A stretch of 64,000 nt of DNA from Candidatus Latescibacterota bacterium (GTDB lineage: Bacteria > Latescibacterota > UBA2968 > UBA8231): assembly GCA_965203355.1 (NCBI GenBank), contig OZ241889.1, positions 3,520,001 through 3,584,000 of the forward strand, read 5' to 3'. Below are positions 1 through 64,000 of the stretch, piece by piece. The notes under the pieces are model-generated. The model saw only the letters and a program-made list of their open reading frames with translations. It did no database searches and had not been told where the DNA came from. The translations under genes and the position numbers were made by a program. Numbering within the stretch: position 1 is the first letter of the stretch; each line of letters starts with the position of its first letter.

Positions 1-2
1 AC

Positions 3-536
3 CGCAAGGATTTGGCACGCATCGTCCGGCTCTTGGTCGATGGCCAGTACTTCGTCAGCGCGCGCTTGGTGCTCTCTTGCCGCCATCCCTACGGCGAGAG
101 TCTGGCTTTCAACGAGGTGACCTTGCGGGCGCACCACAAGATGCTCTCTACCGATGTCTTTGTCGACGATGCCAAAATCCGCACCATTCGCGGCGACGGC
201 GTGGTCGTTGGTACGCCGACGGGCAGCACCGGGCTGTTGCTGTCGATGGGGGCGCCGCTGGTCATGCCGGAAGTGCGCTGCATGTTGCTCGACGGCATCA
301 ACGAATACAACTTCACATCGCGGACGTTGATCCTGCCGGCTGAGAAACGGGTGCGACTGCGCGTCAGTCCCGAGACTTTGGACGGCCACGTGGTGCTCAT
401 TGCCGATGGCCGCGAGCTATGCAGTTTAGCGCCCGAGCAAGAGGTGTACGTCGGTCAAGCGGAACACACGGCGCGGCTGATTTATCTCGACGATAAGTAC
501 TTTTTTCACAACTTGTCGGAGAAGCTGTCTTGGTAG
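3..536 (+). CDS. nadK: NAD(+) kinase, C-terminal part (5' end outside window)
   Basis: NE motif (AFNEV) and GDGVVVGTPTGST match the NAD kinase DGxxxxTPTGST signature; the frame is open from the window edge. Confidence 0.8.
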   Translation, partial: RKDLARIVRLLVDGQYFVSARLVLSCRHPYGESLAFNEVTLRAHHKMLSTDVFVDDAKIRTIRGDGVVVGTPTGSTGLLLSMGAPLVMPEVRCMLLDGINEYNFTSRTLILPAEKRVRLRVSPETLDGHVVLIADGRELCSLAPEQEVYVGQAEHTARLIYLDDKYFFHNLSEKLSW

Positions 537-762
537 AATTGTATTTTGCGTGTACTCTGAATATGCTGAGACAGGCTGGACTCAAAAATGACCTTTACTC
601 CCGCAGATTTCTGCATTGGTGAGAGTGGCATTTGGTTTTATTCCCTTATGTGGGAAAATGGCAAAGAAGAAGAGCCTGTTGCTTTTTTGGACGATAGAAA
701 TGTCACTGAGACCGTGTCGCGATGCTGAACAACACGATGACTTTCCCGACAAAGGAGACACT

Positions 763-1374
763 ATGCACGTGGGAATAATCGGCGCGGATCGCCCTTGGGG
801 TGCGCTGCTAGCGGCTGAGTTGGGTGCGGAGTTTGAAGTGATGGGGCTCGGCGCGGAAGACAGAAGCGATCTAGCAAACTATCGGCAGGTTGATTTGCTT
901 CAGCGCGAGGCACTAGAGCCGGCGTTGACAGGCGTGCATGCCATCGTCCATGCGGTGAGCGGCGATCCGGCTGGCAACGACGACGGGGTCGTGCTCGATG
1001 TGGCAGCGCGCGGGACCTACGTGGCGCTGACGGCGGCCTGTGCTATCGGCATTGAGAAAGCCGTGCTGCTGAGCAGCCTCGATTTGCTGCGCGACTACCC
1101 GGAAGAATATATGGTTGATCCGCAGTGGAATGCTTTGCCACGGGCGGAAGCCGGGTCGTTAGCACCGCTTATGGCTGAATTGGTTGGTCGCGAGATCGCC
1201 CGCACGGGTCGAATCGAGGTGCGCTGTCTGCGCTTGGGTGCGCTGGGTGCGGAGACTACGACCGACGACACGGTGGCCGCTGTGCGCCAAGCCGTTACCG
1301 CCGAGCGCGAAGGGCATCACTGGTCGCTGGCGCACGTGGCGTCGAGCGGGCGTTTCGCCTTGAAGAGGACATGA
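763..1374 (+). CDS. NAD-dependent epimerase/dehydratase-like protein (degenerate motifs)
   Basis: ATG at 763 follows an AAGGAG RBS; Rossmann-like start (HVGIIGA), VHAIVH, RGTYVALTAA, VLLSS, CLRLG. Confidence 0.65.
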   Translation: MHVGIIGADRPWGALLAAELGAEFEVMGLGAEDRSDLANYRQVDLLQREALEPALTGVHAIVHAVSGDPAGNDDGVVLDVAARGTYVALTAACAIGIEKAVLLSSLDLLRDYPEEYMVDPQWNALPRAEAGSLAPLMAELVGREIARTGRIEVRCLRLGALGAETTTDDTVAAVRQAVTAEREGHHWSLAHVASSGRFALKRT

Positions 1375-2174
1375 TGGCAACGGTGAACGAAGGCAAGGTG
1401 GTGTTGTTTGGGGCGGGTGGTCCAGTCGGCGCGGCCGCGATTGACGCGCTCAAAGGCCATTACACGTTGCGGGTGACCGATCGGCGGCCCATGGCAGAAG
1501 TGGCGGCCGCGCCGCCGCAAAGTCCCCGTGCGCCGGTCCCGGAGGTGTTGGGGCCACCGCACGAAAATCAGGTCGTCGATATTACCGACTACGCGCAAGT
1601 GCTGGCCGCCTGCGAGGGCATGGACGCGGCGATCAATGTATCCGTCGTCCGGCCGCATCCCGTGCTGGCCTTCCAAGTCAACATGGTTGGTGCGTACAAC
1701 GTGGCCAAAGCCTGCGTCGCCTGCGGCATAAAAAGGCTGATTCACACCGGGCCTTTTCACACTTCGCTGGATCACAACGCCGACTATTGGCACGACTTCC
1801 AAGTGGAAGCCGACATCCCACTGCATCCGGGCGACGATCTCTACGCCGTGAGCAAGTACTTAGGTGGACACATTACGCGCGTGTTTGCCGAGCGCGAGGG
1901 CTTGGAGGTGCTCGCCTTTGTCTACACGCATTTTCGGCCGCGGGAAATTTTGCCCGAAGAACGTGGGCAAGGAGTGGATCCGTACGCGACTTCGTGGGAG
2001 GATACTGGGGAAGCGTTCTTGTATGGGTTGCGGGCACCCGAGATGCCGTCGCCGTACGAAAATTTCTTTATCTGTGCGAAGCTGCCGCACGACAAGTACC
2101 GGCCCGACAAAGCCAAGCGGCTCTTGGGATGGGAAGCCCAGGATCGGTTTGAGGCGTTGTATACGCGGCCTTAG
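1371..2174 (+). CDS. NAD-dependent epimerase/dehydratase (uronate dehydrogenase-like extended SDR)
   Basis: GAGGPVG glycine motif, VNMVGAYNV, YAVSK catalytic motif, AKRLLGWE C-terminus; ATGA overlap with the upstream gene. Confidence 0.8.
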   Translation: MMATVNEGKVVLFGAGGPVGAAAIDALKGHYTLRVTDRRPMAEVAAAPPQSPRAPVPEVLGPPHENQVVDITDYAQVLAACEGMDAAINVSVVRPHPVLAFQVNMVGAYNVAKACVACGIKRLIHTGPFHTSLDHNADYWHDFQVEADIPLHPGDDLYAVSKYLGGHITRVFAEREGLEVLAFVYTHFRPREILPEERGQGVDPYATSWEDTGEAFLYGLRAPEMPSPYENFFICAKLPHDKYRPDKAKRLLGWEAQDRFEALYTRP

Positions 2175-2379
2175 ATTGAGTGCCGCCTTAACGGGAAACC
2201 GCGGCGGCCATACCTTGGGCACAGGCTGCTTGGATGGAGAAGTTTTATAGAAGTATTGACTACTAAAAATCTAACAAGGAGCCTTTTTTATTTTACGACA
2301 CTACGGAACAAGGCCCCTCGGTTTATGGACCAACGTCGAGTTGGGCTGATGCTCCTAAATTTTCAACAAAAGGAAAGTT

Positions 2380-3942
2380 TTGGTAGTAAATGAAGAGGTA
2401 GAACAACTCCATCCGCTAGACGACGAAGGGCACGAGAAACTATTCGGTTTAGATATCTATCTGACCCCAGTATTTACAATTTCCAGTATCACCATTGTCG
2501 TTTTTGTCACTGGGGCACTCGTCTTCCAAGAAGCCGCGACGGAAGTTTTTGGCAATACCCGCGAGTGGCTGACTGTAAATCTCGATTGGTTTTTTCTAAG
2601 TACTGCTAATCTTCTCCTACTGTTTTGTCTGTATGTGGCCTTCTCGCCACTCGGTAAGGTGCGACTCGGAGGGGCCAAGGCAAAACCCGAATACTCCAAC
2701 CCAACTTGGTTCGCCATGCTCTTTGCCGCTGGCGTGGCCATTGGTTTGTTGTTTTACGGCGCCGCCGAGCCGATCTACCACTTCCAAAGCCCACCGCTTG
2801 GTCTTCCCGCCGGAACAGAAGAAGCCGCGGCCGTCGGGATAGCGACAACCGTTTTTCACTGGGGGTTGCACGCTTGGAGCATGTACGGCGTCGTTGGACT
2901 CGCCCTCGCGTACTTCGCCTATAATCGCGGATTGCCGCTCACCATTCGCTCGGCGTTCTATCCCTTGTTCGGCGACCGCATCTGGGGCTGGCCCGGCCAT
3001 ATCATCGATACATTTGCCATCTTCGCCGGTTTGTTCGGGCTTGCGACTTCGCTCGGCTTTGGCGTTAAACAGCTCGCCTCCGGGCTGCATTATTTGTTCG
3101 ATGTTCCGGCCAACAATACCACCATGGTAGTGCTGATTGTCGCGATTACGTTCTTCGCGCTGAGCTCGGTGCTGACGGGTCTCAATGTCGGCATCAAACG
3201 CCTTAGCCAATTCAATATCATTCTCGCGCTTTTGTTGCTGTTATTGGTTTTTGTGCTTGGGCCGACGGGCTACATTTTCCGCGGTATGTTCGCCGCGTTT
3301 GGTAGCTATTTCGCCAATGTTGTGTCGCTTAGCAATTGGATTGGGCGCGAGGACGCGGGTTTCCTGTACGGCTGGACGACTTTTTACTGGGCATGGTGGC
3401 TTGCGTGGGCGCCTTTTGTCGGCATGTTCATCGCCCGCATTTCCAAGGGCCGCACCGTGCGCGAATTTACGCTCTTTGTCCTCATCCCGCCGGTGGTGTT
3501 GTGCTTTCTGTGGTTTGGCACTTTTGGCGGCACGGCCCTCCATCAGCACCTCGTTGAGGGCTATTCGGGTGTAACCGAGAATGTTGCGGCGGGGAAGGAA
3601 GAAATCGCCTTGTTCAAGATGTTCGACCAACTCCCGCTGACCGGGTTGCTGTCATTGATGGCGCTCCTGTTGCTCGTCGTATTTTTTGTTACCTCGTCGG
3701 ACTCCGGCTCGTTGATCGTCGATACCATTGCAGCCGGTGGCAAAGTGGACGCCCCGGTAGCGCAGCGGGTCTTTTGGTGTGTGATTGAGGGGTTAGTCGC
3801 TATAACCCTCTTACTTGGCGGCGGGCTGAATTCGCTGCGGGCGGCCTCGATCGCGACTGGCTTCCCGTTTGCCCTGATCGTCTTGGGCATGGCCGTCTGC
3901 GTCTGGATAGGGCTGCGCCGCGAAGTGCGTGCTGTGCCCTGA
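2380..3942 (+). CDS. BCCT family (betaine/carnitine/choline) transporter
   Basis: WFAMLFAAG, FHWGLHAW, WTTFYWAWW.AWAPFVGMFIARISKGRT.REF and FFVTSSDSG signatures; many hydrophobic segments. Confidence 0.95.
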   Translation: MVVNEEVEQLHPLDDEGHEKLFGLDIYLTPVFTISSITIVVFVTGALVFQEAATEVFGNTREWLTVNLDWFFLSTANLLLLFCLYVAFSPLGKVRLGGAKAKPEYSNPTWFAMLFAAGVAIGLLFYGAAEPIYHFQSPPLGLPAGTEEAAAVGIATTVFHWGLHAWSMYGVVGLALAYFAYNRGLPLTIRSAFYPLFGDRIWGWPGHIIDTFAIFAGLFGLATSLGFGVKQLASGLHYLFDVPANNTTMVVLIVAITFFALSSVLTGLNVGIKRLSQFNIILALLLLLLVFVLGPTGYIFRGMFAAFGSYFANVVSLSNWIGREDAGFLYGWTTFYWAWWLAWAPFVGMFIARISKGRTVREFTLFVLIPPVVLCFLWFGTFGGTALHQHLVEGYSGVTENVAAGKEEIALFKMFDQLPLTGLLSLMALLLLVVFFVTSSDSGSLIVDTIAAGGKVDAPVAQRVFWCVIEGLVAITLLLGGGLNSLRAASIATGFPFALIVLGMAVCVWIGLRREVRAVP

Positions 3943-4009
3943 ATGCTGACGGAGCAAATGTTACAAATTAGCAGATTAAATACACCCAATCTCAAATGAA
4001 GGATATCCT

Positions 4010-6526
4010 GTGATGAAACTTTTGTATAGGTGCGTCTTGGTGCTAGTCGCCGCTTTGGTTTGGGCTGTGCCGGCTTGGACGCAAGCGACAGGTACTGTCG
4101 TCGTCACCGTAGTTGACGACGACAGCGGTCAGGTGTTGGAGGCGGCCTTGGTCCATATCCCGGCCTTGGACCTAGGCGGAATGTCGGACGCACAGGGCCA
4201 GTTTACCATGACCGACGTGCCGGTGGGCGAGCACGCGTTGCGCGCCGAACAGATCGGCTACTCGCCAGCGACCACCCCGGTTGTGGTAGAGGCCGGACAA
4301 ACCGCGACCGTCGAGTTGCGGATAAAACCCGCTGCGCTGCTTCTCGAAGAGTTGGCGGTGACCGGCACGGCTGTTAAGAACTCTCCGGTCAGTTCGACCT
4401 ACGCCGTTGCGGTGACGGGGCGGGACGAGATGGCCGAACAAGGGGCGCCCCAGCCGGTTGATTTCTTCAAAAATTTGAGTGCCAGTCACGGGGTGATCGG
4501 CGAGCGCAGCAGTTGGTACAATGCCAACCAAGCCGCCACTCTTTCCGAGAGCATTGCCAATGTCAATCTGCGCGGTCTGGGTGCTTCGCGGACGCTGGTG
4601 TTGATCAACAGCCGCCGCCAAACCTACGTCCCGGCGCGCTTGATCGGCGGGCGCTTCGTCGATGTAAATGCCATTCCCGCCATCGCCGTGGACCGGGTCG
4701 AGGTGCTCAAAGAAGGGGCCGCGGCTATCTATGGTTCGGATGCGGTCGCCGGGGTCGCTAATTTCTTGACCCGCTCCGACTTTGAGGGTTTTGAGGTTTC
4801 GGGAGCGCATGAATATATCGCTGGCGCGGGCGATTCCAACGTCGGCGCGATCTGGGGTGGAAAAATCGGCGCGGCTCATGCGATCGTCGCTGGGGAATGG
4901 CGGGGACGGCAGGCGCTACCTGTTTCTGAGCGGGACTATTTGCTACAGCCGTGGCATGGCGGCGGGCAGCGCCTGGGTTGGTCGAGCTTGGGCAACCCGG
5001 GCACCTTCGCCGTTGGTGCTCCGGCTCCGTGGACCGCTGCCATTCACGCTCCGCGTTGCGAGCAGTTTGGCGGTTTCCGGGAATCTTGGACCTGCCGCTT
5101 CCGCTATCAGCAGTACGAGAATCTAATTGAGGACATGAGCCATGTACGCGCTTTTGCCGAGATCAATGGCGAATTGGGCAATGGCACGGAGTATCACTTA
5201 GAGGGGCTGTTGGCCCAAGCTGAGATCCCCGAATGGTACACGACCCCTTCGTATCCGCCTTTTCCCTTGACCGATACGAGTATCATGGAAGTCGCGCCCA
5301 ACCATCCGGGCCGGCAGGCATTCTGTGCGGACTACGGCGCTGAAGAAGGCGACCTGTACTACCGCGAATGCCAAGGCGAAGAGAACTGGTATTTCAACGG
5401 TCGCCCGTTTGGCAACTCGGGGCCCGGGCGCATACTGGGCCGGGACTCTCGCACTTTGCGCTTTGCCGTTTCCGCCCATGGTGACTTTTCGTCGTTTGGC
5501 GGTCGAGAGACTCATTTTGACCTAGGGCTGTCCTATTCTCGCACGGAGGGTAACTACAATCTGCCGGGTGTGTACATCGAGCGGCTGTTTCTTGGCTTCC
5601 GCGGGTTTGGCGGCCCGGATTGTGGTGTCGGCGTGGAGGCCGATAACACGTCTCTTGCTGGGATGCGGCTCGGTCCACGCAACGGCCAAGTGGCGGGTCA
5701 GGGCGACTGCCAGTACTACAATCCCTTTGGCAATGCCATTGAGTTCGCGGAGCAAATCGGCGCGAATTTTGCGACCCAAGCGAATCCCGATTACCGCCCC
5801 GAGCTTGCCAACAGTTCCGAGCTGCGGCACTGGCTCAATCAGGAAGTTGATATGCAGAGCACCGCGGATATGCTGGTGGCCGATGCGACTCTGACGGGAA
5901 CGTGGATCGAAAACGTCGCTAGCTACGCGGCCGGCTACCAGTTCCGTTTGCTCAATGCCAGCGGCGAGCCCAACGACGAGGGCGACGTGACCATCAATCC
6001 TTGTCCGGTGGTAGGCGATGCGAACTGCTCAGCCGAGGATATGTTCGGGCCTTATGCGTTTACCAATGTCCACCGGCCCTATGATGAATCGCAGACAGTG
6101 CATCGCTTCTTTGCCGAGATTCCCCTGAGCTTGGGCTCGCGCTTTGATACCCAACTGGCCGCCAACTACGAGTTCCACGACGTGGCGAGCAGTTTCGATC
6201 CCAAGTTTGGCTGGCGCTATCAGCTAGTGGAATCGCCGACTCAATCCTTGTTTCTGCGCGGCTCGGTGCAGACGACGTTTCGCACGCCATCGCTGGACGA
6301 CGTAAATGAAAGTCCGCTGACAACGCTGGAGTGGATCAATGAAACGGGTGCCTACCAAACGGTGGACCGATTTGGCAGCAAGGACCTCAAACCCGAACAG
6401 GCTTTCACTTATAACGCGGGATTTGTCTTGGTCTCGGAGGCGGGTTTTGATGCGACACTCGACTACTGGGGCTACGATTTCAAGGATGTCATCGGCTCCA
6501 TGCCGCACGGGGCTATTACCGCCTTA
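4010..6526 (+). pseudogene. TonB-dependent receptor, C-terminally truncated by IS insertion
   Basis: Signal peptide, carboxypeptidase-regulatory-like N-domain, plug motifs NLRGLGASRTLVLIN and RVEVLKEGAAAIYGSDAVAGVANF. It ends shortly after LKPE..T.NAG, where the IS starts at 6527, so the last barrel strands are missing. Confidence 0.85.
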
Positions 6527-7454
6527 GAAGCCTTTTTAAAATTCACTTTTAGTTGATTTTCCCTTGAAAGGACGTACCCATGAACCGACCTTTAGGTTTC
6601 ATCACAAAGCCTGAAAGGGGGGTTATATATGGGTACGCCCGGTGTAGAATATGCGACGGATTTGACCGATGCACAATGGCTGTTACTTGCTCGTCTGCTG
6701 CCTCGGGGCCGTTGGCGTCAAGGGGGTCCGGGTCGGCCACCTCGGGCGGTGCGTTTGGTGATGAATGGTCTACTGTATCGGGCTAAAACCGGGTGTCCTT
6801 GGCCGATGCTGCCGCGGTGTTTTGGGCCTTGGCAAACGGTGTATGGCTACTTCAATCGCTGGCGTCAACAAGGGGTTTGGCCACAGATACTCGACGCCCT
6901 AACCAGGCAGGATCGCATCCAGCACGGCCGGGCACCGACCCCGTCGGCGGGGATCGTGGACGCGCAGAGCGTTACCACGGCCACCCAAGGTAAAAGTGTT
7001 GGATACGATGCCGGCAAGAAGGTTAAAGGACGCAAACGCCATCTGTTGGTCGACACCGAGGGTCGTCTGATTGAGTGTGTGGTGACCGCTGCTTCGACCT
7101 CGGATGCCGACGGCTTGAAGACCTTGTTGAAAACCTACTTTTCACCCACGGTACAAAGGTTACGCAAGCTGTGGGTGGATGGAGCCTATAAAGGCGCGCC
7201 GCTTAGGCAATGGGTGGCTCAAAAAAAAAACGCACAAAATAGACCTTGAAGTCGTATCCAGACAAGGCTCCGGCTTTGAGGTGCTCCCTCGTCGTTGGGT
7301 CGTCGAACGAACGTTTGCTTGGCTACTCAACTATCGAGTCCATGCCAAAGACTACGAGCACCTAACTTGCAATAGTGAAGCCTTTATCCAAATCGCGATG
7401 ATCCATTTGATACTCAAGCGAATCGCTAAAAAAAATGAATTTTAAAAACGCTTC
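6527..7454 (+). mobile_element. IS5-family insertion sequence (IS1031-like), 928 bp
   Basis: 18-bp terminal inverted repeats GAAGCCTTTTTAAAATTC (6527-6544) and GAATTTTAAAAACGCTTC (7437-7454) match at 17/18; TTA on both sides (6524-6526, 7455-7457). Confidence 0.93.
6629..7445 (+). CDS. IS5-family DDE transposase split over two frames (6629-7249, 7179-7445) at an A10 run
   Basis: [10 protein letters not shown], [42 protein letters not shown] and [11 protein letters not shown] motifs; A10 at 7221-7230. Confidence 0.92.
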
Positions 7455-7593
7455 TTAATGTTCCCGCCATGCGCCTTCTCGCCCTCTTTCATTTTTGAAA
7501 TCGCTGGACACGTACACACAAAAGCGGCGTCTGTATTTTGGCACAGGCACCGCTTTTGTGTGTACGTACGAGGCAGTCAAGGCCAAGTGCCGT

Positions 7594-7651
7594 GTGTTGT
7601 GCCAGTAGGCACGTTGATACACGGATTTTCCGCTGACGGCCAGTTCTGCCA
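7594..7651 (-). repeat. Decayed copy of a 3' segment of the ABC substrate-binding gene (8733-8791)
   Basis: GTGTTGTGCCAGTAGGCAC(T)GTTGATA.ACGG.TTTTCCGCTGACGGCCA.TTCTGCCA at both places, with 1 indel and 3 substitutions. Confidence 0.9.
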
Positions 7652-7692
7652 GTTTGTCGGAACGCCATAACGCACACGGCTGTAATCATCAA

Positions 7693-8689
7693 TCAAAGCC
7701 GTTGACAAATGACGATGTTTTCCTCTTGCATTGTGGCAGCCTTCTTACCCACAATATTGGATGGACTATTCTGTTGGGGCATGCGTTTGTTAGGTATATT
7801 CCTAACGATGGTTTCCCGATGAGAAAATCCATGTTGAGCGAAGGCAAAAACAACAAACTCATCTGTCGGCAGGATGACATCTTTAACGCGGCGATTACCA
7901 ACCACATAGCAAATCGTTGCATGTTTTGCAAGCAGCGGCGCAATGCAATCTATACTGTGCTCTAAATCAATGTAAAATGCCTCGACTTGGATAGCGCGTT
8001 TTTCATCCACGGCACGGATTTTTCCAATCGCTTCCGCAACGGGAGACGCACACAATTTTCTTTCTTTCTTTTTGCCGCCCATTGATATTCGGTCAACTTT
8101 ACGCGAATCCAGCAAGCCGATCCAGTCAGCCGATAAACGCGAAAACTGACCATACGCAACTGTTGTTTGTGAGTCGCCATACGGCGGAGATGTGATGACC
8201 AAATCGAATCCTCTCAACGGTTGTCTTTCGGGCAACTCGCCATTTGCGGTATTCTTACCCGAGACAAATATATCGACATTTTTTCTTTTATTTAGATAAC
8301 TTCCAAAACCCGACCGATTGCGGCTTAGCTTGCTCTGCAAAATACCGAAAACATCCGGCTTGAAGTTTTCCATTTTCTGAGACGATATTCTGTTCAATTT
8401 GAACTCGCTATTCTTCGTGTAGGAACATTCCCGAACTGTCTCTGAAAATGCGACCCAAAAGAAATTGCGAACTCCCTCATCTTCTATGGCGTAAATGTAT
8501 GAACGAAGAAAAGATAGGTACGTCGTAACATCTTTAGAGAACCAATAGTCCAAGTTTAGGACATCAGGAACTGATGTATAAGGTATTTGATCAGAGAAAC
8601 CAACCTTAAAAATAGTGTTATCTAAATCCCGCAAATGAAAATCGAGGATTTGTAGGGAAATCGGCGAGGTCTTAGCTATTGCGACCAGA
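7693..8689 (-). pseudogene. Site-specific amino-DNA methyltransferase (SPPY, probably N4-cytosine), 5'-truncated
   Basis: DLVITSPPYGDS motif IV, YVVGNR, RNIPNKRMP..NSP, LDYWFS. No motif I (FxGxG) and no start codon; it begins right at the SBP stop. Visibly AT-richer than its flanks. Confidence 0.75.
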
Positions 8690-10420
8690 CTACCCCGCCA
8701 CCGGCTCCAGCCCGAGCAACACCAACAGCCACGTGTTGTGCCAGTAGGCACTGTTGATATACGGGTTTTCCGCTGACGGCCAATTCTGCCAATAGGTCTG
8801 GTTGTGCGGGATGCGGTGATACCACTGAACAATGGGGATGGCGGGCAACTCGGCCAGCCAGATTTCCATGGCCTGGCGGAAGAGCGTTTGCAGCACCGGG
8901 TCGTCGGGCGCAGTCTGCCCCATCTGATCGACCAGTGCGTCAAACTCTGGATTCGACCAGCGCCAGAACCGCTCAGAATGCGTACCGGTGGGCCGGACGA
9001 AACGACTGTGGTAGAGCCGCAAGGTGAAATACGGATCGCGTACGCTCGCGCCATTGCCCATCAAGAAGGCCCGCGCCGAACCCTGCGCCATGCGCGAAAA
9101 CGCATCGGGCGTCATGCGGAAGTCAGCGTCGAAACCTGCGCGTTCCAACTGCGCCACCAAAACCGGCGTTAAGTCGGTAAAGATGTCGAAAATGTCAATG
9201 ACGATCTTGAGCCGCTCGCCCTCTTTGGTCCAGAAACCCTCGGCGTCCTTGCTCCACCCCTTGCGCTCCATAATCGCCGCGGCTTTGGCCGGATCGTGGA
9301 CGCCGATCTCGTACTTTTCCACCAAGTCTTGAATCGCGTCGGTGTATTGGCGAATGGGCGGGAAGTCCGGCAGCGGCAGATGCGATTTGGTCCCCGCTCC
9401 CTGCCAGCCAATGGCCACCAATTGGTCGCGGTCAATGGCGTAGTTAATGGCGCGGCGGATCGCCGGGTCGTTAAATGGCGGCTCCAAGTTGTTGAATCCC
9501 AAGCTCACCGGCCACCAATCGAGATACCCGAGCGGCAACGCGCGCCCGGTCCACGTGGAGACGTTGGGATTGGCGTCGAGAATCGACTGGATGTTCGGCG
9601 GTCGGATGTCGAGGCAGGTGTCCATGGCGTTGGAGATCAAGTTCTGCACCCGCTTGGTCTCCTCCATGTGCGTCAGATAGATGATGCGCTCCACCGCCGG
9701 GGGCTGGTGAAAGCCCGTCTTCTGCGCCCACCAACCCGGGCGCAAATCCCACACCCGTTGTTCGGGCACGGAAATGAAAATTTCGTACGGGCCGCTGGCC
9801 ACCGGCCAGCCTTTTTCCGGGTCGAAGTTGCTAAACGTCTGTGGGTCTTGGCCCTGCCAAATGTGCTTGGGCACGATGGGGATGCCGTTGTCGAAATTGT
9901 TGGTGAAGTAGCTGAATACAAAGCGCGGATTGGGCTTGGTCAGCGCGATTGTGGCCGTGTGGTCGTGGGTAGCTACGGCGCTTTTTACCCACGTCTGCAT
10001 GTCGGTGGAAAAAGACAGATGCGGCGCGTGGTCCTTGAGCATGTTGATCGTAAAAACCAAGTCGTGCGCCGTCCACGGCTGCCCATCGCTCCACTCAACC
10101 CCCTCGCGGATGTGAATGGTGACCGCGGTGTAATCGTCGTTGTACTCGTGCCCAGTGGCAATCCAAGGAATGATGTTGTCGGCGTGTGGGCTGTAGGCGT
10201 TGTAGAAATACAGGGGCTCGTACTGGAAGTTCCAACCCGTCTTGGAGACGCCGGTCAGCAAAAACGGATTAAACGAGTTGTAGTCCTTGATCTGGCCGCT
10301 ACAGTCCTGCAAACTGGAACAATCCATGACCAAGGTGCGATTCCGAGGCACATTCTTGTGCCCTTCGCCGCTGCAACCGACCCATAGTACACTCACTAGG
10401 CACAACAACAGAACCTGCAT
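8690..10420 (-). CDS. Peptide/nickel-type ABC transporter substrate-binding lipoprotein (family 5)
   Basis: ATG at 10420 after GGAG; lipobox-like LWVGC; IREGVEWSDGQPWTAHDLVFT and PFNDPAIRRAINYAIDR. Confidence 0.92.
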   Translation of the reverse strand: MQVLLLCLVSVLWVGCSGEGHKNVPRNRTLVMDCSSLQDCSGQIKDYNSFNPFLLTGVSKTGWNFQYEPLYFYNAYSPHADNIIPWIATGHEYNDDYTAVTIHIREGVEWSDGQPWTAHDLVFTINMLKDHAPHLSFSTDMQTWVKSAVATHDHTATIALTKPNPRFVFSYFTNNFDNGIPIVPKHIWQGQDPQTFSNFDPEKGWPVASGPYEIFISVPEQRVWDLRPGWWAQKTGFHQPPAVERIIYLTHMEETKRVQNLISNAMDTCLDIRPPNIQSILDANPNVSTWTGRALPLGYLDWWPVSLGFNNLEPPFNDPAIRRAINYAIDRDQLVAIGWQGAGTKSHLPLPDFPPIRQYTDAIQDLVEKYEIGVHDPAKAAAIMERKGWSKDAEGFWTKEGERLKIVIDIFDIFTDLTPVLVAQLERAGFDADFRMTPDAFSRMAQGSARAFLMGNGASVRDPYFTLRLYHSRFVRPTGTHSERFWRWSNPEFDALVDQMGQTAPDDPVLQTLFRQAMEIWLAELPAIPIVQWYHRIPHNQTYWQNWPSAENPYINSAYWHNTWLLVLLGLEPVAG

Positions 10421-10437
10421 GACATTTCTCCGGTACG

Positions 10438-11493
10438 TTATTTTTGCGCGGCGGCGGTGGCCGAAAACACTTCGTTTAGATCGCCGCTTTCCAACACCGG
10501 CGACTCCGCGTGCAGAAAACAAGCCACCGCCCGCTCGGCCTCCGGTCGGTAAAACGGCGGCGCAACCGCACACTGCGCCATGGCTTGAGGACAGCGCCGC
10601 ACATAGCGGCAGCCAGTAGCCATCTCTTCGGCTTCCATATCCTCTATATCGACTACTTCCTTTTCTTCGACCGCTTCGTCGATCCACGCACGCCCCGGCT
10701 CGGGCACGGGAATCGAGTGAATCAACTCGCGCGTATAGGGATGCTGTGGATTCTTGATCACGTTCTCGGTGCGGCCGGCCTCGGCCACGGCCCCGTGAAA
10801 CAGGATGACGATGTTCTCGCTGACTTGATAGGCGGTCGTCAGATCGTGCGTGATGTAGATAAAGGAAATGCCAAAGTTGCTATACAGCGCGTGCAGGGTG
10901 GCGAGAATGGTGGCGCGGAGCGAAGCATCGACCATGGACACCGGCTCGTCGGCGATGATCAGCTTGGGCTCGAGCAAGAGCGCACGCGCAATGGTGATGC
11001 GCTGCCGCTGCCCGCCCGAAAGCTGGTGCGGGTAGCGGCCCAACGTCTCTTCGGGCCGCAGCCCCACCGCCCGCAGTGCCTCGCGTATCTTGTCGTACGC
11101 CTCGGCCTTGGACGCCGCCAATCCAAACTTCCGCACCGGCGTCGTCAAGATGTGATCGATCTTGTAAAAGGGATTGTACACCTCAAAGGGATCTTGAAAG
11201 ATCGCCTGTACGTCCTTGCGGAATTGCCGCTGCTTCGCCTTTTGCAGGTCGTGGACATCGCGGCCTTGGTAGCGCACCTCGCCCGCACTGGGGACGAGCA
11301 CCCCGAGCAACATGCGGGCGATGGTGGTCTTGCCGCTGCCGGACTCGCCGGCAATCGTGGTAAAGGAGGGCCGATCCGCGTCAATCGACAGGGAAAAATC
11401 GTCGACCGCTACCGTCTCGGTACTAGGACCGAAGCGCTGGCCGCCGCCGCGGAAAACCTTGCGCAAATGGCGCGCCTCAAGAAGCGGGGGCAT
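10438..11493 (-). CDS. Oligopeptide/dipeptide ABC transporter ATP-binding protein (OppF/DppF-like)
   Basis: GESGSGKT, YPHQLSGGQRQR, IIADEP, NPQHPYT, C-terminal Cys motif. Confidence 0.93.
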   Translation of the reverse strand: MPPLLEARHLRKVFRGGGQRFGPSTETVAVDDFSLSIDADRPSFTTIAGESGSGKTTIARMLLGVLVPSAGEVRYQGRDVHDLQKAKQRQFRKDVQAIFQDPFEVYNPFYKIDHILTTPVRKFGLAASKAEAYDKIREALRAVGLRPEETLGRYPHQLSGGQRQRITIARALLLEPKLIIADEPVSMVDASLRATILATLHALYSNFGISFIYITHDLTTAYQVSENIVILFHGAVAEAGRTENVIKNPQHPYTRELIHSIPVPEPGRAWIDEAVEEKEVVDIEDMEAEEMATGCRYVRRCPQAMAQCAVAPPFYRPEAERAVACFLHAESPVLESGDLNEVFSATAAAQK

Positions 11494-12481
11494 CGGCGTC
11501 CTCCTCGTGCAACAAACACGACGCTAAGTGGTCCGGGGCGACTGTTTTCAAGGTCGGGGTGCGCTGGCTGCACTGGGGCATGGCTTGGGGACAACGCGGG
11601 TGGAAGAGGCAACCCGATGGCGGGTCCAACAGCGACAGCGCGACCCCGGGAATGCCCTTGAACTCGCCCTTGGTCTCAAACGAGGGAATGCTAGCAATCA
11701 AAAGCTGCGTGTAGGGATGTTGCGGGTTGTGAAAAATATCCTCGACCCGGCCCACCTCGACCAGTTTGCCGCCGTACATGATGCCCACGCGCTCGGCAAA
11801 CTGCGCCATCAGGCCCATGTCGTGGCCCACCAAGAGCACGGTGGCGTTGAGCTGGTGCTGTAGCTGGCGCAAGGTCTGCATGATTTGCCGCTGCACCACC
11901 ACATCGAGGGCCGAGGTTGGCTCGTCGGCCAAGATGAGCTGCGGATTGAGCGAGATGGCCTGGGCAATGCAGGCCCGCTGTTTCATGCCGCCGCTCAATT
12001 CATGGGGGTAAAGACGGGCCACTTCTCGCTTCAGCCCGACCTTGTCCAACAGTTCGATCGCACGCTCCATTTGCGCGGCCTTCGGCGGGGGCTGGTCCGC
12101 GGCGTGCTCGCGCATCGTCAGCACGAGTTGTTCGCCGATCCGCATCACCGGATTGAGCGAGTTCATCGCGCCCTGCGGCACCATCGCTACCCGCTTGAGG
12201 CGGGCTTGCCGCACTTGCTCGCGGTTGAGCTGGATCAGGTCGGTACCGTCGTCTAAGGTCGCGCTGCCACCGGCGATGAGGCCCGGGGTCTTAATCATCC
12301 GCAACAGCGCCAAAATCAACGTGGTCTTGCCGCTGCCGGACTCGCCGACCAGGCCAAAACGCTCGCCTTTGTACAGGGTCAGATCGACCTTGTTGACAGC
12401 GCGGGCCATGCCGCGCCGGGTCTCAAAGTGGACCTCCAACGCGCGGATGTCGAGCAGCACCTCTTTGGCGGCCTTGCTCAT
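11477..12481 (-). CDS. Oligopeptide/dipeptide ABC transporter ATP-binding protein (OppD/DppD-like)
   Basis: GESGSGKT, YPHELSGGMKQR, LADEPTSALD, GCLFHPRC; ATG at 12481 overlaps the permease stop. Confidence 0.93.
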   Translation of the reverse strand: MSKAAKEVLLDIRALEVHFETRRGMARAVNKVDLTLYKGERFGLVGESGSGKTTLILALLRMIKTPGLIAGGSATLDDGTDLIQLNREQVRQARLKRVAMVPQGAMNSLNPVMRIGEQLVLTMREHAADQPPPKAAQMERAIELLDKVGLKREVARLYPHELSGGMKQRACIAQAISLNPQLILADEPTSALDVVVQRQIMQTLRQLQHQLNATVLLVGHDMGLMAQFAERVGIMYGGKLVEVGRVEDIFHNPQHPYTQLLIASIPSFETKGEFKGIPGVALSLLDPPSGCLFHPRCPQAMPQCSQRTPTLKTVAPDHLASCLLHEEDADAPAS

Positions 12482-13335
12482 ACGGCCTTGCGCTGTTTGG
12501 GGTTGGCCAATTCGTCTAAGCCCGCCGCCGTCATCAACAAGCCGACGAAGATCACGCCGATAAAAAAGATGGGAATCGCCCACCACCACCACATGCCGCG
12601 AATGAGCGCACTAAACGTAATGGCCCAGTAAATGGTCATGCCGACCGTTGGATCGTTCTGCGGCCCCAACCCGAGTGCCTCTAGACCAATCGACGAGAGA
12701 ATGGCCCAATTGACGGCATTGGTGAAATTGGCCGCGAGATAGGGCAGCAGATTGGGGAAAAGCTCCTTCCAGATGATCTCGGCATTGCTCATGCCATTGA
12801 GCTTGGCCATCTGCACGTACGCCCGCTCGCGCATGGTCAAAATCTGCGCGCGAATCGTCCGCGTGGGCCACATCCACGCCAGCGAAGCCACCACCAAGGC
12901 CATGATGTTGACGCTAATTTCCTCGCGGATCGTCGAGGCAATGGACACCAGCACCACCAGGCCCGGCACGGTGAGCAGCGTATCCACGAGGCCGCGGATG
13001 ACGGTGTCGATTTTGCCGCCCATATAGCCGCTCGTAAAGCCGAGGAAAATGCCCAGCCCCATCCCTACCGTACCGGCCAACAGACCAATCCGCATGGTCA
13101 GCGGCACCCCCACCACCATCACGGCGAAGAGATCGCGGCCGGAGTCGTCGGTGCCAAAAGGGTGTTCCAGCGAGGGGGCTTGTCGCGGTGGCGTGGCCAG
13201 CGGCTGGGCCAGCGAGGTATCGACGAAGATCGACCCCAAAACCCCAAAGAGCACCACCAACAGGATCATGCACAGGCCGGCCGCCAGCATGGGGCTTTCG
13301 CGCAAGTAGTAGAGCATTTGGTCTAAGCGTTGCAT
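12478..13335 (-). CDS. Peptide ABC transporter permease (OppC/DppC-like)
   Basis: HPFGTDDSGRD, EAA-like loop YVQMAKLNG, multiple TM segments. Confidence 0.92.
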   Translation of the reverse strand: MQRLDQMLYYLRESPMLAAGLCMILLVVLFGVLGSIFVDTSLAQPLATPPRQAPSLEHPFGTDDSGRDLFAVMVVGVPLTMRIGLLAGTVGMGLGIFLGFTSGYMGGKIDTVIRGLVDTLLTVPGLVVLVSIASTIREEISVNIMALVVASLAWMWPTRTIRAQILTMRERAYVQMAKLNGMSNAEIIWKELFPNLLPYLAANFTNAVNWAILSSIGLEALGLGPQNDPTVGMTIYWAITFSALIRGMWWWWAIPIFFIGVIFVGLLMTAAGLDELANPKQRKAV

Positions 13336-13337
13336 CG

Positions 13338-14348
13338 CTAGTGGTGGCGGCTATGGGAAATCCGCGGGTCGAGCAGCGGATAGAAGAAATCCATCAGCAT
13401 GGTTACCAAGCCAATGGACAGGATGAGGATCAGCACCACGCCGTTGATAACCGTATAATCCGAGGCTTGGATGGCCTGAAAGAGCACGGTGCCAATCCCC
13501 GGATAGGCGAAAATCACCTCGACGATAACCTGACCGGCGACCACGTTGGCCAGCGACAGCCCCAGCGCCGTGAGCTGCGGCAGCAGGGCGTTGCGCAGGC
13601 CAAAGCGAAAAAAGATCGTGCGGTTGCGCAGGCCATTGGCCTCGGCCAGCGTGATGTAATCCTCGCCCGAGGTCGTGACCATCATCCCCCGCATCCCCAG
13701 TGCCCAAAACCCGACCTGCTGCAGGACTATGGCCAGCGCCGGCAAAATCGAATGGTGCAACACGTCGAAGACAAAAGCGGGACTCAAGATCGCCAACATG
13801 CCGGGCGAGTACCCCCCGGACAGCGGAAAGAGCCCCATCTTGAGGCCCAATATGTACAGCACAATCAGCCCCAGCAAATAGGGCGGGATCGCCGACAAGG
13901 TCATCATTGGCACCGCCAAGTTGCGCGTAAAGCGCGGTGCCGAAGGCCAAGCCGACAGCGCCCCCATGAGCGTTCCCAAGGCAAACCCGAGCAGCACGGA
14001 AACGATCATCAGCCCAATGGTCCACGGGATGGCATTGCCGATGATCTGTCCGACGCGGGCCGGATAGTTGGCCAGCGAATAGCCCAAGTCGAGCGTAAAG
14101 GTGTCGCTGAGGAAGTTGAAGTATTGGACGTGGAGCGGTTTGTCGAGGCCGAACTTGGCCTGATAGGCCTTGACCATGGCCTCAATGCCGTCTTGGCGCA
14201 ACCCCCCACTAGCGGCTAGCTGGCCGAGCTTCTCGCGGATGGGATCGCGGCCCGTACCGAGCCGCGGCACAAAGAAGTTCACGCTCGCTGCCGCCCATAC
14301 CACGATTAGGAAAAGGGCGACCCTTTTGACGACAAAATTCCAAGACAT
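13338..14348 (-). CDS. Peptide ABC transporter permease (OppB/DppB-like)
   Basis: FGLDKPLHVQY, DLGYS, EDYITLAEANGL, VEVIFAYPGIG. Confidence 0.92.
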   Translation of the reverse strand: MSWNFVVKRVALFLIVVWAAASVNFFVPRLGTGRDPIREKLGQLAASGGLRQDGIEAMVKAYQAKFGLDKPLHVQYFNFLSDTFTLDLGYSLANYPARVGQIIGNAIPWTIGLMIVSVLLGFALGTLMGALSAWPSAPRFTRNLAVPMMTLSAIPPYLLGLIVLYILGLKMGLFPLSGGYSPGMLAILSPAFVFDVLHHSILPALAIVLQQVGFWALGMRGMMVTTSGEDYITLAEANGLRNRTIFFRFGLRNALLPQLTALGLSLANVVAGQVIVEVIFAYPGIGTVLFQAIQASDYTVINGVVLILILSIGLVTMLMDFFYPLLDPRISHSRHH

Positions 14349-14405
14349 GAGTATATGCAGGTGAATTTGGCGAAACGCTAAAGCTAGGAAATAAAAATCG
14401 CCGCG

Positions 14406-16019
14406 TCAATCGCCCTCGCCCTTCACCACCACCACCGCATCCACCGGCACATCCTCCAGCCGCGCCACCGCGCCATCGGGCCACACGACCTCCACGCGCT
14501 CCACGCGCTCGGCCCGGCCCAAGCCAAAGTAGAGACGTGCATCACTGTGGCCCAAATAGCTCGCCGCGCCGCCGACCGACCGCACCTGCGTCCGCCCACC
14601 GGCCGTTAGTCGCACCCAAGTGCCGACGACCTCCGGGTCGATTTGCACCGCGAGATAGTGGCCGGTGCGCGTCTCATTGCGCAGGAGCGTTGGGCTGTCG
14701 TCGATGTTGGTCGCAAACAGATCGACATCGCCGTCTTGGTCGTAGTCGCCGCTGATGACCGCCCGGCTCGATTTTTGCACCAGCAACCCCGGACCCGCTC
14801 CTTCCACCGCCGCGAACGCGCCCCCGCCCGCGTTGGCAAAAAGCTGGTTGCGCTGGGCGTATGTGCCTCCGGTGCTGGCGCGATCGACTTGGGGATAGAC
14901 GTGGCCGTTGGCGACGAATAGATCGAGGTCGCCGTCGAAGTCAAAATCGAAAAAGCGCGTACCCCACCCGAGATAGCTCACGGTCGGAGCGGCCAAGCCG
15001 CGCTCAGTCGTACCATCAATAAAGGTCCCACGGCCCGAGTTCAAATAGAGCGTATTGGTTTCGCCGTAGAAGTTGGTCACGTAGAGGTCGAGGTCGCCAT
15101 CGCCGTCGCAATCGCCCACATCCACCCCCATGCTCGCCTCGAGTTCGCCGTCGCCGTTGTACGCCACGCCGGCCGCCAAACCAATGTCGGCCAAGCGACC
15201 CCCCTCGTTGCGGAACAGCACATTGGGCGTCTCGTCGTTGGCCACGAACAAGTCGAGGTCGCCGTCGCCATCGTAGTCCGCGGGCATCACGCCCAAGCCG
15301 TAATAGGCGTTAGCCGCGGCCACGCCGGACGCGGCCGTGGCATCGGCAAAGGTGCCGCCGTCGTTGCGGTAGAGCCGGTCGCGCCCCCCTTCCATGCCCT
15401 GGGGGCCGCAAAAGACCCGCAGCCCACCCAAATAGACGCAGGGATCCGCCAACTCCGGGTCTTGCAGCATGGGTTCCATGTCGAAGACTACGTAGTTGGC
15501 CACGTACAGGTCGAGGTCGCCATCGCCATCGTAGTCGAAAAACGCCGCACTCGCGCTGAAGTCGTCTCCAGCAACCCCCGTTTGCGCGGTTACGGCGGCA
15601 AAGGTGCCATCCCCGCGATTGCGATAGAGCGCGTTGGCTCCGTAGTTGGTCGCGTACAGATCGCGCTGCCCGTCGCCATCGTAATCCCCCACCGCCACGC
15701 CCAGACCCCAACCGCGATCCTCAACGCCCGCCGTAACCATCGCAAAAACGCCGCTGTCGTTGCGGTAGAGCACATTGCCCGGCCCGGCCCCATAGCTGGC
15801 ATACGTCGAGCCATTCACCACATAGAGATCGAGATCGCCGTCGCCATCGTAGTCGAAAAACGCCGCGCCGCTGCCGGTGGATTCGAGGATGAAGCGCTTG
15901 TGCGGACCGCCGTTTACGGTCGGCTGCGCTAAACCAGCTTCCCGCGTCGCATCCGCAAAGAAGGGATCGGCCTCAGCGCGGCCGCCGACGAGCAAGAGGG
16001 CAAAAATTAGCGCGGGCAT
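14406..16019 (-). CDS. CRTAC1 / ASPIC-UnbV family protein with FG-GAP-like repeats
   Basis: Signal peptide, repeated DYDGDGDLDLYV.N and LYRN.G..F.D.T units, C-terminal SYLGHSD.RLYFGLG...V.WPDG. Confidence 0.9.
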   Translation of the reverse strand: MPALIFALLLVGGRAEADPFFADATREAGLAQPTVNGGPHKRFILESTGSGAAFFDYDGDGDLDLYVVNGSTYASYGAGPGNVLYRNDSGVFAMVTAGVEDRGWGLGVAVGDYDGDGQRDLYATNYGANALYRNRGDGTFAAVTAQTGVAGDDFSASAAFFDYDGDGDLDLYVANYVVFDMEPMLQDPELADPCVYLGGLRVFCGPQGMEGGRDRLYRNDGGTFADATAASGVAAANAYYGLGVMPADYDGDGDLDLFVANDETPNVLFRNEGGRLADIGLAAGVAYNGDGELEASMGVDVGDCDGDGDLDLYVTNFYGETNTLYLNSGRGTFIDGTTERGLAAPTVSYLGWGTRFFDFDFDGDLDLFVANGHVYPQVDRASTGGTYAQRNQLFANAGGGAFAAVEGAGPGLLVQKSSRAVISGDYDQDGDVDLFATNIDDSPTLLRNETRTGHYLAVQIDPEVVGTWVRLTAGGRTQVRSVGGAASYLGHSDARLYFGLGRAERVERVEVVWPDGAVARLEDVPVDAVVVVKGEGD

Positions 16020-16727
16020 TTAGCGGGCGCAGCGAAAGCCTATGGTGTTGCCCTTTATATAGGAATGGGAGTCCTTGGTATTGGCCCGCTTGTCGCACTG
16101 GGTTAAGGTCGGGCCGTTGACCCACGACCCCCCGCGCAGGAACTGCATTTTCTCGCCTCCTTGCGTCCACTCCCACACATTGCCGCCCATATCCAAGAGT
16201 CCGAAAGGGCTAGCACCACGCGGAAAGGACCCCACCGGCGCGGTGCGGCCGTAGCCGTCTTGGTCGCCGAAGACATTGGCGCGGCCCTCGGCAAACTCCG
16301 CCCCCCACGGGTACTTTCGCTTTTCAGCGCCCGCGCAAGCGAACTGCCATTCCTCCTGCGTGGGCAGGCGCTTGCCCGCCCACTGGCAATAGGCCGCCGC
16401 CCCATACCACGACACCTCGATGACCGGATGCCGCGCAAACCCTTCTTTGACCTTGTACGCGCCCGCCTCTTCCGCTAGCGCCGTATATCGGCTTCCCAGT
16501 TCCACCCAGTACGCGCCCTCCACCTTGGCATTGCCTTTCGCCGTCAGAAACGCGGCGTACTCCTCGTTGGTCACCTCGTACTTATCGAGGTAAAATCCAC
16601 GATGCGGCCCTGCTATCTTCACCATTTCCCCGCCCTTGAGGGAGTCGGCCGCGGCCGGCCCTTCCTCGGCTAAAGCGGCGGCCGCAACCGCAACGCACAG
16701 CGCGATTCCGCAAAACACCGGCATCAT
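16020..16727 (-). CDS. Secreted FGE-sulfatase (SUMF1/EgtB/PvdO-fold) domain protein
   Basis: YEVTNEEY, HPVIEVSW, KRLPTQEEW, DMGGNVWEW, RGGSW, GFRC; ATG at 16727 overlaps the HAD stop. Confidence 0.88.
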   Translation of the reverse strand: MMPVFCGIALCVAVAAAALAEEGPAAADSLKGGEMVKIAGPHRGFYLDKYEVTNEEYAAFLTAKGNAKVEGAYWVELGSRYTALAEEAGAYKVKEGFARHPVIEVSWYGAAAYCQWAGKRLPTQEEWQFACAGAEKRKYPWGAEFAEGRANVFGDQDGYGRTAPVGSFPRGASPFGLLDMGGNVWEWTQGGEKMQFLRGGSWVNGPTLTQCDKRANTKDSHSYIKGNTIGFRCAR

Positions 16728-17575
16728 AGCGCGTATTCCCGCACCATCTTGGCAAATCCATCTTCGGCAAAACTCGGGCCAATCCGCACCCCATCCCCAG
16801 CTACGGCGGCCTGGACCTCGGCCTTTGCATTCCCCAGCAACACCCCGATTCCCGCCGCGCGCAACATGGGCAAGTCGTTGTTCGAATCGCCTATCGCCAA
16901 GGCGCGCTCGGCGCACCCACCGACCCGCTCGGTCAGCGTCCGCAGGGCCACGCCCTTATGTACGCCCCGACGCATAAATTCCACCATGTTAGGATGCGCC
17001 CAAGCCACGTAGATCCGATCGCCGCACAGCATCTCGATATCGGCGATGTGCCGTTCTCGCCGCTCCGGTTCTACTTCCAGCATGACCTTGGGCGGTGCCC
17101 CCAGTTCACCGCTCTGGCAGCGCGCATACAAATCGCCGTCGAGCACCATGCCCGGCTCGTCAAACGCTTCGAGGTAATCCATGGGCCGGACGAACCGGTA
17201 CTCCTCGGCGACCCCAGCCGCCGTGTGTTCAAACAGACAATAGATCAGGTTCAGTCCCTCGGCGCGGCCATATTCAACTATCTGGGCAAACGACGCCTCG
17301 TCCAACCGCTCCTCGCGCAGCACTTCGCGCTCGGTCCCCTCACCTGGGCCGAGAACCACCGAGCCATTGTAACCGCCGATGTAGAGGGCCCGCGCCAATG
17401 CTGGATAGGCTGTAAAAGGGTATTGCCCACGGCGGATGCTGCGCCCGCTAATGCTGGCGGTCGGGATGCCGTGCTCGATCAAATCCTCGATCGCCACCAC
17501 AGCCGAAGCCGCCAGCCGCCCTGTTGAGTCGAGCACGGTGCCGTCGAGGTCAAAAGCCACTAAGTCGATCATCAT
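16724..17575 (-). CDS. Cof-type HAD superfamily hydrolase
   Basis: DLDGT motif I, SGR, HKG, GDSNND motif IV; AAGGAG RBS. Confidence 0.9.
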   Translation of the reverse strand: MMIDLVAFDLDGTVLDSTGRLAASAVVAIEDLIEHGIPTASISGRSIRRGQYPFTAYPALARALYIGGYNGSVVLGPGEGTEREVLREERLDEASFAQIVEYGRAEGLNLIYCLFEHTAAGVAEEYRFVRPMDYLEAFDEPGMVLDGDLYARCQSGELGAPPKVMLEVEPERRERHIADIEMLCGDRIYVAWAHPNMVEFMRRGVHKGVALRTLTERVGGCAERALAIGDSNNDLPMLRAAGIGVLLGNAKAEVQAAVAGDGVRIGPSFAEDGFAKMVREYAL

Positions 17576-17593
17576 TTCTCCTTTTGTGAAGCG

Positions 17594-17741
17594 GTGGTCA
17601 GTGGTCAGTGGTCAGTGGTCAGTGGTCAGTGGTCAGTTGCCAGTGGTCAGTGGTCAGTGGTCAGTGGTCAGTTGCCAGTCCCCCGATCGCTTCTGGGGTG
17701 GGCTGGGACTGGTCACTGGTCACAGGTCACTGGCAACTGAC
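17594..17741. repeat. Heptamer tandem repeat (GTGGTCA/GTTGCCA x12) plus an inverted short array
   Basis: 17594-17677 is 6x GTGGTCA, GTTGCCA, 4x GTGGTCA, GTTGCCA. 17708-17741 is ACTGGTC ACTGGTC ACAGGTC ACTGGCA ACTGAC, partly the reverse complement of the first array. Confidence 0.95.
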
Positions 17742-19104
17742 GCAAACGCGCCTGTGCGTGGGACAGCCGCTGCGCCTCGCGCGCGTCGTCTGCTGCCAAA
17801 GAGGCGTACGCATGCCACTCAGCCCGCGCTTGGTCCGGGTCTAATCGCTCGTAGGTCGAGGCGAGGTGGAAGCGCCACAGCGCCCGCTCGGGTTCGAGGC
17901 GCACGGCCTCTTCGCCAGCCTGCACGGCCGCCCCGAGCAAGCCCAACTGCCGATAGACATCGCCCAAGGACGCAAAAAGTTCGGCGTGGTGCGGATGCGC
18001 GGCCGCGGCTTCTTTGAACACCTGTACGGCCGCGCGCAGCCGCCGCTGATGCACGTACAGCCCACCCAACTTCAAAGCCGCGTCCCCTTCCGCTCCGCCC
18101 AACTCGATCGCCGCTTTGAACGCCGCTTCGGCCGCGTCGAGCACCCCCATGCGGCTGTGTACGATGCCGATACTTACTTGGGCGGCGGCATGGCCGGGCT
18201 GTCGGTTAGCAAACGCGGTAAACGCAGCCAGCGCCGAGTCCAGCCGCCCCTCGGCGCTGTGGATCAAACCAAGATAGCGATAAACCGGGTACAGCTCGGG
18301 GTCGGCGGCCCGGGCCTGTTCAAACTGCGCCAAGGCCCCGGCCCCATCCGCTTCTGCCCAGAGCAGGCGCCCCAACTCGCAGTGCAAGAGGGCTTCTTGG
18401 CCGCTCCCGTCGCGTACGGCCAAGCCCTCGACGAGCGCAGCGCGGGCCAATTCCCGTTGGCCGGCCTCTCGGTAGAGCGCGGCGAGGTCGGCCCGGATCC
18501 CAGCATCTTGGGGCACGGCATCAAGCGCCTGCTGCATCAGCGAGCGCGCCTGTTCGGTCTGCCCCAACCGCGCCTCTACCCTTGCTAGCTGGTAGCGCAC
18601 CTCGGCCTGCTCGGGCGCAAACCGCAAGGAAGCGCGATAGGCCGCCTGCGCTGCGTGGAGATTTTCTCGTAAGTGGCCGAGCGCCTGATAGGCATGGCCC
18701 AGCCGCGCGTAGATCAGCGCCGACTGCGCGCCCCGGCGCACGGCATCCTGATAGGCGCGCAGTGCCCCGCTATAACGCCCTTGGGCGGCGAGGCTAAGCC
18801 CCAGTTCGGCATAGACTCGCCCGTCGTCGGGGCGTGCCTCCACTAGGCGGCGGTAGAGCGCGGTCGCGTCTTCGTACGCACCGCGCGCCACGTAGAGCGC
18901 GGCCAAGATAGCAGTCGCCTCGTGCAAATCGGGGTCGAGGGTACGCGCCCGGGCGGCGAGGCGTTCAGCCTGAGCCTGTTCGGCCTGACTCAAGTTCCGC
19001 AGGGGCCGGTCGCCGATCAGCCCCTGCACTTGGCGGTACGCGGTCGGCGCATCCGGCGCGGCGCACCCAGCCAACAACAGCGCGATCGCGGTCAGCCCCT
19101 TCAC
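17713..19104 (-). CDS. Tetratricopeptide-repeat lipoprotein
   Basis: LLAGC lipobox; many TPR-like Ala/Leu/Gly/Tyr repeats. Confidence 0.85.
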   Translation of the reverse strand: MKGLTAIALLLAGCAAPDAPTAYRQVQGLIGDRPLRNLSQAEQAQAERLAARARTLDPDLHEATAILAALYVARGAYEDATALYRRLVEARPDDGRVYAELGLSLAAQGRYSGALRAYQDAVRRGAQSALIYARLGHAYQALGHLRENLHAAQAAYRASLRFAPEQAEVRYQLARVEARLGQTEQARSLMQQALDAVPQDAGIRADLAALYREAGQRELARAALVEGLAVRDGSGQEALLHCELGRLLWAEADGAGALAQFEQARAADPELYPVYRYLGLIHSAEGRLDSALAAFTAFANRQPGHAAAQVSIGIVHSRMGVLDAAEAAFKAAIELGGAEGDAALKLGGLYVHQRRLRAAVQVFKEAAAAHPHHAELFASLGDVYRQLGLLGAAVQAGEEAVRLEPERALWRFHLASTYERLDPDQARAEWHAYASLAADDAREAQRLSHAQARLRQLPVTCDQ

Positions 19105-21167
19105 CGCGTCTCTCCCTCCCGCAGCAACAAATGCTGATCGGCCTCGACGTCCCGATACACATCAACCTGCCCACTAGGCCACTTCACCTCAATGCGGTCG
19201 GCCCGCACTCGTTGCCCCAAACCAAACTCCAACTCCAAGCTGTTGCTGTTGCCAAAGCTGTATCCAGAAGCCACTTCGGCAAACTGCACCAAGTCGCCGG
19301 CCTGCACCCGCACCTTAGCACCGATTCCGTCGCGATTGCTCTCCACGCCTTCCAACTCCAGCACCAAGTAGTGATGGCCAAAGCCTTCGCTGCGGTACAA
19401 CGCATTGGGCCACTGGTCGCCCGGCTGTGCCCCCCCCACCGGCGCGTACAGGTCGAGGTCGCCGTCGCGGTCGTAGTCGGCAAAGGTCACGCCGTGCGAT
19501 TTGCCCAAGTGCCCCAGCCCGGCCGCGACCGTCGCATCGACAAAGGTGCCATCGCCCCGATTGCGAAAAAGCACATCCGGCTCGCGCCGCCCCATCTGCG
19601 GCCCGCCGTTGCCGAGATAGATATCGACCCAGCCATCGTTATCCACATCGCCGGAAACGCCGCTCATCGTGCCCAGCGCACGCGCCAGCCCGGCCGCGGC
19701 CGTCACATCGGCAAAGGTGCCGTCGCCCCGATTGCGGAAAAGCACGGGCCGGTCGCGCTGGCTCGTGGATGTGCCAGCGACCCGATCCGCCAGCACCACC
19801 GGGTACTGGCTCCAGTTGCCCACGAAGAGGTCCAGCGCACCGTCGTTGTCGTAATCGAGAACAAACGTTATAAAGCCGTCGATGTGTTCAGCACCGACGC
19901 CAGCCACCGCCGTCGCATCGACAAACGCCCCGTCGCCCCGATTGCGAAAGAGCACATTCGGCTCGGTAAAATTACACGCGTACAAATCGGGCCAACTATC
20001 GCCATCAAAGTCGCCCCACGCCGCGCTCAACGTCTGCCCCTTGTGCGCCACTCCGGCCGCGACCGCCACATCGGCGAAGGTGCCGTTTCCTTGGTTGCGA
20101 TAGAGCACATTGGTCGAATCGCCGGTCGCACCCGTGCCGTTGGCAACGTAGATATCGAGATGGCCGTCGCGGTCGAAGTCGCTCCACGCGGCGCAAAAGC
20201 TCGACCCCGGATCGCCCGTGCCCGATGCTTCCGTCACATCGGCAAAGACGCCGCGGCCATCGTTTTGGAAGAGTGCGTTCACCCCGCCGCCAAACCACCC
20301 ATCGCGCGTCGCGTATATATCGGCGTCCCCATCGTTGTCGTAGTCGGCTGTCTGCACTCCAATTCCGCCATCGGGCAGCACCAGCCCGGCGGCCTGGGTC
20401 CGCTCGGCAAAACGCGCGCCATCGTTGCGGAAGTACGCCAGCTCTGGATGGCCGATGACGACCAAATCGAGATCGCCGTCCTCGTCGTAGTCGGCCCAAG
20501 CGCTGGCGCGGCCTCCATCGAATTTATCGACCCCGGCCTCGGCCCCAATCTCGCTAAACCGCCCGCTGATGATCCCCTGCGGCACCGCATCGGCAAATGC
20601 CTCGGTCGCCGGCCGCCCCAAGGCTTCCTGCAACCACTTGCGGTGCCAGCGCAACTCCAGCGGCTCGGGATGCAGCGCCACCGCCTGCTGCAAAATCGAA
20701 TCAGCGCGGGCGTAGTCCTCTTGCCACAGTGCGGCCATCGCCGCCCAGTAGAGCGACTCATAGCCCTCGGGATCGACGGCCAGCGCCCGCTGCAAGTACT
20801 GTTCCGCCTGCTCAAATTGCCCCTCTTCCAGCGCCTCTTTCCCCCGCCCCAAAAACGTCTCCAACACCAAAGACCGCGCCGCCGTTAATTCAGGGTCCAG
20901 GGCCGCGGCTTGTTCCAGCAACGCCACGCCTTCTTCGATGCGCCCTTGCACGAGCCGCACCCTTCCTAGCTGCCAGTAGCCCTCGGCCGCGGCCGGTTCC
21001 AGCCGGACGCAATCGGCAAAGGCACGCTCGGCCGCCCGGAGCCGATAGCGCTCCAGCAAGTCCAAGCCCCGGCGGTACGACTGATGGAACGCTTCTGAGC
21101 GGTTGGTCGGCTCTTGGCAGCCGCTTACAGAAGAGATAGCAAGGGTAATCACCAGCAGAATAGTCAT
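19101..21167 (-). CDS. TPR + CRTAC1/ASPIC-UnbV fusion, probable lipoprotein
   Basis: VSGC lipobox-like motif, N-terminal TPRs, FG-GAP-like D.D.DGD.D repeats, SNRDGIGAKV...LEFGLG...KWPSG. Confidence 0.88.
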   Translation of the reverse strand: MTILLVITLAISSVSGCQEPTNRSEAFHQSYRRGLDLLERYRLRAAERAFADCVRLEPAAAEGYWQLGRVRLVQGRIEEGVALLEQAAALDPELTAARSLVLETFLGRGKEALEEGQFEQAEQYLQRALAVDPEGYESLYWAAMAALWQEDYARADSILQQAVALHPEPLELRWHRKWLQEALGRPATEAFADAVPQGIISGRFSEIGAEAGVDKFDGGRASAWADYDEDGDLDLVVIGHPELAYFRNDGARFAERTQAAGLVLPDGGIGVQTADYDNDGDADIYATRDGWFGGGVNALFQNDGRGVFADVTEASGTGDPGSSFCAAWSDFDRDGHLDIYVANGTGATGDSTNVLYRNQGNGTFADVAVAAGVAHKGQTLSAAWGDFDGDSWPDLYACNFTEPNVLFRNRGDGAFVDATAVAGVGAEHIDGFITFVLDYDNDGALDLFVGNWSQYPVVLADRVAGTSTSQRDRPVLFRNRGDGTFADVTAAAGLARALGTMSGVSGDVDNDGWVDIYLGNGGPQMGRREPDVLFRNRGDGTFVDATVAAGLGHLGKSHGVTFADYDRDGDLDLYAPVGGAQPGDQWPNALYRSEGFGHHYLVLELEGVESNRDGIGAKVRVQAGDLVQFAEVASGYSFGNSNSLELEFGLGQRVRADRIEVKWPSGQVDVYRDVEADQHLLLREGETR

Positions 21168-21266
21168 GGCAAAAACAACATCCGCTGTCTTTTGCCTGCT
21201 GTCAATTTCTAGTTACGTTGTCACGTCTCTTTTGCCATCCCTCACCCATAAAAAGGAGCATTCACC

Positions 21267-22379
21267 ATGAGATGGGCCCTCTTTCTCGCGGCGGTCCTGT
21301 GGGCGGCTTGGCCGCTCGCGGCCGAAGACCGCCCCGGCCTCGTGCTCGACGGCCAAGCCGCCCGGCTCGTCGTCGATTTAGGCGGCGGCTCCATTGCCGA
21401 CTTCCACCTCAAAAGCAATCCGCTCAATCCCCTGCAATGGGACTCGTGGTCTTTCGGCGAGACCCCGGACCAAGCACCGCCGATAGAGCCGCGCTCCATG
21501 GGGCACTTCCTCTGCCTCGACCGCTGGGGACCGGCCACCGCAGCCGAGCAGGCGCACGGCATGGGTTGGCACGGCGAGGCCACGCGCGTGTGGTGGACCG
21601 TAGATGAAGACGTCCGCGCAGCGGACGGGCACCTCGTGGCCCAAATGTCGGCCAAGCTGCCCTTGGCCGGCCTCGAGGTCTCGCGGTCGATTCGCCTGGC
21701 TCAGGATCGGGCTGTCTTTGCAGTCGCCGAAGCCGTCGCCAATACGCGCCATTTGGGCCGCGTGTACAACATCGTCCAGCACCCGACCATTGGCCCGCCC
21801 TTTTTAGACGAGAGCACTCGCGTCGACGCCAACGGCACACGCGGCTTTATGCAGGAGACGCCCATGCCAACGCCCGAAGACCCAGCGGTGCGCTGGCCTC
21901 ACGCACGCAAAAAGGACGGCACCGAGGTCGATATTCGCTACTTGACGAGCGATGCTTCGCCAGCGGTCGTTTCGTACATAATCGAGGAAAAATACGGCTG
22001 GACCACGGCCATCAACGCCAGCAAAGGGCTGCTGATCGGCTACATCTGGCCGACGGAAGAATATCCTTGGTTCGACGCTTGGCGGCACGTCCGCGACGGC
22101 CAGCCCTTTGCCCGGGGCCTAGAGTTCGGCACGACCGGCCTGCACCAACCCACACCAGTACTCGTGCAAAAAGGCCGCATATTTGGCCGGCAAATTTTGC
22201 GTTTCATCGACGCTGACGAGACCCAAGTTTTCACCTACGCCAACTTTCTCATGGAGATTCCCACCGACTTTGCCGGCGTCGCCGATGTCGAATACGCGGC
22301 CGGCCGGCTCCTAGTGCGCGAGGACGCCGAGCCGGGCCGCGAACTGACGATGGAAGTGGGAGCGCTTTTTGCGTGGTGA
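21267..22379 (+). CDS. Secreted hypothetical protein, possibly galactose-mutarotase-like fold
   Basis: AAGGAG RBS and signal peptide; GGSI, GHFLCLDRWG, HGEA, QHPTIG and GLEFGT resemble aldose-epimerase-like proteins. Confidence 0.55.
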   Translation: MRWALFLAAVLWAAWPLAAEDRPGLVLDGQAARLVVDLGGGSIADFHLKSNPLNPLQWDSWSFGETPDQAPPIEPRSMGHFLCLDRWGPATAAEQAHGMGWHGEATRVWWTVDEDVRAADGHLVAQMSAKLPLAGLEVSRSIRLAQDRAVFAVAEAVANTRHLGRVYNIVQHPTIGPPFLDESTRVDANGTRGFMQETPMPTPEDPAVRWPHARKKDGTEVDIRYLTSDASPAVVSYIIEEKYGWTTAINASKGLLIGYIWPTEEYPWFDAWRHVRDGQPFARGLEFGTTGLHQPTPVLVQKGRIFGRQILRFIDADETQVFTYANFLMEIPTDFAGVADVEYAAGRLLVREDAEPGRELTMEVGALFAW

Positions 22380-25300
22380 AGTGCGCCCTCCGCCCAGGAC
22401 AGATACTGACCGGCCCGCTGTTTAGCGAGCCGATGCGCGTGGAAACGGTGCGCGCCAACGGCACTGATTATCTGGCGGTCGGCCTGGTCGGCCAACGGTC
22501 CGAGCAATTCCGTCAGGTCGTGCTCTCTCCCGCTGACATTTCCAATTTGACCATTGCCGACCCAGTGCTTTCCTACGACGGCGACGGGCGGCTTTTGCGC
22601 CTCGGCCTCCAAGCTTACGCGCTCGGCATAGCCTACGAGTTCGATCCCTATTTCGGGCTTTCCATCTCGCGCGTCGATCCGCTGCCGCACCAACTCGAAG
22701 CGGTGTACGAGCACCTCCTCAAGCTGCCCAGTGTGCGCTTCTTGCTCGCCGACGACGCCGGCGCGGGCAAGACCATCATGGCCGGGCTCTTGATCCGCGA
22801 GCTCAAGCTCCGGGGTCTCATCGAACGAGTGCTCGTCGTCTGCCCGGCCAACCTGACGTTTCAGTGGCAGCGCGAGCTCAAGGAAAAGTTCGACGAGAAG
22901 TTCCTAGTGATGAAGGGCAGCGATATCCGCGATCAATTCGGGGTTAATCAGTGGCTAGAGCAAAAGCAAATCATCACCTCGCTCGACCTCGCCAAGCGCA
23001 CCGAGATCTTGCCCGGCCTGCAACAGGTGCCTTGGGACCTGGTGATTATTGATGAAGCGCACCGCATGTCGGCGCGGGACGAGACCCACAAGAGCCAGCG
23101 TTACCGACTGGGAGAATTATTGCGCGACTGCGCCGATCACCTGCTGTTACTGACCGCCACGCCCCACCGGGGAGACCCGCAGAACTTCACCCTGTTCCTG
23201 CAACTGCTCGATCGCGATGCGTACGCCGATGTGCGTTCAATCCGCGAGGCCATGGCGCGGCGGCGCGCCCCTTTTTACCTGCGGCGCACCAAAGAAGCCA
23301 TGGTGTATTTCCCCGAGCGTCAGACCGACGGAACATGGGCTGCGAAGCCGGTTTTTACCAAACGCATCCCGCACACCGCCGAGTTCGCTATTGAAGGGGC
23401 TGAGTTCTCGCTGTACCAAAATGTCACGCGGTTTGTGAAACGGCAGAGTGCCCGCGCCGCCGCACAAGGCGACGACCCGCGCGCCCGAGCCGTTGGTTTC
23501 CTGATGTCGCTGTACCAGCGGCGGCTCGCCTCCAGCACCTACGCCATGCGGCGGTCGCTCGAAAATCGCGCCCGGCGGCTGGAGGATGGTCTCAAGCGCG
23601 CCGAGGAGTTGGCGAGGACCGCACCGCCAGACCTTTCCGATTTAGCAGAGTTGGAGGAATTGGAAGATGCCGAGCGCGAGCGTCTAGAGGCCATGCTAGA
23701 GGCCATTACGCTGGCCGGCAACGCCGCGCAGATCCGCGCCGAGATCCGCGAACTTCGCCAGTTTGCCCAAGAAGCTAAAGCCGTCGAAGACTCAGGCTGC
23801 GAGGCAAAGCTCGGACATCTGCGGAAGATCATGCGGGAGGAAGGGTTTTTCGACCGGCCCGATCAGCAACTGCTGCTCTTCACCGAATTCAAGGACACCC
23901 TCAACTACCTGATGGAGCACCTGCAAGCCTGGGGCTTCCGCGTCGGCTGCATCCACGGCGGCATGACGCCTGGCTCACGCCGCGAACCGGGCAGCCGGCT
24001 CTACACCGAACAGCAGTTCCGCGAAGGTGCCATCCAGATTTTAGTGGCCACCGAAGCGGCTGGGGAAGGCATCAATCTTCAGTGCTGCCACATCCTCTTC
24101 AACTACGACATTCCTTGGAACCCGAACCGGCTCGAACAGCGCATGGGCCGCATCCACCGCTATGGCCAGCGACGCGATTGCCTAATTTTCAACTTCGTAG
24201 CGACCAACACTATCGAGGGGCAGGTGCTCCAGCGCTTGTTGGACAAGTTGCAAGAAATTCGCGACGCCCTCGACGACGACGCCGTGTTCAACGTGATCGG
24301 CGAAGTCTTACCGTCGGTCCGCGTCGAGGGCGTACTGCGGGACTACTACGCCGGGCGGTTGGGGGACTCTGACCTTGAAGAGCGGCTCTTGCAAGACGTG
24401 GATGAAGGCCGCTTCCGCGACATCTGCCAGACGGCGTTGGAAGGGTTGGCCTCTAAGAAGATCAACCTCGACATGCTCGTCGAGCGCCGGGCCAAGGCCC
24501 AAGAGCGGCGCGTCGTACCCGAGACCATTGCGCGGTTCATCGCCGAGTGCGCCCAACACGCGGCCCTAACGCTGAAGCCGGTACACCACTTGGCGCACAC
24601 CTTCGATCCGGGGCGCACCCCGTCCAAGTTGAAGGAATACGAGCGCGAGTCGGACTGGAGGCTCTCGGAACTGGCGATGCGTTATCCACGCTTGTCAACG
24701 GACCGCGACACCGCCGAACAACACAACCTCGAATGGGTGACCCCAGGGCACCCCCTGTTTGAGGCCCTGCGCCGGCACAGTCGCCAGCTCGGCCAAGAGG
24801 CCTTTGCCAAGGGGGCCTGTTTCCATTCCCTCGCACACACCGCACCGGCGCGCCTCGACTTCTACCGGGCGCAGGTCGTCGATGGTCTCGGCCAGGTGAT
24901 TCACGAACGGTTGTTCACCGTGGAGTTGACCGATGAAGGCGCACCCAGCCTCCGCGAGCCGGATGTCCTCGGCAATCTCAGTCCGGCTCCTGCTCCGGGC
25001 GATCTCCCGCCCGTAGCGGCTCTCCCAGAGGCGACCGCTTGGCTCCGCGAAAACGCCTTGGCACCCTTTATCAACGAAGTGCGCACCGAGCGTCTGGCCG
25101 AAGTCGAGCGCATTGCCAAGCACGTCGAACTGTCCTTGACCGAGGTCATACAGCGGGCCGACGAGGAGATTGGCCGCGCCGAAGAAGAGCCGCGTAATAA
25201 CGCAATCGGTGCTGAGGGCCGTTTGGCGCAGGCCGAAGCCCGCCATGCTGAGGTAATGGCCCGCCGCGACCGTCGGCGTGAAGAGTTTGAGCGGCAGCGG

Positions 25301-25795
25301 GCCCTGACCTTACAGAGAGTCGAGCGGCTCGCCAGCGTCTTGATCCTGCCTCACCCCGAGCGCGACACCCTCGATGTCCGGCGCTTGCGTCCCCATCCCG
25401 AAACCGAGATGACGGCCATGCGGGTGGTCGTGGAGTACGAGACCGCGCAGGGCCGTCAGGTCGAAGACGTCCACGAGAAAAATCTTGGCTACGATATAAC
25501 CAGCCTCGATCCAGCGTCCGGCGCGTTGCGTCTGATCGAGATAAAAGGACTCGCCGCCGCCACCGGCAGCATTCTGCTGACGCCCAACGAGCGGCGCGTC
25601 GCCGAAGATCGCCGCGATTGCTACTGGCTCTACGTGGTCACCCACTGCGCCAGCACCCCGGAGCTTCAGGAGCCGATCAAAGATCCAGCCCGGTTTCCGT
25701 GGCGCGAATTCACCAAAGTGGAGCACTACTATCTGAGCGTTGACACGCTCAAACAGCCGATGGAAATTCGGGAAGACGAAGGGCATTACCGATGA
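22376..25795 (+). CDS. SNF2-family helicase with C-terminal DUF3883-like nuclease domain
   Basis: PLPHQ, LLADDAGAGKT, DEAH, LLLTATP, TEAAGEGINLQ, WNPNRLEQRMGRIHRYGQ; C-terminal GYDI.S...IEIKG...LTPNE. GTG overlaps the upstream stop. Confidence 0.92.
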   Translation: MKCALRPGQILTGPLFSEPMRVETVRANGTDYLAVGLVGQRSEQFRQVVLSPADISNLTIADPVLSYDGDGRLLRLGLQAYALGIAYEFDPYFGLSISRVDPLPHQLEAVYEHLLKLPSVRFLLADDAGAGKTIMAGLLIRELKLRGLIERVLVVCPANLTFQWQRELKEKFDEKFLVMKGSDIRDQFGVNQWLEQKQIITSLDLAKRTEILPGLQQVPWDLVIIDEAHRMSARDETHKSQRYRLGELLRDCADHLLLLTATPHRGDPQNFTLFLQLLDRDAYADVRSIREAMARRRAPFYLRRTKEAMVYFPERQTDGTWAAKPVFTKRIPHTAEFAIEGAEFSLYQNVTRFVKRQSARAAAQGDDPRARAVGFLMSLYQRRLASSTYAMRRSLENRARRLEDGLKRAEELARTAPPDLSDLAELEELEDAERERLEAMLEAITLAGNAAQIRAEIRELRQFAQEAKAVEDSGCEAKLGHLRKIMREEGFFDRPDQQLLLFTEFKDTLNYLMEHLQAWGFRVGCIHGGMTPGSRREPGSRLYTEQQFREGAIQILVATEAAGEGINLQCCHILFNYDIPWNPNRLEQRMGRIHRYGQRRDCLIFNFVATNTIEGQVLQRLLDKLQEIRDALDDDAVFNVIGEVLPSVRVEGVLRDYYAGRLGDSDLEERLLQDVDEGRFRDICQTALEGLASKKINLDMLVERRAKAQERRVVPETIARFIAECAQHAALTLKPVHHLAHTFDPGRTPSKLKEYERESDWRLSELAMRYPRLSTDRDTAEQHNLEWVTPGHPLFEALRRHSRQLGQEAFAKGACFHSLAHTAPARLDFYRAQVVDGLGQVIHERLFTVELTDEGAPSLREPDVLGNLSPAPAPGDLPPVAALPEATAWLRENALAPFINEVRTERLAEVERIAKHVELSLTEVIQRADEEIGRAEEEPRNNAIGAEGRLAQAEARHAEVMARRDRRREEFERQRALTLQRVERLASVLILPHPERDTLDVRRLRPHPETEMTAMRVVVEYETAQGRQVEDVHEKNLGYDITSLDPASGALRLIEIKGLAAATGSILLTPNERRVAEDRRDCYWLYVVTHCASTPELQEPIKDPARFPWREFTKVEHYYLSVDTLKQPMEIREDEGHYR

Positions 25796-26172
25796 GCGAA
25801 AAGATCAAGCATCTCGAGTTCATTCAAGGCGTGGTCAATCGTCTTGGCACCAACTCGTTCCGTATCAAGGGGTGGGCCGTCATACTCGTGTCGGCACTTC
25901 TCGCTCTGATCGTCCGGGAAGATCGGCCCGATCTCGCTTGGATCGGACTCGTCCCGGTGTTCGTTTTCTGGGGGCTCGACAGCTATTTCCTGTGGCAGGA
26001 GCGGTTATTTCGCGACCTTTATGATCACATCCGCTTGCAAGAAAACCGTGTAGATTTTTCGATGGATACCTCGGCGTTTCGCCGATCTTGGCTTGGCGCG
26101 GTATTTTCGAGGACGCTACTTCCGTTTTACGGTGCATTGGCCGTAGCGGTCGCTATAGCCCTGTTTCTCTGA
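25792..26172 (+). CDS. Small (~3 TM) membrane protein adjacent to the TIR gene
   Basis: ATGA overlap with the helicase; HLEFIQGVVNRL..NSF.IKGW, three hydrophobic segments, LDSYFLWQERLFR. Confidence 0.8.
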   Translation: MSEKIKHLEFIQGVVNRLGTNSFRIKGWAVILVSALLALIVREDRPDLAWIGLVPVFVFWGLDSYFLWQERLFRDLYDHIRLQENRVDFSMDTSAFRRSWLGAVFSRTLLPFYGALAVAVAIALFL

Positions 26173-26199
26173 TAACCCGCCAAAAAGGAGTATGAGCAG

Positions 26200-26697
26200 A
26201 TGAAACGCAGAGTGTTTTACAGTTTTCACTACGATCAAGATAGTTGGCGAGCCGCTCAGGTACGCAACATCGGGGCGATTGAAGGAAATGAACCTGCTAG
26301 CGACAATGACTGGGAGGCAATCAAAAAGGGTGGGGATGAGGCAATCAAAAAATGGATCGCCGGACAGATGCAGGGCCGCACCTGCTGCGTTGTGCTGGTT
26401 GGTTCGAATACCGCCAATCGTAAGTGGATCAACCACGAGATCATCGAGGCATGGAACAAGGACATGGGTGTCGTCGGGATACACGTTCACGGCCTGAAGG
26501 ACAGCGATGGACACACATCATCAAAGGGCAAAAATCCATTCGACTTCATTACCTTGGGAAAGCAAGGTGAAAAGTTGTCATCCGTCGTGAGGTGTTATGA
26601 TCCATTGGGCAAGAACAGTCGCGAATGTTATGACTGGATCGCCAGGAACCTCGCGAACGAGGTGGAGGAAGCCATTCGGATTCGGAATGCACGATAA
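26200..26697 (+). CDS. TIR-domain protein (ThsB / MTH538 DUF1863-like)
   Basis: RVFYSFHY, WRAAQVRN, VVLVG..TA.RKWINHEI (catalytic Glu position intact), GIHVH.LKD; AAGGAG upstream. Confidence 0.88.
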   Translation: MKRRVFYSFHYDQDSWRAAQVRNIGAIEGNEPASDNDWEAIKKGGDEAIKKWIAGQMQGRTCCVVLVGSNTANRKWINHEIIEAWNKDMGVVGIHVHGLKDSDGHTSSKGKNPFDFITLGKQGEKLSSVVRCYDPLGKNSRECYDWIARNLANEVEEAIRIRNAR

Positions 26698-26730
26698 CTT
26701 TTCAGTCCTGTTTTCTGATGAGATGAGCCG

Positions 26731-26855
26731 ATGCCCCCCGCAACTGCAAGCGTCTGGCGGAAGTGGATTTTCCGATCGTGGTGCTGTCGCGGTACGCGAC
26801 GCGGGAAAAGTCGATTCGGCCCCCCCTCGACGCTTCGTATGTGGTGGCGCGGCGA
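26731..26855 (+). pseudogene. Decayed duplicate of the 5' end of the DUF1156-like methyltransferase gene
   Basis: Reads [25 protein letters not shown] against [25 protein letters not shown] in the gene starting at 27706; followed by indels. Confidence 0.88.
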
Positions 26856-26917
26856 TTCTTGACAGCATGTTTTGCTATCATTAGGCTCTTTCGCCTCAAA
26901 CCGATAAGGAGGCTGCG

Positions 26918-27175
26918 ATGAGTTCCACTGTCACTGTCCGCGATATTGACCCAGCAGACAAAGCCTGGCTCAAACGAGAAGCGCGCCAAGTCGGCGTGTC
27001 AATGGAAGAGTTTATCCGCCGTCTGATCCGCGAGAAGCGTGCCAAGGCCGATCACCGCACAACACCTTCCGAAGTTTTCAAGCGGTATTTTGGCCCCGAA
27101 CATGGCGTCGATCTGCCGGAGTCTGGGCACTATGTCTACCGAAAGGTCGAGTTCGCTGGTCAGAGTGAGGCATGA
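26918..27175 (+). CDS. Ribbon-helix-helix antitoxin (FitA/VapB-like)
   Basis: AAGGAGG RBS; TVTVRDID...L...A...GVSMEE.IR pattern; overlaps the PIN toxin gene. Confidence 0.8.
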   Translation: MSSTVTVRDIDPADKAWLKREARQVGVSMEEFIRRLIREKRAKADHRTTPSEVFKRYFGPEHGVDLPESGHYVYRKVEFAGQSEA

Positions 27176-27615
27176 ACGCTCCTGTTGCGTGGCTCCTCGA
27201 TACGAATGTCATCTCGGAGATGATGCGCCCGCATCCAGAACCGCGTGTCGCTGCGTTTCTGGATAAGATCGCTGACCAAGGAATTGGCCTTGCATCCATT
27301 ACTGTCTGGGAAATTCTCAACGGCATTGGCCTCCTCAATGTCGGACGGAGACGTGACACCCTCGCCGAGCGGTTTCAGAACCTTCTCGACGATCTCTTTG
27401 AGGAACGGATATTCGATTGGACTTTGGACGACGCTCGAGAATGCGCCCGCATCATGGAAGCGAAGCGGCGGCGGGGCGAGGCACTCGCAGACCACCTGCC
27501 GGACGCCTTTCTCGCGGCAACGGCGATCCGACGCAGCCTCACCATCGTCACCCGAAATACAAGTGAGTTCCGCAATACAGGCGTTGAAGTTGTCAACCCT
27601 TGGGCTGATGGGTGA
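27172..27615 (+). CDS. vapC: PIN-domain toxin (VapC/FitB-like)
   Basis: LLDTNVISE, ITVWEI..G, DAFLAATA, IVTRN..EF. Confidence 0.9.
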   Translation: MNAPVAWLLDTNVISEMMRPHPEPRVAAFLDKIADQGIGLASITVWEILNGIGLLNVGRRRDTLAERFQNLLDDLFEERIFDWTLDDARECARIMEAKRRRGEALADHLPDAFLAATAIRRSLTIVTRNTSEFRNTGVEVVNPWADG

Positions 27616-27705
27616 CAGGCGGTTCCACTGGCGGCGTTGCTTGGTGATCAGCCGAACGAATTTTTCAAGCACCATCCTGCCTCGGCAGAAACAGAAAGAG
27701 AATCC

Positions 27706-30700
27706 ATGATCCCCAGAAAATGCAAGCGGCTCGCCGAAGTCGATTTTCCCATCGCCGAGGTGTCGCAGCACGCGGCGCGGGAGAAGTCGATTCGGCACGG
27801 CCATCCCTCAACGCTGCACCTGTGGTGGGCGCGGCGACCGTTGGCTTCGTCGCGGGCGGTGTTGCTGGCATTGCTGCTGCCGGACCCGTGCGACGAGCAC
27901 TGCCCGGCGGGCTTTAAGGAAGCGGCGCGTCAACTGCTTCCTTCGGTCGGCGGCGGGCGGGGCGAGACCGATGAAAAGTTGCGCCAAGGCTTGCTCAAGT
28001 TCATCGCCAATTTCGCCAACTGGGACAATGCGGCGGACCGCACCCATCTCGACGTGAGCCGGGCGTTGGTGAAGGCGGCGCATGGCGAAGATCCGCCGCT
28101 CGTGGTGGACCCGTTTGCGGGCGGCGGCTCAATTCCGTTGGAAGCGTTGCGGCTGGGCTGCGAGGCGTTTGCCAGCGATCTGAATCCGGTGGCGTGTCTG
28201 ATTCTCAAGGTGATGCTGGAGGACATTCCGCGTCATGGGCCGGGGTTGGCCGAGGAGTTGCGGCGGGTCGGCGGCGAGATTAAGCGGCAGGCCGAGCGGG
28301 AATTGGCCGATTTGTATCCGAGCGACCCGGACGGAGCGACGCCGATTGCCTATTTGTGGGCGCGCACGGTGCGCTGCGAAGCGCCCAACTGCGGCGCAGA
28401 AATTCCGCTGATGCGTTCGTTCTGGCTGTGCAAAAAGGCCAAGCGCAAGCGGGCTTTGCGGCATCGCGTCGAGCGGTGCGCGGGCGGGTCGCCGAGCGTC
28501 AAATTTGAGGGGGGGGGGGGGGGTAAATAGTTGTTTTTTAACAACTTATGATAAAAATTCAAAAGAGCCGCCGAGCGTCAAATTTGAGGTGTTCGAGCCA
28601 AAAGCGGACAAGGAGGTGCGCGGCGGCACGGTAGCGCGAGCGCGAGCAACGTGTCTGTGCTGCGGCGCGGTGCTGCCGCCGGAGCGAGTGCGGACGCAAC
28701 TTGCGGCCCAACGGGGCGGCGCGGATGTGATTTTTGACGCGGAAGGGAAGCGGGCGGGCGGGGCGCGAATGACCGCGGTGGTAACGCTCAAGCCGGGGCA
28801 GGCCGGGCGGCACTATCGCTTGCCGAATGATGCGGATTACGCGGCCGTGCAAAAGGCGCAGGCGCGGATAGCGCAGATTTTGGCGGAATGGGAACGGAAC
28901 GGGAAACAGGGGCTTTGCCCGGTGCCGGATGAGCCGTTGCCGCCGATCGGTACTTTGGGCTTCCGTGTGCAACGCTACGGCATGATGGAGTGGGGGGATT
29001 TGTTCACGGCGCGGCAGAAGGTGGCGTTGGGGGTGTTGGGACGAAAAACAGCAGAGCTTAAGCCAAGCATTCATCAGACCCTAACCGCATTGCTCTTAGG
29101 CAGAATGGCGGATGGGAATAATTCACTTACTCGCTGGGAAAGCGGTGCCGAAAACCCTGTAAATCTATTTGCACGTCAAGCCATTCCTGTAGTGTGGGAT
29201 TTCTGTGAGTCATCGCCAAAAAGCAATGCACGGGGAGTTTTCCTGTCGGGTATCACCGCAGCATGTAAGGTCATAGACGCTGGTCGATCCGTGGCGGAGG
29301 GCCAAGTCCAATCCGCCGACGCCATCAACTACCCACTCCCCGATCAAACCACTAGCGTCTGGTTCACCGATCCGCCCTACTACGACGCCATTCCCTATTC
29401 CGATCTCTCCGATTTCTTCCTCGTCTGGCTCAAGCGAACGCTCCCCGATAATCCATTGCTGCACGATCCGTTCGATCCGGATAATCCGCTCTCGCCCAAA
29501 ATAGCCGAGGCCGTCCAAGACGAAGTCAAATGCGATAATGAGGGTCGCCCCAAAGACCGCGAGTGGTTTGAGGAAACCATGGCAAAAGCCTTCGCCGAAG
29601 GTCGCCGCGTCCTGACGGAAGACGGCGTCGGCTCCGTCGTCTTCGCCCACAAAACCACCGAAGGCTGGGAAGCCTTACTCTCCGGCATGATTCGCGGCGG
29701 CTGGACCATCACCGGCTCGTGGCCGATTGCGACCGAAATGGCGTCCCGTCTCCGCGCCCGCGATTCCGCCGCCCTCGCCACCAGCATCCACCTCATCTGC
29801 CGCCCCCGCCCCGCAGACGCTCCCATCGGCGATTGGGCCGATGTCCTGCGCGAACTCCCCGTCCGCGTCGCCGACTGGATCGAACGCTTGCAGAGCGAAG
29901 GCATCCGCGGCGCCGATCTGGTGTTCGCCTGCATCGGCCCGGCCCTCGAAATTTTCAGCCGCTACCGCGCCGTCGAAACCGCCGAAGGCCATATCATCGG
30001 CCTGCCCGATTACTTGGAAAAAGTCTGGGAAGTCGTCGGTCGCGCCGCCCTGCAACAGGTACTCGGCACCGCCGAAGCGCGAGCGCGCAACGGCCTGTCC
30101 GGCGCACTCGAAGAAGACGCCCGCCTGACCGCGCTCTTCCTGTGGACGCTCCAAAGCACCACCCCTGCCGAGCAACAAGCCGACGCCGCCAGCGATGACG
30201 ACGACGCCAAAGTCGCCGCCACCGGATTCGCGCTCCCCTTCGACGTGGTGCGCCGCTTCGCCCAGCCCATGGGCATTGACCTCGACACCTGGACCAACCG
30301 CATCATCGGCCAAGAAAAAGGCGTCGTCCGCCTGCTGCCCGTAACCGAGCGCGCCAAAAAGCTATTCGGCGAAGAAGGCGCTGCTGCCGCCGCCCTCGCC
30401 ATCGAACGCGACCCGCAACCGACGCTCTTCCCCGCCGACGATGCGCCCACACTCGTCCGCGAGCCGAGCGCACATTACAGCGAATCCTCCGACGACCCTC
30501 TCGCCGCAACGCTCGGCGACACCACCCTCGACCGCGTCCACACCGCCATGCTGCTCCAGTCCAGCGGCCACGCCAACGCCCTGCGGACGCTCATCGGTGC
30601 CGAACAAGATCGCGGCCCGGACTTCCTCCGCCTTGCCAACGCCCTATCCGCCCTCTATCCTCAAGGCTGCAACGAAAAACGCCTTCTCGACGCCATGTTG

Positions 30701-30718
30701 CTGGCCGTGCCGAGGTAA
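27706..30718 (+). CDS. DUF1156-family adenine DNA methyltransferase, frameshifted at a G15 tract (probably phase-variable)
   Basis: [20 protein letters not shown] (motif I), CxxxxC and CxxC motifs, TDPPYYD (motif IV), FAHKTTEGW. The two ORFs (ending 28530 and starting 28505) join if one G is lost from 28509-28523. Confidence 0.88.
28490..28589 (+). repeat. 21-bp direct repeat flanking a G-tract/AT-rich insert inside the methyltransferase
   Basis: CGCCGAGCGTCAAATTTGAGG at 28490-28510 and 28569-28589 (79-bp period); between them are the G run and the hairpin AGTTGTT-TTTT-AACAACT. Confidence 0.95.
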
Positions 30719-30738
30719 GAACGCAAAAAGAGGATACC

Positions 30739-32109
30739 ATGAACCAAATCACGCTCAAAAACTTTCGCTGCTTTCGGGAGGAACAGACTGCCCGCTTAGC
30801 ACCGCTGACGCTGCTCGTCGGCGAGAACAGCACCGGCAAAACCTCGTTCATGGCTATGCTCCGAGTACTTTGGGATATGGTCTGTCGAGGGGAATCTCCT
30901 GACTTCAAGGAGGATCCCTACGACCTCGGCAGCTTTGACGAAATAGCACACTTCCGCGGCGGACGGGGCGATCGGGCAACCACTATTGAGGCAGATTTTG
31001 AGATCATTCCTGTACCCAAATCCAAAAAAAATGAACGGTTTCGTTTTGAAGTAACTTTTCAAAAAAAGGGGACCGTACCAGTACCAGTACGAAGACATTT
31101 TTGGCAAGAGGATGTGTGGGTAGAGTTTTCGCAATTGGCTGGCCAATTTGAAGAAAGTGAGATTCGCTTCGGAACCAAAAGGGGCACTTGGAAGCTTGAA
31201 CATACGCATACTACCGAACTTATCAGTAGTCTGACGGGTATGAATTTTCCTCTTTTTTTATCTATTAGCCACTTAATTACAGAAAACTCTCAATGGACCG
31301 CACTGTCAGGCTCGAAACAGCCTATACCTATAGACGAAGACTTTGAACAAATCCATAAAATTTCGTCCTTTCTATTCGAACGCTATCGCTCTTACTCAGA
31401 AAGGCCGTATGCCAGCGCACCGGTCCGCTCCAAACCGCGTCGCACATACGACCCCGCACGACCAACACAGGACCCCGAGGGCAATTACATCCCCATGTAT
31501 CTGTCCAACTTGTATTTTCAAGACAAAAATAAATGGGGAAAACTCAAAGAAGCCCTCGAAGATTTCGGTAAAAACGCAGGGCTTTTTGATGAAATTTCAG
31601 TCAAACCTTTGGGAAAGAAGGAGACAGAGCCTTTTCAAATGCAGGTCCGAAAGTCCGGGAAAAGGATTAAGGGGCCACAGCGGAACTTGATTGACGTAGG
31701 TTATGGGGTAAGCCAAGTACTCCCCGTCGTCACCGAGTTACTGCGTCCCGACGCCCCGTCCATGTTTCTGCTACAGCAACCGGAAGTACATCTCCATCCC
31801 AGCGCCCAAGCCGCGCTGGGTAGCCTGTTCTGTCAAGTCGCCGATCCGCAGCGTCAGTTGGTGGTCGAGACGCACAGCGATCACCTGATCAATCGGGTGC
31901 GGATGGATGTTCGCGATGGCGATGGCAAGCTAAAACCCGAAGACGTTTCCATCCTCTTCTTTGAACGGCGAGACCTCGACGTACACATTCATTCGCTGGA
32001 AATAGACGCCGAAGGGAACATCCTGAACGCCCCTCCGATTTATCGACAGTTCTTCATAACTGAGATGGAACGGTCTATTTGGAAGAGACGGAAGTCTAAA
32101 GGGAGTTAA
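30739..32109 (+). CDS. ABC/AAA_21-type ATPase with DUF3696-like C-terminus
   Basis: LKNFRCF, GENSTGKT, DVGYGVSQVLP, QQPEVHLHP, ETHSDHLI; AT-rich central region. Confidence 0.85.
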   Translation: MNQITLKNFRCFREEQTARLAPLTLLVGENSTGKTSFMAMLRVLWDMVCRGESPDFKEDPYDLGSFDEIAHFRGGRGDRATTIEADFEIIPVPKSKKNERFRFEVTFQKKGTVPVPVRRHFWQEDVWVEFSQLAGQFEESEIRFGTKRGTWKLEHTHTTELISSLTGMNFPLFLSISHLITENSQWTALSGSKQPIPIDEDFEQIHKISSFLFERYRSYSERPYASAPVRSKPRRTYDPARPTQDPEGNYIPMYLSNLYFQDKNKWGKLKEALEDFGKNAGLFDEISVKPLGKKETEPFQMQVRKSGKRIKGPQRNLIDVGYGVSQVLPVVTELLRPDAPSMFLLQQPEVHLHPSAQAALGSLFCQVADPQRQLVVETHSDHLINRVRMDVRDGDGKLKPEDVSILFFERRDLDVHIHSLEIDAEGNILNAPPIYRQFFITEMERSIWKRRKSKGS

Positions 32110-32112
32110 GCA

Positions 32113-32586
32113 ATGTGTGCAATTGTTGATGCGAATGTAGCCAATGAAGTTTTCGGTCCTAACCAATCTCCGGCCGGAGAGAAATTCTATGATTGGATCA
32201 ACAAAGCAAAGGGGCGCTTGGTAGTGGGCGGCAAGTTGCTTAAAGAACTCAAGAAATGTTCACCAACATTCAGAAAAGAACTGGTGATTACGTTAGGTAC
32301 GTTATTAGAAGCAGGCAGGATGAGAATCGTGAACGCAGATCAAGTCAATACCAAGGCAAAAGAGCTCAAGAGCAAATGCGATTCAGATGATCCACATATC
32401 ATCGCCTTAGCCCAAATCAGCGGTGCCCGTCTGTTATACACTAATGACGAAGGACTACAGCGGGATTTCAAGGACAAACGTCTAATCAATCAACCGGAAG
32501 GTAGGATCTACACCACAGTTCAAAACAACAACTTCACTTCTACCCACAAGAGCCTGCTTAGACAGCGAAACCTATGCCAGAGATAA
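32113..32586 (+). CDS. PIN-like domain protein
   Basis: IVDANV, SDDPHIIALA, LLYTND..L acidic PIN-type motifs; GGGAG RBS. Confidence 0.7.
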   Translation: MCAIVDANVANEVFGPNQSPAGEKFYDWINKAKGRLVVGGKLLKELKKCSPTFRKELVITLGTLLEAGRMRIVNADQVNTKAKELKSKCDSDDPHIIALAQISGARLLYTNDEGLQRDFKDKRLINQPEGRIYTTVQNNNFTSTHKSLLRQRNLCQR

Positions 32587-32620
32587 CTGCTCCGCGACTA
32601 CCGGCAGCACCGAGCCAATC

Positions 32621-34303
32621 ATGATCCGCCGTGTGACAATCAAAAACTTCAAGCGCTTCCGTGAACAGGAATTTGAGCTTGCAGAATCAGTCGTCCTTGC
32701 CGGGCCGAACAACGCCGGTAAATCAACGTTGCTCCAATCTGTTGCGCTCTGGAAGTTCGTGCTAGACCGCTGGGTTGCTCAACGGGCGGGCGGAAGAGCC
32801 GTTAAGCGTTCGGGTGTCGCTATCCCGCGCACTGACATCACCGCAGTCCCGCTCCGCGAGATGAACCTCCTTTGGGAAGACCGGAAAGTAACCGGCCCTC
32901 GCGGCATGTCCGACGCACGGCGGTTGATCGAGATCGTCGTGGAAGGACAGACAAACGGGCAAAACTGGACGTGTGGGCTTGAGCTCCAGTACAATAATCC
33001 CGAGTTGATTCACGCGCGGCCTCAAGGTGCAAAGAACCTCAATAGCGAAGCCATACGCGCCTTTCCGCCAACGGAAGCCCAGGAACTCTCCATCGTTCAC
33101 GTCCCCCCGCTCTCCGGCATTGAACACGACGAGCCTCGGCGCGATCGAGGCATGCAAGACTTGCTCATCGGTCAAGGACGACCAGGCGACATTCTGCGGA
33201 ACCTCCTGTTGGAAGTTGCCGAAAGCAACGATGCGGAAAACTGGCCGGCACTTGCGAGACACATCAAGGACCTCTTCCGCATCGAACTAATCAAGCCGAA
33301 TTACCAACCGGCTCAACCATATATCGTATGCGAATACCAAGAGCCGGGACACACGCGACCGCTGGATCTCTCAAACGCTGGCAGCGGAACGCTACAAGTG
33401 ATTCTTCTACTCGCTTTCTTGTACGCCCGCCCGGCCACGGTAATCCTGCTCGACGAGCCGGATGCCCACCAGCACATCATCCTACAACGGCAAGTGTACG
33501 ATCTCATCCGCAAAGTTGCGCACGAGCGTCAGGGGCAAGTCATTGTCGCAACCCACTCCGAGGTCATCCTCGATTCAACAGAGCCGACCCGGGTACTCGG
33601 CTTCTTCAGCCCAGCACCCCGTCCCCTTGCCGATAAAACCGAGCGCGATCAACTCCGCGAGGCACTCAAGCGCATTACCACCACGGACCTGCTGTTGGGC
33701 CAAGAAGTTGGGGGCGTACTCTATGTTGAAAGCGAGGCCGACGAGCGCATACTAAGCGAGTGGGCGCACATACTCAATCATCCAGCGCAGCGTTTCTTTG
33801 AGCGACCTTTTGTCCACTCGCTCGGCAGCAGGAGCCTTCGCGAAGCAAGAGCACATTTCTTTGCCATGCGGGCGGTTTGTCCAGACTTACGCGCCCTCTG
33901 TCTGCTCGATGGGGACAATAAAGACGAACCGGACGTGGAGATGCAGAATGCGGGTCTAGTCGTTCTACGCTGGCGCCGCTACGAAATCGAGAACTACCTC
34001 CTGCATCCAGAGGCCATTAAGCGATTTGCCGACTTCCCGTTGCTGCATACAAAAATTGACGACGCATTCTGGCGAGAGGTACCCCACGGGACCGATCTCT
34101 TTGGGAATCATGTCTCGCTTGTGCGCGTCAAGGCAAGCGACGAGTTCTTAGTACCGCTATTGGAAAAGCTCGGCATCAACACTCCCAAGAGAGAGCTATA
34201 TCTGCTGGCAGCCGCTATGAAAAAAGACGAGATCCACCCAGAGATACGCGAAAAACTCGACCACATCGCAGAGTCGCTCAATCCGCGGGAGACAGAGGCT
34301 TAG
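32621..34303 (+). CDS. ABC ATPase fused to a TOPRIM-like domain (OLD / DUF4435-type nuclease)
   Basis: IKNFKRF, GPNNAGKS, GSG, LLDEPDAH, ATHS; C-terminal LYVES..D, LLDGD, RYEIENYLL. Confidence 0.78.
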   Translation: MIRRVTIKNFKRFREQEFELAESVVLAGPNNAGKSTLLQSVALWKFVLDRWVAQRAGGRAVKRSGVAIPRTDITAVPLREMNLLWEDRKVTGPRGMSDARRLIEIVVEGQTNGQNWTCGLELQYNNPELIHARPQGAKNLNSEAIRAFPPTEAQELSIVHVPPLSGIEHDEPRRDRGMQDLLIGQGRPGDILRNLLLEVAESNDAENWPALARHIKDLFRIELIKPNYQPAQPYIVCEYQEPGHTRPLDLSNAGSGTLQVILLLAFLYARPATVILLDEPDAHQHIILQRQVYDLIRKVAHERQGQVIVATHSEVILDSTEPTRVLGFFSPAPRPLADKTERDQLREALKRITTTDLLLGQEVGGVLYVESEADERILSEWAHILNHPAQRFFERPFVHSLGSRSLREARAHFFAMRAVCPDLRALCLLDGDNKDEPDVEMQNAGLVVLRWRRYEIENYLLHPEAIKRFADFPLLHTKIDDAFWREVPHGTDLFGNHVSLVRVKASDEFLVPLLEKLGINTPKRELYLLAAAMKKDEIHPEIREKLDHIAESLNPRETEA

Positions 34304-34353
34304 CGATGGCGCATTGGTATAAAGCTGCGAAGCTGCCGTAGGGAGAATGTTCG

Positions 34354-34737
34354 ATGAGTAAAACCACCTTTTTGGAGGAATACCTTCGCCACCGACTCGG
34401 ACATCTATCGTATCCTAAAAAGATAATTCCGTATGTCCAGCGACATGAGTTTGAGGGACTGTTGTTCTCGGATGTAAGCGTTTTTACGGGCTTGATTGAG
34501 GCACCAGACGGATCGGTGCGAGCCTTGCAAGACATCCGTTCACAGTTCCAGACGCCCGAAGATATCAACGACAATAGCGACACGGCTCCGAGCAAACGGA
34601 TTAAGCAGGTTGTACCTAGATACTATAAGAATGTTGACGGCCCCCGTCTGGCAATGAGAATAGGCTTGGACGCGATTCGCGCTGAATGCCCTCGGTTCAA
34701 CAACTGGGTAACGAACTTGGAGTCGCTGGGGAACTAA
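34354..34737 (+). pseudogene. DUF4276-family protein, C-terminal fragment
   Basis: PYVQ.HEFEGLLFSD, PEDIND..TAPSKRI, IGLDAIRAECPRF..W; the N-terminal VEG..E TOPRIM-like motif is absent. Confidence 0.7.
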
Positions 34738-34779
34738 GATAAACCACCGCGTACACAACCGATCAAAGAGAGAGACAGC

Positions 34780-37569
34780 ATGGCCCTCGACCCTTGGTAT
34801 AAAATCGTAACGCTCCGTAAAGAAGTACGCGAAGGCCGCTCGTTCAGCCCAGACGAGTTCGCCATCGCCCTTGAGCAGATCGTCGCCCAAACCGCCCCCG
34901 CCGATTACCGCGATCCAGCGCAGTTCTTCTCGCGCACTTGCTTCACCCGCGCCCTGAAGGAACACGCTGGCATGGTCCTTCGGCGTCTTTCCGGCAAAAC
35001 CGAGAACACCGCACCGGTCCTCACGCTCGTCACCCAATTTGGCGGCGGCAAGACGCATACACTCGCTTCTCTGTACCATATCGCCAACGCCGGCGCAGAT
35101 GCCGCCAAATTCCCCGGCGTGTCAGCGCTCCTCAACGAGGCGGGCATGGCCGAAGCTCCGCCCGCTCGCGTCGGCGTTTTCGTCGGCAACGCTTGGGACC
35201 CAGCCGAAGGCCGCGAAACGCCTTGGATCGACCTAGCGCGCCAACTCGCAGGCGAGAAGGGCGTTGCAGCACTCGGCCCGGCCGCAAAAACCACGCCACC
35301 GGGCACCGAAGCACTGGCCAATGTATTCGCGGCTGCGGATGCGCCCGTGCTGCTACTGTTCGATGAAGTCCTCAACTGCGTCAACCGCCATCGCTCCATG
35401 GCCGAGCCTTTCCACGCCTTCCTGCAAAACCTGACCGTCGCCGTCACTGGCACCACGCAAGCCGCAGCGGTCATCAGCCTGCCGCGCAGCCAAGTCGAAA
35501 TGACCGATTGGGACCAACAGTGGCAAGACCGAATTACCAAGGTCGTGCGCCGCGTCGCCCGCGACCTGATCGCCAATGACGAATCCGAAATCAGCGAGGT
35601 CGTGCGCCGACGGCTGTTCGAGGACCTCGGCAACGAGCGCATTCGCAAGCGCGTCGCCAAAGCCTACGCGGACTGGTGCTTTGAACGCACCGCCCGCCTA
35701 CCTGCCGAGTGGCTGGCGGTTGATACCGCGACGACCGAGGCCAAGGCCAGGGAATTTCTGCGGGGCCGATTCGAGGCGTGCTATCCCTTTCATCCAGCGA
35801 CCCTTTCGGTCTTTCAGCGCAAGTGGCGTGCGCTCACCCAGTTTCAGCAAACCCGCGGCGCCATGGCCATGCTGGCGCAGTGGATTTCTTGGGCCGCACG
35901 CGAGCAGTTCACCAAGGCGCGAACTGAGCCGCTGATCACGCTGGGCTCGGCCCCGTTGGACGTGCCCGAGTTCCGCGCCGTGGTTTTGGGCCAGTTGGGC
36001 GAATCGCGGCTCGATGCGGCGATTGACGCGGACCTCGCCGGGACAACGGCCCGCGCCCGACCACTCGATGCAGATGTCAAGGGGGCACTGCGCGGCATCC
36101 ACGGTCGCGTGGGTACGGCCATTCTGTTTGAGTCCTCGGGCGGACAAATGGACAAGGTAGCCCATCTGCCGGAATTGCGTTTTGCGCTCGGCGAGCCCGA
36201 GATCGATACGGCGACCATTGACAGCGCGGCGACGGCTCTCGAAGGGTCGGGGTTTTTTATCCGCAAGGTCGGCACAGACGGCTATCGCATCCATCACCAA
36301 GCGACCCTGCGCAAGGTCGTCAGCGACCGGCGGGCCTCGCTCGACGAGGCTACCGAGATCAAGCCAGCGATCCGCAAGCTAGTCGAGGAACAGTTCAAGC
36401 GCGGCGCAACCTTGCCGCTAGCTTTCTTCCCCCCCGATAGCGGCGCAGTCCAAGATTCTCCGCGCCTCACCCTAATCGTCCTCGACCCCGACGTAGAATG
36501 GACCAACGGCAACCAAGTGGTCGAGCGCCTTGACCAGTGGACGCAGCAGCGGGGCACTTCGCCACGGCTATACCGAGCTTCGTTGGTGTGGTGTGCGCGG
36601 AAACCAGGCCGGGAACTGCGCGACAAAGCCGAGCTATGGCTTGCTTGGCAGCGCGTAGCGCAAGAGATGTCCGAAGGCATCCTCGGCTCAGAATACGACC
36701 GCGCCGACCGCGCCGAAATCCAGACCCAAGTGCGGGACGCCGAGCAAGCGGCCAAGGACGAAGTATGGGCTAGCTATCGCTTCGTGGCGCTGGCCGACAA
36801 TCAGGCAAAGCATCGGCTCAAGATCATCGACCTCGGCGCCGGTCATGCCAGCGCTAGTGAAACCCTCTGCGGACGGATGATCAGTGCGTTGAAATCCGAA
36901 GCCCTGCTCAACGAGAATGTGGGGGCGGGCTACCTCGATCGCCACTGGCCGGCGGCGTTCAAAGACACGGGTGCTTGGCCGCTGACCAGTTTGCGCCAGA
37001 GCTTTCTGAACGGTGCCTTGACGCGCTTGCTCGATCCCGATGCGGTACTGCGGCAGAAAATCGTTGAGTTTGTGGCAAAGGGAGAGTTCGGCCTAGCCTC
37101 TGGTGCCAAGGACGGCGGCGGCTTTAATAGGCTGTGGTATGAAGAGGCGGTCGCAGCCGAGGAAGTAGCGTTTGAGGACAATGTCTTCTTGGTAGCCAAG
37201 GACAAGGCCAAAGAACGCAAAACCGCCCCTCGAGATGCGCCGCAGACACAACCAGACCCGGCTCCAAGCCCAGAGCCCGTTCCCCGGCCAGAGCCTAGTC
37301 CAGCCAATCAAACGACCATGCTGCGGCTTACCGGCACCGTGCCGCCTGAACTCTGGAACCGGCTAGGCACCAAGCTACTGCCCAAGCTGCGCTCCGGGGA
37401 AGAGGTCAGCGTCGGCATAGAATTCGCCGTGCGCGTTAGCTTGCCATTGGCCCAGAACATGGAAACCGAATTACGGCAGGTGCTCGCCGATCTGAATCTA
37501 CAGGATCAGGTCCGCGTCGCACGATCACTCCCCCAGCCTACCCTTCCTCTCGCGCCACCTTCCCCTTGA
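34780..37569 (+). CDS. DUF499-family ATPase
   Basis: Y.DP..FF.RT, TQFGGGKTH (Walker A), LLFDE (Walker B), VVRRRLFE, CYPFHP, FQQTRG; Pro-rich linker near the C-terminus. Confidence 0.88.
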   Translation: MALDPWYKIVTLRKEVREGRSFSPDEFAIALEQIVAQTAPADYRDPAQFFSRTCFTRALKEHAGMVLRRLSGKTENTAPVLTLVTQFGGGKTHTLASLYHIANAGADAAKFPGVSALLNEAGMAEAPPARVGVFVGNAWDPAEGRETPWIDLARQLAGEKGVAALGPAAKTTPPGTEALANVFAAADAPVLLLFDEVLNCVNRHRSMAEPFHAFLQNLTVAVTGTTQAAAVISLPRSQVEMTDWDQQWQDRITKVVRRVARDLIANDESEISEVVRRRLFEDLGNERIRKRVAKAYADWCFERTARLPAEWLAVDTATTEAKAREFLRGRFEACYPFHPATLSVFQRKWRALTQFQQTRGAMAMLAQWISWAAREQFTKARTEPLITLGSAPLDVPEFRAVVLGQLGESRLDAAIDADLAGTTARARPLDADVKGALRGIHGRVGTAILFESSGGQMDKVAHLPELRFALGEPEIDTATIDSAATALEGSGFFIRKVGTDGYRIHHQATLRKVVSDRRASLDEATEIKPAIRKLVEEQFKRGATLPLAFFPPDSGAVQDSPRLTLIVLDPDVEWTNGNQVVERLDQWTQQRGTSPRLYRASLVWCARKPGRELRDKAELWLAWQRVAQEMSEGILGSEYDRADRAEIQTQVRDAEQAAKDEVWASYRFVALADNQAKHRLKIIDLGAGHASASETLCGRMISALKSEALLNENVGAGYLDRHWPAAFKDTGAWPLTSLRQSFLNGALTRLLDPDAVLRQKIVEFVAKGEFGLASGAKDGGGFNRLWYEEAVAAEEVAFEDNVFLVAKDKAKERKTAPRDAPQTQPDPAPSPEPVPRPEPSPANQTTMLRLTGTVPPELWNRLGTKLLPKLRSGEEVSVGIEFAVRVSLPLAQNMETELRQVLADLNLQDQVRVARSLPQPTLPLAPPSP

Positions 37570-38371
37570 CGACCCACTCGGCCAGCACCGGCCACAGGGC
37601 GTGAACCACCGCCAGCAGCCTGAGTCGCCTCGGCACGTAGAGCCGCTGCTGGCGCCGTTGCATCCCGCGCACAATCGCCTGCGCGGCCTGGTCTAAACGC
37701 ACCGCTTCCGCCCGGTGTTTGCGCGATGCAGCACCCAACGCCTTCCCGTCTTTCCCCAGTGCGCGTTGCCGCAACTCCGTCCCCTCGAGCCAGTGCAAGA
37801 GCACCGTCATCACCCCCACCCCGCTCTCGGCCACCTCCATCCGCAAGGCATCGCAAAACCCCTGTAGCGCGTGTTTGGACGCCGAGTACCCGGTGTGTAA
37901 CGGCACCCCCACCTGCCCCTGAATGGACGAAATGGCCACGAATAGGCCCTTGCTTTTTTTGAGGTGCGGCAGCGCCGGATGCACGCAGTGTACAGCACCC
38001 AAGTAATTCACTTCCATCAGCTTGCGGAACAAAGCCACATCCTCAACCGCGGCCAACTCGGTCCACATGCTAAGGCCGGCATTGGCGATCAAGTAGTCTA
38101 TGCGTCCAAAGCGCGCAATGGCCGCTTCCGCCAGCCGCTTGCCATCCTCAGCTAGGGCGACATCCCCAACGACGATCAGCACCTCGCTCCCCAACGGCTC
38201 GCACGCTTGGGCGACGGCCTCCAGCCGCGCGGCATTGCGCGCCAAGAGCACGAGCTGCGCGCCCTGCTGGGCACACTCCAGCGCCAGCGTCGCGCCCAAG
38301 CCCGCAGAAGCACCGGTGATTACAACGGTCTTATTGCTCAGGCTTCCGGCGCGCACGGCCAAAAATCCCAT
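37538..38371 (-). CDS. Short-chain dehydrogenase/reductase, DHRS7B-like
   Basis: TGASAGLG, ANAG, VNYLG, ISSIQG, YSASK; exact start uncertain; overlaps the upstream FAD enzyme. Confidence 0.85.
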   Translation of the reverse strand: MGFLAVRAGSLSNKTVVITGASAGLGATLALECAQQGAQLVLLARNAARLEAVAQACEPLGSEVLIVVGDVALAEDGKRLAEAAIARFGRIDYLIANAGLSMWTELAAVEDVALFRKLMEVNYLGAVHCVHPALPHLKKSKGLFVAISSIQGQVGVPLHTGYSASKHALQGFCDALRMEVAESGVGVMTVLLHWLEGTELRQRALGKDGKALGAASRKHRAEAVRLDQAAQAIVRGMQRRQQRLYVPRRLRLLAVVHALWPVLAEWVVKGKVAREEG

Positions 38372-40172
38372 TCTGAATGCCGAAAATATTTTGCGGATCC
38401 AGCGCTTCTTTGGTCTTGCGTAGGGCCTCAATGCTGTTTGCGCTCTGGATGTGCTGGACGAAGCGCTGCCGGATTTTGCCTATCCCGTGGTGGTGGGATA
38501 GCGAGCCGCCGTGGTCCAAGATCGTCTGCCGCAGCGCGTGCTCGATGTCGTGATAGACCGCAATCGGGCGCTCCAAGCCCCGCCCGGAAAGCCCCATCGT
38601 AAAGTAGATGCACACCCCGGTGTGGTACGTCTGCGTCACCCGGTACGACAAGTAGGGCCGCCCGGCAACGCCGCGGGCGCTACACTGCGCGGTCAGCTCG
38701 GCTTGCACGGCCTGCGTCACGTCGTGGATGCGGCTCCAAGGCACCGAGGTCTCAAAGGTCTCGCCCAAGAAATCGAACTGGTTCAAAAAATCGCGGATAT
38801 AGGCAATCCCAAAAGTCAGCATGTAGCCGCGCCGACCGTTAGTAGCCCCGGCACTTTTGCCGCCGTGGGCCTTGGCCAGCTTGAAAATCGTCCGCTTCTG
38901 GTGGTCCACCTCAGCGCGGGTCCCCTCCATGGCAATCGTACACGCCGCCATGGCGAGCGGATCAAACCCCAACACCTTTAGCAAAGCGAACTTTTGCACC
39001 TTTTCCTTGAGGTGCTGCCAAGAAGAAGGCGCGGCCTTGAGGGCCTGTCCAAAGCGGAACTCTTGGTTGTTGACCAAGCGAATACTCGCCGGCAAGGTCC
39101 CGGTCTGGCGCAAGGCCTGCAAGTACTCCACGCCTTGGGCAAAGGACTTGAACACCAGCGAACCGTATGCGCGCACGGCCGGTTGGGGATGGATCTTGAG
39201 CACGGCCTTGGTGATGATGCCGAGGTTGCCCTCCGAGCCAAAAAGCAGCCCGCGCGGCTGGATGCCGGTCGAGTTGCGCGGCGTAGCGTGCCGGGTCTCC
39301 ACGGCGCCAGTCGGCGTCACCAAGGTCGCTTCGAGGACGATGTCTTCGATATTGCCGTAGCGGTTTTTCTTCATGCCACTGGCGTTGGTCGCGATCCAGC
39401 CGCCCAAGGTCGAAAGCTCAATGCTGTCGGGATCGTGGCCGGCCGTGTAGCCCCGAGCCGCGAGCGCACGCTCCAGTTCCTTGCCCGAAATCCCGGCTTC
39501 AACGCAGGCCTGGAGATTTTCCTCGTCGAGCTCGACGATCCGGTTCATGCGCCGCATATCTACCGAAGCAAAGACGCGGTCGTCGTCGGTGGGCAAGGCC
39601 AGGGCACCGCTGACGTTGGTGCCGCCGCCGTAGGGCACGAGGCAAACGCCGTGCTCGGCCGCGAGGCGCACGATGGCGCACACGTGGTCTTCGCTCGCTG
39701 GATAAAGCACCAGATCGACCACGCGCTCCAAAGCATCGCCGTAGAGCAAGCGATAGACCTCATCAACGCTGAGCTGGCCGTGGCTGTGGATGAGGCGCTC
39801 GTCGTCGTCGAGCGACACCTGCTCGGCCCCGAGCGCGTCCTGCCAAGCAGCGACGAGGCTGGCGTCGGCCCGCGAAGGCGGCACCTCGTGGACCTCTTTT
39901 TCGACGGCCATCTCCTTGGGATCAATCGGAACTTGGAGCATCTCTTCGACAAAGGGGATGAAGTGCGGCATGGTAAAGCCAGCCAGCGGATAGCGGCTCC
40001 CGGTCACTCGCACGGTCTTCGGCCCGTCGAACTCAAAGCGAGTGTCCGCATAGCCCCACTTGTGCGGATGGCGCTCCCCGTCGGCGAGATCGTAGCACGC
40101 ATCGGCTGCGGCTTGACGGACCATGGCCGCCGCAACGGCGAACACCGCAATGGCGAGGACGATTTCGAGCAT
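38331..40172 (-). CDS. Alkyl-dihydroxyacetonephosphate synthase-like FAD oxidoreductase
   Basis: PYGGGTNVS, GHDPDS.ELSTLGGWIAT.ASGMKKN.YGNIED, GSEGNLG, PASIRL, FETSVPW, RVTQTY..G.CIYF, SLSHHHGIGK; GGAG RBS. Confidence 0.85.
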   Translation of the reverse strand: MLEIVLAIAVFAVAAAMVRQAAADACYDLADGERHPHKWGYADTRFEFDGPKTVRVTGSRYPLAGFTMPHFIPFVEEMLQVPIDPKEMAVEKEVHEVPPSRADASLVAAWQDALGAEQVSLDDDERLIHSHGQLSVDEVYRLLYGDALERVVDLVLYPASEDHVCAIVRLAAEHGVCLVPYGGGTNVSGALALPTDDDRVFASVDMRRMNRIVELDEENLQACVEAGISGKELERALAARGYTAGHDPDSIELSTLGGWIATNASGMKKNRYGNIEDIVLEATLVTPTGAVETRHATPRNSTGIQPRGLLFGSEGNLGIITKAVLKIHPQPAVRAYGSLVFKSFAQGVEYLQALRQTGTLPASIRLVNNQEFRFGQALKAAPSSWQHLKEKVQKFALLKVLGFDPLAMAACTIAMEGTRAEVDHQKRTIFKLAKAHGGKSAGATNGRRGYMLTFGIAYIRDFLNQFDFLGETFETSVPWSRIHDVTQAVQAELTAQCSARGVAGRPYLSYRVTQTYHTGVCIYFTMGLSGRGLERPIAVYHDIEHALRQTILDHGGSLSHHHGIGKIRQRFVQHIQSANSIEALRKTKEALDPQNIFGIQNGIFGRARRKPEQ

Positions 40173-40204
40173 AGATCAATCTCCTAATGAGTGCTCAATG
40201 ACTA

Positions 40205-41257
40205 CTACAGCCCTTCCTGGACATCCTTTTTCCGCACTTTCCATATAAAGGCATCGTAGTAGTAGTGAATCAGGGCAAAGGAACTGAGCAGCGAATAGCT
40301 AAAGAGGTCAAAGTTCGCGTTGAAGCCGACTAGACCAAAGCCAAAGTCGCGCACCAAGCCCTCGCTCAGCGCGTGAAAGACAACCGCATAGGCCGCGCAC
40401 AGCAAGAGAAAGAACTTGACACCTCCCTTGCTCGCCACGCAGCGCAGCAGGGCCGAGTCGCCGCCGGTGCGCTCGACCTTGTGGCGGTTGTAGAAATACA
40501 CCATGACGATGTACTGAATCCCGTGCATGATCCGGTGCGCCACGGCAAAGACGAGCAGATAGGCCGTGGTAAAACTGGTGAAGTACCACAGGAAATAGCT
40601 CGACAGCAAAAAGACGTACTTGAGGGGATTGAGCGCCAAGCCGCGCCAAGCGCAATAGGCGATATGCCCCACGTAGATTAGGCCGTAGGCTAGGGCCAGG
40701 GTCCACGATACGAGGTGTACCGTCTTTACCGCCTCCGCACTGATGGGCAGGTGCCACTCGTGCAACATCCGCACCCAGACCGTGGAAAATAGCGGCGACA
40801 CCACCAACATGTTGCCAAAGAAGATCCAATTGAAAGCCAAGTCGAACTTAGCGGTGGAGGGCGCGCCGGCCTTGGCTTTGAAATCGTACACGCGCGCAAA
40901 GCCGTATTGCTGCATCAAGCTGTGCTGATGATCCCACAAAGTCACGATCAACACCAAGCTCAACGGCGCCCACTGGATCAGGCCGTAAGCAAAGGCGACC
41001 AGCACGATCGGCCCGAGAATGAAGCGCTCCTTAAAGCGGGCAAATTCCGCGGGCGAGCCATACACGCGCAGCCAAGTGACGAAGTGGTGCGGGATCGTCA
41101 CCCACAAGGCAATGGCCGCCAGCGCCGCCCCCGGCAGGTAGTGCCCGGACACGAGCGCAAAGCAAACCGCCGCAAAGGGCAGACTCACAAACCAGATAGA
41201 GTCCTGCCGGCGATCGACGATATAGGCCGGTCGCAGGACGATGGAATTATTCGCCAT
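40205..41257 (-). CDS. Uncharacterised polytopic membrane protein with His motifs
   Basis: Many TM segments; PHHFVT, WDHQH...QQYG, HRIMHGIQY, HYYYDAFIWK. Confidence 0.7.
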   Translation of the reverse strand: MANNSIVLRPAYIVDRRQDSIWFVSLPFAAVCFALVSGHYLPGAALAAIALWVTIPHHFVTWLRVYGSPAEFARFKERFILGPIVLVAFAYGLIQWAPLSLVLIVTLWDHQHSLMQQYGFARVYDFKAKAGAPSTAKFDLAFNWIFFGNMLVVSPLFSTVWVRMLHEWHLPISAEAVKTVHLVSWTLALAYGLIYVGHIAYCAWRGLALNPLKYVFLLSSYFLWYFTSFTTAYLLVFAVAHRIMHGIQYIVMVYFYNRHKVERTGGDSALLRCVASKGGVKFFLLLCAAYAVVFHALSEGLVRDFGFGLVGFNANFDLFSYSLLSSFALIHYYYDAFIWKVRKKDVQEGL

Positions 41258-42812
41258 GAGAAGTAGCCAGCCGGGCGAGTGCCACAGCGTCTGGGCTGAA
41301 GCGGATTTCACGGGCGCGACGCTGGCGCAAAGAGGCGGCCAGTTCCTTAACCGCCGCTTGGAGCTGGTCCGCCGCCCAATCGGCCTCCACCTGTTCGCGG
41401 ATCTCGCTTAGCGGCGGCAGCCGGTCCGAGCGGCGGCTCAATACTTGCAGGACAATATAACCATTATCCGTGGCAAAGGGACCGTGCAAGGTGCCCTCGT
41501 CGGCGCGCAGGGCGCGGCTGACCGGATTATCGCCCGCCAACGCGCCGCTGCCGTAAATCACCTCGACAAAGCGATCCACGAGCTCGGTCGTGTCGCGACC
41601 GGTGCGCATCCGCTCGACAATGGCGGTGCCCTCGGCTTCGTCGCGGGCGAGCAGCCGGCGCACGGCCACCTCGGCCGGCGCGGTGTAGCGGAGCTTGTGC
41701 TCCTCGTAAAACAGGCTCAGACCGTTGGGATTGGGCGGTGGCACCTGCGCTTGTAGCGCGCCCTGCAAACGCCGCGCAAGCTGCATCTGCCGCAGTCGCT
41801 CCAACTCGCGTTGCAGACTCGGATCGGCGGCCAGCGCGAGCCGCGCCGTTTCGAGCGGGACCAACACGTGCCGCCCCACTTCGCGCCGCAGCACTTGCGC
41901 GCCCTCGCCTTGGCCCTTCAGCAGTTCGCGGGCCTGCGCGACCGTTAGCACGCCGCCGTCGTACGCGGCCACGACCGCTGCTGGCGACCCCATCAGCCCA
42001 TCCGGCTCGTAGCGCACATTATAGCGCACGTGCAATGTGTCGTAATAAGCCAAGAGCTGCCGCCCGAGCTGCTCCCGCAGCACCAAGCGCTGGATGGTCT
42101 CCCGCTCTTGCTCAAAACTAACCGGGTGCGCGTCTGTTAGCTTGATGAGAAAGTATCCATCAGCCACTTGCATCGGCTCGGAGATCTCACCGACTTGCAT
42201 GGAAAAGGCCCTTTCGGTTAGCGCGGCGTGCGAGGCCATCGTATCGCCCCAGCGATGGTAGCCCATGTCGGCTTGACGCTCTAGAATCCGCGCGTCTTGC
42301 GAGTGCTGCATCGACAGTTCCTCAAAGTCTGCCCCGGCCGCGAGCGCGGCCAAAATCTCCGGTAACTGCTGCTTTGAGCGCACCATCAGCAGACTAAAGC
42401 GCACGCGGCGGTTGTACGGGCTGCGCTGGAAATAGGCCCGCAGTGCCGCTTCGGCGACTTCGGGCTGCGCGATTCCAGCGCGCTTGTACAGGGCCTGCTG
42501 CACCAGCCGCTCCTGCGTCTGCGCCTGCCATTGGGCAAACTCGGCGCTCGCACCCAAGCCCCGCCGCTCGGCTTCCTGCACCAGCAGCACTTGCTCGACC
42601 AGGGCTTCCAACAACCACTCGGCCCCGTACTCGGCCCGCAATTCCGGGGCTATCCGCGCCGTGAACTGGCGGTAGTCGGCCACCCGAATCGCCGTTGGCC
42701 CCACCTCCACCAAGACGGCATCTTCAGCGGCCAGGGCCGGGCCGTCCTCGGCGCAGCCGCTTAGGCCGGCCAACGCCGAGCACAGCACCGCTCCCAGCCA
42801 ACACTTATTCAT
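41247..42812 (-). CDS. PpiC/parvulin-type peptidyl-prolyl isomerase (SurA/PrsA-like) lipoprotein
   Basis: LSGC lipobox; GADFEELS..HSQD, DMGY, GEISEP....GYFLIKL; second degenerate rotamase domain. Confidence 0.78.
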   Translation of the reverse strand: MNKCWLGAVLCSALAGLSGCAEDGPALAAEDAVLVEVGPTAIRVADYRQFTARIAPELRAEYGAEWLLEALVEQVLLVQEAERRGLGASAEFAQWQAQTQERLVQQALYKRAGIAQPEVAEAALRAYFQRSPYNRRVRFSLLMVRSKQQLPEILAALAAGADFEELSMQHSQDARILERQADMGYHRWGDTMASHAALTERAFSMQVGEISEPMQVADGYFLIKLTDAHPVSFEQERETIQRLVLREQLGRQLLAYYDTLHVRYNVRYEPDGLMGSPAAVVAAYDGGVLTVAQARELLKGQGEGAQVLRREVGRHVLVPLETARLALAADPSLQRELERLRQMQLARRLQGALQAQVPPPNPNGLSLFYEEHKLRYTAPAEVAVRRLLARDEAEGTAIVERMRTGRDTTELVDRFVEVIYGSGALAGDNPVSRALRADEGTLHGPFATDNGYIVLQVLSRRSDRLPPLSEIREQVEADWAADQLQAAVKELAASLRQRRAREIRFSPDAVALARLATSHGE

Positions 42813-44175
42813 GTTGCGTGCGCTCTTTCATCTGCTGGATTGCCGTTAGTGCTTGCTTGCTTGCTTCTACCTGGCCGGATTTCAAATACGCCACGGCCAG
42901 CTTCTGCCGGGCGTCGAGCCAGTCCGGCCGGGCCGCCACCGCCACGGTCAGCATCTCAGCAGCTTGGGCGTAGTCTCCAGCGCGTGCGTGTAGCAGCCCC
43001 AAAAAGTAATGCGTCTCCGCGTCTTCCGGTGCTAAGCGGCGCGCCTCCGCCAAAGTGGCTAGCGCTTCGTCAAAACGCTGCAAGCGCAGGTACGCCTGAC
43101 CGAGGTTGTAGTGCGCCTTGGCATAGGCTGGGTCCAAGGCCAGCGCGGCTCGGTACTCGGCGACCGCCTCGGCCAATTGGCCCAAGCGCAGGTACAGGTT
43201 CCCCAAGTTGTTGCGGTAGCGCAAGCTGTCCGGCGCGAGCCGCACGGCCAGCCGATACGCTTCGGCCGCCTCGGTCAAGCGGCCCTGCTCGGTGTACAGC
43301 AGGCCGAGTTGCGCCCGGGCCTCGTGGTCGTCGGGCGCATTGCCCAACATCCGCCGTTGGTCGTCGATTTTGTCGAGCTGTTGGTCGAGCGCCCGGAACT
43401 GAGCCAGCACAGCGGTGCTCTCCGCGCGGCGACCAAGCCGCTTGAGGGCATTGGCCAGCGCAAAGTACGCCTCCTTGGACAAAGAGTCGAGCGCACGGGC
43501 GCGACGGGCCGCGCGTTCAGCGGCCGCGTACTCGCCGCGCTTGAGCTCCACCTGCGCCAGAGCGACGTACGCGGCCGCGTCCGTGCTGTCCAGTTCGACC
43601 GCGTGCAAAAGCGCTTGGGCGGCGCGCTCAAAGTCGAGTTCTTTCAGGCGCGTCCGGCCCAAAAGCCGGTAGAAGGAGGCCTGGGTCGAATCGCGGTCCA
43701 AGCCCGCTTGTAGCAGCGTTTCTACCTCGGCGTACTCGCCGCGCAAGAAATAGATGTAGCCGAGGTCGTAGTACGTCGTCAGATGGCCGGGATCAAACGA
43801 GAGCACCCGGCGGTGTTCGTCAATCGCTTGGGCGTAGTTGAGCTGTTTGACGTACAGGGCCGCGAGGTTGTGCCGCGCCGACACATGCGTCGAGTCCAGC
43901 GCCAATACGCGCTGATAGGCCGCCATAGCACTGGGGTAATCGAGTTGGCGCGCGTAGGCGTTGCCGAGGTTGTAGTGGACTTTGGCCGATCCGGGGGCGA
44001 GCGCGGCGGCCTGCTGGTACGCGTCAATGGCCTCGGTATGGCGCCCGGCGGCCGCGAGCGCGGTGCCGCGCACAAAGAGCACTTCGGCGTCCATGGCCGC
44101 GCCCGGCCGCGCCTTTTCCTTTGTCGCTTCCTCCGCACAGGCGTATAATGCGAGGCAGATTAGCAGCCCCTTCAT
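42805..44175 (-). CDS. Tetratricopeptide-repeat protein
   Basis: Repeated HYNLG/NNLG TPR units; hydrophobic N-terminus with Cys; ATG at 44175 overlaps the upstream stop. Confidence 0.88.
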   Translation of the reverse strand: MKGLLICLALYACAEEATKEKARPGAAMDAEVLFVRGTALAAAGRHTEAIDAYQQAAALAPGSAKVHYNLGNAYARQLDYPSAMAAYQRVLALDSTHVSARHNLAALYVKQLNYAQAIDEHRRVLSFDPGHLTTYYDLGYIYFLRGEYAEVETLLQAGLDRDSTQASFYRLLGRTRLKELDFERAAQALLHAVELDSTDAAAYVALAQVELKRGEYAAAERAARRARALDSLSKEAYFALANALKRLGRRAESTAVLAQFRALDQQLDKIDDQRRMLGNAPDDHEARAQLGLLYTEQGRLTEAAEAYRLAVRLAPDSLRYRNNLGNLYLRLGQLAEAVAEYRAALALDPAYAKAHYNLGQAYLRLQRFDEALATLAEARRLAPEDAETHYFLGLLHARAGDYAQAAEMLTVAVAARPDWLDARQKLAVAYLKSGQVEASKQALTAIQQMKERTQHE

Positions 44176-45800
44176 CGCGCCGCTCCTTCGACGAGCCAAT
44201 GCTCTTGATTGACGCCTAAATTCTCGTATTGCTCGACCCGGCCACTCGGCCAATAGACGACTACGCGCTCAATGCCGGTGGATGTTCCCAACCCAAAGTG
44301 CAACCGCACATCGCTCTGCGAGAGGTAGCTAGCCCCCGAGCGCACCTCGTCCGTCTGCACCCGCCCGCCGCTGGCGATTTCGACGCGGGCACCAATGCCA
44401 GCGCGGTTGCTGTCGCGGCCCGTCAGCCGCAGGCGCACCCAGTGGCCGTGCGCGCCGTCATTGCGCATCAAGGTCGGCGCAGCCGCGACATTCGCGACCA
44501 GCACGTCCATGTCGCCATCGTCGTCGTAGTCGCCAAAAGCCGCGCCGCGACTGACCCGTTTCAACGACAGGGCACCCCGGTCGGCAGCGCATTCCTCAAA
44601 GCGGCCGTCGCCCCTATTGAGAAAGAGCTGATTGCGCTGCGGAAAGGTCGCGTTCTCGTATTGCTCGACATCGCTTTCCAAGTGGCCATTGGCGACGAAA
44701 AGATCGCGGTCGCCGTCGTTGTCCGCATCGAAAAAGCGCGTGCCCCACGCCAAGTAAGCAATGCTACTCTTGCCCAACCCGGCGAGAAACGTTTCATCGA
44801 CAAAGGTGCCATCGCCGAGATTCTTGTACAGCGTGTTGGTCTCCCACTGAAAGTTCGTGACGAAAAGGTCGGGATCGCCGTCGTTGTCGTAGTCGCCCAT
44901 GTCAACGCCCATGCCCGCTTCGACATCGCCGTCCTCGTTGTACGCCACGCCGGCCAACAGCGCTGCTTCGGCAAAGTGGCCCGTGCCGTCGTTGAGATAC
45001 AAAAAGTTCAAGGTCTTGTCGTTGGCCAGGTAGAGGTCGGGATCGCCATCGCGGTCCACGTCGCCGAAGACCACGCCGAGCTCCTTGCCCTCGGCACTGC
45101 CCAGCCCGGCCGCGGTCGTGATGTCGGCAAACGTGCCATCGCCCTCGTTCCGATACAACACATCGGACATCCCATCAAAGGCCTCCGGGCCGCAGTAGAG
45201 TTGCAGCCCGCTGCCCCCCTCGGCGCAGACGCGGTGATTGGCATAGGAAAAGTCGTGGTAGTTGCCCACGTACAAATCGACGAAACCGTCGCGGTCAATG
45301 TCGGCAAACGCGGCACTCGCCCCCCAGCCCTCGTCGCCGACTTGGGCCGCGGCCGTGACGTCGGCAAACGTGCCATCGCCCTCGTTCCGATACAGCACAT
45401 TAGCCCCGAAGTTGGTCGCGTACAAATCGAGATCGCCGTCGTTGTCCACGTCGCCGACCGCGCAGCCCATGCCGTAGCCGGTGTCGCCGACCCCAGCGAA
45501 CTCGGTCACATCGGCGAAGGTGCCATCGCCGCGATTGTGGTAGAGCGCGTTTTGCGGCGCTGGATCGTATTCGGTCCCGGGCACAGCAGCGCCGTTGATT
45601 AGATAAACGTCGAGGCGACCGTCGCCGTCGTAATCGAAAAAACCGCCGCCCGGACCAACCGTTTCAATGACGAATTTCTGACCGTTGGCTCCATTGACGT
45701 GGACGAAGTCGATGCCCGCTTCTTGGGTAGCGTCGTGGAAGCGGGGATTGGCGTACATGGGGACAGATGAAAACAGTAGCAGCAGAAAAAACTTGAGCAT
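44172..45800 (-). CDS. CRTAC1 / ASPIC-UnbV family protein
   Basis: Signal peptide, F.D.T.EAGIDFVH, D.D.DGD.D repeats, SNR.GIGARV, SYLSQSD.RLHFGLG, WPSG. Confidence 0.92.
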   Translation of the reverse strand: MLKFFLLLLFSSVPMYANPRFHDATQEAGIDFVHVNGANGQKFVIETVGPGGGFFDYDGDGRLDVYLINGAAVPGTEYDPAPQNALYHNRGDGTFADVTEFAGVGDTGYGMGCAVGDVDNDGDLDLYATNFGANVLYRNEGDGTFADVTAAAQVGDEGWGASAAFADIDRDGFVDLYVGNYHDFSYANHRVCAEGGSGLQLYCGPEAFDGMSDVLYRNEGDGTFADITTAAGLGSAEGKELGVVFGDVDRDGDPDLYLANDKTLNFLYLNDGTGHFAEAALLAGVAYNEDGDVEAGMGVDMGDYDNDGDPDLFVTNFQWETNTLYKNLGDGTFVDETFLAGLGKSSIAYLAWGTRFFDADNDGDRDLFVANGHLESDVEQYENATFPQRNQLFLNRGDGRFEECAADRGALSLKRVSRGAAFGDYDDDGDMDVLVANVAAAPTLMRNDGAHGHWVRLRLTGRDSNRAGIGARVEIASGGRVQTDEVRSGASYLSQSDVRLHFGLGTSTGIERVVVYWPSGRVEQYENLGVNQEHWLVEGAAR

Positions 45801-45816
45801 TTGATCGATGAGGTGC

Positions 45817-46083
45817 CTAGGGAAAGTGTTGGTAAAAATCTCGGCGCGACAAACAGCGGACGAAAGTTACGGTATTTTCGTTGAGTTGAAGGCCGAGCCT
45901 GTAACTGCCAACCCGAAATCGAAAACAATTGTCAAAACCGCTGATCTTGCGGACGTTATTTGCTTTTGTAAGGTCATTCACCCGCTCGATTTGCTCGATC
46001 GCCGTCCTAATACGCTCTTTAATAGATGGATCGCGGATCCGTCTGAGATCTCTGGTGAAGCTGTTACTAAACTCGAATTTCAA
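45817..46083 (-). CDS. RelE/ParE-family toxin
   Basis: 88 aa, basic; F.RDL..I, FRFRVGSYRLG, R.L.RRDFY..FP. Confidence 0.85.
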   Translation of the reverse strand: MKFEFSNSFTRDLRRIRDPSIKERIRTAIEQIERVNDLTKANNVRKISGFDNCFRFRVGSYRLGLQLNENTVTFVRCLSRRDFYQHFP

Positions 46084-46883
46084 GTTTTAATACTCGATCT
46101 CCTAAAATTTTAAACACCTGCTCTCTAGAGGCTCGTCCCGTTTCTTCGCCCTCTTTAATTGCATTTACCAGAGCAATATCTTCAAGAGCTTCCAAAAGTT
46201 TTTTCACGTCTTGGACGAACTCTCTCGCAAATTCTTTCCTTTTCTTTGGTGTCGACAGCCGCTTGAGTTTTTCCTTGGTGGGGTTGTACAGATTTAGATT
46301 TTTATCGACATATATCCACCAAGGATATCGACAACACTTGTCGTCTTCACTGCTCATGTGCTTCAATCCCCTCTTGAACATGGCGTACGAGTCTCTATGT
46401 TCCTCTTGGGGACAATAAACCCCGAACCAGAGGCATCCTTTGTCCTCTCCAATGTCGAGCGAACCAGCTTTACTCAATTCGTAGGATCGGCTTACATTAT
46501 CTCTATCTATTTGATCGGCTGGAATGGGTCTAAGTTCGGGAATCTCCGATTGCAGCAATTTCAGTTCAGAGTCAATTTCTTGCCAGAGTTTCTCGCGCAG
46601 TTCTGACACCACTTCATCCCAAGCCTCATGCAAGTCGCGGATGAGCACGAGATTGTTACTCTCCAAACAGAGCTTCTTTAAGTCATCCATATATTTCCTC
46701 CGGTAATCTGTGTCTGTCAGCTTTCGGACAAGCCGTAAGTATTGCGCGATCGACTCCCGCAATTCGGGTTCGTCGCAGGCGAGTTTTTGGCAACAAAACG
46801 TTGAAGGGCTCCGGTCGCCCGACCTCATACTTTTTGTAAAGCTGATCCGCTTCTTCTAATAAGTTGTGGTAATTATCGTTCAT
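46067..46883 (-). pseudogene. Internally deleted PD-(D/E)XK-like nuclease remnant ending in an antitoxin-like tail
   Basis: The N-terminus (MNDNY...PFNVL, from 46883) changes frame into LRESIAQYL.L...LT; the C-terminus EDIALVNAIKEGE...SREQVF overlaps the RelE start; AT-rich. Confidence 0.55.
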
Positions 46884-47037
46884 GTCTCATCCTTTTGGGA
46901 ACTACTATTCAACCTAACTATGCGAATCTCAGGCGTCAAAGGTTCTCAGCGGATCCAACGCCGCGGCGCGGATGGCGTCGGGAAAGTCACAAGCAGTCCT
47001 AAACAGCGTGTAGAAATGGGACCATGTCGCTACGGCG

Positions 47038-49476
47038 TCAAAAATCCCGCAGTGCCACCGGCCAGACCTCGGCCGCAATCGGCGGGCGCGGATGAGCAGC
47101 CGAAGGAGCGGCGCCCCAATAGCGTGCGCCAATAAAGCTAAAGGCCGCATACCACAGCAACGCAACCAAAAGCAGCGCAACCAACGGCCAACGGCCAGCG
47201 GCGGACGGACGGCTTACCTCCGCGCCTGAAGGCGCCCGGCGACTGCCCAACAAGAGTGCCACACCCACCCCCGCATACGCGGCCGCGCCGACCACCAGCG
47301 ATGCGCGCGCACCCAACTCCATGCCCAAAGCTACGGCTCCGACCGAGCCGAGTACCGAAAAGAAGCCGTTGACAGCCCACAACCAAGGAACGATCCCCGC
47401 GCATTGCGAACCACCCAAGCGCAGGCCGGCCGGGAAACAAGTGCCCAGCAACATGCCGAGCGGCGCGACGAGAGCCAGCGTCAACCCGACCCGCCCAGCC
47501 AGCGGCCACGCCAACGCCCCAGCGAGTACCCCATCGAGCAAGAACCCATAGAGATAGACGACGAGGCCGACCCCCACGCCGACCCAGCCCAACCCCCGAG
47601 GATGCGCGAGCGGGCGGCACCACCCACCCGCGAGGCTCCCCACGCCAGTGCCCAACAACAGCCCGAAGAGCGCCACGGCCAGCGTCAAGGTCGGATAGCC
47701 AAGAAACAGGCTAAAGCGCTGCAAAAGATGGATCTCGACCATCATAAAGCCAGTGCCCAATCCAGCGGCGAACAACGCCCACAGCAGCGGCGGCAGCCCA
47801 GACGCGCTCCGCACGCGCATACTCGGCACCCCAAGCGGCAAAAACATCACCAGCGCACACGCCAACAACGCGCCAATCAACAGCCGGTTCAGCTTGGGAT
47901 CCAGCCCGCGAGTCGCGTCGTAAAAGAAGGGCCGGTCGTCGGTCGTCGGCGAAATGTCGAGCGCGGATGCGGCGACAAAGTCCGCGATGGTAGCGCCGCG
48001 CAACGCCGCCAGCGCAGGTCGCTCATTCCTGCCGGGCGAGAAATACGCTTCTAAACCCAACTCCTCCATCGCTGCGTGTAGGCGCGCCAACTGCCCGGCC
48101 GTATAGGGCTGCTGCTGCACCAGCAACAAGGGGCGGTGCGCTTCTTGTCGCGCTGGATCGCCGCGCGTACCGTTGACGACGACGAGGTGGTCGAGGACCG
48201 CACTTGGCGCGTGGCCGCGCTCTTCCCACAGGGCGCCTAAGGTAGCGACGACGCGCAACATCAGCGCGTGATTGTGCACGACGAGCGCCAAGCGCCCTCC
48301 CTCGGCGAGGTGATCGAGATAAGCGGCAAACGCCTCGCGGGTGAACAGGTAGTTCTCGGAGAGCGCATACCCGACCAAATCGGCCGCTTCGGCATACACC
48401 AAGGGCAGGGCGATAAGATCGTAACGCGCGCGAGAACGCTCCAAGTAGTTGCGGCCATCGCCGATGTGCAACTCCACGCCCTCCAAGTCGTACAAATGAC
48501 CGTTGTATTCTCCATAGGAGCGGACCAGGGCGGCAATCGCTGGATTGATCTCTACGGCTTCGATATGCCGCCAGCCGGTCATCAGCGCGTACAGCACGTC
48601 AGCCCCACCGCCCGGGCCGATAATCAGGGCGCGGGCGCGGCGCGAAAAGTAATAGGGGAAAAACGCGGCCTCGCGGCGCACGAAAAACAGCCGCCGATAA
48701 TCCCCGGGGAAGCGAAACATGTAAGATCCGGCCCCGCCATCTACGTACAAGTTCAGGCCCGTGTCGCCCGTGCGATCGACTAAATCGGTGCACGCGTAGG
48801 CACTCCAGCGCGTGGCTTGCACGGTCCCGCGATGATGCGCCGCCGCCAAGGCGCGGAACATCGGCTTGTCGGCCGCCTCGGCCAAGGCATTGAGATCGAT
48901 GAGTTCGCCGGGTTGGCTGCCATAGACGACCAGGCCGGCCGCTAAAACAAGGGGCCCGGCCCAGGCCCAGCGGGCCAAAAAGAAAGCCGCGGCCACCAGC
49001 GCAAAGACGCTTGCGCCCAATAGGACCCCAACGCCGCCCAGCCATTCGAGGGCCGGCACGGCGTACAGGATCCCGCAAGCGGCCCCCACCAAGTCCCAAA
49101 AGTAGAGCATGGAGCTCTGTTGGTAACGCGCCCGGAAAGCAACGGCCAGGAAGGCCCCAGCGGCTAGGAAGGGGAGGCCGGCGATGCCCAGCAGCAGCAG
49201 CAGCACCATGCGAGGGAATTGCGCTACGGCCAACGCACCGCCGATCATGCTGACGCCGCAGCCGACCGCCCAATGGCCCAAGTGCTCTTCCCGCACCCGC
49301 AGCACCGCACTCAGCCCAGCCCCCAGCCCCAAGCCGCACACCGCTCCTGAGACCACGAGAAACGTGTAGTGATAGTGCTGCAAAAAGGAGAACAGCCGGA
49401 CGAGACCGATTTCATAGCCGACGACCGCGGCCGCCACCAACCCCACGCCGAGTTGAAGCCGCCGCTCAGCGCTCAC
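47038..49476 (-). CDS. Membrane protein with a central spermidine-synthase-like SAM-binding domain
   Basis: TM blocks flank ALIIGPGGG.D, AVEINP, GDGR, ENYLFT.EAF, TDDRPFF; WAVNGFFSV; GTG at 49476 overlaps the upstream gene. Confidence 0.82.
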   Translation of the reverse strand: MSAERRLQLGVGLVAAAVVGYEIGLVRLFSFLQHYHYTFLVVSGAVCGLGLGAGLSAVLRVREEHLGHWAVGCGVSMIGGALAVAQFPRMVLLLLLGIAGLPFLAAGAFLAVAFRARYQQSSMLYFWDLVGAACGILYAVPALEWLGGVGVLLGASVFALVAAAFFLARWAWAGPLVLAAGLVVYGSQPGELIDLNALAEAADKPMFRALAAAHHRGTVQATRWSAYACTDLVDRTGDTGLNLYVDGGAGSYMFRFPGDYRRLFFVRREAAFFPYYFSRRARALIIGPGGGADVLYALMTGWRHIEAVEINPAIAALVRSYGEYNGHLYDLEGVELHIGDGRNYLERSRARYDLIALPLVYAEAADLVGYALSENYLFTREAFAAYLDHLAEGGRLALVVHNHALMLRVVATLGALWEERGHAPSAVLDHLVVVNGTRGDPARQEAHRPLLLVQQQPYTAGQLARLHAAMEELGLEAYFSPGRNERPALAALRGATIADFVAASALDISPTTDDRPFFYDATRGLDPKLNRLLIGALLACALVMFLPLGVPSMRVRSASGLPPLLWALFAAGLGTGFMMVEIHLLQRFSLFLGYPTLTLAVALFGLLLGTGVGSLAGGWCRPLAHPRGLGWVGVGVGLVVYLYGFLLDGVLAGALAWPLAGRVGLTLALVAPLGMLLGTCFPAGLRLGGSQCAGIVPWLWAVNGFFSVLGSVGAVALGMELGARASLVVGAAAYAGVGVALLLGSRRAPSGAEVSRPSAAGRWPLVALLLVALLWYAAFSFIGARYWGAAPSAAHPRPPIAAEVWPVALRDF

Positions 49477-52400
49477 CGTGAGCCTCGCGCTGACGCAGCT
49501 GGGCGAGCATCTGCCGCGCCTTGCTGTGTTCGGGATCGGCTTCGACTGCGCGCGTAAACGCCGCCACCGCTTGCTCCTGCTCACCGGCCAACAGGTACGC
49601 GTTGCCCAAGTTGTAGTGGGCGCGGGCGTAGTGGGGATCGCGGCGCAACACCTCTCGGTACGCCGCAATGGCCAACCCCAATGCGCGGCCGCGGAGATAG
49701 ATGTTGCCCAAATTGTTGCGGGCGTCGAGATGATCCGGCGCCACGGCCAAGGCCGCTTGGTACGCTTGACTAGCGGCCTCGTGGCGGCCAATCCGCGCAT
49801 AGACCGCACCCAGCTTGTAATACGCGGCCGCATCGTTGGGATTGAGCACTACGGCCGTTTTGTGAGCCAGCAACTTTTCATGCTCCTGCTGCAAGGCGTG
49901 GAAATAGTCGAGCAGTTTGCGGCCGCGCACCTCCTCACCGCGCCGCAACAGGGCCTGACCCAAGTGGTAGTACACTTCCGCGCGATCTGGATCCGCCGCT
50001 AAGGCCCGCTGCAACAGGGGGATGGCCGCGGCGTCTTCGCCCTCCTGCAAAAGCAGGATCCCCAGCCGACCCAAAAGCGCGGCACTATTCGGGGCGTGTT
50101 CCAACCCCTGCTGCAAAGCGGTGCGCGCGGCAGCCGCTTCCTCGCGCGCCATCCAGATCTGCGCCGTCAGTTCGCGGGCCTCAGTACGCGCTGGCTGCAC
50201 TTGTACCACCCCATCGAGTTGGGCGAGCGCGTCTTCGTATTGCGCTTGGACAAAATAGATCCGCGCCAGTTGCAGCATGAGCTCAACTTCCCCGGGCAAA
50301 GCGGCGAGCCCCCGCCGCAAAACAGCGATGGCCAAGCCATAGTCCGTCTGCCGGGCGTGCAAGCCAGCCAAGTTGAAATAGGCTTGGAGATAACGCGGCT
50401 GCCGCGCAATGGCCCGCTCGTAGCGTGGCACGGCCGCGGCCAAACGCTGTTGGCTAAGGTGGATGTTGCCCAGCACGTAGTGCGGCTCGGCCAAGGTGCT
50501 GTCGAGCGAGATCGCTTGGCTCAGCGCGGTGACGGCTCGTTCTAGCGCCCCGCGATCGGCGTAGAGCTTCCCCAAGCCCACGTAGGCTTGGGCGGCGCCC
50601 GCGTCGAGTTGCAAGGCGCGGCCATAAGCCGCCTCGGCCTCGTCGTACGCACGCTCGCGCACCAGCCCGGCCGCCAGTTCAATGTGGACATCGGCGCCGG
50701 CCGGGCGGGCACGCGCGGCGGCGCGCAACTCGGACAGCGGGGCGGCGGGCGGCCGCGCTATCCGCGTCTTTTCCGGCAGGACCAAAGGCGCTTGCCGCCA
50801 GAATTGCTCCAGATGCTCGGCCGGGCGGCCTTGGGGCGCGGCCACCGCGACCGCCGCGTCAGCCGCCGGGCGCGGTGCGCTCACCTCCGGCTCGACGACC
50901 CGCAGCACCTGCCCGGCCCTCACCTCCGTCAAAACTTGGCGAATGCCCGATGGCCACGCGATCGCCACCTGCTCGGCCTCCTCACTCGACCCCAACCCAA
51001 AAAACAGGCGCGCGTCGTTTTGCGACAAATAGCTCGCCGCACTGCGCTTTTCCTGCACCAGCGTCCGGCCATGGACGCGCACCATCACGCGCGCACCGTA
51101 CCCATCGCGGTTGCTCGTCCGCCCGGCTAGCATGAGCGCTAGGTAATGCCCGGCTTGGGTGTCGTTGCGCCAAAGCAGGGCGCGCTGCCCGGTGTTGAGC
51201 AAAAAAATATCCAAGTCGCCGTCGTTGTCGTAATCGGCCACGGCCGAGCCGCGCCCGACCAAATCCCGCGTCGGCGCGGCCACGCCAGCCGCCTTACTCA
51301 CCTCGGTAAAGCGGCCGCGACCATCGTTGAGATACAACTGATCAGGCTGGCCGTACGCGGCCTGCGGGTCAAATTGGTCGATGTCTTCGTCGATGTGGCC
51401 ATTCGCCACGTAGAGATCCGGGTCGCCGTCGTTGTCCGCGTCGAGGAAGCTGATGCCAAAGGCCAGCTTGTCCAAGCTGTTGGCCGCTAGGCCTGCGGCC
51501 AGCGATTCGTCGGCAAACATCCCGCCGCCCGCGTTGTGGTACAGGGTGTTACTTTCCCATTGGAAATTGGTCATCGCCAAGTCGAGGCGGCCATCGCCGT
51601 CGCCATCGGCCACATCCACGCCCATCGTTCCCTCGGGCTTGCCGCCGCTGTTGTACGCCACGCCGGCCACCAACCCCACTTCGGCAAAATGGCCGCCATC
51701 GTTGCGCCAGAGAAAATTGGGCGTGGCGTCGTTGCCTTGAAACAAATCCGGATCGCCGTCGAGATCGCAGTCGAAAAACACAGCACCCAACTCGCGGCCT
51801 TCGCGCGTGAGCAGCCCGGCCGCTTGGGTAACATCCACAAAGCGGCCGCCATCGTTGCGCCAGAGCACATTCCGCTCCCCCGGGTATTCAGTGGGGGCCA
51901 AGTGCCGCCGCGGCCAGCGCAGGGTTCCGCCCGCACTCAACTCGCCGCGCTCAAACTCGTAGCGTAGATAATTCGCCACGTACAGGTCTAAGTCGCCGTC
52001 GAGATCCCAATCGACAAACGACGATCCAGTCGACCACCGCTCGTCCGCTCCAATCCCCACCGCCGCCGTCACATCCGCAAAAGCCCAAGCCCGCGCCAGC
52101 CCTTCGTTGCGATAGAGTCGGTTGCGGCCAAAGTTGGCGACGAAGAGGTCGGCATCGCCGTCGTTGTCGTAGTCCCCGGCCGACGCGCCCATGCCGTAGC
52201 CCGCGTCCGCCACCCCGAGGCTGGCGCCGCGCTCGGCAAAGTGCCCGCGGTCGTTGCGATACAGCGCGTTTTGCGGCGGCACCGCCGAGACGTAGCCGGG
52301 CAAATCCGCCCCGTTCACCACGTACAAATCCATCCACCCGTCGCGGTTGTAATCGAAAAACGCCGCGCCCGAACCAATCGTCTCCACCCCGTATTTGCGC

Positions 52401-52543
52401 CCGGAACGGCCGCTAGTATGCACAAAATCGATTCCTGCTTCCGCGGTCGCATCGACAAAGCGCACGGCAGGCGGCGGCGGATCGCTCGCGGTACAGCCGC
52501 AGACCAAGGCGACAATGTACGTCAAAATCCTGCGTGGGATCAT
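49466..52543 (-). CDS. CRTAC1/ASPIC-UnbV + C-terminal TPR fusion, probable lipoprotein
   Basis: VCGC lipobox-like motif, FG-GAP-like repeats, SYLSQND.RLFFGLG, then an extended TPR array. Confidence 0.9.
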   Translation of the reverse strand: MIPRRILTYIVALVCGCTASDPPPPAVRFVDATAEAGIDFVHTSGRSGRKYGVETIGSGAAFFDYNRDGWMDLYVVNGADLPGYVSAVPPQNALYRNDRGHFAERGASLGVADAGYGMGASAGDYDNDGDADLFVANFGRNRLYRNEGLARAWAFADVTAAVGIGADERWSTGSSFVDWDLDGDLDLYVANYLRYEFERGELSAGGTLRWPRRHLAPTEYPGERNVLWRNDGGRFVDVTQAAGLLTREGRELGAVFFDCDLDGDPDLFQGNDATPNFLWRNDGGHFAEVGLVAGVAYNSGGKPEGTMGVDVADGDGDGRLDLAMTNFQWESNTLYHNAGGGMFADESLAAGLAANSLDKLAFGISFLDADNDGDPDLYVANGHIDEDIDQFDPQAAYGQPDQLYLNDGRGRFTEVSKAAGVAAPTRDLVGRGSAVADYDNDGDLDIFLLNTGQRALLWRNDTQAGHYLALMLAGRTSNRDGYGARVMVRVHGRTLVQEKRSAASYLSQNDARLFFGLGSSEEAEQVAIAWPSGIRQVLTEVRAGQVLRVVEPEVSAPRPAADAAVAVAAPQGRPAEHLEQFWRQAPLVLPEKTRIARPPAAPLSELRAAARARPAGADVHIELAAGLVRERAYDEAEAAYGRALQLDAGAAQAYVGLGKLYADRGALERAVTALSQAISLDSTLAEPHYVLGNIHLSQQRLAAAVPRYERAIARQPRYLQAYFNLAGLHARQTDYGLAIAVLRRGLAALPGEVELMLQLARIYFVQAQYEDALAQLDGVVQVQPARTEARELTAQIWMAREEAAAARTALQQGLEHAPNSAALLGRLGILLLQEGEDAAAIPLLQRALAADPDRAEVYYHLGQALLRRGEEVRGRKLLDYFHALQQEHEKLLAHKTAVVLNPNDAAAYYKLGAVYARIGRHEAASQAYQAALAVAPDHLDARNNLGNIYLRGRALGLAIAAYREVLRRDPHYARAHYNLGNAYLLAGEQEQAVAAFTRAVEADPEHSKARQMLAQLRQREAHGER

Positions 52544-52655
52544 TTGGGTTGATGCAGAATCACTTCCTGCCCACAATACCATAATAGCACTTCGCAAATG
52601 TACACCGCGCTATATATTAGAGTTAGAAATAATAATTACCACATAGGAGGCCTTC

Positions 52656-54281
52656 TTGCTGCATCGTTTTCTCGCGTCGTTCCCCATGCTACTGCTCGCC
52701 TGTACCGACCCTGAACCGCCGCCCAACCCAGACGTGCTCGCCCGCGTCGGTAGCGTTGCCATCGAGCGCGACCGCGTCGAGCGCGCGGCCGGGCGGCTCT
52801 TTCCCAAAAACGCCCCGGGCGACCTGCAACGCCAAGCCCTTGAACGACTCGTCGATATGGAGGTCTTGCTGTTGGCCGCCCGCCAAGCCGGGCTGGAAAA
52901 CGACTTCCAAGTCAGCAGCACAGTCGCGCAACGGCAACAAGAACTCATTCTCGAAGAAATGTACCGTCGCGGCGTGGTCTCTATCGCCGAGGACATAAGC
53001 CGCGCCGAGGCGCGCCAGTACTTTGAGCAGCACCGCATCGGCCAGCAGCGCCGCCTGAGCCGCATTCTCGCCCGAGGGCCAGCCGCCATCGACCAGGTCC
53101 TCGCCCGGCTGCGCGGCCCAGACAGCTTTGCCACGGTGGCGAGCGAACTCTCCGACGATGGCAACACCGCCCAGCAAGGCGGCGACCTCGGCTGGAAGAG
53201 CCGCCTCGATTTCAAAAACTACGTGCTGCGCCGCCAGATATTCGCCGCCAAACCGGGCGAGACCATCGGTCCCGTGCAGGAGCCAGACGGCTTCTCGGTT
53301 TTCGCGGTCACGGACGAGCGCGAAGTGCCCTTCGCGGAGATGGCCCCGGCCGTCATCGCGGCCATGCAGGAGCAAAAGCACGCCATCGCCACCTTTGAAT
53401 TCCTCGAAGGGCTGGCCAATCGCGCCGACATCGCGGAACGGCGCGAGACCTTCGACTTGCTCTTGGCCCGGCTCAGCGCGGCCGGCGAACAAATGCCCGC
53501 GTTCAAAAAGGGGGAGACCGAGCTAGTCCTGCTCGAACTCGATGGCCAGCCGTGGACGCTGAACAACTTCATGGCGGCCATGACCAGCGAGCGCAACCCG
53601 GCCGAGATCCGCGAATTGGACGACTTGCGCCGCTTCGCCCGGCGCCTCTACGCGCTCAAGGTCCTGCTGCCTCGCCACGCCCGCGAAATAGGCATCCACG
53701 AGGCCGAGCGCGTCGCCCAAGGCATTGAAGCCAAACGCCGCCAAGCACTTATCGAGCGCATCCGCCAAGTCAGGGTGCTCGAAACGCTCAACCCGACCCA
53801 AGACGAAATTCGCGCGTACTACGAGGCAAACAAAAACCTCTACGTGCGGGCGGAGCGGATCTCGATTCTCGAAATCCTCGTCGATACCCGCACCCAGGCG
53901 GACTCGCTGTTGGCCGCCATTGAACGCGGCGGCGACCTCGGCGAGCTCGCCCGGCGCTACTCGCGGCGCAGCACCCGCATCCGTCGCGCCGAAGGGCGCA
54001 TTCAGCTTTTGCGCCCGGACAAGTACGGCAATTTAGGTTGGGAAGCCAAAGACGCCGAGGTCGGCCAGATCGTCGGCCCGGTCAAGACCGCCCAGGGCTT
54101 TACGGTCTTCAAGGTGCTCGACAAGGTGCCCGGGTACCAACAGAGCTTAGACGAGGTATGGGGCCGCGTACGCGCCCACTTGATCCAAGACCTGACCCAA
54201 TCGCGCTTCGATGCGTTGCTAGTCCAGCTCAAAGATCAGTACTCCGACCAGATCCACATCTACGAGGATCGGCTGCGCTAA
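52656..54281 (+). CDS. PpiC/parvulin-type peptidyl-prolyl isomerase lipoprotein (two rotamase domains)
   Basis: AGGAGG RBS before TTG; LLAC lipobox; FATVASELSDD....GGDLGW; LARRYS, GQIVGPVKT..GF. Confidence 0.85.
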   Translation: MLHRFLASFPMLLLACTDPEPPPNPDVLARVGSVAIERDRVERAAGRLFPKNAPGDLQRQALERLVDMEVLLLAARQAGLENDFQVSSTVAQRQQELILEEMYRRGVVSIAEDISRAEARQYFEQHRIGQQRRLSRILARGPAAIDQVLARLRGPDSFATVASELSDDGNTAQQGGDLGWKSRLDFKNYVLRRQIFAAKPGETIGPVQEPDGFSVFAVTDEREVPFAEMAPAVIAAMQEQKHAIATFEFLEGLANRADIAERRETFDLLLARLSAAGEQMPAFKKGETELVLLELDGQPWTLNNFMAAMTSERNPAEIRELDDLRRFARRLYALKVLLPRHAREIGIHEAERVAQGIEAKRRQALIERIRQVRVLETLNPTQDEIRAYYEANKNLYVRAERISILEILVDTRTQADSLLAAIERGGDLGELARRYSRRSTRIRRAEGRIQLLRPDKYGNLGWEAKDAEVGQIVGPVKTAQGFTVFKVLDKVPGYQQSLDEVWGRVRAHLIQDLTQSRFDALLVQLKDQYSDQIHIYEDRLR

Positions 54282-54300
54282 GGGCGGGCGGGACGCTGAT

Positions 54301-54792
54301 TCAACGGTAGAGATCGCCCCCGCCAAACCGCATCTTCCCCTTTGAAGCATCCGCGAAGTACTGCTCTACTTTCTCCCGCGAGCGCGGAAAGTACCGATTC
54401 AACTCTTCCACCACCGCTTGCACTTTCTCGGCGTTCTCGCCCATATCCAGCAAGAGTCGCGCGTACAAAAAGAGCAACTGCAAGTTGCGCCGGTCCACGG
54501 CCAGCGCCTTCTCCAGATGCGCCCGGGCCTCGGCCAATCGTCCCGCTTCGGCTAGGGCAGTCCCCATCAGCAGATTGGCTTCGGCTCCGGCTGGGTACAG
54601 CGTCAGCAGCACCTGCGCTAGCGCTTGCAAGGACGTGCCTTTGAGCTGGGGCTGCCCTCGGGCGTGTGTGCGTTCCAAAAGGTGCCCGTACTCGGTCGTG
54701 CGCTGTTGTTCAAGCAAGGCTAGGACCCCACCGACCGCCGCGACGCCCAAGAGCAATTTAAGCGAGTGCCAGTATCGCATTTGGCGGTCCAC
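54301..54792 (-). CDS. Small membrane-anchored TPR protein
   Basis: N-terminal hydrophobic helix and 1-2 TPR-like units; in line with its neighbours. Confidence 0.6.
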   Translation of the reverse strand: MDRQMRYWHSLKLLLGVAAVGGVLALLEQQRTTEYGHLLERTHARGQPQLKGTSLQALAQVLLTLYPAGAEANLLMGTALAEAGRLAEARAHLEKALAVDRRNLQLLFLYARLLLDMGENAEKVQAVVEELNRYFPRSREKVEQYFADASKGKMRFGGGDLYR

Positions 54793-54793
54793 T

Positions 54794-56404
54794 TCAACGC
54801 ACCAGGGTCATCCGCGCTAGATAGCGCATCCCCCCCATCTGCGCCGACACGAGATATACGCCGCTGGCCGCCGCACGCCCGGCCTCGTCGCGCCCATCCC
54901 ACGCGAGCTGATAGCTACCGGCCGGCCGGTAGCCCCGAAAGAGCCGCCGCACCGTCTGCCCCAAGATATTGAACACCTCGATATCGACTTCGCCCGCCGC
55001 TGGTAGCGCCACTGAAATCGCAGTGGAGGCGTTGAAAGGATTGGGAAAATTGAACACCCGCACGGCCATCGGTCGAGCCGCGGGCGCGGGAACCGGCATC
55101 ACGAGACCCGCCGCAGCGGCCAATTCCAATCCAGCCGGCGTCAGCCCGCTGGGCACGCGCGCTGGCACGTGAACCGCTATCGTCGAATCGGTCAGAGCGT
55201 GCATGAAGGCCAGCAGTGCGCGCTTCTCCTCAGCACTCAGGTTTAGCGGCACTAGTTCGGGATCGAGGTTCTCGGCCGGGATGGAGGCTTCGTCGCCGCC
55301 GCCGCGGTCGTAGAACTCAATAACATCCTCTAAGGTCGCCAGGGCCCCGTCGTGCATGTAGGGGGCCGTCTGCGCGATTTGGCGCAAACCTACCACGCGG
55401 AAAGCGCCGATGTCGCGGGGATTGCCCGAGTTGAGAAAGCGGCCTTCATCTCGGCCGGTGGGGCGCGGCGTCCCGGTATTCGTCGTCGCCGAGGCCCGGC
55501 CCGGCCCAATCTGCTCGACGCCTTGGGCGCGGAAACTCGAATCCGTAAACAGCGGGCCGCTGTGACAGTTGACGCAGCGCGCTTTGGTGTGGAACAGTTC
55601 AAGCCCGCGCTTTTGCACCGCCGTCAGCGCCGCGTCGTCGCCGGCCACGTAGCGGTCGTACGCGGTGTTGACCGTGTTTTGCTCGCGCTCAAACGCGGCA
55701 ATGGCCCGGCCAAAAGTCGAGCGCGTGATGACCGACTGCAAGGGCGTTGGATCGTGGGCGCAGCCGAGCCGCGGCAACTGCCGGGCCACGGAGTCGGCTT
55801 CGGCCGGGAAGGCCTGCTCGAAAAGCGCGACGTATTCGGGGATTTCCCGCAACCGCGTCAGCACGCTATCGACGGCCATCTCGCGCTCATAAGCGTCGCC
55901 GCGCAGCTCGACGCGCACGATGAGCGGCCGCAGCGCTTGGGCCTCCAGCCCGCGATCCTTGCCATCCCACAGCATGAAGCCTTTGGTCGAAGGCCGTCCA
56001 GACTCGTCGCCGTTGTAACCGACGTTAAAGAGGGTCATGGTGTGTCGCGGCTCGGTAATCACGGTATCGCCGGTGACAGCCGAACGCCCCGGCACCCGAT
56101 CGGGGCCCAAGCCCCGGCCCCCGACGCCCACCGCAAGAGGCAGCCCATCGGCCAAGCCAAAGGTCGGCAGGTGGCAGGTACCGCAGGCCGTGTCCTTTTC
56201 TCCGCTGAGAATGGGGTCGAAGAACAGCAAGCGGCCCAGCTCGACGCGCTCGGGGTTGTAGGGATTGTTTGCGGGGTAGGGCACTGGCGGCACCGGCTGA
56301 AGGCCGAAACGCCGCCGCAGGTCGTCTTCCTGCCCCGGGGCGCCGATGGCGCTGGCGAGCAAGGTCAGCAGCGCAGCGCTGGCTAGATATCTCCGTTTGT
56401 TCAT
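54794..56404 (-). CDS. Di-haem cytochrome c peroxidase (MauG/BthA-type) with C-terminal FlgD-Ig-like domain
   Basis: LGRLLFFDP.LS, CGTCH, WDG, CVNCH, TAPYMHDG; C-terminal NFPNPFN...WDGRD..GR..ASGVY. Confidence 0.88.
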   Translation of the reverse strand: MNKRRYLASAALLTLLASAIGAPGQEDDLRRRFGLQPVPPVPYPANNPYNPERVELGRLLFFDPILSGEKDTACGTCHLPTFGLADGLPLAVGVGGRGLGPDRVPGRSAVTGDTVITEPRHTMTLFNVGYNGDESGRPSTKGFMLWDGKDRGLEAQALRPLIVRVELRGDAYEREMAVDSVLTRLREIPEYVALFEQAFPAEADSVARQLPRLGCAHDPTPLQSVITRSTFGRAIAAFEREQNTVNTAYDRYVAGDDAALTAVQKRGLELFHTKARCVNCHSGPLFTDSSFRAQGVEQIGPGRASATTNTGTPRPTGRDEGRFLNSGNPRDIGAFRVVGLRQIAQTAPYMHDGALATLEDVIEFYDRGGGDEASIPAENLDPELVPLNLSAEEKRALLAFMHALTDSTIAVHVPARVPSGLTPAGLELAAAAGLVMPVPAPAARPMAVRVFNFPNPFNASTAISVALPAAGEVDIEVFNILGQTVRRLFRGYRPAGSYQLAWDGRDEAGRAAASGVYLVSAQMGGMRYLARMTLVR

Positions 56405-57291
56405 GGTCCCTCCCCCAGCCGAACGCTCTTTATCGCGCCCCAGGTCTCGCGGCGCAGCCCGGTGCCTAGGTCGGCATTAGCGGCGCAGCGGAACCCCACG
56501 TCCGGTCCTTTGAAATCGGGTGCATCCCGCGCGCGATAGGTGGGCCGCACGTGACTGGCATCCACCGCATACGAGCCGCCGCGCACCGCCTTGACGACGC
56601 CTTGGTCCGGCCCTTGGGGATTGATGGCTGGGCCAACGACGTAGTAACTCGGATGGTACCAGTCGTTGGTCCATTCGAAGACATTGCCCACCATGTCGTG
56701 GGCGCCAAAGGGGCTGGACCCGTCTCGCGTTTGGTAGCCATCTCTATTGGAACCGTCGAAAAAGCCGACCGGGTTCGTGCCGAGGATGGTCCCGAAGCCG
56801 CGCTCAAATGGATCGTTGCTCTGGAAGTAATTGGCGCGAAAGGCATCCAAGCCATCGCCCCAAGGATACTTGCGGCCATCGTCGCAGCGCGCGGCGCGCT
56901 CCCATTCGGCCTCGGTCGGCAATCGCTTGCCAGCCCACTGGCAAAATCCCACAGCGTCGTACCACGTCACCAGCGTAATGGGATGGTTTTGCCGCGCCGC
57001 CGTATTCTGCAAGGTCCACTCCGGTAGCATCGCACCGGTGTCGCGCTGGTACTCTCCCCATTCCGCCACCGTGACCTCGTATTTGTCAATCAGGTACGCG
57101 TCGAGGTAAATCTCGCGCACGGGCTGCTCGTCAAAGGCTTCGCCTTCCATGCCCCGGGGAAAAAACCCGGCGGGCACTAGGACCATGGCGGTGGCCCAAC
57201 CCGTGGGCAGCGGGATGCTCCGCTCGACTTTCTCGTGTTGGGCGCAGACCGGCAGGGCAATCAGCGCACAGAGGGCAATTCGACCGATCAT
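56401..57291 (-). CDS. Secreted FGE-sulfatase-fold protein with C-terminal TWGAIK motif
   Basis: GGAG RBS and signal peptide; YEVT, KRLPTEAEWE.AAR, DMVGNVFEW, RGGS, GFRC; ends ETWGAIKS. Confidence 0.88.
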   Translation of the reverse strand: MIGRIALCALIALPVCAQHEKVERSIPLPTGWATAMVLVPAGFFPRGMEGEAFDEQPVREIYLDAYLIDKYEVTVAEWGEYQRDTGAMLPEWTLQNTAARQNHPITLVTWYDAVGFCQWAGKRLPTEAEWERAARCDDGRKYPWGDGLDAFRANYFQSNDPFERGFGTILGTNPVGFFDGSNRDGYQTRDGSSPFGAHDMVGNVFEWTNDWYHPSYYVVGPAINPQGPDQGVVKAVRGGSYAVDASHVRPTYRARDAPDFKGPDVGFRCAANADLGTGLRRETWGAIKSVRLGEGP

Positions 57292-57457
57292 AGGCACATT
57301 CTCCAGCAAGGACTTGGTTTGGACTATGGCTCTTGTAAGATATAAACAGAGTAAAAATTCCGCTTCTAGCCTACCCACAGCCTATGGGCCTTGTTTTGCC
57401 GCGCAGGTATTATTAGCCTATCTCCCCTCTGCGGCCCGTGCGCGAAAGTAGGTATTT

Positions 57458-59794
57458 ATGAATCTTTGCATGGCCTTCGCGGCCTTGATCTTGGGCAGCT
57501 ACCCGCTAGCAGCCGATCAGTTGCGCTACGACTCAGCGCGCGATTGGCGTCAATGGCACCTGCCCCTAGGCGCGGTGGAATTGACCCCATCCGGTGCGAT
57601 CCAGCTCACAAAAATCGAGAAGGGCATCAACGCGATACGCGATCTAGACGCCTTCGGCGGCGGCATCCGCCATGCCGGCTCCAACCTCAACACCGCCCGG
57701 TTGGCCATCGACGGCAATCCAGCGACCGGTTGGGCTCCCGACCCAGCGGCCAATCCAGACGAGTGGTTCATCGAGATCGACTTGGGCCGGGCGGTCTCGG
57801 CCAAAAGCATCACGTTGGTGTTCGACGCGGCTGCTCCGCCCTTTGATCTGTTCGACCTGCTGCTTTCGACCGGCGAGCCAGAAACCGACTTTATCGCCGC
57901 GCCGATTGAAGGCTCCTTGGTCTATCGCGTCAAAGCGCGCATCAAGGAAAACACCCTCCATCGGGTGACGTACCACATAGAACAAATCGACGAAGAGCCC
58001 ATCCAATTCATCCGCTTTGAGCCGCTGCTCATAGTGCCCGATGCGCGCCTCGCCGAGATCGAAGTCGAAACCATTGGCGACAACATCGCCCTCGGGCTGT
58101 TGGAGCGCGGCGGGACCGTCGATGTCAACATTAATCTCGCTAGCAACGACTCGCAGCCGCTCGGCAAGGCCCGGGCTTTGTTCGATGGAAACCTGTACGA
58201 GCGCTGGCGGGCGGGCAGAGCCTCTAGGGCCCCAGTCGACATCCTCGCCCACATGGTCCTCGATTTAGGCGCGGTCTATTGGGTCGATCAAACGCGGATC
58301 ATCGGCGGCGTGGTCGTGCGCTCCGGCTTTGGCGGCGGCATTACCACTAGTCACTACGTTTCGCGCCGGCGCTGGGACTTCCGCTTCTACGAGTTTATGA
58401 CCTCGGACGGCTCGCTTTCGCCCGACGGCTCGCGCCTGTGGGCCAAGCACTTTTCCGGTGCTTCGCCTCAGAGCCAGACCGCCAAGGGCCTAGTCGATCA
58501 CCATTTCGACCTAATGCCGACGCGCTTTATTCGCATCTTATGGAAGTATTGGGACACCAGTTGCTATTCCTTTCAGCGGCTCGGCGAGGAAGGGGGCGTC
58601 AACAGAGTCCCCGGCTGCGCCGCGGGTGGAACGACCGACGAGATTCAGATTTTCGGCGAAGGGTTCCCGTCGGAAGTCGATTTCCGCTCGCCCCTGATCG
58701 ACTTGGGGGCCGGCAAGAACCTCAACTCGGTGGAGTGGAGCGGCACCGAGCCGCCCGGGACGCGCATCGAGATTCGCACCCGTACCGGCGACGAAGTATT
58801 GGAGACCTACACGTACCGCGACAAGAATGGCAAGGAAGTTACCGAACGGAAGTACAACAAGCTCATTCCCAGCTTCAAAGGCCCGATCGACACCACCCTC
58901 GCGGCCGGCGGCGACTGGAGTGCGTGGAGCCGCATTTACAGCTTCTCTGGCGAGGCTTTTCTCTCGCCTTCGCCGCGACGCTACCTCGAAATCGACGTGC
59001 GTATGACCTCAGATTCGCCGGCTGTGGGCGCTGCTCTCGACCACTTGGCCGTCCATTTCACTCAGCCGCTCGCTGGCCGCGTACTCGGGGAAATTTCTCC
59101 GCCGCAGGCCCTACCGGGCATGCCGACCGAGTTCACGTATTACTTGCGCCCCGAAAGCACTAGCGGCTTTGACCGCCTCGCGATGGAGTCGGACGCACCC
59201 GTGCATTTTGTGGGCATCTCGCACAATGGAGCCGCCCTCGGCGTGCAAATGGACACCACCGCAAGCGGTTTCCTAGTCCATCTGCCCGACCGCATCCGCA
59301 CCGATCAGCTCATTGAGCTAAAATTTCAGTCTTCCGTGTTTAGGCAATCGACGCGCTTCGACGTCTTTTTGCAGGACAGCCGCCAAGACGAGAGCGTGCG
59401 CCAGCGCGTGGACCCGGGCGACGCCACCGAACAGATTGCGAGCAACACCAACATCGTCACCTTGCCGGTCTCGCGGGAATTACTCGCCAATATGTCCTTC
59501 TCGTCCAAGGCCATCACGCCCAACGGCGATGGGGTCAACGACGAACTGACGCTGGAGATCGCGCTGGTCAATGTGCTAGCACCGCGCCCCTTGCGATTGC
59601 GCCTGTACGACCTCGCCGGTCGCCCGGTGTACGACCGCAGCGAAGACAGCCGCGCCGGCCTGTACCAGCTCGTCTGGGATGGCCGCGATAGCCGCGGCGA
59701 GCGGGTGGCCCCCGGCCTGTACGTGCTCGAAGTCCTGGTGGCGGGCGACGCGGGCGACGAGAAAACGCAGGCACTCATTTCCGTAGCTTACTAG
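57458..59794 (+). CDS. Large secreted protein with discoidin-like domains and C-terminal FlgD-Ig-like domain
   Basis: Signal peptide; DGNPATGW, IEIDLG, WSAWS, SPSPRRY, ITPNGDGVND, WDGRD..G.RVAPGLY. Confidence 0.78.
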   Translation: MNLCMAFAALILGSYPLAADQLRYDSARDWRQWHLPLGAVELTPSGAIQLTKIEKGINAIRDLDAFGGGIRHAGSNLNTARLAIDGNPATGWAPDPAANPDEWFIEIDLGRAVSAKSITLVFDAAAPPFDLFDLLLSTGEPETDFIAAPIEGSLVYRVKARIKENTLHRVTYHIEQIDEEPIQFIRFEPLLIVPDARLAEIEVETIGDNIALGLLERGGTVDVNINLASNDSQPLGKARALFDGNLYERWRAGRASRAPVDILAHMVLDLGAVYWVDQTRIIGGVVVRSGFGGGITTSHYVSRRRWDFRFYEFMTSDGSLSPDGSRLWAKHFSGASPQSQTAKGLVDHHFDLMPTRFIRILWKYWDTSCYSFQRLGEEGGVNRVPGCAAGGTTDEIQIFGEGFPSEVDFRSPLIDLGAGKNLNSVEWSGTEPPGTRIEIRTRTGDEVLETYTYRDKNGKEVTERKYNKLIPSFKGPIDTTLAAGGDWSAWSRIYSFSGEAFLSPSPRRYLEIDVRMTSDSPAVGAALDHLAVHFTQPLAGRVLGEISPPQALPGMPTEFTYYLRPESTSGFDRLAMESDAPVHFVGISHNGAALGVQMDTTASGFLVHLPDRIRTDQLIELKFQSSVFRQSTRFDVFLQDSRQDESVRQRVDPGDATEQIASNTNIVTLPVSRELLANMSFSSKAITPNGDGVNDELTLEIALVNVLAPRPLRLRLYDLAGRPVYDRSEDSRAGLYQLVWDGRDSRGERVAPGLYVLEVLVAGDAGDEKTQALISVAY

Positions 59795-60001
59795 TAGGTT
59801 CGCGGGCAAAAAAATCTTGACAGTCAAACACATATTTATTTGTTTGTCTCCCGTATTATTGATTTGACAACGGCCAAAAATCGCCCATGAAAGGAGGTTT
59901 GAAGTACTAGCGGCTGCACTTTTGAGCAATTCCGCTCGCTACCTATGGCGGGCTTTTTCCTGCAACCTTTTACGGACCGAACAATTGAGGAGGATTTCAC
60001 A

Positions 60002-60907
60002 ATGCGTAAAGTCTTAGCTTTGACTTTAGGTATCGCTATCGCTGGTGCTGCTTTCGCGCAGGAGCCGGCTGAAGTACCGCTCTATTTCGCCGTAGGCATC
60101 CCCGGCGATCACCTGCCCACCATCGACGGCGACAATTCCGACTGGGCTTGGGTCGATCGCAGCTTTGAGGTCACCATTGACGACATGAATCCGCTGACTG
60201 GCGGGGCCGACGACGCGGATGACCTATTCATCGACCTGATCATCGGCTGGAGCGACGCCAACAACCGCGTCAGTGCCATGATTCACGTCCACGACGACTT
60301 CCTGATCGTCGATAAGAACCCCACCTGCACTTTCCGCGACGACAACTGCGAAGTGCATTTCGACCCGGACAACCAAGGCGGCGGTCCGTACTCGGCCCCC
60401 GAAGACCAAGACTTGCAGCCGGCCTACCAGATGTGCCTGAGCTTCTCCGAGCAGTTCTCGCGCGTCCAAATGTACAACGGCGCGCTGGGCAATTTCGAGC
60501 AGGACGCCCTGAACTTCTGGTGGACCCACACCGACTTCGTCGAGGCCGGTCACGTCAACCAAGGCCAAGAGTACTACTACGAGTTCAGCGCTGAGTTGAT
60601 GGATCCGATCTCGATCAGCGGCGGCCCGGACGCCAGCACGGTGTGGATGCTCGCGGCCGAGCAGACCATCGGCATGTCGATCTCGGTTGACGACGCCGAC
60701 GAAGGGCTCAACGCCAACGGCAACGATCCGCTCACCGAGGAGTGCTGCGAAAACGGGTTCTACTGGCAGGCCCAGTTCAGCATGGCCGAGCAGTTCATGA
60801 ACACCGGCGGCATGCCCGATATCTTCCTGACGCAGATCGAGGAAGCTACGGCGGTCGAGCAAAGCTCTTGGGGCCAGATCAAGTCGCTGGTAGGCGAAGA
60901 GCTATAA
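60002..60907 (+). CDS. Secreted acidic CBM9/DOMON-like protein with C-terminal SWGQIK motif
   Basis: GAGGAGG RBS and signal peptide; PTIDGD.SDW, VHDD, DNCEVHFD, IG.SISVDDAD; ends TAVEQSSWGQIKS. Confidence 0.75.
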   Translation: MRKVLALTLGIAIAGAAFAQEPAEVPLYFAVGIPGDHLPTIDGDNSDWAWVDRSFEVTIDDMNPLTGGADDADDLFIDLIIGWSDANNRVSAMIHVHDDFLIVDKNPTCTFRDDNCEVHFDPDNQGGGPYSAPEDQDLQPAYQMCLSFSEQFSRVQMYNGALGNFEQDALNFWWTHTDFVEAGHVNQGQEYYYEFSAELMDPISISGGPDASTVWMLAAEQTIGMSISVDDADEGLNANGNDPLTEECCENGFYWQAQFSMAEQFMNTGGMPDIFLTQIEEATAVEQSSWGQIKSLVGEEL

Positions 60908-60946
60908 ACAGACTGTAGCCGTCTTCGTCTTAAAGCGTAAGTTCAC

Positions 60947-60981
60947 AAGGGGAGGGGAATGGATTCCCCTCCCCTTATTTT
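60947..60981 (+). terminator. Probable intrinsic terminator
   Basis: AAGGGGAGGGGAA-TGGA-TTCCCCTCCCCTT perfect hairpin followed by ATTTT, about 40 bp after the stop at 60907. Confidence 0.8.
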
Positions 60982-61008
60982 GTCTATGGGAGAGAGGCAA
61001 CGCGCGCT

Positions 61009-62808
61009 ATGTTCAAGTGGCAATTTAGGCTGTTGATCGGCGTTCTATTGGGTGCGCGGGCGGCTGGTGCCGTGGAAGTGTGGACCGCGGGCGGCTCTGG
61101 CTTTGCCTGGCGCGATGTCGGCGAACTGACCGGACTCACCACCGACGCATCGGTCCTGCTCCCAGCCGTGGTGGACTCGACCACCAATGCCGTCGAAATT
61201 CTCACCCTGAAGCGGCGGGGGGGCAACATTTCCTCGCCGCAGTCGAGCGACGATCTGACCGGCCTGCTCACCGACGGCAACGCCGAGACCTTTTGGCGCG
61301 TCACGCGCGAGCGCCGTCCCGACGGCACTTCCATGCTCATCGACTTAGGCGCGATCTTGCCGATCAACCGCATCCGCTTTCAAGGCAACCCCGACATCTT
61401 TCTTCGCGCCTATGAGCTTTTTGTTCACGATGGCGACCCCGCGCAACTGAGAGAAGACCTGCCGATCGCCTTTGTCAACCAAGTCGGCGCCAATCTCGAA
61501 CAAAGCGAATCGGCTATCGACGTGCGCATTCCCCTCCAATTCGTGCGCTTTCTCCGCCTGATTAGCCGCTCGGGCCAAGAATTTATCATCGAGGAAGTCG
61601 AGGTCTTTGGCGATGGCTTCGCGCCCACCGGCAGTTATCTCTCCCAAGTCATCGACCTCGGCGAGGCCGCCAACTTTGGCCAAATTCGCCTCCAGACCCG
61701 CTCCGACCCGTTGACTAACGTGGTATTGCAGACGCGGACCGGCACGGTGCCCGACCCCAAAATTTACTATCGCAAAACCGAGGTCTTTGAGGGCGAGGAT
61801 CGGCAGGAAGAACCCATCTTGCCGATAGGCACGCCCGAGGCGGCCGACGAGTACGACGATCTGACCTCGTCCGACCAGGGCGCGATCATCGACAACATCG
61901 ACGAGTGGAGTCCTTGGTCGGCACCATACGAGGATTTCTTTGGCGATCTACTCTCGCCGGGCAACCGCCGCTACGTCCAGTTCCGCCTGTTGTTTTCGTC
62001 CGAGGACGCACGTCAATCAGCTCTCGTCGATTCGTTCTCCTTTGACTATTCGCTGCCGACACTGGCCGAAGAACTGACGGCCGAAATCACGCCAGCGACG
62101 GTCGCGCTCGGCGCGCGCAATGCCTTCGATTACTACATCCGCTCGACTTTCGGCACGGCCAACGCTGGATTCGACCGGGTGGAAATCCGCACGCCTTTCA
62201 AAGCGACGGTCAACAGCGTCGAGTTAGACGGGATCCCCGTATCCTTTGTGGAGGAGGACGCACAGGACGAGAGCAGGCTGGCCATCCAACTGACCGATGA
62301 CCGAGTGACCGAATCGGGCCAGCTTTTGCGCATCCATTTTGAGGCCATGGTGACGGTCTATGGCACCACTTTTTTCGCCAAGGTTTTCGACAGCCAAACG
62401 GGCGAACTCGGTCAAGACGTGGTGGCCGGAGACGCCACCCCCGCAGCCCAAACCGATCGCCTGTCGATCCAAGGCGCGTTGCGCCAAGAACTCGTCCTCG
62501 AATTGAAGGCGGACCCGCCGATATTTAGCCCCAACGGCGATGGAGTCAACGACCAGTTACAGGTGTCCTACATCTTGCTCCGCGCACTCTCGCAGGTGCC
62601 GGCCGACCTAAGGGTGTACGATCTCGCGGGTCGCCCGGTGCGGCACTTGCAAAAAAGCGGTGCGCTCAACGGGCCACAGCACACCACTTGGGACGGCTTG
62701 GACGAGCGCGGTGCCATGGTGCCACCTGGCCTCTACATCTTGCGGCTTTCCATTGATACGGATACCGGCTCTGAAGATCGGTCGCTGCTAGTGGGGCTAG
62801 CGTACTGA
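61009..62808 (+). CDS. Secreted protein with C-terminal FlgD-Ig-like domain (paralogue of 57458-59794)
   Basis: Signal peptide; DG...TFW, LIDLG, QTRTG, WSPWS, SPG.RRYVQ, FSPNGDGVND, WDG.D..G..VPPGLY. Confidence 0.78.
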   Translation: MFKWQFRLLIGVLLGARAAGAVEVWTAGGSGFAWRDVGELTGLTTDASVLLPAVVDSTTNAVEILTLKRRGGNISSPQSSDDLTGLLTDGNAETFWRVTRERRPDGTSMLIDLGAILPINRIRFQGNPDIFLRAYELFVHDGDPAQLREDLPIAFVNQVGANLEQSESAIDVRIPLQFVRFLRLISRSGQEFIIEEVEVFGDGFAPTGSYLSQVIDLGEAANFGQIRLQTRSDPLTNVVLQTRTGTVPDPKIYYRKTEVFEGEDRQEEPILPIGTPEAADEYDDLTSSDQGAIIDNIDEWSPWSAPYEDFFGDLLSPGNRRYVQFRLLFSSEDARQSALVDSFSFDYSLPTLAEELTAEITPATVALGARNAFDYYIRSTFGTANAGFDRVEIRTPFKATVNSVELDGIPVSFVEEDAQDESRLAIQLTDDRVTESGQLLRIHFEAMVTVYGTTFFAKVFDSQTGELGQDVVAGDATPAAQTDRLSIQGALRQELVLELKADPPIFSPNGDGVNDQLQVSYILLRALSQVPADLRVYDLAGRPVRHLQKSGALNGPQHTTWDGLDERGAMVPPGLYILRLSIDTDTGSEDRSLLVGLAY

Positions 62809-62819
62809 GCGCACGGCCT

Positions 62820-64000
62820 ATGTCCAGTCCCCTATTCAATCACGCCACGCGCGCGTTAGGTCTCGTTGTAGCGTTGAGCGGTTTCGCCTTGGGCGAGCGC
62901 GTTTCGTTTGACACCCGCTCTGCTTGGCGCGAATGGACCCACCCGGTCGGTGCCTTAGCCCTCCAAGCGACCGGCCGGATCCAACCGGTACCCGTACGCA
63001 AAAACATCGACGCCGTGCGCAATGCCGAGCACTTTGGCGGCGGCATCCGCCAAGTCGGCAGCAACGCCCGCGACGCCAGCCGCATCATGGATGGCAATCC
63101 GGCCACTAGCTGGTCGCCCGATCCAGCGGACGGCATTGAAAACGCCTATATCGAACTCGACTTGGGCCGCTTGGTGACCTCCGCTGAAATCGCCCTAACG
63201 TTCGACCCGTCCGCGCCGCCCTTTGAGTTTTTCACCATCTTGCTGTCGAGCGGCGAAAAGTTCTTTACCAACGCCTTAGTGCCCGTAGAAGGCACCTTGG
63301 GCTACGGCCTCTCCAAGACCATTGGTTTCAACGAGAGCCACGAACTCGTTCTCGACCCCCGCCAGCGCACCTTGGCCCCGTCCGGCTCGGACGGCTTGGC
63401 CGATGGCCCGGCCGGCGAGTTCAAGGAATCCTCGGGTCTGGTGCGCATTATTCGCATTGAACTGTCCAAGTTTGTCGAGGGAGCGGGCTTGGCCGAGATT
63501 TCGGTTTCCACCATCGGCGACAACATCTCCCTCGGGATCATTGAGCGCGGCGGCAACATCGAACTCATCACCGACTTGCAAGCCGTGCTCTCCGGCGGCG
63601 AGAACATGGTAGATGGCGATATTGTCACCAACTGGGGCATGCAGACGTACCACCAGACCCAGACCGGCTTCGACATCTTCAATCGCATCATCTTCGATTT
63701 AGGGGCCCATTACTGGATTGACCAGATTCGCATCATCGGCGAGCCAGCCGGTGCTCCATCGCGGATGCGCAGTCGCTACGCCAACTTCTTCTGGTACCAG
63801 CTGCTCGCTTCCGACGGCTCGATCTCCCCGGATGGCACCCTGAATTTTCGCGAGCTCGCCTTTGTCGACGACAGCCCGCTAAACGAGACGACGATCCGCA
63901 ACTTCGACCACCAATTCGACTTGCAGAAAATCCGCTATATCAAGCAATACTTCCCCTCTTCTCGCCACGGCGGCGAGCGCAGCGGCACCCACGGCACCTA
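62820..64000 (+). CDS. Third secreted paralogue, running off the window edge
   Basis: ATG at 62820 reads MSSPLFNH...AWREW...FGGGIRQVGSN...DGNPATSWSPD...IELDLG, colinear with the 57458 protein. Confidence 0.78.
   Translation, partial: MSSPLFNHATRALGLVVALSGFALGERVSFDTRSAWREWTHPVGALALQATGRIQPVPVRKNIDAVRNAEHFGGGIRQVGSNARDASRIMDGNPATSWSPDPADGIENAYIELDLGRLVTSAEIALTFDPSAPPFEFFTILLSSGEKFFTNALVPVEGTLGYGLSKTIGFNESHELVLDPRQRTLAPSGSDGLADGPAGEFKESSGLVRIIRIELSKFVEGAGLAEISVSTIGDNISLGIIERGGNIELITDLQAVLSGGENMVDGDIVTNWGMQTYHQTQTGFDIFNRIIFDLGAHYWIDQIRIIGEPAGAPSRMRSRYANFFWYQLLASDGSISPDGTLNFRELAFVDDSPLNETTIRNFDHQFDLQKIRYIKQYFPSSRHGGERSGTHGT

Follow-up and report, generated by a model that had tools for sequence, protein, structure and literature searches.

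In this study, we analysed a 64,000-nucleotide stretch of DNA from a Latescibacterota bacterium (the window) and propose, with a probability of roughly 0.6, that an AGPS gene and the classical SDR gene overlapping its 3' end form an ether-lipid module, in which AGPS would make 1-O-alkyl-DHAP and the SDR would then reduce its keto group. Given the identity of AGPS, the adjacency and co-occurrence of the SDR and the operons found in relatives, two consecutive ether-lipid steps encoded together are the best reading of this locus, in line with what the initial annotation had put forward. From its adjacency to and co-occurrence with AGPS, the SDR is most likely the alkyl-DHAP reductase. Both open reading frames sit exactly where the initial annotation had placed them. 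The features discussed below are:

37538..38371, minus strand: classical SDR, candidate acyl/alkyl-DHAP reductase, 277 aa with ATG 38371 as the start
38331..40172, minus strand: full-length orthologue of AGPS, the alkyl-DHAP (alkylglycerone-phosphate) synthase; 613 aa with an ATG start
40181..40185, minus strand: AGGAG ribosome-binding site, 8 nt 5' of the AGPS ATG, read directly
40205..41257, minus strand: polytopic membrane protein, 350 aa, family not assigned, 32 nt upstream of AGPS and in the same direction

Identity of the AGPS gene

The product of 38331–40172 is, as judged from its sequence, a full-length AGPS orthologue with intact catalytic residues and predicted activity. A hydrophobic stretch at residues 1–18 is followed by the AGPS-specific N-terminal region and then by the domains FAD_binding_4 (PF01565, 5.5e-41) and FAD-oxidase_C (PF02913, 3.1e-36). 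Guinea-pig AGPS (4bby) matched in phmmer with 493 bits and an E-value of 8.7e-147 over query residues 37–601 and chain residues 94–656, and the Dictyostelium enzyme (2uuu) with 8.5e-85. The best non-AGPS structures reached 4.1e-26 (3pm9) and 1.9e-25 (the D-LDH 8jdc), in matches starting at about residue 152, and the NCBIfam GlcD model scored 166.9 bits, below its cut-off of 567.9. The separation from GlcD and D-lactate dehydrogenase, judged by bit-score gaps and not by trees, together with an N-terminal region that is absent from GlcD-type enzymes, upholds the earlier assignment of this FAD protein to AGPS rather than to the generic GlcD-like oxidases; both motifs quoted in support of it, a run of 76 protein letters and HHHGIGK, are found in the translation. 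Residues R365, T513, Y523 and H560–562 of the window protein align with guinea-pig R419, T568, Y578 and H615–617, and the mutant chains 4bc7 and 4bca depart from 4bby exactly at the columns of R365 and Y523. For Arg419, Tyr578 and the His615–617 loop (guinea-pig numbering) we presume the catalytic roles assigned to them in the structural literature on AGPS.

With the animal and amoebozoan enzymes (EC 2.5.1.26; 4bby from Cavia porcellus, 2uuu from Dictyostelium) the window protein shares alignment over the full length, the N-terminal region, the FAD domains and the active-site residues, whereas it lacks a peroxisomal targeting context, carries a short hydrophobic N-terminus and lies in an operon-like run with the SDR. 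The term eukaryote-type, applied to the pair in the initial annotation, is fair for AGPS but has to be qualified, as bacterial AGPS loci were known earlier from Myxococcus xanthus (MXAN_1676–1674; PMC9131029). According to the accessible text of these sources, the AGPS homologue of that species contributes genetically to ether lipids (PMC9131029; bioRxiv 10.1101/2025.10.10.681575), although its disruption lowered them only slightly (PMC9131029). The Myxococcus locus, as far as it is described there, resembles ours in part, in that a bacterial AGPS shares a cluster with DHAP-route functions, those of a reductase and an acyltransferase. It differs in the partner, which is a classical SDR (adh_short) in the window and not an epimerase/dehydratase-type protein, and in that relatives encode the fatty acyl-CoA reductase (FAR) and the acyltransferase by separate genes, both absent from the window, with the acyltransferase belonging to an orphan family.

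Family placement of the SDR

The SDR frame is open upstream to a TTG at 38431 (37538–38431), with the ATG at 38371 being the more likely start; from there, the overlap of its 5' end with the 3' end of AGPS is 41 nt, shrinking to 26 nt with a GTG five codons on as the start. The protein matches adh_short in Pfam (3.6e-47) and NF004825 in NCBIfam (281 bits, cut-off 215). Its motifs TGASAGLG, NYLG, SSIQG and YSASK, invariant or nearly so across 20 orthologues, supply the cofactor signature TGxxxGxG and the catalytic residues Asn-Ser-Tyr-Lys, and ANAG is present as well; the longer forms ITGASAGLG, AISSIQG and YSASKHA quoted earlier are likewise present in the translation. In SDRs in general, an Arg after the second beta strand goes along with a preference for NADPH, and the Arg at this position ('LLARN') suggests NADPH as the cofactor here.

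The initial annotation had further stated that the SDR closely follows the animal enzyme DHRS7B, and this found no support. Compared with structures as a single sequence, the SDR matched 11beta-HSD1 best (97.6 bits, next family 92.5, no DHRS7B being among the compared structures). A profile of 20 AGPS-adjacent SDRs, on the other hand, placed clavaldehyde dehydrogenase (143.9) and hydroxyacyl-CoA dehydrogenase (141.9) above 11beta-HSD1 (128.3), and a protein atlas search returned generic bacterial SDR clusters only. DHRS7B is described as a type I membrane protein with a single N-terminal transmembrane domain (PMC7517302, accessible parts). In the 277-aa form of the window SDR the Gly motif begins at residue 19 and the residues before it form no hydrophobic helix, so that there is no room for such an anchor. 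By sequence the protein is a generic classical SDR whose placement with DHRS7B is not demonstrable. Compared with DHRS7B/PexRAP (EC 1.1.1.101), DHRS7 and yeast Ayr1, it has in common TGxxxGxG, Ser-Tyr-Lys and the proposed place after AGPS, but it lacks the N-terminal transmembrane domain and cannot be assigned to the DHRS7B/11beta-HSD1 branch. It may be a non-orthologous analogue of DHRS7B.

Synteny and co-occurrence with AGPS

The assignment of the SDR to the step after AGPS is carried by its gene order and distribution, and here the expectation that the SDR would be conserved beside AGPS in relatives was confirmed. An SDR on the same strand and at most 2 kb downstream of AGPS was present in 61 of the 80 related loci. 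Loci with the pair are labelled Latescibacterota or 'Gemmatimonadota', joined by Marinimicrobia (L032), Acidobacteriota (L076, L078, L080) and a 'Trueperaceae' MAG (L049); in 13 of the 80 loci, labelled Chloroflexota or Planctomycetota, an AGPS-adjacent SDR of this kind was absent. At the level of genomes, 124 of the 167 of the phylum carry AGPS and 118 carry a single orthologue of the SDR, with 47% identity or more; all 118 are AGPS-positive (118/124), while none of the 43 AGPS-negative genomes of the phylum held the orthologue. Six AGPS-positive genomes were without the SDR at E <= 1e-45 (G039, G043, G096, G120, G123 and G152), one of which, G096, has a partial SDR at a contig end; at locus L051 (genome G106) the SDR is not adjacent to AGPS but is located elsewhere in the same genome. 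It should be noted that this co-occurrence is structured by clade and therefore reflects few independent events.

Fusions of the two genes were considered and rejected, the long frames in G045, G075, G096, G112 and G113 being upstream extensions. An acyltransferase joined to AGPS in P0249 (1250 aa) was rejected as well: the alignment is lost about 70 residues short of the acyltransferase end, the frame comes from a single contig, and it is probably a frameshift. In G093 there are four separate ORFs and no fusion.

The same distribution bears on a broader role of the SDR, namely as the general acyl-DHAP reductase of a lineage without acylation of G3P, making both 1-acyl- and 1-alkyl-G3P, of which AGPS would divert part to ethers. 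PlsY, PlsX, the GpsA C-domain and the GPAT_C domain of PlsB had no match in any of five relatives (G001–G005), the same searches matching in 8, 9, 10 and 1 of 14 reference genomes, respectively. Of the 167 genomes of the phylum, 29 have PlsY, 29 have GpsA and 131 have the orphan acyltransferase, with overlap only in G039, and mammalian DHRS7B is reported in the accessible text of PMC7517302 to take both acyl- and alkyl-DHAP. However, the SDR tracks AGPS rather than the acyltransferase. In nine genomes the acyltransferase occurs without AGPS and without the SDR (G013, G042, G044, G066, G079, G150, G151, G153 and G154), although G066 and G079 may simply be incomplete. When four of these were searched again, no SDR relative was found at E <= 1e-25 in G042, G044 and G013, and G150 held only a 37% identical paralogue; G043, with a divergent AGPS, also had no SDR relative at E <= 1e-25. 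Lipids in such acyltransferase-bearing genomes must consequently be made without this SDR, and we regard the broader role as rather unlikely. Similarly doubtful is the fuller picture built on it, in which every membrane glycerolipid would start as acyl-DHAP from the orphan acyltransferase, the SDR would create the G3P backbone and AGPS would turn a large share into ethers; if true, an entire bacterial lineage would rely on the 'peroxisomal' route and carry ether lipids constitutively and in bulk in its membranes.

Operon context and supply of substrates

We consider the narrower function, reduction of alkyl-DHAP, to be further supported by the operons of relatives. In 25 of the 80 loci FAR (NAD_binding_4 + Sterile), the orphan acyltransferase, AGPS and the SDR follow one another in that order, the NAD_binding_4 and Sterile architecture being that of alcohol-forming reductases; the Marinimicrobia locus L032 runs from an HMG-CoA-reductase-like gene through a PF01553 acyltransferase to AGPS and the SDR. 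In the clade of the window (L001–L022, AGPS at least 77% identical) neither FAR nor the acyltransferase accompanies the AGPS-SDR pair, which sits behind an unrelated run of membrane-protein, PPIase, TPR and FG-GAP genes. The initial annotation had seen no DHAP acyltransferase or fatty acyl-CoA reductase in the window, and tblastn with the proteins of relatives agrees, as FAR, the orphan acyltransferase (two copies) and an ElbD-like protein gave no match in the 64 kb at E <= 1e-3. In G001, the closest complete relative (AGPS 95% identical), both functions are present but dispersed, with a 1424-aa fusion of ElbD-like FAR, acyl-CoA ligase and acyltransferase and with the orphan acyltransferase at 46% identity, which leads us to infer both for the organism of the window itself.

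In the closest complete relative the orphan acyltransferase measures 646–660 aa and has a GPAT/PlsC-like C-terminal fold. Its model (pLDDT 82.5) resembled PlsC 5kym, plant GPATs and human GPAT1 most closely in Foldseek, with probabilities of 0.97–1.0 but E-values of only 3e-3 to 3e-2. Pfam barely detects the family (4 of 13 members, best E 2.4e-4), and its profile found nothing meaningful among PDB sequences (best E 0.31).

These operons also speak to the possibility that the SDR acts at another step of the pathway, for instance in reducing fatty aldehyde to the fatty alcohol used by AGPS, or on another keto-lipid intermediate. Synteny and co-occurrence tie the SDR to AGPS without naming the step, and both alcohol-forming and keto-reducing enzymes are known among classical SDRs of this broad kind, with clavaldehyde and hydroxyacyl-CoA dehydrogenases standing at the top of the profile comparison. 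However, the operons already hold a FAR of the NAD_binding_4 and Sterile type, and alkyl-DHAP reduction is the only step of the animal route without another candidate in the four-gene operon, which makes a different step quite unlikely.

As alkyl-DHAP reductase, the SDR would fit into a sequence of reactions that begins outside the window, where genes such as the orphan acyltransferase and the ElbD-like FAR fusion of relatives would supply the substrates. Like the animal and Myxococcus enzymes, AGPS would then put a fatty alcohol in place of the acyl chain of 1-acyl-DHAP, yielding 1-O-alkyl-DHAP, whose keto group the SDR, going by gene order and co-occurrence, would reduce to give 1-O-alkyl-sn-glycerol-3-phosphate. 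This product could enter ordinary phospholipid synthesis via a PlsC-type acyltransferase. CarF/PEDS1 (PF10520) had no match in G001–G005, which would point to alkyl (plasmanyl) lipids rather than plasmalogens as products, in a search of five relatives that lacks a positive control, since the family also matched none of the 14 control genomes.

Upstream neighbour, transcription and sample origin

The membrane protein encoded at 40205–41257 probably does not belong to the ether-lipid module. Among the 22 closest loci, 20 have it upstream of AGPS, the exceptions being L017, which leaves no room for it, and L021, where it is absent; none of the 58 more distant loci has it. In G001 and G002, paralogues with 25–29% identity carry fused TPR repeats, and an FG-GAP/ASPIC gene adjoins one of them, both being gene types that also occur upstream in the window. 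A CarF/PEDS1-like desaturase was considered for this protein, which has conserved His motifs with four His invariant across the paralogues, and was rejected; the protein has no Pfam or NCBIfam match. Structure searches gave a best E-value of 0.088 in Foldseek against the PDB and, in VIA-align, a best Z of 6.8 to rhodopsins, under the stated noise level for helical bundles.

Promoter and terminator scans of 37300–46200 returned counts no higher than in shuffled sequences. Across two studies, RNA-library contigs cover the AGPS and SDR genes at 88–95% likeness and bridge their junction (X20 record 21, X17 record 13 and X16 record 5), with X15 record 3 spanning 37794–41400. Depending on the run, such contigs cover 26 to 30 of the 30 bins of the stretch. 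We take them as a hint of expression only, given that the libraries may contain DNA and that a single transcript is not demonstrable from them.

Two DNA runs holding about half of the sampled words of the stretch (share 0.46) are labelled 'sponge metagenome', and elbD and agps matches are reported for sponge-associated Latescibacterota MAGs in the accessible text of bioRxiv 10.64898/2026.06.23.733905, both of which would suit a pair that salvages or remodels ether lipids of an animal host and performs no de novo synthesis. Yet the pair, and the full operon with FAR and acyltransferase, are widespread in the phylum, AGPS homologues are reported for 67 of 92 free-living Latescibacterota MAGs from the Black Sea (PMC11868695, as accessible), and within the window the pair has no linked lipase, ether-cleaving enzyme or transporter. 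We consider salvage or remodelling of host ether lipids, the alternative raised in the initial annotation, to be unsupported and highly improbable.

Conclusions

AGPS in Latescibacterota has already been published (PMC11868695; bioRxiv 10.64898/2026.06.23.733905), and its link to the SDR was not found in the accessible parts of either source. For EC 1.1.1.101, the step after AGPS, no bacterial enzyme was found among the literature matches listed, and the accessible text of PMC9131029 names none. Among bacterial proteins, the SDR is so far the strongest candidate for this ether-lipid step. As a single-copy gene that tracks AGPS through the phylum, it constitutes a concrete candidate for EC 1.1.1.101 that lends itself to expression and enzyme assay. 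The SDR and the orphan acyltransferase together would complete the bacterial gene set for the DHAP route, and a complete set would help to assign environmental 1-O-alkylglycerol lipids, including those of sponges, to their producers. The AGPS-SDR module furthermore bears on the relation of the eukaryotic ether-lipid pathway to bacterial ones.

The gene pair and the identity of the FAD protein

Both genes lie tightly packed on the reverse strand, the first 41 nt of the SDR gene (counted from its ATG) overlapping the end of the upstream AGPS gene. All motifs quoted in the initial annotation, which had placed an alkyl-DHAP synthase (AGPS) next to a DHRS7B/PexRAP-like reductase as consecutive ether-lipid steps, could be found in the two translations.

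The gene pair
38331-40172, -, AGPS, 613 aa, ATG start, AGGAG 8 nt upstream; FAD_binding_4 and FAD-oxidase_C (Pfam)
37538-38431, -, SDR, open from TTG, 277 aa from the ATG at 38371; adh_short (Pfam)

Among all PDB sequences, the top match of the FAD protein is guinea-pig AGPS (4bby, E 8.7e-147, query 37-601 against chain 94-656), followed by Dictyostelium AGPS (2uuu, 8.5e-85). The families ranked after these are a putative oxidoreductase, D-lactate dehydrogenase and glycolate oxidase, with E values of no better than about 1e-26 to 1e-24. Their alignments begin only at about residue 152, indicating that they lack the AGPS-specific N-terminal region. The NCBIfam GlcD model, with a cut-off of 568 bits, yields 167. 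Given this score gap, a GlcD-like identity is untenable. In the alignments, the substitutions that set the mutant chains 4bc7 and 4bca apart from wild type fall on the Arg of PASIRL and the Tyr of CIYF. These columns hold R365 and Y523 of the query, and T513 and H560-562 reside at the positions of guinea-pig T568 and H615-617 (residue numbering counted by hand). We take these columns of the guinea-pig enzyme to be residues with catalytic roles. Judged from its sequence, the FAD protein is a genuine orthologue of AGPS.

Among public genomes, the nearest relatives are MAGs that carry the label Candidatus Latescibacterota or, in some cases, Gemmatimonadota, with AGPS identities of up to 95%; the related locus L001 is colinear with the window at 91% DNA identity.

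Linkage of the SDR to AGPS

We compared 80 related AGPS loci from species-representative genomes, with linkage defined as same strand and at most 2 kb downstream of AGPS. An SDR orthologue was observed in this position, 3' of AGPS, in 61 of them, including loci from Marinimicrobia (L032), three Acidobacteriota-labelled MAGs and one 'Trueperaceae' MAG. The remaining 19 comprise four short sequences (L019, L021, L023 and L055, with at most 1191 nt beyond AGPS and no SDR there), 13 loci labelled Chloroflexota or Planctomycetota and two Latescibacterota chromosomes (L051, L056), where the genome of L051 (G106) carries its SDR elsewhere on the chromosome. At the two Chloroflexota loci examined for what occupies the SDR place, L065 (11839-12612) and L073 (11866-12639), a 257-aa ORF without Pfam hit lies directly 3' of AGPS.

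Across 167 genomes of the phylum, AGPS was detected in 124 (E <= 1e-100) and the SDR in 118 (E <= 1e-45), the latter always as a single hit of at least 47% identity. Comparing the genome lists by hand, all 118 SDR-positive genomes carry AGPS. The SDR is absent from each of the 43 AGPS-negative genomes and from six with AGPS, one of which (G096) displays a partial SDR at a contig end. A conserved partner of AGPS, the SDR is found in 118 of 124 AGPS genomes. The co-occurrence is strong but clade-structured, and therefore represents few independent events.

The claimed likeness to DHRS7B held only in part. The protein is a classical SDR and genomic context supports that it works like DHRS7B, but membership in that family is not borne out. 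On its own, the window SDR reaches its highest score against 11beta-HSD1, though by a small margin (97.6 vs 92.5 bits for the next family). When 20 AGPS-adjacent orthologues are combined into a profile, clavaldehyde dehydrogenase and a hydroxyacyl-CoA dehydrogenase both come out above 11beta-HSD1. A protein-atlas search with the SDR listed generic bacterial SDR clusters only. Furthermore, the Gly motif of the window SDR begins at residue 19, whereas DHRS7B has an N-terminal transmembrane domain according to the available text of PMC7517302. The resemblance to DHRS7B is accordingly that of a classical SDR only.

Operon context and the orphan acyltransferase

At 25 of the 80 loci, a four-gene run ends with the pair, as in L025.

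Four-gene run at locus L025
6340-7974, fatty acyl-CoA reductase (FAR), NAD_binding_4 4.7e-63 and Sterile 9.7e-16
7996-9936, 646-aa protein (orphan acyltransferase)
9977-11824, AGPS
11831-12706, SDR

The L032 run consists of an HMG-CoA-reductase-like gene, a PF01553 acyltransferase, AGPS and SDR. FAR and acyltransferase are absent from the window, as originally stated, and do not lie beside AGPS in the window's clade (L001-L022, AGPS at least 77% identical). The complete chromosome of the close relative G001 encodes the acyltransferase elsewhere (46% identity), as well as a 1424-aa FAR/AMP-binding/acyltransferase protein of ElbD-like architecture, followed by lgt (L091:6671-10945); upstream of this gene, on the other strand, MlaE and MlaD-family genes and a diacylglycerol-kinase-like gene are located.

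Members of the orphan family, such as the L025 protein and L094:1498-3438 (G001), span about 650 aa, of which the N-terminal two thirds are helical and the C-terminal third resembles GPAT/PlsC. PF01553 was detected in 4 of 13 members (best E 2.4e-4), most members gave no Pfam or NCBIfam hit, and no match was found among PDB sequences. The family features HQSxxD/E with invariant His, YPMGTT and VPI. Top Foldseek hits of an AF2 model (pLDDT 82.5) are PlsC, plant GPATs, human GPAT1 and PatA, with high probability and weak E values (3e-3 to 4e-2). We read the 646-aa protein as a putative divergent glycerolipid acyltransferase.

Domain fusions were also observed. ACBP, AGPS, FAR and acyltransferase domains are combined in very long proteins of 1147-2365 aa (P0250-P0264), of which the two with an organism name belong to the stramenopiles Seminavis robusta and Phaeothamnion confervicola. 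In a separate 1060-aa protein (P0077), AGPS is fused to a class I/II aminotransferase.

The start of lipid synthesis and the role of the SDR

PlsY, PlsX, the GpsA C-domain and the PlsB GPAT_C domain were not found in G001-G005, while positive controls were detected. Among the 167 genomes, PlsY and GpsA occur in 29 each and the orphan acyltransferase in 131. The distributions are almost exact complements, PlsY and GpsA being found almost only where the orphan acyltransferase is absent, with G039 as sole overlap and 8 genomes containing neither system. This suggests that the orphan acyltransferase has taken over from the usual entry into phospholipid synthesis. In G039, PlsY and GpsA reside on contig C80, AGPS and the orphan acyltransferase on C112; this genome could represent a lineage in transition or result from mixed binning.

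The SDR could act in the ether branch or as a general acyl-DHAP reductase. Nine acyltransferase-positive genomes lack both AGPS and SDR. A renewed search of four of these nine retrieved nothing related to the SDR from G042, G044 and G013 at E <= 1e-25, and only a 37% identical paralogue from G150. Since acyltransferase genomes without AGPS are also without SDR, the SDR is tied to AGPS and not to the acyltransferase, which favours the ether-branch role over the general one. G043, with a divergent AGPS, also gave no SDR relative at E <= 1e-25.

Neighbourhood and expression

A defence island of about 15 kb (22373-37569, +) directly follows the SDR and converges on it; an Hma system in it is interrupted by two ATPase modules.

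Features flanking the pair
22373-25795, +, HmaA, SNF2 helicase (PADLOC 1.4e-171)
27637-28530 and 28505-30718, +, HmaB, DUF1156 methylase, split into two ORFs
30739-32586, +, AAA_15/AAA_21 ATPase and PIN protein
32621-34737, +, AAA ATPase and DUF4276 protein (HEC-01A/B-like)
34780-37569, +, HmaC, DUF499 ATPase (2.4e-95)
40205-41257, -, membrane protein, 350 aa, about 12 predicted helices
46067-46828, -, 253-aa ORF, PADLOC candidate family PDC-S26 (1.1e-28)

Window positions 22384-37501 are missing from L001, and a DUF499 gene adjoins the SDR in L002, L003, L005-L010 and L022. Neither Pfam nor NCBIfam assigns the membrane protein to a family, and fold searches gave no convincing match; H57, H112, H245 and H331 are invariant across its paralogues, which carry C-terminal TPR repeats. 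Elsewhere in the window, at 17713-21167 and 44172-45800 on the reverse strand, a second TPR protein and a TPR plus FG-GAP/ASPIC protein resemble the run upstream of AGPS.

In four metatranscriptome-library runs from two studies, contigs match the stretch at 88-95% likeness, bridging the AGPS/SDR junction and that with the upstream membrane-protein gene. Since the libraries may contain DNA and contigs do not represent single transcripts, we regard this as a hint of expression.

Conclusions

The available texts describe AGPS homologues in 67 of 92 Black Sea Latescibacterota MAGs (PMC11868695), agps and elbD in sponge-associated Latescibacterota MAGs (bioRxiv 10.64898/2026.06.23.733905) and a Myxococcus AGPS operon (PMC9131029; bioRxiv 10.1101/2025.10.10.681575 / PMC13012113). 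The available portions of this literature on bacterial AGPS (PMC11868695, PMC9131029 and the preprints) make no mention of an SDR partner, and reductase names returned no bacterial study among the matches listed. AGPS in Latescibacterota is already known; its classical-SDR partner, along with the orphan acyltransferase located elsewhere, makes this version a new one. Compared with the DHAP-route ether-lipid operon common in Latescibacterota, the pair in the window is a two-gene form detached from the rest.
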